A stretch of 64,000 nucleotides of DNA, taken from positions 558,001-622,000 of the forward strand of contig NW_027138903.1 of assembly GCF_035084215.1 (NCBI RefSeq), given 5' to 3'. The position numbers were made by a program, and so were the translations under genes. The stretch's first letter is position 1; the number at the start of each line of letters is the position of its first letter. Of the stretch, positions 1 to 64,000 are shown piece by piece. Source of the DNA: Heptranchias perlo (Eukaryota). The notes under the pieces are model-generated. The model worked only from the letters and a program-made list of their open reading frames with translations. It ran no database searches and had not been told where the DNA came from.

Positions 1-3000
1 TCACTGAAAATCTCCAACTCACACCACCCCATCTCACTAACAATCCCAAACTCACACCTCCCGATCTCACTAATAATCTCCAACTCACACCTCCCGATCT
101 CACCAACAATCTCCAACTCACACCTCCCGATCTCAGTGACAATCTCCAACTCACACCTCCCGATCTCAGTAACAGTCTCCAACTCACACCACCCAATCTC
201 ACAAACAATTCCCAACTCACACAATCCGATCTCACTAACAATCCCCAACTCACATCACCCGATCTCGCGAAAAATCCCCAACTCACACCACCCGATCTCA
301 CTAACAATCTCAAACACACACCACCCGATCTCACTAACAATCTCCAACTCACACCACACGATCTCACCAACAATCCCCAACTCACACCTCCCGATCTCAC
401 TCACAATCCCCAACTCACACCACCCGATCTCACTCACAATCCCCAACTCACACCACCCGATCTCACTAACAATCTCCAACTCACACCACCCGATCTCACT
501 AACAATCTCCAACACACACCACCCGATCTCACTAACAATCCCCAACTCACACCACCCGATCTCACAAACTATCCCCAACTCACACCACCCGATCTCACTG
601 ACAATCTCCAACTCACACCACCCCATCTCACCAACAATCCCAAACTCACACCTCCCGATCTCACTAAAAATCTCTAACTCACACCTCCCGATCTCACTAA
701 CAATGTCCAACTCACACCTCCCGATCTCACTAACAATCCCCAACTCACACCACCCGATCTCACTAACAATCTCCAACTCACACCTCCCGATCTCAGTAAC
801 AATCTCCAACTCACACCACCCGATCTCACTCACAATCTCCAACTCACACCACCCGATCTCACAAACAATCCACAACTCACACCACCCGACCTCACTAACA
901 ATCTCCAACTCACACCACCCAATCGCACTAACAATCCCCAACTCACACCACCCGATCTCAGTAACAATCCCCAACACACACCACCCGATCTCACTAACAA
1001 TCTCCAACTCACACCACCCAATCTCACTAACAATCCCCAACTCACACCACCCGATCTCACGAACAATCTCCAACACACACCACCCGATCTCACTAACAAT
1101 CCCCAACTCACACCACCCGATCACAGTAACAATCCCCAACTCACACCTCCCGATCTCACCTAACAATCTCCAACTCACACCACCCGATCTCACTAACAAT
1201 CTCCAACTCACACCACCCGATCTCACGAACAATCTCCAACTCACACCACCCGATCTCACTAACAATCCCCAACTCACACCACCCGATCTCGCGAACTATC
1301 CCCAACTCACACCACCCGATCTCACTAACAATCTCCAACTCACACCACCCGATCTCACTAACAATCTCCAACTCACACCTCCCGATCTCACTAACAATCT
1401 CCAACTCACACCACCCGATCTCACTCACAATCTCAACTCACACCACACGATCTCACGAACAATCTCCAACTCACACCACCCGATCTCAGTAACAATCTCC
1501 AACTCACACCACCCGATCTCACTAACAATCTCCAACTCACACCACCCGATCTCACTAACAATCCCCATCTCACACCACAGGATCTCACAAACAATCTCCA
1601 ACTCACACCACCCGATCTCACCAACAATCCCCAACTCACACCACCCGATCTCGCGAACTATCCCCAACTCACACCACCCGATCTCACTAACAATCTCCAA
1701 CACACACCACCCGATCTCACCAACAATCTCCAACTCACACCACACGATCTCACTAACAATCCCCAACTCACACCTCCCGATCTCACTCACAATCCCCAAC
1801 TCACACCACCCGATCTCACTCACAATCCCCAACTCACACCACCCGATCTCACTAACAATCTCCAACACACACCACCCGATCTCACTCACAATTTTCAACT
1901 CACACCACCCGATCTCACTAACGATCCCCAACTCACACCACCCGATCTCACTAACAATCTCCAACTCACACCTCCCGATCTCACTAACAATCTCCAACTC
2001 ACACCTCCCGATCTCACTAACTATCCCCAACTCACACCTCCCGATCTCACTAACTATTCCCAACTCACACCTCCCGATCTCACTAACAATCCCCAACTCA
2101 CACCACCCGATCTCACGAACAATCTCCAACACACACCACCCGATCTCACTAACAATCCCCAACTCACACCACCCGATCTCAGTAACAATCCCCAACTCAC
2201 ACCTCCCGATCTCACCTAACAATCTCCAACTCACACCACCCGATCTCACTAACAATCTCCAACTCACACCACCCGATCTCACGAACAATCTCCAACTCAC
2301 ACCACCCGATCTCACTAACAATCCCCAACTCACACCACCCGATCTCGCGAACTATCCCCAACTCACACCACCCGATCTCACTAACAATCTCCAACTCACA
2401 CCACCCGATCTCACTAACAATCTCCAACTCACACCTCCCGATCTCATTAACAATCTCCAACTCACACCACCCGATCTCACTCACAATCTCAACTCACACC
2501 ACACGATCTCACGAACAATCTCCAACTCACACCACCCGATCTCAGTAACAATCTCCAACTCACACCACCCGATCTCACTAACAATCTCCAACTCACACCA
2601 CCCGATCTCACTAACAATCCCCATCTCACACCACAGGATCTCACAAACAATCTCCAACTCACACCACCCGATCTCACCAACAATCCCCAACTCACACCAC
2701 CCGATCTCGCGAACTATCCCCAACTCACACCACCCGATCTCACTAACAACCTCCAACACACACCACCCGATCTCACCAACAATCTCCAACTCACACCACA
2801 CGATCTCACTAACAATCCCCAACTCACACCTCCCGATCTCACTCACAATCCCCAACTCACACCACCCGATCTCACTCACAATCCCCAACTCACACCACCC
2901 GATCTCACTAACAATCTCCAACACACACCACCCGATCTCACTCACAATTTTCAACTCACACCACCCGATCTCACTAACGATCCCCAACTCACACCACCCG

Positions 3001-3697
3001 ATCTCACTAACAATCTCCAACTCACACCACCCGATCTCACTGACAATCTCCAACTCACACCACCCGATCTCACTAACAATCTCCAACTCACACCACAACA
3101 TCTCACTAACAATCTCCAACTCACACCACCCAATCTCACAAACAATTCCCAACTCACACCCCACGATCTCACTAATAATCTCCAACTCACACCTCCCGAT
3201 CTCACTAACAATCCCCAACTCACACCACACGATCTCACTAACAATCTCCAACTCACACCTCCCGATCTCACGAACAATCCCCAACTCACACCACCCGATC
3301 TCACTAACAATCCCCAACTCACACCACCCGATCTCACTAACAATCCCCAACTCACACCTCCCGATCTCACTAACAATCTCCAACTCACACCACCCGATCT
3401 CACGAACAATCTCAACTCACACCACCCGATCTCACTAACAATCCCCAACTCACACCACCCAATCTCACTAACAATCGCCAACTCACACCTCCCGATCTCA
3501 CTAACAATCCCCAACTCACACAACCCGATCTCACTAACAATCCCCAACTCACACCACCCGATCTCACTAACAATCCCCAACTCACACCACCCGATCTCAC
3601 TAACAATCTCCAACTCACACCACCCGATCTCACTAACAATCTCCAACACACACCACCCGATCTCACTAACAATCCCCAACTCACACCACCCGATCTC

Positions 3698-4706
3698 ATG
3701 AAGAGGGAAAGTAGAGAGTGAGGAGGACATAAAAAACCTGCAAGGGGATATAGACAGGCTGGGTGAGTGGGCGGAGATTTGGCAGATGCAATATAATATT
3801 GGAAAATGTGAGGTTATGCACTTTGGCAGGAAAAATCAGAGAGCAAGTTATTTTCTTAATGGCGAGAGACTGGAAAGTACTGCAGTACAAAGGGATCTGG
3901 GGGTCCTAGTGCAAGAAAATCAAAAAGTTGGTATGCAGGTGCAGCAGTTGATCAAGAAAGCCAACGGAATGTTGGCTTTTATTGCTAGGGGGATAGAATA
4001 TAAAAACAAGGAGGTATTGCTGCAGTTATATAAGGTATTGGTGAGACCGCACCTGGAATACTGCATACAGTTTTGGTCTCCATACTTGCTCTCGAGGCAG
4101 TACAAAGAAGGTTCACTCAGTTAATCCCGGGGATGAGGGGGTGGACATATGAGGAGAGGTTGAGTAGATTGGGACTCTACTCATTGGAGTTCAGAAGAAT
4201 GAGAGGCGATCTTATTGAAACATATAAGATTGTGAAGGGTCTTGATCGGGTGGATGCAGTAAGGATGTTCCCAAAGATGGGTGAAACTAGAACTAGGGGG
4301 CATAATCTTAGAATAAGGGGCTGCTCTTTCAAAACTGAGATGAGGAGAAACTTCTTCACTCAGAGGGTGGTAGGTATGTGGAATTTGCTGCCCCAGGAAG
4401 CTGTGGAAGCTACATCATTAGATAAATTTAAAACAGAAATAGACAGTTTCCTAGAAGTAAAGGGAATTAGGGGTTATGGGGAGCGGGCAGGAAATTGGAC
4501 ATGAAGCTGAGTTCGGATCGGTCAATGCCCTGTGGGTGGCGGAGAGGGCCCAGGGGCTATGTGGCCGGGTCCTGCTCCGACTTCTTGTGTTCTTTAGATT
4601 TGTGGTTGGGATCAGATCAGCCATGATCTTATTGAATGGCGGAGCAGGATCGAGGGGCCGATTGGCCTACTCCTGCTCCAATTTCTTATGTTCTTATGTT
4701 CTTATG
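3698..4706 (+). mobile_element. 5'-truncated CR1-type LINE, copy 1 (ORF2 C-terminus plus 3' UTR)
   Basis: Translates to CR1 ORF2 C-terminal motifs (KCEVMHFG, LYKVLVRPHLEYC, RGDLIETYKI, RNFFTQRVV). There is a frameshifting deletion near 4085 and a (TTCTTATG)3 3' tail. Confidence 0.95.
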
Positions 4707-7700
4707 AACAATTCCAAACTCAGACCCTCCGATCTCACTAACAATCTCCAACTCACACCACCCGATCTCACGAACAATCTCCAACACACACCACCCGATC
4801 TCACTAACAATCTCCAACACACACCACCCGATCTCACTAACAATCTCCAACTCACACCACCCGATCTCAGTAACTATCCCCAACTCACACCAGCCGATCT
4901 CACTAACAATCTCCAACTCACACCACCCGATCTCACTAACAATCTCCAACACACACCACCCGATCTCACTAACAATCTCCAACTCACACCACCCGATCTC
5001 AGTAACTATCCCCAACTCACACCAGCCGATCTCACTAACAATCTCCAACTCACACCACCCGATCTCACTAACAATCTCCAACACACACCACCCGATCTCA
5101 CTAACAATCTCCAACACACACCACCCGATCTCACTAACAATCTCCAACTCACACCACCCGATCTCAGTAACTATCTCCAACTCACACCACCCGATCTCAC
5201 TAACAATCCCCAACTCACACCACCCGATCTCACAAACAATCTCCAACTCACACCACCCGATCTCACTAACAATCTCCAACTCACACCACCCGATCTCGCG
5301 AACTATCCCCAACTCACACCACCCGATCTCACTAACAATCTCCAACACACACCACACGATCTCACAAACAATCTCCAACTCACACCACCCGATCTCACGA
5401 ACAATCCCCAACTCACACCACCCGATCTCACTTACAATCTCCAACTCACACCACACGATCTCACTAACAATCCCCAACTCACACCTCCCGATCTCACTCA
5501 CAATCCCCAACTCACACCACCCGATCTCACTCACAATCCCCAACTCACACCACCCGATCTCACTAACAATCTCCAACACACACCACCCGATCTCACTGAC
5601 AATCTCCAACTCACACCACCCGATCTCACTAATAATCTCCAACTCACACCTCCCGATCTCACTAACAATCTCCAACTCACACCTCCCGATCAAAGTAACA
5701 ATCCCCAACTCACACCACCCAATCTCACAAACAATTCCCAACTCACACCACCCAATCTCACAAACAATTCCCAACTCACACCTCCCGATCTCACTAACAA
5801 TCTCCAACTCACACCACCCAATCTCACAAACAATTCCCAACTCACACCACCCAATCTCACATACAATCCCCAACTCACACCACCCGATCTCACCAACAAT
5901 CTCCAACTCACACCACCCGATCTCACAAACAATCCACAACTCACACCTACCGATCTCACTGACAATCTCCAACTCACACCACCCGATCTCACAAACAATC
6001 CACAACTCACACCTCCCGATCACACTGACAATCTACAACTCACACCACCCGAACTCACTAACAATCTCCAACTCACACCACCCGATCTCACTAACAATCT
6101 CCAACTCACACCACCCGATCTCACTAACAATCTCCAACTCACACCACCCGATCTCAGTCACAATCTCCAACTCACACCACCCGATCTCACTAACAATCTC
6201 CAACTCACACCACCCGATCTCACTAACAATCTCCAACTCACACCACCCGATCTAACTAACAATCCCCAACTCACACCTCCCGATCTCACTAACAATCCAC
6301 AACACACACCACCCGATCTCACTAACAATCCCCAACTCACACCACCCGATCTCACTAACAATCTCCATCTCACACCATCCGATCTCACTAACAATCCCCA
6401 ACTCACACCACACGATCTCACTAACAATCTCCAACTCACACCTCCCGATCGCACAAACAATCCCCAACTCACACCATCCGATCTCACTAACAATCCCCAA
6501 CTCACACCTCCCGATCTCACAAACAATCTCCAACTCACACCTCCCGATCGCACAAACAATCCCCAACTCACACCTCCCGATCTCACTAACAATCTCCAAC
6601 TCACACCTCCCGATCTCACTAACAATCTCCAACACACACCACCCGAACTCACTAACAATCTCCAACTCACACCACCCGATCTCAGTAACAATCTCCAACA
6701 CACACCACCCGATCTCGCTAACAATCCCCAACTCACACCACCCGATCTCACTAACAATCCCCAACTCACACCACCCGATCTCACTAACAATCCCCAACTC
6801 ACACCACCCGAACTCACTAACAATCTCCAACTCACACCACCCGATCTCACTCACAATCTCCAACTCACACCACCCGATCTCGCGAACTATCCCCAACTCA
6901 CACCACCCGATCTCACTAACAATCTCCAACAAACACCACACGATCTCACAAACAATCTCCAACTCACACCACCCGATCTCACGAACAATCCCCAACTCAC
7001 ACCACCCGATCTCACTTACAATCTCCAACTCACACCACACGATCTCACTAACAATCTCCAACTCACACCTCCCGATCTCACTCACAATCCCCAACTCACA
7101 CCACCCGATCTCACTCACAATCCCCAACTCACACCACCCGATCTCACTAACAATCTCCAACACACACCACCCGATCTCACTGACAATCTCCAACTCACAC
7201 CACCCGATCTCACTAACAATCTCCAACACACACCACCCGATCTCACTAACAATTTTCAACTCACACCACCCGATCTCACAAACTATCCCCAACTCACACC
7301 ACCCGATCTCACTGACAATCTCCAACTCACACCACCCCATCTCACCAACAATCCCAAACTCACACCTCCCGATCTCACTAAAAATCTCTAACTCACACCT
7401 CCCGATCTCACTAACAATCTCCAACTCACACCTCCCGATCTCAGTGACAATCTCCAACTCACACCTCCCGATCTCAGTAACAATCTCCAACTCACACCAC
7501 CCGATCTCACTCACAATCTCCAACTCACACCACCCGATCTCACAAACAATCCACAACTCACACCACCCGATCTCACTAACAATCTCCAACTCACACCACC
7601 CAATCGCACTAACAATCCCCAACTCACACCACCCGATCTCAGTAACAATCCCCAACACACACCACCCGATCTCACTAACAATCTCCAACTCACACCACCC

Positions 7701-9322
7701 AATCTCACTAACAATCCCCAACTCACACCACCCGATCTCACGAACAATCTCCAACACACACCACCCGATCTCACTAACAATCCCCAACTCACACCACCCG
7801 ATCTCAGTAACAATCCCCAACTCACACCTCCCGATCTCACCTAACAATCTCCAACTCACACCACCCGATCTCACTAACAATCTCCAACTCACACCACCCG
7901 ATCTCACGAACAATCTCCAACTCACACCACCCGATCTCACTAACAATCCCCAACTCACACCACCCGATCTCGCGAACTATCCCCAACTCACACCACCCGA
8001 TCTCACTAACAATCTCCAACTCACACCACCCGATCTCAGTAACAATCTCCAACTCACACCACCCGATCTCACTAACAATCTCAACTCACACCACACGATC
8101 TCACGAACAATCTCCAACTCACACCACCCGATCTCAGTAACAATCTCCAACTCACACCACCCGATCTCACTAACAATCTCCAACTCACACCACCCGATCT
8201 CACTAACAATCCCCATCTCACACCACAGGATCTCACAAACAATCTCCAACTCACACCACCCGATCTCACCAACAATCCCCAACTCACACCACCCGATCTC
8301 GCGAACTATCCCCAACTCACACCACCCGATCTCACTAACAATCTCCAACACACACCACCCGATCTCACCAACAATCTCCAACTCACACCACACGATCTCA
8401 CTAACAATCCCCAACTCACACCTCCCGATCTCACTCACAATCCCCAACTCACACCACCCGATCTCACTCACAATCCCCAACTCACACCACCCGATCTCAC
8501 TAACAATCTCCAACACACACCACCCGATCTCACTCACAATTTTCAACTCACACCACCCGATCTCACTAACGATCCCCAACTCACACCACCCGATCTCACT
8601 AACAATCTCCAACTCACACCACCCGATCTCACTGACAATCTCCAACTCACACCACCCGATCTCACTAACAATCTCCAACTCACACCACAAGATCTCACTA
8701 ACAATCTCCAACTCACACCACCCGATCTCTGTAACAATCTCCAACTCACACCACCCAATCTCACAAACAATTCCCAACTCACACCCCACGATCTCACTAA
8801 TAATCTCCAACTCACACCTCCCGATCTCACTAACAATCCCCAACTCACACCACACGATCTCACTAACAATCTCCAACTCACACCTCCCGATCTCACGAAC
8901 AATCCCCAACTCACACCACCCGATCTCACTAACAATCCCCAACTCACACCACCCGATCTCACTAACAATCCCCAACTCACACCTCCCGATCTCACTAACA
9001 ATCTCCAACTCACACCACCCGATCTCACGAACAATCTCAACTCACACCACCCGATCTCACTAACAATCCCCAACTCACACCACCCAATCTCACTAACAAT
9101 CGCCAACTCACACCTCCCGATCTCACTAACAATCCCCAACTCACACAACCCGATCTCACTAACAATCCCCAACTCACACCACCCGATCTCACTAACAATC
9201 CCCAACTCACACCACCCGATCTCACTAACAATCTCCAACTCACACCACCCGATCTCACTAACAATCTCCAACACACACCACCCGATCTCACTAACAATCC
9301 CCAACTCACACCACCCGATCTC

Positions 9323-10331
9323 ATGAAGAGGGAAAGTAGAGAGTGAGGAGGACATAAAAAACCTGCAAGGGGATATAGACAGGCTGGGTGAGTGGGCGGA
9401 GATTTGGCAGATGCAATATAATATTGGAAAATGTGAGGTTATGCACTTTGGCAGGAAAAATCAGAGAGCAAGTTATTTTCTTAATGGCGAGAGACTGGAA
9501 AGTACTGCAGTACAAAGGGATCTGGGGGTCCTAGTGCAAGAAAATCAAAAAGTTGGTATGCAGGTGCAGCAGTTGATCAAGAAAGCCAACGGAATGTTGG
9601 CTTTTATTGCTAGGGGGATAGAATATAAAAACAAGGAGGTATTGCTGCAGTTATATAAGGTATTGGTGAGACCGCACCTGGAATACTGCATACAGTTTTG
9701 GTCTCCATACTTGCTCTCGAGGCAGTACAAAGAAGGTTCACTCGGTTAATCCCGGGGATGAGGGGGCGGACATATGAGGAGAGGTTGAGTAGATTGGGAC
9801 TCTACTCATTGGAGTTCAGAAGAATGAGAGGCGATCTTATTGAAACATATAAGATTGTGAAGGGTCTTGATCGGGTGGATGCAGTAAGGATGTTCCCAAA
9901 GATGGGTGAAACTAGAACTAGGGGGCATAATCTTAGAATAAGGGGCTGCTCTTTCAAAACTGAGATGAGGAGAAACTTCTTCACTCAGAGGGTGGTAGGT
10001 CTGTGGAATTTGCTGCCCCAGGAAGCTGTGGAAGCTACATCATTAGATAAATTTAAAACAGAAATAGACAGTTTCCTAGAAGTAAAGGGAATTAGGGGTT
10101 ATGGGGAGCGGGCAGGAAATTGGACATGAAGCTGAGTTCGGATCGGTCAATGCCCTGTGGGTGGCGGAGAGGGCCCAGGGGCTATGTGGCCGGGTCCTGC
10201 TCCGACTTCTTGTGTTCTTTAGATTTGTGGTTGGGATCAGATCAGCCATGATCTTATTGAATGGCGGAGCAGGCTCGAGGGGCCGATTGGCCTACTCCTG
10301 CTCCAATTTCTTATGTTCTTATGTTCTTATG
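9323..10331 (+). mobile_element. CR1 LINE copy 2, near-identical to copy 1
   Basis: Same endpoints, same internal deletion and same flanks as copy 1; offset 5625 bp. Confidence 0.95.
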
Positions 10332-12274
10332 AACAATTCCAAACTCAGACCCTCCGATCTCACTAACAATCTCCAACTCACACCACCCGATCTCACGAAC
10401 AATCTCCAACACACACCACCCGATCTCACTAACAATCTCCAACACACACCACCCGATCTCACTAACAATCTCCAACTCACACCACCCGATCTCAGTAACT
10501 ATCCCCAACTCACACCAGCCGATCTCACTAACAATCTCCAACTCACACCACCCAATCTCACTAACAATCCCCAACTCACACCACCCGATCTCAGTAACAA
10601 TCCCCAACACACACCACCCGATCTCACTAACAATCTCCAACTCACACCACCCAATCTCACTAACAATCCCCAACTCACACCACCCGATCTCACGAACAAT
10701 CTCCAACACACACCACCCGATCTCACTAACAATCCCCAACTCACACCACCCGATCTCAGTAACAATCCCCAACTCACACCTCCCGATCTCACCTAACAAT
10801 CTCCAACTCACACCACCCGATCTCACTAACAATCTCCAACTCACACCACCCGATCTCACGAACAATCTCCAACTCACACCACCCGATCTCACTAACAATC
10901 CCCAACTCACACCACCCGATCTCGCGAACTATCCCCAACTCACACCACCCGATCTCACTAACAATCTCCAACTCACACCACCCGATCTCAGTAACAATCT
11001 CCAACTCACACCACCCGATCTCACTAACAATCTCCAACTCACACCACCCGATCTCACTAACAATCTCAACTCACACCACACGATCTCACGAACAATCTCC
11101 AACTCACACCACCCGATCTCAGTAACAATCTCCAACTCACACCACCCGATCTCACTAACAATCTCCAACTCACACCACCCGATCTCACTAACAATCCCCA
11201 TCTCACACCACAGGATCTCACAAACAATCTCCAACTCACACCACCCGATCTCACCAACAATCCCCAACTCACACCACCCGATCTCACTAACAATCTCCAA
11301 CACACACCACCCGATCTCACCAACAATCTCCAACTCACACCACACGATCTCACTAACAATCCCCAACTCACACCTCCCGATCTCACTCACAATCCCCAAC
11401 TCACACCACCCGATCTCACTCACAATCCCCAACTCACACCACCCAATCTCACTAACAATCTCCAACACACACCACCCGATCTCACTCACAATTTTCAACT
11501 CACACCACCCGATCTCACTAACGATCCCCAACTCACACCACCCGATCTCACTAACAATCTCCAACTCACACCACCCGATCTCACTGACAATCTCCAACTC
11601 ACACCACCCGATCTCACTAACAATCTCCAACTCACACCACAAGATCTCACTAACAATCTCCAACTCACACCACCCGATCTCTGTAACAATCTCCAACTCA
11701 CACCACCCAATCTCACAAACAATTCCCAACTCACACCCCACGATCTCACTAATAATCTCCAACTCACACCTCCCGATCTCACTAACAATCCCCAACTCAC
11801 ACCACACGATCTCACTAACAATCTCCAACTCACACCTCCCGATCTCACGAACAATCCCCAACTCACACCACCCGATCTCACTAACAATCCCCAACTCACA
11901 CCACCCGATCTCACTAACAATCCCCAACTCACACCTCCCGATCTCACTAACAATCTCCAACTCACACCACCCGATCTCACGAACAATCTCAACTCACACC
12001 ACCCGATCTCACTAACAATCCCCAACTCACACCACCCAATCTCACTAACAATCGCCAACTCACACCTCCCGATCTCACTAACAATCCCCAACTCACACAA
12101 CCCGATCTCACTAACAATCCCCAACTCACACCACCCGATCTCACTAACAATCCCCAACTCACACCACCCGATCTCACTAACAATCTCCAACTCACACCAC
12201 CCGATCTCACTAACAATCTCCAACACACACCACCCGATCTCACTAACAATCCCCAACTCACACCACCCGATCTC

Positions 12275-13283
12275 ATGAAGAGGGAAAGTAGAGAGTGAGG
12301 AGGACATAAAAAACCTGCAAGGGGATATAGACAGGCTGGGTGAGTGGGCGGAGATTTGGCAGATGCAATATAATATTGGAAAATGTGAGGTTATGCACTT
12401 TGGCAGGAAAAATCAGAGAGCAAGTTATTTTCTTAATGGCGAGAGACTGGAAAGTACTGCAGTACAAAGGGATCTGGGGGTCCTAGTGCAAGAAAATCAA
12501 AAAGTTGGTATGCAGGTGCAGCAGTTGATCAAGAAAGCCAACGGAATGTTGGCTTTTATTGCTAGGGGGATAGAATATAAAAACAAGGAGGTATTGCTGC
12601 AGTTATATAAGGTATTGGTGAGACCGCACCTGGAATACTGCATACAGTTTTGGTCTCCATACTTGCTCTCGAGGCAGTACAAAGAAGGTTCACTCGGTTA
12701 ATCCCGGGGATGAGGGGGCGGACATATGAGAAGAGGTTGAGTAGATTGGGACTCTACTCATTGGAGTTCAGAAGAATGAGAGGCGATCTTATTGAAACAT
12801 ATAAGATTGTGAAGGGTCTTGATCGGGTGGATGCAGTAAGGATGTTCCCAAAGATGGGTGAAACTAGAACTAGGGGGCATAATCTTAGAATAAGGGGCTG
12901 CTCTTTCAAAACTGAGATGAGGAGAAACTTCTTCACTCAGAGGGTGGTAGGTCTGTGGAATTTGCTGCCCCAGGAAGCTGTGGAAGCTACATCATTAGAT
13001 AAATTTAAAACAGAAATAGACAGTTTCCTAGAAGTAAAGGGAATTAGGGGTTATGGGGAGCGGGCAGGAAATTGGACATGAAGCTGAGTTCGGATCGGTC
13101 AATGCCCTGTGGGTGGCGGAGAGGGCCCAGGGGCTATGTGGCCGGGTCCTGCTCCGACTTCTTGTGTTCTTTAGATTTGTGGTTGGGATCAGATCAGCCA
13201 TGATCTTATTGAATGGCGGAGCAGGCTCGAGGGGCCGATTGGCCTACTCCTGCTCCAATTTCTTATGTTCTTATGTTCTTATG
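12275..13283 (+). mobile_element. CR1 LINE copy 3, near-identical to copy 2
   Basis: Same endpoints, deletion and flanks; offset 2952 bp from copy 2. Confidence 0.95.
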
Positions 13284-16200
13284 AACAATCCCAAACTCAG
13301 ACCCTCCGATCTCACTAACAATCTCCAACTCACACCACCCGATCTCACGAACAATCTCCAACACACACCACCCGATCTCACTAACAATCTCCAACACACA
13401 CCACCCGATCTCACGAACAATCTCCAACTCACACCACCCGATCTCAGTAACTATCCCCAACTCACACCAGCCGATCTCACTAACAATCTCCAACTCACAC
13501 CACCCGATCTCACTCACAATCTCCAACACACACCACCCGATCTCACTAACAATCTCCAACACACACCACCCGATCTCACTAACAATCTCCAACTCACACC
13601 ACCCGATCTCAGTAACTATCTCCAACTCACACCACCCGATCTCACTAACAATCCCCAACTCACACCACCCGATCTCACAAACAATCTCCAACTCACACCA
13701 CCCGATCTCACTAACAATCTCCAACTCACACCACCCGATCTCGCGAACTATCCAAAACTCACACCACCCGATCTCACTAACAATCTCCAACACACACCAC
13801 ACGATCTCACAAACAATCTCCAAATCACACCACCCGATCTCACGAACAATCCCCAACTCACACCACCCGATCTCACTTACAATCTCCAACTCACACCACA
13901 CGATCTCACGAACAATCCCCAACTCACACCTCCCGATCTCACTCACAATCCCCAACTCACACCACCCGATCTCACTCACAATCCCCAACTCACACCACCC
14001 GATCTCACTAATAATCTCCAACTCACACCTCCCGATCTCACTAACAATCTCCAACTCACACCTCCCGATCAAAGTAACAATCCCCAACTCACACCACCCA
14101 ATCTCACAAACAATTCCCAACTCACACCACCCAATCTCACAAACAATTCCCAACTCACACCTCCCGATCTCACTAACAATCTCAAACTCACACCACCCAA
14201 TCTCACAAACAATTCCCAACTCACACCACCCAATCTCACATACAATCCCCAACTCACACCACCCGATCTCACCAACAATCTCCAACTCACACCACCCGAT
14301 CTCACAAACAATCCACAACTCACACCTACCGATCTCACTGACAATCTCCAACTCACACCACCCGATCTCACAAACAATCCACAACTCACACCTCCCGATC
14401 TCACTGACAATCTCCAACTCACACCACCCGAACTCACTAACAATCTCCAACTCACACCACCCGATCTCACTAACAATCTCCAACTCACACCACCCGATCT
14501 CACTAACAATCTCCAACTCACACCACCCGATCTCAGTCACAATCTCCAACTCACACCACCCGATCTCACTAACAATCTCCAACTCACACCACCCGATCTC
14601 ACTAACAATCTCCAACTCACACCACCCGATCTAACTAACAATCCCCAACTCACACCTCCCGATCTCACTAACAATCCACAACACACACCACCCGATCTCA
14701 CTAACAATCCCCAACTCACACCACCCGATCTCACTAACAATCTCCATCTCACACCATCCGATCTCACTAACAATCCCCAACTCACACCACACGATCTCAC
14801 TAACAATCTCCAACTCACACCTCCCGATCGCACAAACAATCCCCAACTCACACCATCCGATCTCACTAACAATCCCCAACTCACACCTCCCGATCTCACA
14901 AACAATCTCCAACTCACACCTCCCGATCGCACAAACAATCCCCAACTCACACCTCCCGATCTCAATAACAATCTCCAACTCACACCTCCCGATCTCACTA
15001 ACAATCTCCAACACACACCACCCGAACTCACTAACAATCTCCAACTCACACCACCCGATCTCAGTAACAATCTCCAACACAAACCACCCGATCTCGCTAA
15101 CAATCCCCAACTCACACCACCCGATCTCACTAACAATCCCCAACTCACACCACCCGATCTCACTAACAATCCCCAACTCACACCACCCGACCTGACTAAC
15201 AATCTCCAACTCACACCACCCCATCTCACTAACAATCCCCAACTCACACCACCCGACCTCACTAACAATCTCCAACTCACACCACCCGATCTCACTAACA
15301 ATCTCCAACACACACCACCCGATCTCACTAACAATCTCCAACACACACCACCCGATCTCACTAACAATCTCCAACTCACACCACCCGATCTCAGCAACTA
15401 TCCCCAACTCACACCACCCGATCTCACTAACAATCTCCAACACACACCACACGATCTCACAAACAATCTCCAACTCACACCACCCGATCTCACGAACAAT
15501 CCCCAACTCACACCACCCGATCTCACTTACAATCTCCAACTCACACCACACGATCTCACTAACAATCCCCAACTCACACCTCCCGATCTCACTCACAATC
15601 CCCAACTCACACCACCCGATCTCACTCACAATCCCCAACTCACACCACCCGATCTCACTAACAATCTCCAACTCACACCACCCGATCTCACTAACAATCT
15701 CCAACTCACACCACCCGATCTCAGTCACAATCTCCAACTCACACCACCCGATCTCACTAACAATCTCCAACACACACCACCCGATCTCACTAACAATCTC
15801 CAACTCACACCACCCGATCTCAGTAACTATCTCCAACTCACACCAACCGATCTCACGAACAATCCCCAACTCACACCACCCGATCTCACAAACAATCTCC
15901 AACTCACACCACCCGATCTCACTAACAATCTCCAACTCACACCACCCGATCTCGCGAACTATCCCCAACTCACACCACCCGATCTCACTAACAATCTCCA
16001 ACACACACCACACGATCTCACAAACAATCTCCAACTCACACCACCCGATCTCACGAACAATCCCCAACTCACACCACCCGATCTCACTTACAATCTCCAA
16101 CTCACACCACACGATCTCACGAACAATCCCCAACTCACACCTCCCGATCTCACTCACAATCCCCAACTCACACCACCCGATCTCACTCACAATCCCCAAC

Positions 16201-19200
16201 TCACACCACCCGATCTCACTAATAATCTCCAACTCACACCTCCCGATCTCACTAACAATCTCCAACTCACACCTCCCGATCAAAGTAACAATCCCCAACT
16301 CACACCACCCAATCTCACAAACAATTCCCAACTCACACCACCCAATCTCACAAACAATTCCCAACTCACACCTCCCGATCTCACTAACAATCTCCAACTC
16401 ACACCACCCAATCTCACAAACAATTCCCAACTCACACCACCCAATCTCACATACAATCCCCAACTCACACCACCCGATCTCACCAACAATCTCCAACTCA
16501 CACCACCCGATCTCACAAACAATCCACAACTCACACCTCCCGATCTCACTGACAATCTCCAACTCACACCACCCGAACTCACTAACAATCTCCAACTCAC
16601 ACCACCCGATCTCACTAACAATCTCCAACTCACACCACCCGATCTCACTAACAATCTCCAACTCACACCACCCGATCTCAGTCACAATCTCCAACTCACA
16701 CCACCCGATCTCACTAACAATCTCCAACTCACACCACCCAATCTCACTAACAATCTCCAACTCACACCACCCGATCAAACTAACAATCCCCAACTCACAC
16801 CTCCCGATCTCACTAACAATCCACAACACACACCACCCGATCTCACTAACAATCCCCAACTCACACCACCCGATCTCACTAACAATCTCCATCTCACACC
16901 ATCCGATCTCACTAACAATCCCCAACTCACACCACACGATCTCACTAACAATCTCCAACTCACACCTCCCGATCGCACAAACAATCCCCAACTCACACCA
17001 TCCGATCTCACTAACAATCCCCAACTCACACCTCCCGATCTCACAAACAATCTCCAACTCACACCTCCCGATCGCACAAACAATCCCCAACTCACACCTC
17101 CCAATCTCACTAACAATCTCCAACTCACACCTCCCGATCTCACTAACAATCTCCAACACACACCACCCGAACTCACTAACAATCTCCAACTCACACCACC
17201 CGATCTCAGTAACAATCTCCAACACACACCACCCGATCTCGCTAACAATCCCCAACTCACACCACCCGATCTCACTAACAATCCCCAACTCACACCACCC
17301 GATCTCACTAACAATCCCCAACTCACACCACCCGACCTCACTAACAATCTCCAACTCACACCACCCCATCTCACTAACAATCCCCAACTCACACCACCCG
17401 ACCTCACTAACAATCTCCAACTCACACCACCCGATCTCACGAACAATCTCCAACACACACCACCCGATCTCACTAACAATCTCCAACACACACCACCCGA
17501 TCTCACTAACAATCTCCAACTCACACCACCCGATCTCAGTAACTATCTCCAACTCACACCACCCGATCTCACTAACAATCCCAAACTCACACCACCCGAT
17601 CTCACAAACAATCTCCAACTCACACCACCCGATCTCACTAACAATCTCCAACTCACACCACCCGATCTCGCGAACTATCCCCAACTCACACCACCCGATC
17701 TCACAAACAATCTCCAACACACACCACACGATCTCACAAACAATCTCCAACTCACACCACCCGATCTCACAAACAATCTCCAACTCACACCACCCGATCT
17801 CACGAACAATCCCCAACTCACACCACCCGATCTCACTTACAATCTCCAACTCACACCACACGATCTCACTAACAATCCCCAACTCACACCTCCCGATCTC
17901 ACTCACAATCCCCAACTCACACCACCCGATCTCACTCACAATCCCCAACTCACACCACCCGATCTCACTAACAATCTCCAACACACACCACCCGATCTCA
18001 CTGACAATCTCCAACTCACACCACCCGATCTCACTAATAATCTCCAACTCACACCTCCCGATCAAAGTAACAATCCCCAACTCACACCACCCAATCTCAC
18101 AAACAATTCCCAACTCACACCACCCAATCTCACAAACAATTCCCAACTCACACCTCCCGATCTCACGAACAATCTCCAACTCACACCACCCAATCTCACA
18201 AACAATTCCCAACTCACACCACCCAATCTCACATACAATCCCCAACTCACACCACCCGATCTCACCAACAATCTCCAACTCACACCACCCGATCTCACAA
18301 ACAATCCACAACTCACAACTACCGATCTCACTGACAATCTCGAACTCACACCACCCGATCTCACAAACAATCCACAACTCACACCTCCCGATCTCACTGA
18401 CAATCTCCAACTCACACCACCCGAACTCACTAACAATCCACAACTCACACCAACCGATCTCACTAACAATCTCCAACTCACACCACCCGATCTCACTAAC
18501 AATCTCCAACTCACACCACCCGATCTCACCAACAATCTCCAACTCACACCACCCGATCTCACTAACAATCTCCAACTCACACCAGCCGATCTCACTAACA
18601 ATCTCCAACTCACACCACCCGATCTCACTAACAATCTCCAACACACACCACCCGATCTAACTAACAATCCCCAACTCACACCTCCCGATCTCACTAACAA
18701 TCCCCAACACACACCACCCGATCTCACTAACAATCCCCAACTCACACCACCCGATCTCACTAACAATCTCCATCTCACACCATCCGATCTCACTAACAAT
18801 CCCCAACTCACACCACACGATCTCACTAACAATCTCCAACTCACACCTCCCGATCGCACAAACAATCCCCAACTCACACCATCCGATCTCACTAACAATC
18901 CCCAACTCACACCTCCCGATCTCACAAACAATCTCCAACTCACACCTCCCGATCGCACAAACAATCCCCAACTCACACCTCCCGATCTCACGAACAATCT
19001 CCAACTCACACCTCCCGATCTCACGAACAATCTCCAACACACACCACACGAACTCACTAACAATCTCCAACTCACACCACCCGATCTCAGTAACAATCTC
19101 CAACACACACCACCCGATCTCGCTAACAATCCCCAACTCACACCACCCGATCTCACTAACAATCCCCAACTCACACCACCCGATCTCACTAACAATCCCC

Positions 19201-22200
19201 AACTCACACCACCAGACCTCACGAACAATCTCCAACTCACACCACCCGATCTCACTAACAATCCCCAACTCACACCACCCGACCTCACTAACAATCTCCA
19301 ACTCCCACCACACGATCTCACTAACAATCTCCAACACACACCACCCGATCTCACTAACAATCTCCAACTGACACCACCCGATCTCACTAACAATCCCCAA
19401 CTCACACCACCCGACCTCACTAACAATCTCCAACTCCCACCACACGATCTCACTAACAATCTCCAACACACACCACCCGATCTCACTAACAATCTCCAAC
19501 TGACACCACCCGATCTCACTAACAATCCCCAACTCACACCACCCGATCTCACTAACAATCCCCAACTCACACCACCCGATCTCACTAACAATCTCCAACT
19601 CACACCGTCCGATATCACGAACAATCCCCAACTCACACCACCCGATCTCACTAACAATCTCCAACTCACACCTCCCGATCGCACAAACAATCCCCAACTC
19701 ACACCTCCCGATCTCACAAACAATCTCCATCTCACACCTCCCGATCTCACGAACAATCTCCAACTCACACCTCCCGATCTCACTAACAATCCCCAACTCA
19801 CACCACCCGATCTCACTAACAATCCCCAACTCACACCTCCCGATCTCACTAACAATCTCCAACTCACACCACCCGATCTCACGAACAATCTCAACTCACA
19901 CCACCCGATCTCACTAACAATCCCCAACTCACACCACCCAATCTCACTAACAATCGCCAACTCACACCTCCCGATCTCACTCACAATCCCCAACTCACAC
20001 AACCCGATCTCACGAACAATCCCCAACTCACACCACCCGATCTCACGAACAATCCCAAACTCACACCCTCCGATCTCACTAACAATCTCCAACTCACACC
20101 ACCCGATCTCACGAACAATCTCCAACACACACCACCCGATCTCACGAACAATCTCCAACTCACAACACCCGATCTCACTAACAATCTCCAACTCACACCA
20201 CCCGATCTCAGTAACTATCCCCAACTCACACCAGCCGATCTCACTAACAATCTCCAACTCACACCACCCGATCTCACGAACAATCTCCAACTCACACCAC
20301 CCGATCTCACTAACAATCCCCAACTCACACCACCCGATCTCACGAACAATCCCCAACTCACACCACCCGATCTCACTAACAATCCCCAACTCACACCACC
20401 CGATCTCAGAAACAATCTCCAACTCACACCACCCGATCTCACTAACAATCCCCAACTCACACCACCCGATCTCAGAAACAATCTCCAACTCACACCACCC
20501 GATCTCACTAACAATCCCCAACTCACACCACCCGATCTCACGAACAATCCCCAACTCACACCACCCGATCTCACTAACAATCCCCAACTCACACCACCCG
20601 ATCTCACTAACAATCTCCAACTCACACCACCCGATCTCACTAACAATCCCCAACTCACACCACCCGATCTCAGAAACAATCTCCAACTCACACGACCCGA
20701 TCTCACTAACAATCCCCAACTCACACCACCCGATCTCACTTACAATCTCCAACTCACACCACACGATCTCACTAACATTGCCCAACTCACACCTCCCGAT
20801 CTCACAAACAATCCCCAACTCACACCACCCGATCTCACAAACTATTCCCAACTCACACCACCCAATCTCACAAACAATTCCCAACTCACACCACCCGATC
20901 TCACTAACAATCTCCAACTCACACCACCCAATCTCACAAACAATTCCCAACTCACACCACCCAATCTCACAAACAATTCCCAACTTACACCACCCGATCT
21001 CACCAACAATCTCCAACTCACACCACCCGATCTCACAAACAATCCACAACTCACACCTCCCGATCTCACTGACAATCTCCAACTCACACCACCCGATCTC
21101 ACAAACAATCCACAACTCACACCTCCCGATCTCACTGACAATCTCCAACTCACACCACCCGAACTCACTAACAATCTCCAACTCACACCACCCGATCTCA
21201 CTAACAATCTCCAACTCACACCACCCGATCTCACTAACAATCTCGAACTCACACCACCCGATCTCACTAACAATCTCCAACTCACACCACCCGATCTCAC
21301 TAACAATCTCCAACTCACACCACCCGATCTCACTAACAATCTCCAACTCACACCACCCGATCTCAGTAACAATCTCCAACTCACACCACCCGATCTCACA
21401 AACAATCTCCAACTCACACCACCCGAACTCACCAACAATCTCCAACTCACACCACCCGATCTCACTAACAATCTCCAACTGACACCACCCGATCTCACTA
21501 ACAATCTCCAACTCACACCACCCGATCTCACTAACAATCTCCAACTCACACCACCCGATCTCACTAACAATCTCCAACACACACCACCCGATCTAACTAA
21601 CAATCCCCAACTCACACCTCCCGATCTCACTAACAATCCCCAACACACACCACCCGATCTCACGAACAATCCCCAACTCACACCACCCGATCTCACTAAC
21701 AATCTCCATCTCACACCATCCGATCGCACAAACAATATCCAACTCACACCTCCCGATCTCACAAACAATCTCCAACTCACACCTCCCGATCGCACAAACA
21801 ATCCCCAACTCACACCTCCCGATCTCACTAACAATCTCCAACTCACACCTCCCGATCTCACTAACAATCTCCAACACACACCACCCGAACTCACTAACAA
21901 TCTCCAACTCACACCACCCGATCTCAGTAACAATCTCCAACACACACCACCCGATCTCACTAACAATCTCCAACACACACCACCCGATCTCGCTAACAAT
22001 CCCCAACTCACACCACCCGATCTCACTAACAATCCCCAACTCACACCACCCGATCTCACTAACAATCCCCAACTCACACCACCCGACCTCACTAACAATC
22101 TCCAACTCACACCACCCGACCTCACTAACAATCTCCAGCTCACACCACCCGATCTCAGTAACAATCTCCAACTCACACCATCCGATCTCACTCACAATCT

Positions 22201-25200
22201 CCAACTCACACCACCCGATCGCACCAACAATCCCCAACTCACACCACACGATCTCAGTAACAATCTCCAACTCACACCTCCCGATCTCACTCACAATCTC
22301 CAACTCACACCACCCGATCTCACTAACAATCTCCAACTCACACCACCCGATCTCACTAACAATCTCCAACTCACACCACCCGATCTCAGTAACAATCTCC
22401 AACTCACACCACCCGATCTCAGTAACAATCTCCAACTGACACCTCCCGATCTCAGTAACAATCCCCAACTCACACCACACGATCTCACTAACAATCCCCA
22501 ACTCACACCACCCGATCTCAGTAACAATCTCCAACTCACACCTCCCGATCTCAGTAACAATCCCCAACTCACACCACCCGATCTCAGTAACAATCTCCAA
22601 CTCACACCTCCCGATCTCACTAACAATCTCCAACTCACACCTCCCGATCTCAGTAACAATCTCCAACTCACACCACCCGATCTCAGTAACAATCTCCAAC
22701 TCACACCACCCAATCTCACAAACAATTCCCAACTCACACCACACGATCTCACAAACAATCTCCAACTCACACCACCCGATCTCACCAACAATCTCCAACT
22801 CACACCACCCAATCTCACAAACAATTCCCAACTCACACCACACGATCTCACTAACAATCTCCAACTCACACCACCCGATCTCACCAACAATCAACAACTC
22901 ACACCACCCAATCGCACTAACAATCCCCAACTCACACCACCCGATCTCAGGAACAATCTCCAAATCACACCACCCGATCTCAGTAACAATCTCCAACTCA
23001 CACCACCCGATCGCAGTAACAATCTCCAACTCACACCACCCGATCTCACTAACTATCCCCAACTCACACCACATGATCTCACTAACTTTCCCCAACTCAC
23101 ACCACCCGATCTCACTAACAATCTCCAACTCACACCACCCGATCTCACCAACAATCAACAACTCACACCACGCGATCTCACAAACAATCCACAACTCACA
23201 CCTCCCGATCTCACGAACAATCCCCAACTCACACCACCCGATCTCACTAACAATCCCCAACTCACACCACCCGATCTCACCAACAATCAACAACTCACAC
23301 CACGCGATCTCACTAACAATCCCCAACTCACACCACCCGATCTCACTAACAATCTCCAACTCACACCACCCGATCTCAGTAACAATCTCCAACTCACACC
23401 ACCCGATCTCACTAACAATCTCCAACTCACACCACCGGATCTCACTAACAATCTCCAACTGACACCTCCCGATCTCAGTAACAATCCCCAACTCACACCA
23501 CCCGATCTCAGTAACAATCTCCAACTCACACCACCCGATCTCAGTAACAATCTCCAACTGACACCTCCCGATCTCACTAACAATCTCCAACTCACACCAC
23601 CCGATCTCAGTAACAATCTCCAACTCACACCACCCGATCTCAGTAACAATCTCCAACTCACACCTCCCGATCTCAGTAACAATCTCCAACTCACACCTCC
23701 CGATCTCAGTAACAATCTCCAACTCACACCACCCAATCTCACAAACAATTCCCAACTCACACCACACGATCTCACAAAGAATCTCCAACTCACACCACCC
23801 GATCTCACTAACAATCTCCAACTCACACCACCCGATCTCACCAACAATCAACAACTCACACCACCCGATCTCACAAACAATCCACAACTCACACCTCCCG
23901 ATCTCACTAACAATCCCCAACTCACACCACCCAATCGCACTAACAATCCCCAACTCACACCACCCGATCTCAGTAACAATCTCCAACTCACACCACCCGA
24001 TCTCAGGAACAATCTCCAAATCACACCACCCGATCTCAGTAACAATCTCCAACTCACACCACCCGATCTCACTAACAATCTCCAACTCACACCACCCGAT
24101 CTCAGTGACAATCTCCAACTCACACCACCCCATCTCACTAACAATCTCCAACTCACACCACCCGATCTCAGGAACAATCCCCAACTCACACCACCCGATC
24201 TCACAAACAATCTCCAACTCACACCACCCGATCTCACTAACTATCCCCAACTCACACCACACGATCTCACTAACTATCCCCAACTCACACCACCCGATCT
24301 CACTTACAATCTCCAACTCACACCACCCGATCTCACCAACAATCAACAACTCACACCACCCGATCTCACAAACAATCCACAACTCACACCACCCGATCTC
24401 ACTAACAATCCGCAACTCACACCACCCGATCTCACTAACAATCTCCAACTCACACCACCCGATCTCACCAACAATCAACAACTCACACCACCCGATCTCA
24501 CAAACAATCCACAACTCACACCTCCCGATCTCACTAACAATCCCCAACTCACACCACCCGATCTCACTAACAATCTCCAACTCACACCACCCGATCTCAC
24601 TAACAATCTCCAACTCACACCTCCCGATCTCACTAACAATCCCCAACTCACACCACCCGATCTCACTAACAATCTCCAACTCACACCACCCGATCTCACT
24701 AACAATCTCCAACTCACACCACCCGATCTCACTAACAATCCACAATTCACACCTCCCGATCTCACTAACTATCCCCAACTCACACCACCCAATCGCACTA
24801 ACAATCCCCAACTCACAGCACCCGATCTCAGTAACAATCTCCAACTCACACCACCCGATCTCACTCACAATCTCCAACTCACACCACCCGATCTCATTAA
24901 CACTCCCCAACTCACACCACCCGATCTCACTAACAATCTCCAACTCACACCACCCGATCTCACTAACAATCCCCAACTCACACCACCCGATCTCACTAAC
25001 AATCTCCAACTCACACCACCCGATCTCACTAACAATCCGCAACTCACACCACCCGATCTCACTAACAATCTCCAACTCACACCACCCGATCTCACTAACA
25101 ATCTCCAACTCACACCACCCGATCTCACGAACAATCTCCAACTCACACCACCCGATCTCACTAACAATCAACAACTCACACCACCCGATCTCACAAACAA

Positions 25201-28200
25201 TCCACAACTCACACCTCCCGATCTCACTAACAATCCCCAACTCACACCACCCAATCGCACTAACAATCCCCAACTCACACCACCCGATCTCAGTAACAAT
25301 CTCCAACTCACACCACCCGATCTCAGTAACAATCTCCAACTCACACCACCCAATCGCACTAACAATCCCCAACTCACACCACCCGATCTCAGGAACAATC
25401 TCCAAATCACACCACCCGATCGCAGTAACAATCTCCAACTCACACCACCCGATCTCACTAACTATCCCCAACTCACACCACACGATCTCACTAACTTTCC
25501 CCAACTCACACCACCCGATCTCACTAACAATCTCCAACTCACACCACCCGATCTCACCAACAATCAACAACTCACACCACGCGATCTCACAAACAATCCA
25601 CAACTCACACCTCCCGATCTCACGAACAATCCCCAACTCACACCACCCGATCTCACTAACAATCCCCAACTCACACCACCCGATCTCACCAACAATCAAC
25701 AACTCACACCACGCGATCTCACAAACAATCCACAACTCACACCTCCCGATCTCACTAACAATCCCCAACTCACACCACCCGATCTCACTAACAATCTCCA
25801 ACTCACACCACCCGATCTCACCAACAATCAACAACTCACACCACCCGATCTCACTAACAATCCCCAACTCACACCACCCGATCTCACTAACAATCCCCAA
25901 CTCACACCTCACGATCTCACTAACAATCCACAACTCACACCTCCCGATCTCACTAACTATCCCCAACTCACACCACCCAATCGCACTAACAATCCCCAAC
26001 TCACACCACCCGATCTCAGTAACAATCTCCAACTCACACCACCCGATCTCACTAACAATCCCCAACTCACACCACCCGATCTCACTAACAATCTCCAACT
26101 CACACCGCCCGATCTCACTAACAATCTCCAACTCACACCACCCGATCTCACTAACAATCTCCAACTCACACCGCCCGATCTCACTAACAATCTCCAACTC
26201 ACACCACCCGAACTCACCAACAATCTCCAACTCACACCACCCGAACTCACCAACAATCTCCAACTCACACCACCCGATCTCACTAACAATCTCCAACTCA
26301 CACCACCCGATCTCACTAACAATCTCCAACTGACACCACCCGATCTCACTAACAATCTCCAACTCACACCACCCGATCTCACTAACAATCTCCAACTCAC
26401 ACCACCCGATCTCACTAACAATCTCCAACACACACCACCCGATCTAACTAACAATCCCCAACTCACACCTCCCGATCTCACTAACAATCCCCAACACACA
26501 CCACCCGATCTCACGAACAATCCCCAACTCACACCACCCGATCTCACTAACAATCTCCATCTCACACCATCCGATCGCACAAACAATATCCAACTCACAC
26601 CTCCCGATCTCACAAACAATCTCCAACTCACACCTCCCGATCGGACAAACAATCCCCAACTCACACCTCCCGATCTCACTAACAATCTCCAACTCACACC
26701 TCCCGATCTCACTAACAATCTCCAACACACACCACCCGAACTCACTAACAATCTCCAACTCACACCACCCGATCTCAGTAACAATCTCCAACACACACCA
26801 CCCGATCTCGCTAACAATCCCCAACTCACACCACCCGATCTCACTAACAATCCCCAACTCACACCACCCGATCTCACTAACAATCCCCAACTCACACCAC
26901 CCGACCTCACTAACAATCTCCAACTCACACCACCCGACCTCACTAACAATCTCCAGCTCACACCACCCGATCTCAGTAACAATCTCCAACTCACACCACC
27001 CGATCGCACCAACAATCCCCAACTCACACCACACGATCTCAGTAACAATCTCCAACTCACACCTCCCGATCTCACTCACAATCTCCAACTCACACCACCC
27101 GATCTCACTAACAATCCCCAACTCACACCACCCGATCTCACTCACAATCTCCAACTCACACCACCCGATCTCAGTAACAATCTCCAACTCACACCACCCG
27201 ATCTCAGTAACAATCTCCAACTGACACCTCCCGATCTCAGTAACAATCCCCAACTCACACCACACGATCTCACTAACAATCCCCAACTCACACCACCCGA
27301 TCTCAGTAACAATCTCCAACTCACACCTCCCGATCTCAGTAACAATCTCCAACTCACACCTCCCGATCTCAGTAACAATCTCCAACTCACACCACCCGAT
27401 CTCAGTAACAATCTCCAACTCACACCACCCAATCTCACAAACAATTCCCAACTCACACCACCCGATCTCACAAGCAATCCACAACTCACACCTCCCGATC
27501 TCACTCACAATCTCCAACTCACACCACCCGATCTCACTAACAATTCCCAACTCACACCACCCGATCTCACTAACAATCTCCAACTCACACCACCCGATCT
27601 CAGTAACAATCTCCAACTCACACCACCCGATCTCAGTAACAATCTCCAACTGACACCTCCCGATCTCAGTAACAATCCCCAACTCACACCACACGATCTC
27701 ACTAACAATCCCCAACTCACACCACCCGATCTCAGTAACAATCTCCAACTCACACCTCCCGATCTCAGTAACAATCTCCAACTCACACCTCCCGATCTCA
27801 GTAACAATCTCCAACTCACACCACCCGATCTCAGTAACAATCTCCAACTCACACCACCCAATCTCACAAACAATTCCCAACTCACACCACACGATCTCAC
27901 AAAGAATCTCCAACTCACACCACCCGATCTCACTAACAATCTCCAACTCACACCACCCGATCTCACCAACAATCAACAACTCACACCACCCGATCTCACA
28001 AACAATCCACAACTCACACCTCCCGATCTCACTAACAATCCCCAACTCACACCACCCGATCTCACTAACAATCCCCAACTCACACCACCCGATCTCAGTA
28101 ACAATCTCCAACTCACACCACCCGATCTCAGGAACAATCTCCAAATCACACCACCCGATCTCAGTAACAATCTCCAACTCACACCACCCGATCTCACTAA

Positions 28201-31200
28201 CTATCCCCAACTCACACCACACGATCTCACTAACTATCCCCAACTCACACCACCCGATCTCACTTACAATCTCCAACTCACACCACCCGATCTCACCAAC
28301 AATCAACAACTCACACCACCCGATCTCACAAACAATCCACAACTCACACCTCCCGATCTCACTAACAATCACCAACTCACAGCACCCGATCTCACTAACA
28401 ATCTCCAACTCACACCACCCGATCTCACTAACAATCTCCAACTCACACCTCCCGATCTCACTAACAATCCCCAACTCACACCACCCGATCTCACTAACAA
28501 TCTCCAACTCACACCACCCGATCTCACTAACAATCTCCAACTCACACCACCCGATCTCACTAACAATCTCCAACTCACACCACCCGATCTCACTAACAAT
28601 CCACAACTCACACCTCCCGATCTCACTAACTATCCCCAACTCACACCACCCAATCGCACTAACAATCCCCAACTCACAGCACCCGATCTCAGTAACAATC
28701 TCCAACTCACACCACCCGATCTCACTCACAATCTCCAACTCACACCACCCGATCTCATTAACACTCCCCAACTCACACCACCCGATCTCACTAACAATCT
28801 CCAACTCACACCACCCGATCTCACTAACAATCCCCAACTCACACCACCCGATCTCACTAACAATCTCCAACTCACACCACCCGATCTCACTAACAATCCG
28901 CAACTCACACCACCCGATCTCACTAACAATCTCCAACTCACACCACCCGATCTCACTAACAATCAACAACTCACACCACCCGATCTCACAAACAATCCAC
29001 AACTCACACCTCCCGATCTCACTAACAATCCCCAACTCACACCACCCAATCGCACTAACAATCCCCAACTCACACCACCCGATCTCAGTAACAATCTCCA
29101 ACTCACACCACCCGATCTCAGGAACAATCTCCAAATCACACCACCCGATCTCAGTAACAATCTCCAACTCACACCACCCGATCGCAGTAACAATCTCCAA
29201 CTCACACCACCCGATCTCACTAACAATCTCCAACACACACCACCCGATCTCACTAACAATCCCCAACTCACACCACACGATCTCACTAACTTTCCCCAAC
29301 TCACACCACCCGATCTCACTAACAATCTCCAACTCACACCACCCGATCTCACCAACAATCAACAACTCACACCACGCGATCTCACAAACAATCCACAACT
29401 CACACCTCCCGATCTCACTAACAATCTCCAACTCACACCACCCGATCTCACCAACAATCAACAACTCACACCACGCGATCTCACAAACAATCCACAACTC
29501 ACACCTCCCGATCTCACTAACAATCTCCAACTCACACCACCCGATCTCACCAACAATCAACAACTCACACCACCCGATCTCACAAACAATCCACAACTCA
29601 CACCTTCCGATCTCACTAACAATCCCCAACTCACACCACCCGATCTCACTAACAATCTCCAACTCACACCACCCGATCTCACTAACAATCTCCAACTCAC
29701 ACCACCCGATCTCACTAACAATCTCCAACTCACACCACCCGATCTCACTAACAATCCCCAACTCACACCTCACGATCTCACTAACAATCCACAACTCACA
29801 CCTCCCGATCTCACTAACTATCCCCAACTCACACCACCCAATCGCACTAACAATCCCCAACTCACACCACCCGATCTCAGTAACAATCTCCAACTCACAC
29901 CACCCGATCTCACTAACAATCCCCAACTCACACCACCCGATCTCACTCACAATCTCCAACTCACACCACCCGATCTCACTCACAATCTCCAACTCACACC
30001 ACCCGATCTCACCAACAATCTCCAACTCACACCACCCGATCTCACTAACAATCTCCAACTCACACCTCCCGATCTCACTAACAATCTCCAACACACACCA
30101 CCCGATCTCACTAACAATCTCCAACTCACCACCCGATCTCACTAACAATCTCCAACACACACCACCCGATCTCACTAACAATCTCCAACTCACCACCCGA
30201 TCTCACTAACAATCTCCAACTCACACCACCCGATCTCACTAACAATCTCCAACTCACACCACCCGATCTCACTAACAATCTCCAACTCACACCACCCGAT
30301 CTCACTAACAATCTCCAACTCACACCACCCGATCTCACTAACAATCCCCAACTCACACCACCCGATCTCACTAACAATCTCCAACTCACACCACCCGATC
30401 TCACCAACAATCTCCAACTCACACCACCCGATCTCACTAACAATCTCCAACTCACACCACCCGATCTCACCAACAATCTCCAACTCACACCACCCGATCT
30501 CACTAACAATCCCCAACTCACACCACCCGATCTCACTAACAATCTCCAACTCACACCACCCGATCTCACTAACAATCTCCAACTCACACCACCCGATCTC
30601 ACTAACAATCTCCAACTCACACCACCCGATCTCACCAACAATCTCCAACTCACACCACCCGATCTCACTAACAATCTCCAACTCACACCACCCGATCTCA
30701 CCAACAATCTCCAACTCACACCACCCGATCTCACTAACAATCCCCAACTCACACCTCCCGATCTCGCTAACAATCCCCAACTCACACCACCCGATCTCAC
30801 AAACAATCCCCAACACACACCACACGATCTCACTAACAATCTCCAACTCACACCACCCGATCTCACTAACAATCTCCAACTCACACCACCCGATCTCACT
30901 AACAATCTCCAACTCACACCACCCAATCTCACTAACAATCTCCAAATCACACCACCCGATCTCACTAACAATCCCCAACACACACCACCCAATCTCACTA
31001 ACAATCCCCAACTCACACCACCCGATCTCACTAACAATCCGCAACTCACACCACCCAATCTCACTAACAATCCCCAACTCACACCACCCGATCTCACTAA
31101 CAATCCCCAACTCACACCACCCGATCTCACTAACAATCTCCAACTCACACCACCCGATCTCAGTAACAATCTCCAACTCACACCACCCGATCTCACTAAC

Positions 31201-32534
31201 AATCTCCAACTCACACCACCCGATCTCAGTAACAATCTCCAACTCACACCACCCGATCTCACTAACAATCCCCAACACACACCACCCGATCTCACCAACA
31301 ATCTCCAACTCACACCACCCGATCTCACTAACAATCTCCAACTCACACCTCCCGATCTCACTAACAATCTCCAACACACACCACCCGATCTCACGAACAA
31401 TCTCCAACTCACACCACCCGATCTCACTAACAATCCCCAACACACACCACCCGATCTCACCAACAATCTCCAACTCACACCACCCGATCTCACTAACAAT
31501 CTCCAACTCACACCACCCGATCTCACTAACAATCTCCAACTCACACCTCCCGATCTCACTAACAATCTCCAACACACACCACCCGATCTCACGAACAATC
31601 CCCAACTCACACCACCCGATCTCACAAACAATCCCCAACACACACCACCCGATCTCACTAACAATCTCCAACTCACACCACCCGATCTCACTAACAATCT
31701 CCAACTCACACCACCCGATCTCACTAACAATCTCCAACTCACACCACCCGATCTCACTAACAATCTCCAACTCACACCACCCGATCTCACTAACAATCCC
31801 CAACTCACACCACCCGATCTCACTAACAATCTCCAACTCACACCACCCGATCTCACTAACAATCTCCAACTCACACCACCCGATCTCACTAACAATCTCC
31901 AACTCACACCACCCGATCTCACTAACAATCTCCAACTCACACCACCCGATCTCACTCACAATCCCCAACACACACCACCCGATCTCACTAACAATCTCCA
32001 ACTCACACCACCCGATCTCACTAACAATCTCCAACTCACACCACCCGATCTCACTAACAATCTCCAACTCACACCACCCGATCTCACTAACAATCTCCAA
32101 CTCACACCACCCGATCTCACTAACAATCTCCAACTCACACCACCCGATCTCACTAACAATCTCCAACTCACACCACCCGATCTCACTAACAATCTCCAAC
32201 TCACACCACCCGATGTCACTAACAATCTCCAACTCACACCACCCGATCTCACTAACAATCTCCAACTCACACCACCCGATCTCACTAACTATTCCCAACT
32301 CACACCACCCGATCTCACTCACAATCTCCAACTCACACCACCCGATCTCACTAACAATCTCCAACTCACACCACCCGATCTCACTAACAATCTCCAACTC
32401 ACACCACCCGATCTCACTAACAATCTCCAACTCACACCACCCGATGTCACTAACAATCTCCAACTCACACCTTCCGATCTCACTAACAATCTCCAACTCA
32501 CACCTCCCGATCTCACTAACAGTCTCCAACTCAC

Positions 32535-35500
32535 TGAGTACACATTTCGTATCTCTTTTTACATGATCCCTTTCTCTGTGCACATGTTCCCTATCTCTGT
32601 GTACCTGTTTCCTAGCTGTGTACGTGTTCCCTATCTCTATGTACATGACCCTTATCTCTTTGTACATATACCCTATCTCTGTGCATATTATCCCTATCTC
32701 TGTGTACATGTTCCTATCTCTGTGTACACATTTCCTATTTCTGTGTCCATTTTGTGTGTCTCTGTGGACATGTTTCCTATCTCTGTGTATGTTTCCTATC
32801 TCTGTGTACATTTCCTATCTATATACATGTTTCCTATCTGTATGCATGCTTCTGTGAACATGTTTCCTAGCTCTGTGTTCATGTTTCTATCTGTGTACAT
32901 GCTCTCTATCTCTGTGTACATGCTCCCTATCTCTGTGTACATGTTTCCTAGCTCTGTGTGTTTCCTATCTCTGTGTACATATTCCTATCTGTGTACATGT
33001 TTCCTTTCTCTGTGTACATGCTCCCTATCTCTGTGTACATGTTTCCTAGCTCTGTGTGTTTCCTATCTCTGTGTACATATTCCTATCTGTGTACATGTTT
33101 CCTTTCTCTGTGTACATGTTTCCTATCTCTATGTACATGTTCCTATCTGTGTACATGTTTCCTACCTCTGTACATGTTCCCTATCTCAGTGTCCATGTTC
33201 CTATGTGTACATGTCCCTATTGCTGTGTACATTTTCCTATCTGTGTACATGTTTCCTATCTCTGTACATGTTCCCTATTTCTGTGTGCATGTTTCCTATC
33301 TCTGTACATGTTCCCTATCTCTGTACATGTTCCCTATTTCTGAGTACATTTCCTATCTCTGTACATGTTCCCTATTTCTGTGTACGTTTCCTATCTCTGT
33401 GTGCATGTTTCCTATCTCTTTACAAGTTCTCTATTTCTGTGCACATTTCCTATCTCTGTACACGTTTCCTATTTCTGTGTACGTTTCCTATCTCTGTACA
33501 TGTTCCCTATTTCTGTGTACATGTTCCCTATGTGTGTGCATGTTTCCTATCTCTTTACATGTTCCCTATTTCTGTGCACATTTCCTATTTCTGTATACAT
33601 GTTCCCTATTTCTGTACATGTTCCCTATGTGTATGTACGTTTCCTATCTCTGTACATGTTCCCTATTTCTGTACATGTTCCCTATTTCTGTGTGCATGTT
33701 TCCTATCTCTGTACATGTTCCCTATTTCTGTACATGTTCCCTATGTGTATGTACGTTTCCTATCTCTGTACATGTTCCCTATTTCTGTACGTTCCCTATT
33801 TCTTTGTGCATGTTTCCTATCTCTGTACATGTTCCCTATTTCTGTGTACATGTTCCCTATTTCTGTGTGCATGTTTCCTATCTCTGTACATGTTCCCAAT
33901 TTCTGTGTACATGTTTCCTATCTCTGTACATGTTCCCAATTTCTGTGTACATGTTTCCTATCTCTGTACATGTTCCCTATTTCTGTGTACATGTTTCCTA
34001 TCTCTGTACATGTTCCCTATTTCTGTGTCCGTTTCGTAGCTCTGTGTGCATGTTTCCTATCTCTTTACATGTTCCCTATTTCTGTGCACATTTCCTATTT
34101 CTGTATACATGTTCCCTATTTCTGTACATGTTCCCTATGTGTATGTACGTTTCCTATCTCTGTACATGTTCCCTATTTCTGTACATGTTCCCTATTTCTG
34201 TGTGCATGTTTCCTATCTCTGTACATGTTCCCTATTTCTGTACATGTTCCCTATGTGTATGTACGTTTCCTATCTCTGTACATGTTCCCTATTTCTGTAC
34301 GTTCCCTATTTCTTTGTGCATGTTTCCTATCTCTGTACATGTTCCCTATTTCTGTGTACATGTTCCCTATTTCTGTGTGCATGTTTCCTATCTCTGTACA
34401 TGTTCCCAATTTCTGTGTACATGTTTCCTATCTCTGTACATGTTCCCAATTTCTGTGTACATGTTTCCTATCTCTGTACATGTTCCCTATTTCTGTGTCC
34501 GTTTCCTAGCTCTGTGTGCATGTTTCCTATCTCTTTACATGTTCCCTATTTTTGTGCACGTTTCCTATCTCTGTACACGTTTCCTATTTCTGTGTACATG
34601 TTCCCTATTTCTGTGTACGTTTCCTATTTCTGTATACATGTTCCCTATTTCTGTACATGTTCCTTATGTGTATGTACGTTTCCTATCTCTGTACATGTTC
34701 CCTATTTCTGTACATGTTCCCTATTTCTGTGTGCATGTTTCCTATCTCTGTACATGTTCCCTATTTCTGTACATGTTCCCTATGTGTATGTACGTTTCCT
34801 ATCTCTGTACATGTTCCCTATTTCTGTACGTTCCCTATTTCTGTGTGCATGTTTCCTATCTCTGTACATGTTCCCTATTTCTGTGTACATGTTCCCTATT
34901 TCTGTGTGCATGTTTCCTATCTCTGTACATGTTCCCTATTTCTGTGTACATGTTCCCTATTTCTGTGTGCATGTTTCCTATCTCTGTACATGTTCCCAAT
35001 TTCTGTGTACATGTTTCCTATCTCTGTACATGTTCCCAATTTCTGTGTACATGTTTCCTATCTCTGTACATGTTCCCAATTTCTGTGTACATGTTTCCTA
35101 TCTCTGTACATGTTCCCTATTTCTGTGCACATGTTTCCTATCTCTTTACATGTTCCCTATTTCTGTACACGTTTCCTATCTCTGTACATGTTCCCTATTT
35201 CTGTACATGTTCCCTATTTCTGTGTGCATGTTTCCTATCTCTGTACATGTTCCCTATTTCTGTACATGTTCCCTATGTGTATGTACGTTTCCTATCTCTG
35301 TACATGTTCCCTATTTCTGTACGTTCCCTATTTCTGTGTGCATGTTTCCTATCTCTGTACATGTTCCCTATTTCTGTGTACATGTTCCCTATTTCTGTGT
35401 GCATGTTTCCTATCTCTGTACATGTTCCCTATTTCTGTGTACATGTTCCCTATTTCTGTGTGCATGTTTCCTATCTCTGTACATGTTCCCAATTTCTGTG

Positions 35501-35725
35501 TACATGTTTCCTATCTCTGTACATGTTCCCAATTTCTGTGTACATGTTTCCTATCTCTGTACATGTTCCCAATTTCTGTGTACATGTTTCCTATCTCTGT
35601 ACATGTTCCCTATTTCTGTGCACATGTTTCCTATCTCTTTACATGTTCCCTATCTCTGTACACGTTTCCTATCTCTGTACACGTTCCCTATTACTGTATA
35701 CATGTTCCCTATTTCTGTGTACATG
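32535..35725. repeat. 21-23-bp minisatellite (TGTACATGTTCCCTATTTC(TG) / TGTACATGTTTCCTATCTC) with ~470-510 bp higher-order blocks
   Basis: Direct tandem periodicity, degenerate at the left end. The diagnostic variant CTCTTTACAT recurs at ~33551, 34061 and 34531. Confidence 0.95.
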
Positions 35726-35768
35726 GCTGTAACTATTTGAGTCGAGCCCAGCCCTGTACTGGGGCCTG

Positions 35769-35780
35769 AGTTTCGCTTTC
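35769..35780 (+). promoter_or_regulatory. ISRE of the B2M promoter
   Basis: AGTTTCGCTTTC matches the ISRE consensus AGTTTCNNTTTC and lies upstream of the X-Y module, as in MHC class I and B2M promoters. Confidence 0.85.
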
Positions 35781-35808
35781 TCTGCTCTGCTCACACTCCC
35801 CCGATTCA

Positions 35809-35872
35809 CAAACTCTACAGCGGCGTTTTACCCGGAGACCGATGACCCATACCGTGCGGATACAGTGATTGG
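35809..35872 (+). promoter_or_regulatory. SXY (RFX/CREB/NF-Y) enhanceosome module of B2M
   Basis: X1 CCCGGAGACCGATG (35831-35844), X2-like TGACCCA, a 20-bp spacer, then Y GTGATTGG (35865-35872). A weak S-like CAAACTC lies at 35809-35815. Confidence 0.8.
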
Positions 35873-35887
35873 TTCCCATGCGGCAGT

Positions 35888-35970
35888 GGGCGGGGCGGAG
35901 CTCGGCTCCTTTTTTTCTGATTGGTGTTTAGGCGGCTGTTTGTTGCCGTTTAATCGGGAACCCAGGAAGT
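35888..35970 (+). promoter_or_regulatory. B2M proximal promoter elements: GC boxes, second inverted CCAAT, ETS site
   Basis: GGGCGGGGCGG (35888-35898), CTGATTGG (35917-35924) and CAGGAAGT (35963-35970) in a CpG-rich segment. No obvious TATA box. Confidence 0.6.
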
Positions 35971-35986
35971 GAGGGGCAGTTTCATA

Positions 35987-36321
35987 GCGGAGTGAGAGCG
36001 GAGTGGACTGAGTGTAAAGCCGGAGTGAGAGCGGAGTGGACTGAGTGTAAAGCCGGAGTGAGAGCGGAGTGGACTGGAGTGGACTGAGTGTAAAGCCGGA
36101 GTGGACTGAGTGTAAAGCCGGAGTGGACTGAGTGTAAAGCCGGAGTGAGAGCGGACTGGACTGAGTGTAAAGCCGGAGTGGACTGAGTGTAAAGCCGGAG
36201 TGGACTGAGTGTAAAGCCGGAGTGAGAGCGGACTGGACTGAGTGTAAAGCCGGAGTGGACTGAGTGTAAAGCCGGAGTGAGAGCGGAGTGGACTGGACTG
36301 GACTGAGTGTAAAGCCGGAGT
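35987..36321. repeat. Composite 22/11-bp tandem repeat between the B2M promoter and its ATG
   Basis: Units CGGAGTGGACTGAGTGTAAAGC interspersed with CGGAGTGAGAG and GGACT. Confidence 0.92.
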
Positions 36322-36347
36322 CTCTGCCCCACCATACAATTACAATC

Positions 36348-36396
36348 ATGCTGATGATCGTAGTCCTGGCCTCGCTCCTGGCCACCTGCCTGGCGG
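36348..36396 (+). CDS. B2M: B2M coding exon 1 (signal peptide MLMIVVLASLLATCLA + 1 nt)
   Basis: Hydrophobic leader after ACAATCATG. It ends in a strong phase-1 donor G|GTAAGT and joins exon 2 in frame (G+AT=Asp). Confidence 0.88.
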
Positions 36397-36537
36397 GTAA
36401 GTGTCCGTGGTGTGAAGGAGCAGCCCGGGGTGGGAGGGCGGTCGGTCGGCACCGGAGTCCCCGGGGCTGCCCCCCTGTTGCTGCTTTTAGGAAATCATTT
36501 TTAGCAAATAATTTACAATACAGATAGGGGTCATTCA

Positions 36538-37710
36538 CCCCATTGCCCCCTGTACCCTCTCTCTGAAAGAGATCACCCCTTAGTCCCATTCCCTGCCCTT
36601 TCCTTATCGCCCCCTGTACCCTCTCTCTGAAAGAGATCACCCCTTAGTCCCATTTCCTGCCCTTTCCTTATCGCCACCGTGCCCTCTCTCTGAGATCACC
36701 CCCTTAGTCCCATTCCCTGCCCTTTCCCTATCGCCACCGTGCCCTCTCTCTGAAAGAGATCACCCCTTAGTCCCATTCCCTGCCCTTTCCCTATCGCCAC
36801 CGTGCCCTCTCTCTGAAAGAGATCACCCCTTAGTCCCATTTCCTGCCCTTTCCTTATCGCCACCGTGCCCTCTCTCTGAGATCACCCCCTTAGTCCCATT
36901 CCCTGCCCTTTCCCTATTGCCACTGTGCCCTCTCTCTGAGATCACCCCCTTAGTCCCATTCCCTGCCCTTTCCTTATCGCCACTGTGCCCTCTCTCTGAG
37001 ATCACCCCCTTAGTCCCATTCCCTGCCCTTTCCTTATCGCCACTGTGCCCTCTCTCTGAAAGAGATTATCCCTTAGTCCCATTCCCTGCCCTTTCCCTAT
37101 TGCCACTGTGCCCTCTCTCTGAGATCACCCCCTTAGTCCCATTCCCTGCCCTTTCCTTATCGCCACCGTGCCCTCTCTCTGAGATCACCCCCTTAGCCCC
37201 ATTCCCTGCCCTTTCCCTATTGCCACTGTGCCCTCTCTCTGAGATCACCCCCTTAGCCCCATTCCCTGCCCTTTCCCTATTGCCACTGTGCCCTCTCTCT
37301 GAGATCACCCCCTTAGTCCCATTCCCTGCCCTTTCCCTATTGCCACTGTGCCCTCTCTCTGAGATCACCCCCTTAGTCCCATTTCCTGCCCTTTCCCTAT
37401 CGCCACCGTGCCCTCTCTCTGAAAGAGATCACCCCTTAGTCCCATTCCCTGCCCTTTCCCCATCGCCCCCCTGTGCCCTCTCTCGGAAAGAGTTCGCCCC
37501 CCCCCCCTTAGTCCCATTCCCTGCCCTTACCCTATCGCCGTCATGCCCTCTCTCTGAGATCCCCCCCCCTTAGTCCCATTCCCTGCCCTTACCCTATCGC
37601 CGTTATGCCCTCTCTCTGAGATCACCCCCTTAGTCCCATTCCCTGCCCTTTCCCCATTGCCACCATGCCCTCTTTCTGAAAGAGATTATCCCTTAGTCCC
37701 ATTCCCTGCC
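36538..37710. repeat. ~60-62-bp pyrimidine-rich minisatellite in B2M intron 1
   Basis: Unit GAGATCACCCCCTTAGTCCCATTCCCTGCCCTTTCCCTATTGCCACTGTGCCCTCTCTCT. Confidence 0.95.
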
Positions 37711-38227
37711 AAAATGCCAGTAGACTGAGCTTTGACACTGCAGGGAGCAGTGAATGAGTCACCAGATTTATAGTTCGGAATGGAGGAGGAACCCATTACT
37801 TTCTGAAGGGGGATCACTGTGGAATGGAGAAGTTTGGACAATGCTTAGGGGGTCCTTATTGCTTTTCCCCAGATAATGTTGAATTTATGAAACCCCCAAC
37901 CCCCCAGGACAGATTCCTTCTGCCTGCTAAACATAGCCATTGTGTAAATGTGTTTGCGAGTTTGGTACACACAGTGAACAGGAAACCCATTCCCAAGGGT
38001 TGGGTTTGTGCTGTTATGACACAGAGTGACCAGAGGTTTCCCATTAGAGCTGTGCACTTAAATCACCAGAACTCCTCAACTTCTTCAAACCTTCCTTCCG
38101 TTTTCTTCAGATATCAGTTCAGCCTTTTACTTTTGTCTTTCTTCTCGCACTGTTTATTTTGTTTTCAGTATCCTGTTCTTCTCACCACTATTACTCCACA
38201 CTGCACTCTTCTTTTTCACCAATGTCA

Positions 38228-39145
38228 GTGGGACTGAGTGATCCCAGTCAATGTACAGATATCTCCCAGAGAGTGGGACTGGGAGACCCAATGTGTGTAC
38301 AGATATCTCCCAGAGAGTGGGACTGGGAGACCCAATGTGTGTACAGATATCTCCCAGAGAGTGGGACTGGGAGACCCAATGTGTGTACAGATATCTCCCA
38401 GAGAGTGGGACTGGGAGACCCAATGTGTGTACAGATATCTCCCAGAGAGTGGGACTGGGAGACCCAATGTGTGTACAGATATCTCCCAGAGAGTGGGACT
38501 GGGAGACCCAATGTGTGTACAGATATCTCCCAGAGAGTGGGACTGGGAGACCCAATGTGTGTACAGATATCTCCCAGAGAGTGGGACTGGGAGACCCAAT
38601 GTGTGTACAGATATCTCCCAGAGAGTGGGACTGGGAGACCCAATGTGTGTACAGATATCTCCCAGAGAGTGGGACTGGGAGACCCAATGTGTGTACAGAT
38701 ATCTCCCAGAGAGTGGGACTGGGAGACCCCAGTCAGTGTATGGATTTCTCCCAGAGAGTGGGACTGGGAGACCCAATGTGTGTACAGATATCTCCCAGAG
38801 AGTGGGACTGGGAGACCCCAGTCAGTGTATGGATTTCTCCCAGAGAGTGGGACTGGGAGACCCCAGTCAGTGTATGGATTTCTCCCAGAGAGTGGGACTG
38901 GGAGACCCCAGTCAGTGTATGGATTTCTCCCAGAGAGTGGGACTGGGAGACCCCAGTCAGTGTATGGATTTCTCCCAGAGAGTGGGACTGGGAGACCCCA
39001 GTCAGTGTATGGATTTCTCCCAGAGAGTGGGACTGGGAGACTCCAGTCAGTGTATGGATTTCTCCCAGAGAGTGGGACTGGGAGACCCCAGTCAGTGTAT
39101 GGATTTCTCCCAGCCCTAGTGTCTGGGAGACCCCAGTCAGTGTTG
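38228..39145. repeat. 44/45-bp minisatellite in B2M intron 1
   Basis: 44-bp unit TGTGTACAGATATCTCCCAGAGAGTGGGACTGGGAGACCCAATG on the left and a 45-bp variant on the right. Confidence 0.95.
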
Positions 39146-39209
39146 GTGTTGGATTTGAATGCAGTTGGTATTAATTTGCACTCACCCCGTCCCTCCTGTG
39201 TGTCCCTAG

Positions 39210-39482
39210 ATGCTCCCGAGGTACAGATCTATACCTACAAACCTGCTAAGGATGGAGAGTTAAACGTTCTGCTCTGCCATGCCAAACGTTTCAGCCCCCC
39301 TAACATCAAGCTGCAGCTGTTGGAGGATGGAAAAATCATGTCTGAAGCCAAACAGACTGACCTCTCCTTCGAGTCAGACTGGAGTTTCAAGCTGACCACG
39401 TTTGTGGATTTTGTCCCCAAGAGCGGAATGAAGTATACCTGCAAGGTTGAACATGGCAGCGCCTCCAGAGACCTGCAGTGGG
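39210..39482 (+). CDS. B2M: B2M coding exon 2 (Ig C1-set domain)
   Basis: Acceptor CCCTAG| and donor G|GTGAGT, 273 nt, phase 1-1. Encodes (D)APEVQIYTYKPAKDGELNVLLCHAKRFSPPNIKLQLLEDGKIMSEAKQTDLSFESDWSFKLTTFVDFVPKSGMKYTCKVEHGSASRDLQW, with the B2M hallmarks PxVQxY, NxLxC, FxPPxI, DLSFxxDWSF, YxCxVxH and terminal W. Confidence 0.97.
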
Positions 39483-39791
39483 GTGAGTAATCTGTCTGTT
39501 CATCGTGGATAGAGTGCATCAACGTCCGCAGCTCGCACACCCAACTCAATCCTCCACACACATTCTGGTAAACACAGACTCCTCCTCAACCGAACATCTG
39601 GCATCAACCCCTCGATTAGATTCCAGCCTGTAACTCACTCCATTATCCTATATATAAACCATCAGAACCGCTTGGGTACTATTGCACATTTAATTTTCCC
39701 CTGTATAAAGAGCATGTACAGTAACAGGTTACACTGACAGAGTTCCTGTGGCTCAGTGATTTCGCAAATCATTTGAGCTTTGAGCACAGCA

Positions 39792-40135
39792 AGACAATGA
39801 CCAGAGAATCTGTCTTGGGTGTTAATTGAGGGATAAATATTGGGCCCAGGACCTGGAGAGATCTCCCCTACTCTTCTTCGAAATAGTGCCTTGGGATCTT
39901 TTACATCCACCTGAGAGCACAGACGGGGCCTCGGTTTAACATCTCATCTGGTAAACTGCACCCCCGCCAGAGCAGCGCCCCCTCAGTGCTGGCCCCCCGA
40001 CAGGGCAGCATTTCCTCAGTATTGCCCTGAAATGTCAGCCTAGATTGTGTGTTCAAGTCTCCTGGAGTGGGGTTTGAACCCACAACCTTCTGACTCAGAA
40101 GCGTGCATGCTACCCACTGAGCCATGGCTGACACC
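39792..40135 (-). mobile_element. tRNA-derived Deu-domain SINE (SacSINE1/AmnSINE1-related) in B2M intron 2
   Basis: Minus strand has Pol III A box TGGCTCAGTGG (40114-40124) and B box GGTTCAAACC (40071-40080). These are followed by a Deu-like core (TTAAACCGAGGCCCCGTCTG...CAGGTGGATGTAAAAGATCCCA...GCACTATTTCGAAGAAGAG...AATATTTATCCCTCAA). Confidence 0.85.
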
Positions 40136-40249
40136 TAAAATCACACTGTTACAGAGTAATCAACACTCTGGATACAATCTCTGTGCAATGTCTATCTGAA
40201 GATGCTGACCTGTTTATCTCACTCATTAATCCAGGCAGATTTCTTTCAG

Positions 40250-40540
40250 AACATAATATTTTGGGGTCCAGTATATGAGTAATTTGAGACATGACATGTG
40301 GTGAGTGTAACAGGCTGGGGAGGAACAGGTGACTTTGGATCTACGGTTCCTAAATCTCTCCACCACTGGGGGTTTTCCTCACCTCATGTCTGGGTCTGTT
40401 GTAGACACATTGATGGAGACTGATTGCTCTGATTAATCAACAACTCCATTATCGTTGTATCATGTGATTACCAGGATGGTAGAAGGCGGACTTGATGGGC
40501 CCTGGTCTTTCTCCATCCAGTAATTCCGATATTCCTAAAT
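40250..40540 (+). mobile_element. Probable degenerate retroposon 3' fragment with a CR1-like tail
   Basis: Ends in GGACTTGATGGGCCCTGGTCTT...ATTCCGATATTCCTA, which resembles CR1 3' hairpin/tail motifs. The family and the 5' boundary are uncertain. Confidence 0.35.
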
Positions 40541-40650
40541 GGGAATTGAAGCCTGAGTGACTGGAGACACTCGGCAGGTGTGTGTTATGGGAATTGACCT
40601 CTTGTTGGTCACAGACTAATGATGATGTTTCTTTCTGCTTTCACCCACAG

Positions 40651-40667
40651 ACATGAATGGCTATTAA
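40651..40667 (+). CDS. B2M: B2M coding exon 3 (DMNGY-stop; exon continues as UTR to 40686)
   Basis: Polypyrimidine tract plus CCCACAG| acceptor. G+AC ATG AAT GGC TAT TAA gives W-D-M-N-G-Y* (human ends WDRDM*). Donor GAG|GTAAGT at 40686/40687. Confidence 0.88.
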
Positions 40668-40784
40668 CTAGCCTGCCGCAGCAGAGGTAAGTACTATCTC
40701 ACAGCTCAGCCATGGTTACTGAAGGGACGTGTTTCAGCACAACATTCAAACGCCACGCACTTTCTTCCTCTTTTTGTTTTGCAG

Positions 40785-41880
40785 CCACTGGACACCGCAG
40801 TGAGACTATTGAATGAATCGATCACTTCCGGTTCAACATCTTTCCAGATTGAAACTTTTAAAATGAATAAATAAATTGATATTGGTGTTGATCTACTTGT
40901 TTGCTTTTGGTTCTGTAATCTCTGTCATTTATGCCCTGGATTTCTCACTCAGGCTGGGCATGGTTTTAGCGTATTGACCAGGTCTGCCAGTGAAATTGTG
41001 AAGAGCTGTCCCATTAGATTTGAAATTTCACTCCCAGCTGCTCCACAGGGGCTGGGATCCCCTGTAAATTAACACAAAAGCAGGAAATGAGAGTAAGTAA
41101 AGCCCAGTGAAACTCTCAGCCGATTCATATATCACCTCGTTATAGGCTGCAAACAGAAGCATTAGGAGTTGCCAGGATCTCTCCTTCTGATGATAGTCTG
41201 TTGAGAGTTAGAGACCTCAATTTCCCAAGTGTGAGGTATCTGAGGGAGGAACCCAGGACAACTCCACTCAAATAGTTTGAAGATTTTATATCAGTGTTTG
41301 GTTTAATTTTGAAGCTTTTGTTTTTCTGAACTGCAAGCAGCATATGCTCATCTTATTCCCTGCTCTGTTTACCTGAGTACCCCACACAGCAGGAGTCACA
41401 GCAACTTCTGTCTGTAACAGCCCCAGACCTCACAGCTGAGTGTCCCATGGCTCCTGTTCTGGATATTGGGGTTCTGTTCCATTTGGAATCTCTCAGGTCA
41501 GAGAGCACTCACCCCATCTGCCCTTTTCCCACCTGGCTTCCATTCCACCCCGCTGATTCCCCGGGGAACCCTGCAACGTTTTAGGGGAATATCAGGCTAG
41601 TTTGGTGCCTTGGAGTGTTTTGAGGTGTTGGGGCCTCACGGTTTGCTGTAGTATAGAGATTAACGGCACATATTAACTTTTGGAGTGCCTTCTGTAAATC
41701 ATTAGTCTAGTTAAGAACTCAACGCTGAATATTGTGAACTTATGCAACTGGGAATTGTGGGATTCAGAGTATAATGCTATTGATAAGAATTAGCTTTGAA
41801 TTTTGTGTAATGCATGCACAATTCTCTGCTGTTCTCTGTATGCTGAATGGTATGAATAAAATATTCCTCCTTTATCTCCT
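40785..41880 (+). other. B2M: B2M non-coding exon 4 (3' UTR) with two candidate poly(A) signals
   Basis: Acceptor TTTTTGTTTTGCAG| at 40784/40785. AATAAA at 40866-40871 and 41855-41860, each followed by T/GT-rich sequence. The 3' end is uncertain. Confidence 0.7.
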
Positions 41881-41977
41881 TGTTTTCTCATTTATAAGCC
41901 CTGTTTAATCCTGAGAACACAACAAACTGGGCCGCCTAGCGTCAGTAATCCCAGATTGGTATGACCAGGTTAAAGGT

Positions 41978-42405
41978 AGCAGCCTGGAAAGGGCTGGGTG
42001 ATAATTCAGCCTGGAAAGGGCTGGGTGATAATCGAGTCTGGAAAGGACTGGGTGATAATTCAGCCTGGAAAGGGGTGGGTGATAATCGAGCCTGGAAAGG
42101 GGAGGGTGATAATCCAGCCTGGAAAGGGCTGCGGGTGATAATCCAGCCTGGAAAGGGCTGCGGGTGATAATCCAGCCTGGAAAGGGCTGCGGGTGATAAT
42201 CCAGCCTGGAAAGGGCTGCGGGTGATAATCGAGCCTGGAAAGGGCTGCGGGTGATAATCGAGCCTGGAAAGGGCTGCGGGTGATAATCGAGTCTGGAAAG
42301 GGCTGCGGGTGATAATCCAGCCTGGAAAGGGCTGCGGGTGATAATCCAGCCTGGAAATGACCGGGTCATAATTCAGTCTGGAAAGGGCTGCGGGTGATAA
42401 TTCAG
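41978..42405. repeat. 27-29-bp minisatellite
   Basis: Unit CAGCCTGGAAAGGGCTGCGGGTGATAATC. Confidence 0.93.
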
Positions 42406-42724
42406 TGAGGGAGACTCCACCTTCCCTCATTCAGGCATGAACCCAAATTCTTGTAGAGAAGTTTTTAGGAGTGTTCAGGTGTCACAATTCGTACATAAAA
42501 CATCAACAATCCACAGCTGAACAATCTTAAAAAAAATACATCACCCCAGTTCTTTCCTGCTGTTCTATCCCAACCTTCAGGTGATGTGGAACTGTGAAGA
42601 TAACAAGGGGCGGGACCAGGCAGCAGCCAATCTACAGAAGCTTCCAATAACAGACACCTGGGCCTAGTTGGATCACATCACCATAGGCAGTGCCTGGACA
42701 GCAGCAAATCATCAGAGCCATTCA

Positions 42725-43298
42725 CCTGGGTCCCCGAGTGCAGTGCTGTGGGGTAACTGCTAGCTTCAAATACATAGGTTAAGCCCCAACAGGCAGAAAC
42801 GTTATATCAACACAAGCATTTGTCTATTTGACCAGCAGCAATTCTGGGCTGGTGGCCTGTAGAACAGAAGGCAGTGGGTTAATGGGAGCTGGGTTCCAAT
42901 GAAGCCCAGATTTGGTGGGATGAAAGTCACTGGGTGGAAGGGTCCCAAATAAAATGAGCATGGGCACAGTTCCTGAAAGCCGACAGCATTAAACTGAAGG
43001 GACGCTGGGGTGATACAGGAGCTGTCACATTGTGATGGTACAAGGTCGTTTCCTGAGGGTCAGAAGGTATAGTGAAACCTTTACTCTGCAACTTACCTAG
43101 GACTCTGCAATACTCAGACAGGGTGCTGGAAATGGCAAAGTCTGCCATTGACCAGCTACAACACACTTACATTTCATTATCAAGAAATTCCTCAATTATA
43201 ACTAGTTTTGAGTGTGGTTTTAAATTGAGCATTTGTGACAGCAGATGTAATGGTCAGAAGTTCCACCGCACATTACTGGGAGACCCTGGACTGTGACA
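42725..43298 (+). repeat. Left arm of a ~575-bp inverted duplication
   Basis: Reverse complement of 46108-46695. The same pseudo-ORF MCCSWSMADF... appears on opposite strands in the two arms. Confidence 0.93.
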
Positions 43299-43306
43299 AC
43301 CTTCTC

Positions 43307-43570
43307 TGTTCTCCTTAGAGCAGAGACGGTTGTGAGGAGATTTGATAGAGGCATTCAAAATCATGAAGGGTCTGGAATGCACTGCCCGGGGGGGTGGTGG
43401 AGGCAGATTCAATCGTGACCTTCAAAAGGGGACTGGATAGGTACTTGAAGCGAAAAAAATGTGCAGGGCTACGGGGATAGGGCGGGCAAGTGAGACTAGC
43501 TGGATTGTTCGTGTTTTGAGCAGGCACGATGGGCCGACTGGCATCCTTCCGTGATGTAACCATTCTATGA
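43307..43570 (+). mobile_element. CR1 LINE 3' half (internally deleted); continuation of the 46704-47229 fragment
   Basis: Encodes FSLEQRRL*GDLIEAFKIMKG and ends in a CR1-type 3' tail (GATGGGCCGA...CCATTCTATGA). Confidence 0.85.
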
Positions 43571-44854
43571 GTCCAGTGTCTCCCAGTAATGTGATGTTCA
43601 GTGATACTGATCGTCACTGTCCGGGGTCTCCCAATAATGTGATGTTCAGTGATACTGATCGTCACTGTCCGGGGTCTCCCAGTAATGTGATGTTCAGTGA
43701 TACTGATCGTCACTGTCCGGGGTCTCCCAGTAATGTGATGTTCAGTGATACTGATCGTCACTGTCCGGGGTCTCCCAGTAATGTGATGTTCAGTGATACT
43801 GATCGTCACTGTCCGGGGTCTCCCAGTAATGTGATGTTCAGTGATACTGATCGTCACTGTCCGGGGTCTCCCAGTAATGTGATGTTCAGTGATACTGATC
43901 GTCACTGTCCGGGGTCTCCCAGTAATGTGATGCTCAGTGATACTGATCGTCACTGTCCGGGGTCTCCCAGTAATGTGATGTTCAGTGATACTGATCGTCA
44001 CTGTCCGGGGTCTCCCAGTAATGTGATGTTCAGTGATACTGATCGTCACTGTCCGGGGTCTCCCAGTAATGTGATGTTCAGTGATACTGATCGTCACTGT
44101 CCGGGGTCTCCCAGTGATGTGATGTTCAGTGATACTGATCGTCACTGTCCAGGGTCTCCCAGTAATGTGTGATGTTCAGTGATACTGATCGTCACTGTCC
44201 GGGGTCTCCCAGTAATGTGATGTTCAGTGATACTGATCGTCACTGTCCGGGGTCTCCCAGTAATGTGTGATGTTCAGTGATACTGATCGTCATGCCCCAG
44301 GGTCTCCCAGTAATGTGTGATGTTCAGTGATACTGATCGTCACTGTCGAGGGTCTTCCAGTAATGTGTGATGTTCAGTGATACTGATCGTCACTGTCCAG
44401 GGTCTCCCAGTAATGTGTGATGTTCAGTGATACTGATCGTCACTGTCCAGGGTCTCCCAGTAATGTGTGATGTTCAGTGATACTGATCGTCACTGTCCGG
44501 GGTCTCCCAGTAATGTGATGTTCAGTGATACTGATCGTCACTGTCCAGGGTCTCCCAGTAATGTGTGATGTTCAGTGATACTGATCGTCACTGTCCGGGG
44601 TCTCCCAGTAATGTGATGTTCAGTGATACTGATCGTCACTGTCCAGGGTCTCCCAGTGATGTGATGTTCAGTGATACTGATCGTCACTGTCCGGGGTCTC
44701 CCAGTGATGTGATGTTCAGTGATACTGATCGTCACTGTCCGGGGTCTCCCAGTAATGTGATGTTCAGTGATACTGATCGTCACGCCCCAGGGTCTCCCAG
44801 TAATGTGTGATGTTCAATGATACTGATCGTCACGCCCCAGGGTCTCCCTGTAAT
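43571..44854 (-). repeat. 48-bp (some 50-bp) minisatellite, inverted relative to 47230-49935
   Basis: Unit AGTAATGTGATGTTCAGTGATACTGATCGTCACTGTCCGGGGTCTCCC. Remnant units at 45472-45493 and 46061-46137. Confidence 0.95.
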
Positions 44855-45471
44855 ATGATGTGGAGATGCCGGTGATGGACTGGGGTGGACAAATGTAAGG
44901 AATCTTACAACACCAGGTTATGGTCCAACAAATTTATTTTAAAATCACAAGCTTTCGGAGATTATCCCCTTCGTCAGGTGAATGAGTGAAAGGTTCTCAA
45001 ATCGCATATCTTATTTTAGGCTGGGACACCATCACACCAATCAAAAGGTGTCGTTGGTGTTCAGACAGATTAGCCACGGAGAACAGTACGTCCCAGTACA
45101 CTGAATATACATTGTTTCAAATTATACAGACAGAGAGAAAGAGACCCAAATGACAGAGAGAGAGAGAGAGAGAGAATATTAAAAACAGATAACTTTTTTT
45201 TCCCTTTGCTGGTGGGGTTACGTGTAGCGTGACATGAACCCAAGATCCCGGTTGAGGCCGTCCTCATGGGTGCGGAACTTGGCTATCAGTTTCTGCTCGA
45301 CGATTTTGCGTTGTCGTGTGTCTCGAAGGCCGCCTTGGAGAACGCTTACCCGAAGATCGGTGGCTGAATGTCCTTGACTGCTAAAGTGTTCCCCGACTGG
45401 GAGGGAACCCTCCTGTCTGGCGATTGTTGCGCGGTGTCCGTTCATCCGTTGTCGATGTCCGTTCATCCGTT
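44855..45471 (-). mobile_element. Penelope-like retroelement 3' fragment (GIY-YIG endonuclease C-terminus plus terminal region)
   Basis: Minus-strand ORF RQRMNGHRATI...LPVGEHFSSQGHS...RKIVEQKLIAKFRTHEDGLNRD matches PLE GIY-YIG C-terminal motifs. A hammerhead motif follows downstream. Confidence 0.85.
44945..44981 (-). ncRNA. Minimal type-I hammerhead ribozyme motif (PLE-associated)
   Basis: Minus strand reads UCAC-CUGACGA-A-GGGGA UAA UCUCC-GAA-AGCU-U-GUGA. It has both conserved core boxes, stem I UCAC/GUGA, a stem II hairpin and a palindromic stem III. Confidence 0.7.
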
Positions 45472-45493
45472 AGTAATGTGATGCTCAGTGATA

Positions 45494-46060
45494 CCACATC
45501 TAGAATGCTGTGTGCAGTTTTGATCTCCTTATTTACGAAAGGACATAATTGCTTTGGAGGCGGTTCAGAGAAGGTTCACTCGACTGATTCCTGGGATGAG
45601 GGGGTTATCTTATGAGGAAAGGTTGGACAAGTTGGGCCTGTATACACTGGAGTTTAGAAGAATGAGAGGGATCTTATTGAAACATATAAGATCCTGAGGG
45701 GACTTGAATGGGTAGATGCTGAGAGGATGTTTCCCCTTGTGGGAGAGACTAGAACTAGGGGCCACAGTTTAAAAATAAGGGGTCTCCCATTTAAGACGGA
45801 GATGAGGAGAAATTTTTTCTCTCTGAGGGTCGTGAGTCTGTGGAACTCCCTTCCCCAGAGAGCGGTGGAGGCAGGGTCATTGAATATTTTTAAGGCTGAG
45901 TTAGATAGATTCCTGATTAACAAGGGAGTCAAAGATTATAGTAGGTAGACGGGAAAGTAGAGTTGAGGTCACAATCAGATCAGTCATGATCTTATCAAAT
46001 AGCAGAGCAGGCTCGAGGGGTCGAATGGCCTACTCCTGCTCTTAATTTGTATATTCGTAT
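45494..46060 (+). mobile_element. CR1 LINE 3' fragment
   Basis: MFPLVGETRTRGHSLKIRG...RRNFFSLRVVSLWNSLP plus a 3' UTR similar to that of the 3698-4706 family. Confidence 0.92.
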
Positions 46061-46107
46061 GACACTGCTCAGGGTTTCCCAGTAATGGGATGTTCAATTA
46101 TACTGAC

Positions 46108-46695
46108 TGTCACAGTCCAGGGTCTCCCAGTAATGTGCGGTGGAACTTCTGACCATTACATCTGCTGTCACAAATGCTCAATTTAAAACCACGCTCAAAA
46201 CTAAACTAGTTATAATTGAGGAATTTCTCGATAATGAAATGTAAGTGTGTTGCAGCTGGTCAATGGCAGACTTTGCCATTTCCAGCACCCTGTCTGAGTA
46301 TTGCAGAGTCCTAGGTAAGTTGCAGAGTAAAGGTTTCACTATACCTTCTGACCCTCAGGAAACGACCTTGTACCATCACAACGTGACAGCTCCTGTATCA
46401 CCCCAGCATCCCTTCAGTTTAATGCTGTAGGCTTTCAGGAACTGTGCTGAGACTGCCCATACTCATTTTATGTGGGACCCTTCCACCCTGTGACTTTCAT
46501 CCCACCAAATCTGGGCTTCATTGGAACCCAGTTCCCATTAGCCCACTGCCTTCTGTTCTACAGGCCACCAGCCCAGAATTGCTGCTGGTCAAATAGACAA
46601 ATGCTTGTGTTGATACAACATTTCTGCCTGTTGGGGCTTAACCTATGTATTTGAAACTAGCAGTTACCCCACAGCACTGCACTCGGGGACCCAGG
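46108..46695 (-). repeat. Right arm of the inverted duplication
   Basis: Reverse complement of 42725-43298 with scattered substitutions and two small indels. Confidence 0.93.
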
Positions 46696-46703
46696 GGTAT
46701 GGC

Positions 46704-47229
46704 GAACAACCCCAGCTTCTTCAGTCTATCCAAGTAACTGAAGTCCCTCATCCCTGGAACCATTCTAATAAATCTTCTCTGCACCCTCTCTAAGGCCTTC
46801 ACATCCTTCCTAAAGTGCAGTGCCCAGAATTTGACACAATACTCCAGTTTTGGCAGAACCAGTGTTTTATAAAGGTTCATCATGACTTCCTTGCTTTTGT
46901 ACTCTATGTCTCTATTTAAAAAGCCCAGGATCCCGTATGCTTTTTTAACGGCTTTCTCAACCTGCCCTGCCACCTTCAACGATTTGTGCGGTCAAGTCTC
47001 CTTGTTCCTGCAACCCTTTTAGAATTGTACCCTTTAGTTCATATTGCCGCCCCTCGCAACCAAAATGTATCACTTCGCACTTCTCTGTGTTAAATTTAAT
47101 GGGCCAAGTGTCCGCCCAGCCTGTCTATGTCCTCTTGAAGTCTATCACTATCTTCCTTACTGTTCACTATACTTCTAAGTTTTGTATCATCTGCAAATTT
47201 TGAAATTGCCCTGCACACCCAAGTACAAG
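46704..47229 (-). mobile_element. CR1 LINE fragment (RT FADD motif to ...KKLGLF), 3' part missing here
   Basis: Minus-strand translation [10 protein letters not shown]...LYKTLVLPKLEYCVKFW...ALERVQRRFIRMVPG...KKLGLF. Confidence 0.92.
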
Positions 47230-49935
47230 TATCACTGAATATCACATTACTGAGACACCCTGGGGCATGATGATCAGTGTCATTAAACATCACATTACTG
47301 GGAGACCCTGGACAGTGACGATCAGTATCACTGAACATCACATCACTGGGAGACCCTGGACAGTGACGATCAGTATCACTGAACATCACATTACTGGGAG
47401 ACCCTGGACAGTGACGATCAGTATCACTGAACATCACATTACTGGGAGACCCTGGACAGTGACGATCAGTATCACTGAACATCACACATTACTGGGAGAC
47501 CCTGGACAGTGACGATCAGTATCACTGAACATCACATTACTGGGACACCCTAGAGCATGATGATCAGTGTCATTAAACATCACATTATTGGGAGACCCTG
47601 GACAGTGACGATCAGTATCACTGAACAATAAATTACTGGGAGACCCTGGACAGTGACGATCAGTATCACTGAACATCACATTACTGGGAGACCCTGGACA
47701 GTGACGATCAGTATCACTGAACATCACATTATTGGGAGACCCTGGACAGTGACGATCAGTATCACTGAACATCACATTATTGGGAGACCCTGGACAGTGA
47801 CGATCAGTATCACTGAACATCACATTACTGGGAGACCCTGGACAGTGACGATCAGTATCACCGAACATCACATTACTGGGAGACCCTGGACAGTGACGAT
47901 CAGTATCACCGAACATCACATTACTGGGAGACCCTGGACAGTGACGATCAGTATCACTGAACATCACATTATTGGGAGACCCTGGACAGTGACGATCAGT
48001 ATCACTGAACATCACATTATTGGGAGACCCTGGACAGTGACGATCAGTATCACCGAACATCACATTACTGGGAGACCCTGGACAGTGACGATCAGTATCA
48101 CTGAACATCACATTATTGGGAGACCCTGGACAGTGACGATCAGTATCACTGAACATCACATTATTGGGAGACCCTGGACAGTGACGATCAGTATCACTGA
48201 ACATCACATTACTGGGAGACCCTGGACAGTGACGATCAGTATCACTGAACATCACATTACTGGGAGACCCTGGACAGTGACGATCAGTATCACTGAACAT
48301 CACATTATTGGGAGACCCTGGACAGTGACGATCAGTATCACTGAACATCACATTATTGGGAGACCCTGGACAGTGACGATCAGTATCACTGAACATCACA
48401 TTACTGGGAGACCCTGGACAGTGACGATCAGTATCACTGAACATCACATTACTGGGAGACCCTGGACAGTGACGATCAGTATCACTGAACATCACATTAC
48501 TGGGAGACCCTGGACAGTGACGATCAGTATCACTGAACATCACATTACTGGGAGACCCTGGACAGTGATGATCAGTATCACTGAACATCACATTATTGGG
48601 AGACCCTGGACAGTGACGATCAATATCACTGAACATCACATTACTGGGAGACCCCGGACAGTGACGATCAGTATCACTGAACATCACATTACTGGGAGAC
48701 CCTGGACAGTGACGATCAGTATCACTGAACATCACATTACTGGGACACCCTGGACAGTGACGATCAGTATCACTGAACATCACATTACTGGGAGACCCTG
48801 GACAGTGACGATCAGTATCACTGAACATCACATTACAGGGTGACCCTGGACAGTGACGATCAATAACACTGAACATCACATTACTGGGAGGCCCTGGACA
48901 GTGACGATCAGTATCACTGAACAATAAATTACTGGGAGACCCTGGACAGGGACGATCAGTATCACTGAACATCACATTACAGGGAGACCCTGGACAGTGA
49001 CGATCAGTATCACCGAACATCACATTAGTGGGAGACCCTGGACAGTGACGATCAGTATCGCTGAACATCACATTACTAGGAGACCCTGGACAGTGACGAT
49101 CAGTATCACCGAACATCACATTAGTGGGAGACCCTGGACAGTGACGATCAGTATCGCTGAACATCACATTACTGGGAGACCCTGGACAGTGACGATCAGT
49201 ATCACTGAACATCACATTACAGGGAGACCCTGGACAGTGACGATCAGTATCACCGAACATCACATTAGTGGGAGACCCTGGACAGTGACGATCAGTATCA
49301 CCGAACATCACATTACTGGGAGGCCCTGGACAGTGACGATCAGTATCACTGAACAATAAATTACTGGGAGACCCTGGACAGTGACGATCAGTATCACTGA
49401 ACATCACATTACTGGGAGACCCTGGACAGTGACGATCAGTATCACTGAACATCACATTACTGGGAGACCCTGGACAGTGACGATCAGTATCACCGAACAT
49501 CACATTACTGGGAGACCCTGGACAGTGACGATCAGTATCACCGAACATCACATTACTGGGAGACCCTGGACAGTGACGATCAGTATCACCGAACATCACA
49601 TTACTGGGAGACCCTGGACAGTGACGATCAGTATCACTGAACATCACATTACTGGGAGACCCTGGACAGTGACGATCAGTATCACTGAACATCACATTAT
49701 TGGGAGACCCTGGACAGTGACGATCAGTATCACTGAACATCACATTACTGGGAGACCCTGGACAGTGACGATCAGTATCACTGAACATCACATTATTGGG
49801 AGACCCTGGACAGTGACGATCAGTATCACTGAACATCACATTACTGGGAGACCCTGGACAGTGACGATCAATAACACTGAACATCACACATTACCAGTAT
49901 CACTGAACATCACATTACTGGGAGACCCTGGACAG
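47230..49935 (+). repeat. 48-bp minisatellite, main array
   Basis: Unit CATTACTGGGAGACCCTGGACAGTGACGATCAGTATCACTGAACATCA. Confidence 0.97.
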
Positions 49936-51006
49936 TATAACTATAGTCTGAGAGTGCGATCACAGGGGCAAACTCTGCACAGTATAACTGCAGTCTGGAA
50001 TTGAGATCACAGGGCGAAACGGTATACAGTATAACTACATTCTTAGTTTGAGATAGGATTAAACAGTGTAAACTATAACTATAGTCTGAGAGTGAGATAA
50101 CAGGGTTAAACCGTGTACAGTATAACTACAGTCTGAGAGTGAGAACAGTGTTAAACCGTGTACAGTATAACTACAGTGTGGAAGTGAGATCGCAGGGTTA
50201 AACATGTACAGTATATCTGCAGTCTGAGACTGTGAACACAGGGTTAAAGAGCAAATTGTATAATTTCAACCTGGGAGTGAGATCACAGGGTTAAACAGTG
50301 TACACTATAACTACAGTCTGAGAGTGAGATCACAGGGTTAAACAGTGTACACTATAACTACAGTCTGAGAGTGAGATCACAGGGTTAAACAGTGTACACT
50401 ATAACTACAGTCTGAGAGTGAGATCACAGGGTTAAACAGTGTACACTATAACTACAGTCTGAGAGTGAGATCACAGGGTTAAACAGTGTACACTATAACT
50501 ACAGTCTGAGAGTGAGATCACAGGGTTAAACAGTGTACACTATAACTACAGTCTGAGAGTGAGATCACAGGGTTAAACAGTGTACACTATAACTACAGTC
50601 TGAGAGTGAGATCACAGGGTTAAACAGTGTACACTATAACTACAGTCTGAGAGTGAGATCACAGGGTTAAACAGTGTACACTATAACTACAGTCTGAGAG
50701 TGAGATCACAGGGTTTAACAGAGTACAGTAGAATTATAGTCTGAGAGTGAGATCACAGGGTTTAACAGAGTACAGTAGAATTATAGTCTGAGAGTGAGAT
50801 CACAGGGTTTAACAGAGTACAGTAGAATTATAGTCTGAGAATGAGTTCACAGGTCTAATCAGTGTACAGTATAAGTACAGTCTAAGACTGAGATCACAGG
50901 ATTAAACTGTGCACAGTATAATTACTATCTGGGTGAGATGACAGGGTTAAACAGTGTGCAGTGTATCTACCGTCTGAGACTGAGATCACAGGGTTAAACC
51001 GTGTAC
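49936..51006 (+). repeat. 47-bp minisatellite, left block
   Basis: Unit CAGGGTTAAACAGTGTACACTATAACTACAGTCTGAGAGTGAGATCA, homogeneous in the centre and degenerate at the edges. Confidence 0.95.
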
Positions 51007-51270
51007 TTTTTTTAAAATTTGTTCATGGGATGTGGGCATTGCTGGCGAGGCCAGCATTTATTGCCCATCCCTGATTGCCCTTGAGAAGGTGGTGGTGAGC
51101 TGCCTTCTTGAACCGCAGCAGTCCGTGTGGTGAAGGTTCTCCCACAGTGCTGTCAGTTAGGGAGTTCCAGGATTTTGACCCAGTGACGATGAAGGAACGG
51201 CGATATATTTCCAAGTCGGTATGGTGTGTGACTTGGAGGGGAACGTGCTGGTGGTGTTGTTCCCATGTTG

Positions 51271-51680
51271 CTTCACCACACGGACTGCAGCGGTTCAAGA
51301 AGGCGGCTCACCACCACCTTTTCAAGGGCAATTAGGGATGGGCAATAAATGCCGGCCTCGTCAGCGACGCCCACATTCCATGAACAAATAAAAAAAAAGT
51401 ACACAGTTTAACCCTGTGATCTCAGTCTCAGACGGTAGATACACTGCACACTGTTTAACCCTGTGATCTCACTTTCAGACTGTAGTTATACTGTACAAAG
51501 TTTACCCTATGATCTCACTGCCAGACTGTAGTTATACTGTTCACTGTTTAACCCTGTGATCTCACTCACAGATTGTAGCTATGCTCTTCACTGTTTAACC
51601 CTATGATCTCACTCCCAGACTAGTTATACTGTACATAATTTAACCCTGTGATCTCACTCTCAGACTGTAGCTATACTGTA
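51271..51680. repeat. Inverted copy of the LINE tail plus inverted 47-bp array units
   Basis: 51271-51472 is the reverse complement of 50933-51135, and further inverted 47-bp units run to ~51680. Confidence 0.88.
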
Positions 51681-51687
51681 ACAAAAT

Positions 51688-52182
51688 TTATATATCAATG
51701 ATTTGGATGAGGGAACTAAATGTAACATTTCCAAGTTTGCAGACGACACAAAGCTGGGGTGGAATGTGAGCTATGAGGATGATGCAAAGAGGCTCCAATG
51801 TGATTTAGACAAGTTGGGTGAGTGGGCAAGAACATGGCAGATGCAGTATAACGTGGATAAATGTGAGGTTATCCACTTTGGTTGTAAAAACAGAAAGGCA
51901 GATTATTATCTGAATGGTGATAGATTGGGAAAAGGGGAGGTGCATTGAGACCTGGATGTCCTTGTACACCAGTCGCTGAAAGCGAGCATTCAGGTGCAGC
52001 AAGCAGTTAGGAAGGCGAATGGTATGTTGGCCTTCATTGCAAGAGGATTTGAGTACAGGAGCAGGGATGTCTTACTGCAATTATACGGGGCCTTGGTGAG
52101 ACCACATCTGGAGTATTGTGTGCAGTTTGGCTCTCCTTATCTGAGGAAGGATGTCCTTGCCATGGAGGCAGTACAACGAAGG
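51688..52182 (+). mobile_element. CR1 LINE internal fragment truncated at both ends
   Basis: YINDLDEG...[10 protein letters not shown]...LVRPHLEYCVQF...MEAVQRR; no 3' tail. Confidence 0.9.
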
Positions 52183-52260
52183 TGCTGCTCTTGTCCTTCT
52201 AGGTGGTAGAGGTCACGGGTTTGGGAGGTGCTGTCGAAGAAGCCTTAGCGAGTTGCTGCA

Positions 52261-53718
52261 GTGCCTGAAGATTGGAGGGTAGCAAATGTTGTGCCTTTGT
52301 TTAAGAAGGGCGGCAGGGAAAAGCCTGGGAACTACAGACCAGTGAGCCTGACATCTGTAGTGGGTAAGTTGTTAGAGGGTATTCTGAGAGACAGGATCTA
52401 CAGGCATTTGGAGAGGCAGGGACTGATTAGGAACAGTCAGCATGGTTTTGTGAGAGGAAAATCATGTCTCACGAATTTGATTGAGTTTTTTGAAGGGGTA
52501 ACCAAGAAGATAGATGAGGGCTGTGCAGTAGACGTGGTCTACATGGACTTTAGCAAAGCCTTTGACAAGGTACCGCATGGTAGGTTGTTACATAAGGTTA
52601 AATCTCACGGGATCCAAGGTGAGGTAGCCAATTGGATACAAAATTGGATTGACGACAGAAGACAGAGGGTGGTTGTAGAGGGTTGTTTTTCAAACTGGAG
52701 GCCTGTGACCAGCGGTGTGCCTCAGGGATCGGTGCTGGGTCCGCTGTTATTTGTTATTTATATTAATGATTTGGATGAGAATTTAGGAGGCATGGTTAGT
52801 AAGTTTGCAGATGACACCAAGATTGGTGGCATTGTGGACAGTGAAGAAGGTTATCTAGGATTGCAATGGGATCTTGATAAATTGGGCCAGTGGGCCGATG
52901 GAGTTTAATTTAGATAAATGTGAGGTGATGCATTTTGGTGGATCGAATCGGGCCAGGACCTACTCCGTTAATGGTAGGGCGTTGGGGAGAGTTATAGAAC
53001 AAAGAGATCTAGGAGTACAGGTTCATAGCTCCTTGAAAGTGGAGTCACAGGTGGATAGGGTGGTGAAGAAGGCATTCAGCATGCTTGGTTTCATTGGTCA
53101 GAACATTGAATACAGGAGTTGGGATGTCTTGTTAAAGTTGTACAAGACATTAGTAAGGCCACACTTGGAATACTGTGTACAGTTCTGGTCACCCGATTAT
53201 AGAAAGGATATTATTAAACTAGAAAGAGTGCAGAAAAGATTTACTAGGATGCTACCGGGACTTGATGGTTTGACTTATAGGGAGAGGTTGGATAGACTGA
53301 GACTTTTTTCCCTGGAGAGTAGGAGGTTTAGGGGTGATCTTATAGAAGTCTATAAAATAATGAGGGGCATAGATAAGGTCGATAGTCAAAATCTTTTCCC
53401 AAAGGTAGGGGAGTCTATAACGAGGGGGCATAGATTTAAGGTGAGAGGGGAGAGATACAAAAGGGTCCAGAGGGGCAATTTTTTCACTCAAAGGGTGGTG
53501 AGTGTCTGGAACGAGCTGCCAGAGGCAGTAGTAGTGGCGGGTACAATTTTGTCTTTTAAAAAGCATTTGGACAGTTACATGGGTAAGATGGGTATAGAGG
53601 GATATGGGCCAAGTGCAGGCAATTGGGACTAGCTTAGTGGTATAAACTGGGCGACATGGACATGTTGGGCCGAAGGGCCTGTTTCCATGTTGTAAACTTC
53701 TATGATTCTATGATTCTA
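52261..53718 (+). mobile_element. CR1 LINE (RT domain to 3' tail) nested in the minus-strand LINE
   Basis: [37 protein letters not shown]; one frameshift near 52900; (TTCTATGA)n tail. Confidence 0.95.
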
Positions 53719-55276
53719 TCCTGTGGATGGTACACACTGCAGCCACGGAGCGCCTGTGGTGAAGGGAGTGAATGTTTAGGGCGGTGGATGGGGTGCCAAT
53801 CAGTCGGGCTGCTTTGTCCTGGATGGTGTCGAGCTTCTTGAGTGTTGTCGGAGCTGCACTTATCCAGGCAAGTGGAGAGTATTCCATCATACTCCTGACT
53901 TGTGCCTTGTAGATGGTCGAAAGGCTTTGGGGAGTCAGGAGGTGAGTCACTCACCGCAGAATACATAGCCTCTGGTCTGCTCTTGTAGCCATAGTATGTA
54001 TATGGATGATCCAGTTAAGTTTCTGGTCAATGGTGACCCCCAGGATGTTGATGGTGGGGGATTCGGCGATGGTAATGCTGTTCAATGTCAAGGGGAGGTG
54101 GTTAGACTCTCTCTTGTTGGAGATGGTCATTGCCTGGCACTTGTCTGGCGCAAATGTTACTTGTCACTTATCAGCCGAAGCCTGGATGTTGTCCAGGTCT
54201 TGCTGCATGCGGGCTCGGACTGCTTCATTATTTGAGGGTTTATGCGAATGGAACTGAACACTGTGCAATCATCAGCGAACATCCCCATTTCTGACCTTAT
54301 GATGGAGGGAAGGTCATTGATGAAGCAGCAGAAGATGGTTGGGCCTAGGCCACTGCCCTGAGGAACTCCTGTAGCAATGTCCTGGGGCTGAGATGATTGG
54401 CCACCTTCCTTTGTGCTAGGTATGACTCCAGCCACTGGAGAGTTTTCCCCCTGATTCCCATTGACTTCAATTTTACTAGGGCTCCTTGGTGCCATACTCG
54501 GTCAAATGCCGCCTTGATGTCAAGGGCAGTCACTCTCACCTCATCTCTGGAATTCAGCTCTTTTGTCCATATTTGGACCAAGGCTGTAATGAGGTCTGGA
54601 GCCGAGTGGTCCTGGCGGAACCCAAACTTAGCATCAGTGAGCAGGTTATTGGTGAGTAAGTGCCACTTGATAGCACTTTCGACGACACCTTCCATCACTT
54701 TGCTGATGATTGAGAGTAGACTGATGGGGCGGTAATTGGCCGGATTGGATTTGTCCTGCTTTTTGTGGACAGAACATACCTGGGCAATTTTCCACATTGA
54801 CGGGTAGATGCCAGTGTTGTATCTGTACTGGAACAGCTTGGCTAGAGGCGCAGCTAGTTCTGGTGCACAAGTCTTCAGTACTACAGCCAGGATGTTGTTG
54901 GGGCCCATCGCCTTTGCTGTATCCAGTGCACTCAGCCGTTTCTTGATATCACGTGGAGTGAATCGAATTGGCTGAAGACTGGCTTCTGTGATGGTGGGGA
55001 TATCGGGAGGAGGCCGAGATGGATCATCCACTCAGCACTTCTGGCTGAAGATGGTTGCAAATGCTTCAGCCTTGTCTTTTGCACTCACGTGCTGGACTCC
55101 GCCATCATTGAGGATGGGGATGTTTACAGAGCCTCCTCCTCCCGTTAGTTGTTTAATTGTCCACCACCATTCACGACTGGATGTGGCAGGACTGCAGAGC
55201 TTTGATCTGATCCGTTGGTTGTGGAATCGCTTAGCTCTGTCCATAGCATGTTGCTTCCGCTGTTTAGCATGCATCT

Positions 55277-55640
55277 GCAACAACAGTCTGAGACTGAGAT
55301 CACAGGGTTAAACTGTGTACTGTGCAACTACAGTCTGAGTCTGAGAACACAGGCTTAAACAGAGCACAGTGTAACTCTGAGACTGAGAACACAGGGTTAA
55401 AGAACGTATAGTATAACTTCAGCCTGGGAGTGAGATCACAGGGTTAAACAACATACAGTATAACTACAGTCTGAGAGTGAGATTACAGGATTAAACATTG
55501 TACAGTGTCACTACAGTCTGAGAGTGAGATCACAGGGCTAAACAGTGAACAGTATAACTACAATCTGGGAGTGAGATCACGGGTTAAACAGTGAACAGTG
55601 TAACTACAGTCCGAGAGTGAGATCACAGGGTTAAACATTG
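55277..55640 (+). repeat. 47-bp minisatellite, right block
   Basis: Same unit and orientation as 49936-51006, more degenerate. Confidence 0.92.
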
Positions 55641-55801
55641 TATCGGATTGTAAGGTTTGTTACTCTGTTGTCTCCAGTCAATCTCCTGTGTCTGGGGTCG
55701 AGCCATTATATTGTAGACGGTACAGTGTCTGTGAGTGAAACCTTTTCTTGCATCATACTTACTGAGATCCTGTCATTCTCAGTTGATGCTCGTGTTTATG
55801 T

Positions 55802-55981
55802 CCCCGCCCTGCTCCACCCCCGCTCTGTCACCCTCAGTGATATTCTTGATCTTTGTTTCCTGCTCTGTTATTTGCCCCTGAGACTTCCTGGGACTTTCCA
55901 CAACAGCATTATCTGATCGGTGCTCCAAATCAACAGTGTGCTGCTGGGGAGGGCGGAGACTTGCTGGCTCAGGGAATTACC
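55802..55981. promoter_or_regulatory. Candidate regulatory island (ETS + NF-kB + GC boxes)
   Basis: ACTTCCTG (55883-55890) overlaps a perfect kB site GGGACTTTCC (55890-55899). Also CCCCGCCC at 55802, GGGCGG at ~55951 and kB-like GGGAATTACC at 55972. Confidence 0.4.
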
Positions 55982-56027
55982 GGAAAGTTCAAACCCGGGA
56001 CCAGCTCCATTCACCAGATACTGAGAC

Positions 56028-56195
56028 CTCTCCTCAGGTACTGTCCCCCTCCCCTTCAAATCTGCCGTCATCACCCCACTCCTCAAAATACACACCCTTG
56101 GCCCCTCTGTTCCTGCCCCATCTCCAACCTCCCTTTCCTCTCCAAAGTCCTTAAACGTGTTGTCGCCTCCCAAATCTGTGCTCATCTTTCCCGCC
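56028..56195 (+). mobile_element. L2-clade LINE RT fragment
   Basis: LSSGTVPLPFKSAVITPLLK...PISNLPFLSKVLKRVVASQI is typical of L2 ORF2. Confidence 0.7.
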
Positions 56196-56196
56196 A

Positions 56197-57398
56197 GAAA
56201 TCCCAAGAAAACTAATATTGAATCGGGGACAGGGATTCGATGAAATTAACATAAGTAAAGCAACAGTAAAGAAAATAATAGCACTGAAGAGTGACAAATC
56301 CCCAGGACCAGATGGTTTCCATCCCAGGGTTTTAAAGGAAGTAGGTGAGCACATTGCGGATGCCCTAACTATAATCTTTCAAAGTTCTCTAGATTCAGGA
56401 ACTGTCCCTCTAGATTGCAAAATTGCACATGTCACTCCGCTTTTTAAGAAAGGAGAGAGAGGGAAACCAGGGAATTATAGACCAGTTAGCCTAACATCTG
56501 TTGTGGGGAAAATGCTGGAGTCTATAATTAAGGATAGGGTGACTGAACACCTCGAGAATTTTCAGTTAATCAGAGAGCCAGCATGGATTTGTGAAAGGTA
56601 GGTCGTGCCTGACAAACCTGAATTTTTTGAAGAGGTGACTAAAGTAGTGGGCAGGGGAATGTCAATGGATGTTATTTTTATGGACTTCCAGAAGGCATTT
56701 GATAAGGTCCCACATAAGAGACTGTTAGCTAAGATAGAAGCCCATGGAATCGAGGGAAAAGTACAGACTTGGTTAGGAAGTTAGCTGAGCGAAAGGCGAC
56801 AGAGAGTAGGGATAATGGGTAGGTACTCACATTGGCAGGATGTAGCTAGTGGAGTCCCGCAGGGATCTGTCTTGGGGCCTCAATTATTCACAATATTTAT
56901 TAACGACTTAGATGAAGGCATAGAAAATCACATATCTAAGTTTGCCGATGACACAAAGATTGGTGGCATTGTAAGCAGGTAGATGAAAACATAAAATTAC
57001 AAAGCGATATTGATAGATTAGGTGAATGGGCAAAACTGTGGCAAATGGAATTCAATGTAGACAAATGTGAGGTCATCCACTTTGGATCAAAAAAGGATAG
57101 AACAGGGTACTTTCTAAATGGTAAAAAGTTAAAAACAGTGGATGTCCAAAGGGACTTAGGGGTTCAGGTACATAGATCATTGAAGTGTCATGAACAGGTG
57201 CAGAAAATAATCAAGAAGGCTAATGGAATGCTGGCCTTTATATCTAGAGGACTAGAGTACAAGGGGGCAGAAGTTATGCTGCAGCTATACAAAACCCTGG
57301 TTAGACCGCACCTGGAGTACTGTGAGCAGTTCTGGGCACCGCACCTTCGGAAGGACATATTGGCCTTGGAGGGAGTGCAGCGTAGGTTTACTAGAATG
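56197..57398 (+). mobile_element. CR1 LINE RT fragment, 3'-truncated at the GT-rich array
   Basis: [51 protein letters not shown]...VQRRFTRM; several frameshifts and stops. Confidence 0.93.
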
Positions 57399-59655
57399 AG
57401 TGTGGGAGTGAGTGTGTGAGAATGTGTTTGTGTGTGAGTGAGTATGTATGAGAATGTGTTTGTGTGTGAGAATGTGTTTGTGTGTGAGAATGTGTTTGTG
57501 TGTGAGTGTGGGAGTGAGTGTGTGAGAATGTGTTTGTGTGTGAGAATGTGTTTGTGTGTGAGAATGTGTTTGTGTGTGAGTGTGGGAGTGAGTGTGTGAG
57601 AATGTGTTTGTGTGTGAGTGTGGGAGTGAGTGTGGGAGTGAGTGTGTGAGAATGTGTTTGTGTGTGAGAATGTGTTTGTGTGTGAGTGTGGGAGTGAGTA
57701 TGTGAGAATGTGTTTGTGTGTGAGTGAGTGTGTGAGAATGTGTTTGTGTGTGAGTGAGTGTGTGTGAGAATGTGTTTGTGTGTGAGTGTGGGAGTGAGTG
57801 TGTGAGAATGTGTTTGTGTGGGAGTATGTGTGAGAATGTGTTTGTGTGTGAGAATGTGTTTGTGTGTGAGTGTGGGAGTGAGTATGTGAGAATGTGTTTG
57901 TGTGTGAGTGAGTGTGTGAGAATGTGTTTGTGTGTGAGTGAGTGTGTGTGAGAATGTGTTTGTGTGTGAGTGTGGGAGTGAGTGTGTGAGAATGTGTTTG
58001 TGTGTGAGTGTGGGAGTGAGTATGTGAGAATGTGTTTGTGTGTGAGTGAGTGTGTGAGAATGTGTTTGTGTGTGAGTGAGTGTGTGTGAGAATGTGTTTG
58101 TGTGTGAGTGTGGGAGTGAGTGTGTGAGAATGTGTTTGTGTGGGAGTGTGGGAGTGAGTGTGTGAGAATGTGTTTGTGTGTGAGTATGGGAGTGAGTGTG
58201 TGTGGGAATGTGTTTATGTGTGAGTGTGGGAGTGAGTGTGTGAGAATGTGTTTGTGTGTGAGTGTGGGAGTGAGTGTGTGTGAGAATGTGTTTGTGTGTG
58301 AGTGTGGGAGTGAGTGTGTGAGAATGTGTTTGTGTGTGAGTGAGTATGTGTGAGAATGTGTTTGTGTGTGAGAATGTGTTTGTGTGTGAGTGTGGGAGTG
58401 AGTGCGTGAGAATGTGTTTGTGTGTGAGTGTGTGAGTGAGTGTGTGTGAGAATGTGTTTGTGTGTGAGTGTGGGAGTGAGTGTGTGAGAATGTGTTTGTG
58501 TGTGAGTGTGGGAGTGAGTGTGTGTGAGAATGTGTTTATGTGTGAGTGTGGGAGTGAGTGTGTGAGAATGTGTTTGTGTGTGAGTGTGGGAGTGAGTGTG
58601 TGAGAATGTGTTTGTGTGTGAGTGTGGGAGTGAGTGTGTGAGAATGTGTTTGTGTGTGAGTGTGGGAGTGAGTGTGTGTGAGAATGTGTTTATGTGTGAG
58701 TGTGGGAGTGAGTGTGTGAGAATGTGTTTGTGTGTGAGTGTGGGAGTGAGTGTGTGAGAATGTGTTTGTGTGTGAGTGTGGGAGTGAGTGTGTGAGAATG
58801 TGTTTGTGTGTGAGTGTGGGAGTGAGTGTGTGAGAATGTGTTTGTGTGTGAGTGTGGGAGTGAGTGTGTGAGAATGTGTTTGTGTGTGAGTGTGGGAGTG
58901 AGTGTGTGAGAATGTGTTTGTGTGTGAGTGTGGGAGTGAGTGTGTGTGAGAATGTGTTTATGTGTGAGTGTGGGAGTGAGTGTGTGAGAATGTGTTTGTG
59001 TGTGAGTGTGGGAGTGAGTGTGTGAGAATGTGTTTGTGTGTGAGTGTGGGAGTGAGTGTGTGAGAATGTGTTTGTGTGTGAGTGTGGGAGTGAGTGTGTG
59101 AGAATGTGTTTGTGTGTGAGTGTGGGAGTGAGTGTGTGAGAATGTGTTTGTGTGTGAGTGTGGGAGTGAGTGTGTGAGAATGTGTTTGTGTGTGAGTGTG
59201 GGAGTGAGTGTGTGTGAGAATGTGTTTGTGTGTGAGTGTGGGAGTGAGTGTGTGAGAATGTGTTTGTGTGTGAGTGTGGGAGTGAGTGTGTGAGAATGTG
59301 TTTGTGTGAGAATGTGTTTGTGTGAGTGTGGGAGTGAGTGTGTGAGAATGTGTGAGTGTGGGAGTGAGTGTGTGAGAATGTGTTTGTGTGAGAATGTGTT
59401 TGTGTGAGTGTGGGAGTGAGTGTGTGAGAATGTGTGAGTGTGGGAGTGTGGGAGTGAGTGTGTGAGAATGTGTTTGTGTGTGAGTGAGTGTGTGAGAATG
59501 TGTTTGTGTGTGAGTGTGGGAGTGAGTGTGTGTGAGAATGTGTTTGTGTGTGAGTGTGGGAGTGAGTGTGTGTGAGAATGTGTTTGTGTGTGAGTGTGTG
59601 AGTGAGTGTGTGACAATGTGTTTGTGTGCAAGTATGCGAGAGTGAGTGTGTGTAG
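57399..59655. repeat. GT-rich ~38-40-bp compound minisatellite
   Basis: Unit GAGAATGTGTTTGTGTGTGAGTGTGGGAGTGAGTGTGT with variable TG counts; almost no C on the + strand. Confidence 0.95.
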
Positions 59656-59748
59656 TGGAGTTTGACATGTTGCTATTGTCACACAAATAAGAGTGTGTTT
59701 TGCGCTCTCTCTCGGGCTCTCACATGGTTGATCATTTCTGAGAGCTAT

Positions 59749-59873
59749 TTCTGGGAATCAGTGTGGCAGAAAGTCCCTGTGACGGAGAGTGTGAGCTTTC
59801 AGTTTCAGGGTATACCGTACAGTCCAACCAACCAATAGAAATCAGACAGTCCGCAGCATCAGCAGTTACTGTG
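59749..59873. promoter_or_regulatory. Interferon/NF-kB/MHC-type regulatory cluster (GAS, kB, ISRE, inverted X-Y module)
   Basis: GAS TTCTGGGAA 59749-59757; kB GGGACTTTCT (minus) 59768-59777; ISRE GAAACTGAAAGC (minus) 59795-59806; CCAAT 59832-59836; X-like CACAGTAACTGCTG (minus) 59860-59873, 20 bp from the Y octamer. Confidence 0.65.
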
Positions 59874-59974
59874 TAAACCCTACAATCCATCTGCTGTTCC
59901 TATCACTCCCGGGGGGTAAACTCAGGCACAACATGAAGGTCATGTTCCTCTCCCTCTCCCTTGCCCCCTCCCCC

Positions 59975-62900
59975 CTCTCTCTCGATCTCGCCCTCTCCCT
60001 CTCCCGATCTCGCCCTCTCCCTCTCTCGATCTCGCCCTCTCCCTCTCTCGATCTCGCCCTCTCCCTCTCTCGATCTCGCCCTCTCCCTCTCTCAATCTCG
60101 CCCTCTCCCTCTCCCGATCTCGCCCTCATCCTCTCCCGATCTCGCCCTCATCCTCTCCCGATCTCGCCCTCTCCCTCTCCCGATCTCGCCCCCTCCCTCT
60201 CCCGATCTCGCCCTCTCCCTCTCCCGATCTCGCCCCCTCCCTCTCCCGATCTCGCCCTCTCCCTCTCTCTCGATCTCGCCCTCTCCCTCTCTCGATCTCG
60301 CCCTCTCCCTCTCCCGATCTCGCCCTCTCCCTCTCTCGATCTCGCCCTCATCCTCTCCCGATCTCGCCCTCTCCCTCTCTCGATCTCGCCCTCTCCCTCT
60401 CCCGATCTCGCCCCCTCCCTCTCCCGATCTCGCCCCCTCCCTCTCCCGATCTCGCCCCCTCCCTCTCCCTCTCCCGATCTCGCCCTCATCCTCTCCCGAT
60501 CTCGCCCTCTCCCTCTCCCGATCTCGCCCCCTCCCTCTCCCGATCTCGCCCCCTCCCTCTCCCGATCTCGCCCCCTCCCTCTCCCTCTCCCGATCTCGCC
60601 CTCTCCCTCTCTCGATCTCGCCCTCTCCCTCTCCCGATCTCGCCCCCTCCCTCTCCCTCTCCCGATCTCGCCCCCTCCCTCTCCCTCTCCCGATCTCGCC
60701 CTCATCCTCTCTCGATCTCGCCCTCTCCCTCTCTCGATCTCGCCCTCTCCCTCTCTCGATCTCGCCCTCTCCCTCTCTCGATCTCGCCCTCTCCCTCTCT
60801 CGATCTCGCCCTCTCCCTCTCTCGATCTCGCCCTCTCCCTCTCCCGATCTCGCCCTCATCCTCTCCCGATCTCGCCCTCTCCCTCTCTCGATCTCGCCCT
60901 CTCCCTCTCTCGATCTCGCCCTCTCCCTCTCTCGATCTCGCCCTCTCCCTCTCTCGATCTCGCCCTCTCCCTCTCCCGATCTCGCCCTCATCCTCTCCCG
61001 ATCTCGCCCTCTCCCTCTCTCGATCTCGCCCCCTCCCTCTCCCGATCTCGCCCCCTCCCTCTCCCGATCTCGCCCCCTCCCTCTCCCTCTCCCGATCTCG
61101 CCCTCTCCCTCTTCCGATCTCGCCCTCTCCCTCTCTCGATCTCGCCCTCTCCCTCTCCCGATCTCGCCCTCTCCCTCTCCCGATCTCGCCCTCTCCCTCT
61201 CCCGATCTCGCCCTCTCCCGATCTCGCCCTCTCCCTCTTCCGATCTCGCCCTCTCCCTCTCTCGATCTCGCCCTCTCCCTCTCCCGATCTCGCCCTCATG
61301 CTCTCCCGATCTCGCCCTCTCCCTCTCTCGATCTCGCCCTCTCCCTCTCTCGATCTCGCCCTCTCCCTCTCTCGATCTCGCCCTCTCCCTCTCCCTCTCC
61401 CGATCTCGCCCTCTCCCTCTCCCGATCTCGCCCTCATCCTCTCCCGATCTCGCCCTCTCCCTCTCTCGATCTCGCCCTCTCCCTCTCTCGATCTCGCCCT
61501 CTCCCTCTCTCGATCTCGCCCTCTCCCTCTCCCGATCTCGCCCTCTCCCTCTCTCGATCTCGCCCTCTCCCTCTCTCGATCTCGCCCTCTCCCTCTCCCG
61601 ATCTCGCCCTCTCCCTCTCTCGATCTCGCCCTCTCCCTCTCTCGATCTCGCCCTCATCCTCTCCCGATCTCGCCCTCATCCTCTCCCGATCTCGCCCTCT
61701 CCCTCTCCCGATCTCGCCCTCTCCCTCTCTCGATCTCGCCCTCTCCCTCTCCCGATCTCGCCCTCTCCCTCTCCCGATCTCGCCCTCTCCCTCTCTCGAT
61801 CTCGCCCTCTCCCTCTCTCGATCTCGCCCTCTCCCGATCTCGCCCTCTCCCTCTCTCGATCTCGCCCTCATCCTCTCTCGATCTCGCCCTCTCCCTCTCT
61901 CGATCTCGCCCCCTCCCTCTCCCGATCTCGCCCTCTCCCTCTCCCGATCTCGCCCTCTCCCTCTCTCGATCTCGCCCTCATCCTCTCCCGATCTCGCCCT
62001 CTCCCTCTCCGATCTCGCCCTCTCCCTCTCCCGATCTCGCCCTCTCCCTCTCCCGATCTCGCCCTCTCCCTCTCTCGATCTCGCCCTCTCCCTCTCTCGA
62101 TCTCGCCCCCTCCCTCTTCCGATCTCGCCCTCAACCTCTCCCGATCTCGCCCTCTCCCTCTCCCGATCTCGCCCCCTCCCTCTCTCGATCTCGCCCCCTC
62201 CCTCTCCCGATCTCGCCCCCTCCCTCTCTCGATCTCGCCCTCTCCCTCTCCCGATCTCGCCCTCTCCCTCACCCGATCTCGCCCCCTCCCTCTCTCGATC
62301 TCGCCCTCTCCCTCTCCCGATCTCGCCCTCTCCCTCTCCCGATCTCGCCCTCTCCCTCTCCCGATCTCGCCCTCTCCCTCTCCCGATCTCGCCCTCTCCC
62401 TCCTCCCTCTTCCGATCTCGCCCTCTCCCTCTCTCGATCTCGCCCTCTCCCTCTCCCGATCTCGCCCTCTCCCTCTCCCGATCTCGCCCTCTCCCTCTCT
62501 CGATCTCGCCCTCTCCCTCTCCCGATCTCGCCCCCTCCCTCCCTCGATCTCGCCCTCTCCCTCTCCCGATCTCGCCCTCTCCCTCTCCCGATCTCGCCCC
62601 CTCCCGATCTCGCCCCTCCCTCTCTCGATCTCGCCCTCTCCCTCTCCCGATCTCGCCCTCTCCCTCTCTCGATCTCGCCCTCTCCCTCTCCCGATCTCGC
62701 CCTCTCCCTCTCTCGATCTCGCCCCCTCCCTCTCCCGATCTCGCCCTCTCCCTCTCCCGATCTCGCCCTCTCCCTCTCCCGATCTCGCCCTCTCCCTCTC
62801 CCGATCTCGCCCTCTCCCTCTCCCTCTCTCGATCTCGCCCTCTCCCTCTCTTGATCTCGCCCCCTCCCTCTTCCGATCTCGCCCTCTCCCTCTCTCGATC

Positions 62901-64000
62901 TCGCCCTCTCCCTCTCCCGATCTCGCCCCCTCCCTCTCTCGATCTCGCCCTCTCCCTCTCCCGATCTCGCCCTCTCCCTCTCTCGATCTCGCCCTCTCCC
63001 TCTCCCGATCTCGCCCTCTCCCTCTCTCGATCTCGCCCTCTCCCTCTCCCGATCTCGCCCCCTCCCTCTCTCGATCTCGCCCTCTCCCTCTCCCGATCTC
63101 GCCCCCTCCCGATCTCGCCCCCTCCCTCTCTCGATCTCGCCCTCTCCCTCTCCCGATCTCGCCCTCTCCCTCTCTCGATCTCGCCCTCTCCCTCTCCCGA
63201 TCTCGCCCTCTCCCTCTCTCGATCTCGCCCCCTCCCTCTCTCGATCTCGCCCTCTCCCTCTCTCGATCTCGCCCTCTCCCTCTCCCGATCTCGCCCTCTC
63301 CCTCTCCCGATCTCGCCCCCTCCCTCTCTCGATCTCGCCCTCTCCCTCTCTCGATCTCGCCCTCTCCCTCTCCCGATCTCGCCCTCTCCCTCTCCCGATC
63401 TCGCCCCCTCCCTCTCCCGATCTCGCCCTCTCCCTCTCCCGATCTCGCCCTCTCCCTCTCCCGATCTCGCCCCTCCCTCTTCCGATCTCGCCCTCATCCT
63501 CTCCCGATCTCGCCCTCTCCCTCTTCGATCTCGCCCTCATCCTCTCCCGATCTCGCCCTCTCCCTCTCCCGATCTCGCCCCCTCCCTCTCCCGATCTCGC
63601 CCTCTCCCTCTCCCGATCTCGCCCTCTCCCTCTCCCGATCTCGCCCCCTCCCTCTTCCGATCTCGCCCTCATCCTCTCTCGATCTCGCCCTCTCCCTCTC
63701 CCTCTCCCGATCTCGCCCCCTCCCTCTCCCGATCTCGCCCTCATCCTCTCCCGATCTCGCCCCCTCCCTCTCCCGATCTCGCCCCCTCCCTCTTCCGATC
63801 TCGCCCTCATCCTCTCCCGATCTCGCCCTCATCCTCTCCCGATCTCGCCCTCTCCCTCTCTCGATCTCGCCCCCTCCCTCTTCCGATCTCGCCCTCTCCC
63901 TCTCCCGATCTCGCCCTCTCCCTCTCCCGATCTCGCCCCCTCCCTCTCTCGATCTCGCCCCCTCCCTCTCCCGATCTCGCCCTCTCCCTCTCTCGATCTC
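59975..64000. repeat. 22-bp polypyrimidine minisatellite, open at the right window edge
   Basis: Unit CGATCTCGCCCTCTCCCTCTC(C/T). Confidence 0.97.

What the first reader, a model, noticed from the sequence alone, without database searches (positions are those of the whole stretch)
59749..59975. Orphan interferon/MHC enhanceosome cluster ~24 kb downstream of the B2M promoter, with an inverted X-20-Y module
Seen: a ~300-bp unique island between two minisatellites holds, within 125 bp, a perfect GAS (TTCTGGGAA), a 9/10 kB site, an ISRE (GAAACTGAAAGC) and a CCAAT box. On the minus strand an X-like box (CACAGTAACTGCTG, 2 mismatches to CCYAGNRACNGATG) sits exactly 20 bp from the Y octamer, the same spacing as in the B2M promoter but in opposite orientation. 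An ATG follows at 59933 (MKVMFLSLSLA..., leader-like) and runs into the 22-bp array. Known: kB-ISRE-SXY combinations mark MHC class I pathway genes (NLRC5/RFX targets such as class I, B2M, TAP1/PSMB9); inverted S'-Y' modules act as distal enhancers at mammalian MHC class II loci; shark B2M is MHC-linked. Inference: this is either the promoter of a neighbouring antigen-presentation gene with exons beyond the array, or a distal enhancer co-regulating B2M in a primordial MHC. No convincing S box was seen.
Basis: partly seen in the sequence, partly recalled or inferred. Interest (0 to 1): 0.78.

Follow-up and report, generated by a model that had tools for sequence, protein, structure and literature searches.

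The report
Candidate interferon enhancer beside shark B2M
A short stretch of DNA downstream of a shark's beta-2-microglobulin gene carries a cluster of interferon-response and MHC-type control sites; it is probably a distant enhancer of a kind known from mammalian MHC regions, but its activity and target gene are untested.

Summary
The cluster is real and beyond chance. In 13,530 non-tandem bases the only two ISREs and the only two X-20-ATTGG modules lie in the B2M promoter and in this 324-bp island; the only strict GAS is here too. Corrections: the kB site is uninformative, 'CCAAT' and 'Y' are the same five bases, only the ATTGG core of Y matches, and there is no S box in register. The leader-exon reading fails. 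After ATG 59933 the + strand has GT only at 59939 and 59944 up to 64000, and the hydrophobic stretch is the edge of the 22-bp array. No MHC or Ig domain lies to the left. In three of three annotated elasmobranchs the next named gene 3' of B2M is BRD2. The island is single-copy in a same-sample DNA run, which shows a T>G difference inside the X core. Best reading (0.5): an IFN-gamma-responsive RFX/NF-Y distal enhancer, more CIITA-type than NLRC5-type. Boldest reading (0.08): a relic class II-type promoter at the position where lungfish and bat DMA stand. Conservation and activity are untested.

The parts
59653..59976 (.). Non-tandem island between two minisatellites; CpG-poor (o/e 0.38, like local background; B2M promoter 0.84)
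   Evidence: one 417-bp contig of same-sample DNA run X4 covers it whole and no second contig reaches 80% identity over 59653-59938
59749..59757 (.). GAS, candidate STAT1 site
   Evidence: only strict TTCYNRGAA in 13,530 non-tandem bp; 386 of 20,000 shuffles
59768..59777 (-). kB-like site, 1 mismatch; not distinguishable from chance
   Evidence: 6,311 of 20,000 shuffles; 46 strand hits in window
59795..59806 (-). ISRE / IRF element
   Evidence: one of two in the non-tandem window, the other in the B2M promoter; 39 of 20,000 shuffles
59832..59839 (-). Y-box position: ATTGG core (= the CCAAT box on +), candidate NF-Y site; 5' three bases do not fit the Y octamer
59854..59861 (-). X2 position (TGATGCTG), as in mouse H2-Eb X2 region; candidate CREB/ATF site
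   Evidence: published H2-Eb primer, alignment
59860..59873 (-). X1 box, candidate RFX site, preceded by TTTA as in the B2M module; T>G difference at 59867 (box position 7) in run X4
59723..59735 (-). ATG (59735, 96 bp past the Y core) and best donor-like site of the island (59723, score 81): possible minus-strand first exon of four codons; unverified
59903..59939 (+). Initiator-like TCACTCC (59903), ATG 59933, weak donor 59939 (score 73): possible plus-strand first exon ending Met-Lys; unverified
57397..59652 (.). 38-bp minisatellite, left flank; begins where a CR1-like LINE fragment stops
59977..64000 (.). 22-bp minisatellite, right flank; no GT or AG on the + strand
35769..35926 (+). B2M promoter: ISRE 35769-35780, weak S-like 7-mer 35809-35815 (4 of 7 to H2-K S at spacer 15), X 35831-35844, Y 35865-35874, second ATTGG box 35917-35926
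36348..40871 (+). B2M gene: ATG 36348, donor 36397, exon 2 39210-39482, exon 3 from 40651, last exon to about 40870; nearest identified candidate target

Best explanation
A distal, interferon-gamma-responsive enhancer in the shark B2M-(BRD2) interval. Inferred mechanism: STAT1 binds the GAS and IRF1 the ISRE after IFN signalling; RFX on X1, CREB/ATF on X2 and NF-Y on the ATTGG core assemble cooperatively because the 20-bp X-Y spacing is the one the MHC enhanceosome needs; this platform recruits CIITA (more likely than NLRC5, since no class I S box is present), opens a nucleosome-free patch between the arrays and loops to the B2M promoter 24 kb away and/or to BRD2 or class II promoters to the right. 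Shown here: the motifs, their spacing, their rarity, single copy in one individual, no adjacent MHC exon. Inferred: every binding event, inducibility, looping and the target.
For: Only ISRE and only X-20-ATTGG module outside the B2M promoter, and only strict GAS, in 13,530 bp; ISRE plus X-Y in 0 of 20,000 shuffles. X-Y spacing of 20-22 bp marks occupied modules in mouse (PMC4374748). Not a multi-copy repeat at 80% identity in run X4. No exon of an MHC-type gene on either side that these tests could see; BRD2 is next in 3 of 3 annotated elasmobranchs, 32-87 kb past B2M. CpG-poor. Mammalian precedent: distal S-Y and XL elements bind RFX/CIITA and act as enhancers (PMC7866136; PMC2677874); S-Y modules work in reverse orientation (PMC1802633); three CIITA targets have X/X2 without an evident S box (PMC2278383); IFN-gamma adds CIITA binding associated with BRD2 in human monocytes (PMC4243378). 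Whale shark has CIITA and NLRC5 orthologs (PMC8455134).
Against: No S box in register (best 4 of 7 at spacer 14, 5 of 7 at spacer 20). Y octamer degenerate. A T>G difference at position 7 of the X box in the same individual's run X4 raises mismatches from 2 to 3, and it is the only difference in 324 bp; this suggests weak constraint, or an allelic regulatory variant. The likeness to H2-Eb is modest: 55 of 5,000 shuffles reach the score, and the B2M promoter control scores higher at its second CCAAT (7 of 5,000). Classical ChIP at human BRD2 was only 2-3 fold and scored negative (PMC2278383). Genome scans give many unoccupied SXY matches when constraints are relaxed (173 against 15). BRD2 being next in this species is inferred from other species, and B2M neighbours vary among elasmobranchs apart from brd2.
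Confidence: 0.5

Rival explanations
1. Proximal promoter of a plus-strand transcript: GAS, ISRE and CCAAT at about -155, -105 and -70 from an initiator at 59903-59909, with a short first exon ending at 59915 or 59938, spliced across the 22-bp array to BRD2 (an inducible upstream first exon) or to another interferon-induced gene. The first reader's version, a signal-peptide exon of an antigen-presentation gene, takes at most 0.03 of this.
For: CCAAT lies about 70 bp before an initiator-like 7-mer; the ATG has a purine at -3; the ISRE has the same strand orientation as in the B2M promoter; mouse Tap1 and Psmb9 share one NLRC5 peak, so one of them presumably reads the module inverted (inference).
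Against: Both donors are weak (70 and 73 against 88-97, scored with recalled frequencies). No donor can close a leader; the frame stays open for 973 low-complexity codons through the array. Initiator-like 7-mers also occur three times on the minus side.
Confidence: 0.2
2. A class II-type promoter read on the minus strand (X, then Y, then start site near 59770), now driving only a non-coding RNA or nothing: the orphan of a class II gene lost from the upstream side of BRD2.
For: In MHC promoters the module points towards the start site, 50-100 bp downstream. An ATG lies 96 bp past Y, within the 92-152 bp seen in 7 bat class II genes, followed by the island's best donor (81). X1-X2 resembles H2-Eb. 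In bat and lungfish DMA lies 5' of BRD2 and points away from it, the geometry this module would have. Sawfish has an uncharacterized antisense locus in the same interval.
Against: The minus-strand exon would hold four codons, not a leader. No class II or Ig remnant in 42 frames to the left or by tblastn with B2M exon 2 (best non-self E 1.2). DM is reported absent from cartilaginous fish and late-emerging. ISRE and GAS would lie downstream of Y. The sawfish locus begins at the BRD2 5' end, not mid-interval.
Confidence: 0.15
3. A chance cluster, or a decayed element without current function, left as a remnant between two expanding minisatellites.
For: kB is noise; Y is degenerate; S is absent; the X core differs in run X4. 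Motifs were chosen after the fact.
Against: ISRE and X-Y co-occur in 0 of 20,000 shuffles. Assuming independence, (39/20,000) x (10/20,000) x 46 tiles is about 5e-5 for the window before counting the GAS (arithmetic). The site is 24 kb from a gene that uses the same two elements.
Confidence: 0.15

Closest known systems
Distal S'-Y' enhancers and X-box-like (XL) elements of the human MHC class II region (DRA -2.3 kb, elements #2/#4/#6/#8, XL9)
   Same: Intergenic X1-X2-Y arrangement with constrained spacing in an MHC class II-linked interval; CpG-poor; no adjacent gene body found.
   Different: No S box in register; Y reduced to its core; joined to an ISRE and a GAS within 125 bp; no binding or activity data; shark, beside B2M.
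MHC class I / B2M proximal promoter (kB-ISRE-S-X-Y, NLRC5-dependent)
   Same: ISRE and X-20-Y, as in this window's B2M promoter.
   Different: Order differs: the ISRE lies on the Y side, not 5' of X. No class I S box, X1-X2 closer to H2-Eb than to H2-K (55 against 389 of 5,000 shuffles), no leader exon.
MHC class II proximal promoter (mouse H2-Eb; DMA beside BRD2)
   Same: X1-X2 letters and Y spacing; would point away from BRD2 as DMA does in bat and lungfish.
   Different: No S box, no class II exons downstream.
TAP1/PSMB9-type interferon promoters (ISRE plus GAS; shared SXY peak)
   Same: GAS plus ISRE plus X-Y in one short stretch; trout PSMB9a needs both ISRE and GAS.
   Different: No gene found on either side; shark TAP/PSMB genes sit in the class Ia region; not CpG-rich.

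Membership tests
MHC S-X-Y module (class II or distal S'-Y') | X1 box resembling the RFX site | tested here: met
   2 mismatches to a recalled 14-bp consensus; 3 in the X4 allele
MHC S-X-Y module (class II or distal S'-Y') | X2 (CRE-like) site directly after X1 | tested here: inconclusive
   matches the H2-Eb X2 region but no match to TGACGTCA within 2 mismatches
MHC S-X-Y module (class II or distal S'-Y') | Y box 20-22 bp after X, same strand | tested here: met
   ATTGG core at spacer 20; rest of octamer degenerate
MHC S-X-Y module (class II or distal S'-Y') | S box about 15-16 bp before X | tested here: not met
   0-2 of 7 to either mouse S 7-mer at spacers 15-16; 4 of 7 at 14, 5 of 7 at 20. 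The shark S consensus is unknown; B2M's own scores only 4 of 7.
MHC S-X-Y module (class II or distal S'-Y') | In vivo RFX/NF-Y/CIITA occupancy and enhancer activity | not testable with these tools
   no ChIP, ATAC or reporter data
NLRC5-dependent class I pathway promoter | Class I S box in register | tested here: not met
   requirement from PMC4374748
NLRC5-dependent class I pathway promoter | ISRE and kB 5' of S-X-Y on the way to the start site | tested here: not met
   ISRE and kB lie 3' of Y in module orientation
MHC class I/II/W gene exon 1 | Signal-peptide exon closed by a phase-1 GT donor (as B2M exon 1 here) | tested here: not met
   GT only at 59939 and 59944 from 59933 to 64000
MHC class I/II/W gene | C1-set exon downstream of the promoter | tested here: inconclusive
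   absent to the left (0 of 42 frames, positive control found); right of 64000 not available
High-copy repeat | Many related copies in the genome | tested here: not met
   1 of 19 laid contigs covers 59653-59938; the other 18 add depth only from 59939, the CT-rich end (7 of them shown, 31-32 bp). Copies under 80% identity would be missed.

The most novel reading that the evidence does not exclude
The island is the surviving class II-type promoter of a gene that once stood 5' of BRD2 and pointed away from it, the position held by DMA in lungfish and mammals. It was kept in sharks as an interferon-wired enhancer for B2M after the gene was lost, or it is the ancestral element beside which DM later arose. 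That would be a cis-regulatory fossil of the primordial MHC, tying B2M, BRD2 and the class II/DM lineage to one CIITA-type element older than the shark-bony fish split.
Probability: 0.08. Interest if true: 0.8.

Novelty: new variant of a known kind. Interest (0 to 1): 0.45.

Why it matters
B2M linkage to the class II region and BRD2 is taken as the ancestral MHC arrangement (PMC10751288), but why it was kept in sharks is open. A shared distal element answering to IFN-gamma and RFX/CIITA would give a regulatory reason and a 130-bp object to test. It would also date distal X-Y enhancers to the base of jawed vertebrates. In five literature searches (listings and abstract starts only) no title or abstract described shark MHC promoter or enhancer motifs; the library lacks most subscription papers, so this is weak. 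If inactive, it is only a motif coincidence next to an ordinary B2M gene.

Tried and rejected
No whole genome is held, so nothing right of 64000 could be read. Sequencing runs: no RNA holder listed; 4 DNA holders from one sample and one study, 3 marked as possible source. Three runs guessed to be RNA laid 0 contigs on the island; this is no evidence on expression either way. Earlier findings: none by place, sequence or words. Metagenome pattern scan for ISRE-CCAAT-X2 gave 13 loci, none similar to the island beyond the pattern (best E 0.57): chance. A search of 1.84 billion representative proteins with one of the island's six frames (minus, 55 aa) gave 2 borderline hits, one a kinase-TPR protein matching at 31% and one with no Pfam family and no passing stretch: rejected. 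A search for longer relatives of B2M exon 2, meant to fetch shark class I/II/W leaders, scored 0 of 19 candidates, so no leader comparison was made. Island as a duplicate of the B2M promoter: blastn of the promoter against the window found no island match. W-category pair: head-to-head in sharks, but no left-hand gene here; the held supplements had no 'MKV' or 'brd2' hit, though their residues are split into cells, and the SI Appendix figures on W and B2M linkage were not seen. Interruptions of the left 33-bp array as exons of a minus-strand gene: all three are one CR1-like fragment. Ohta et al. 2011 is not held. Search for a mammalian B2M distal enhancer with six required terms found 0 papers.

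Full report
Setting. The window is mostly minisatellite and LINE sequence. It holds one recognisable gene, B2M on the + strand: ATG 36348, exon 2 at 39210-39482, exon 3 from 40651. Exon 2 is a C1-set domain whose best solved relatives are three B2M chains at E 7e-37, well ahead of the other B2M chains; that these are nurse shark chains is my recall. The finding lies in a 324-bp island, 59653-59976, between a 38-bp and a 22-bp array, 18.8 kb past the end of B2M. No whole genome is held.

Observation. All named motifs are at the stated places. In 13,530 non-tandem bases the ISRE pattern occurs twice and the X-(18-22)-ATTGG pattern twice, each once in the B2M promoter and once in the island, both with a spacer of 20; the strict GAS occurs only in the island. 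In 20,000 shuffles of the island's first 294 bases, X-20-ATTGG arose 6 times, the 12-bp ISRE 39 times, the strict GAS 386 times, and ISRE with X-Y never. Assuming independence, ISRE plus X-Y has an expectation near 5e-5 for the 46 island-sized tiles of the window. Three points are overstated. The kB match is noise (6,311 of 20,000 shuffles; 46 strand hits). The CCAAT box and the Y box are the same bases. The Y octamer keeps only ATTGG. No S box is in register against the mouse H2-K or H2-Eb 7-mers: 0-2 of 7 at spacers 15-16, 4 of 7 at 14, 5 of 7 at 20; the B2M promoter itself scores only 4 of 7 at 15.

Copy number and variation. In DNA run X4, from the same sample as the likely source runs and so not independent, one 417-bp contig at depth 50.4 covers the island and runs over both ends; the other 18 laid contigs add depth only at the CT-rich end. 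The island is therefore not a repeat family at 80% identity or more. That contig differs at one place, 59867 T>G, position 7 of the X box, whereas runs X1-X3 hold all 32 sampled words of the window version. I infer a heterozygous site. It adds a third mismatch in the RFX core, which counts against strong constraint, though it could also be a regulatory allele.

The leader exon. From ATG 59933 to 64000 the + strand has GT only at 59939 and 59944. An exon could end after Met-Lys (phase 0, donor score 73) but not after the hydrophobic run; B2M's own donors score 88-97 and its leader exon ends in phase 1 (scores use recalled frequencies). Bases 59947-59976 align to the 22-bp unit at about 80-83%, so most of the 'leader' is array. 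To the left, 42 frames over seven non-tandem segments from 40900 to 59976, read through stops, gave reverse-transcriptase hits and one sub-threshold phage-tail hit, and no Ig or MHC domain; the B2M control frame gave C1-set. In the supplement of PMC10751288 the next named gene 3' of B2M is BRD2 on the same strand in white shark (gap 68 kb), catshark (87 kb) and sawfish (32 kb); only sawfish has a locus in between, uncharacterized and antisense. The paper says B2M neighbours vary except for brd2. BRD2 to the right is thus an inference for this species.

Which kind of module. Against the published H2-Eb reverse primer, the island aligns from CCAAT through X2 and X1 with 28 of 37 columns identical; 55 of 5,000 shuffles reach that score, against 389 of 5,000 for the H2-K primer. 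The control weakens this: the B2M promoter scores higher with the H2-Eb primer at its second CCAAT (7 of 5,000), and the H2-K primer did not pick out B2M's own X-Y (4,969 of 5,000). I treat class II likeness as a lead. In mouse, NLRC5 needs its S box and prefers 20-22 bp between X and Y. Three validated CIITA targets have X/X2 with no evident S. CIITA is therefore the likelier co-activator. Whale shark has orthologs of both. The island is CpG-poor (0.38 against 0.84 for the B2M promoter).

Mechanism and rivals. Best reading (0.5): a distal enhancer. IFN-gamma brings STAT1 to the GAS and IRF1 to the ISRE; RFX, CREB/ATF and NF-Y assemble on X1, X2 and Y and recruit CIITA; the element loops to B2M and perhaps BRD2 or class II promoters. 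Only the anatomy is shown; binding, induction and target are inferred from mammalian work on distal S-Y and XL elements. Human data at BRD2 are mixed: IFN-gamma-induced CIITA intervals associated with BRD2 in monocytes, but a weak, negative-scored ChIP at its promoter. Rival 1 (0.2): a plus-strand promoter with CCAAT about 70 bp before an initiator-like 7-mer at 59903 and a very short first exon. Rival 2 (0.15): a minus-strand class II-type promoter, with an ATG 96 bp past Y and the island's best donor (81) four codons later, now orphaned. Rival 3 (0.15): chance or decayed.

Boldest reading. In bat, the DMA S-X-Y lies 17 kb 5' of BRD2 and points away from it; in lungfish DMA is likewise divergent from and directly before BRD2; axolotl keeps DM with BRD2. 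If BRD2 follows here, the island's X-Y has the same side and orientation. Sharks lack DM. The island could be a relic or forerunner of that promoter, kept as an enhancer. No coding remnant supports this, and one of two orientations would match by chance; I give it 0.08.

Membership and novelty. It works like a distal X-Y enhancer but fails the S-box test, so I do not file it as an S-X-Y module, and it fails the class I promoter and leader-exon tests. As an S-less X-Y joined to ISRE and GAS in a shark MHC interval it would be a new variant of a known kind. Interest 0.45: a clean, testable candidate, with no conservation or activity data.

Papers, as seen. PMC10751288: passages, part 2 of 7 of the text, supplement searches and parts 4, 10, 18 of 98. 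PMC8713811: passages and a search of 3 held supplements, not the SI Appendix figures on W and B2M linkage, which may bear on gene order. Passages only: PMC4374748, PMC2278383, PMC1802633, PMC8010645 (41 no hits), PMC7573153, PMC5437515, PMC7866136, PMC4243378, PMC2677874, PMC8455134, PMC12619710. Ohta 2011, Krawczyk 2004 and Gomez 2005: seen only as citations. Searches: listings only.

Noticed in passing
window 3676-4700, 9301-10325, 12251-13275: Three copies of one ~1-kb CR1-like LINE 3' fragment, 99.5-99.9% identical, interrupt the 32.5-kb 33-bp array at the same unit position: probably one insertion amplified with the array as a higher-order repeat.
   Followed up: partly
window 55890-55899 and 55972-55981: A perfect kB site (GGGACTTTCC) and a 1-mismatch site 82 bp later, in a stretch (55643-56020) without a Pfam hit, 3.7 kb left of the island; a better NF-kB candidate than the island's own site.
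   Followed up: no
window 42717-43298 and 46108-46703; arrays 43571-44861 and 47228-49888: A 596-bp inverted duplication at 95% identity, with two 48-bp arrays also in opposite orientation, starting 2 kb past B2M.
   Followed up: no
window 35988-36321: A 22/33-bp tandem array lies between the B2M promoter boxes and the ATG at 36348, probably lengthening the 5' UTR by about 330 bases.
   Followed up: no
window 35769-35926: The shark B2M promoter has a full ISRE, an X box with 1 mismatch, a Y box 20 bp later and a second perfect CTGATTGG; its X looks by eye like the mouse H2-D promoter primer. No kB or GAS site was found in it.
   Followed up: partly
window 59867: T>G difference in same-sample run X4 inside the X-box core; a possible heterozygous regulatory variant.
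   Followed up: partly
window 57396-57397: A CR1-like reverse-transcriptase fragment stops exactly where the 38-bp array starts and does not visibly resume on the far side, suggesting a deletion or rearrangement at the array just left of the island.
   Followed up: no
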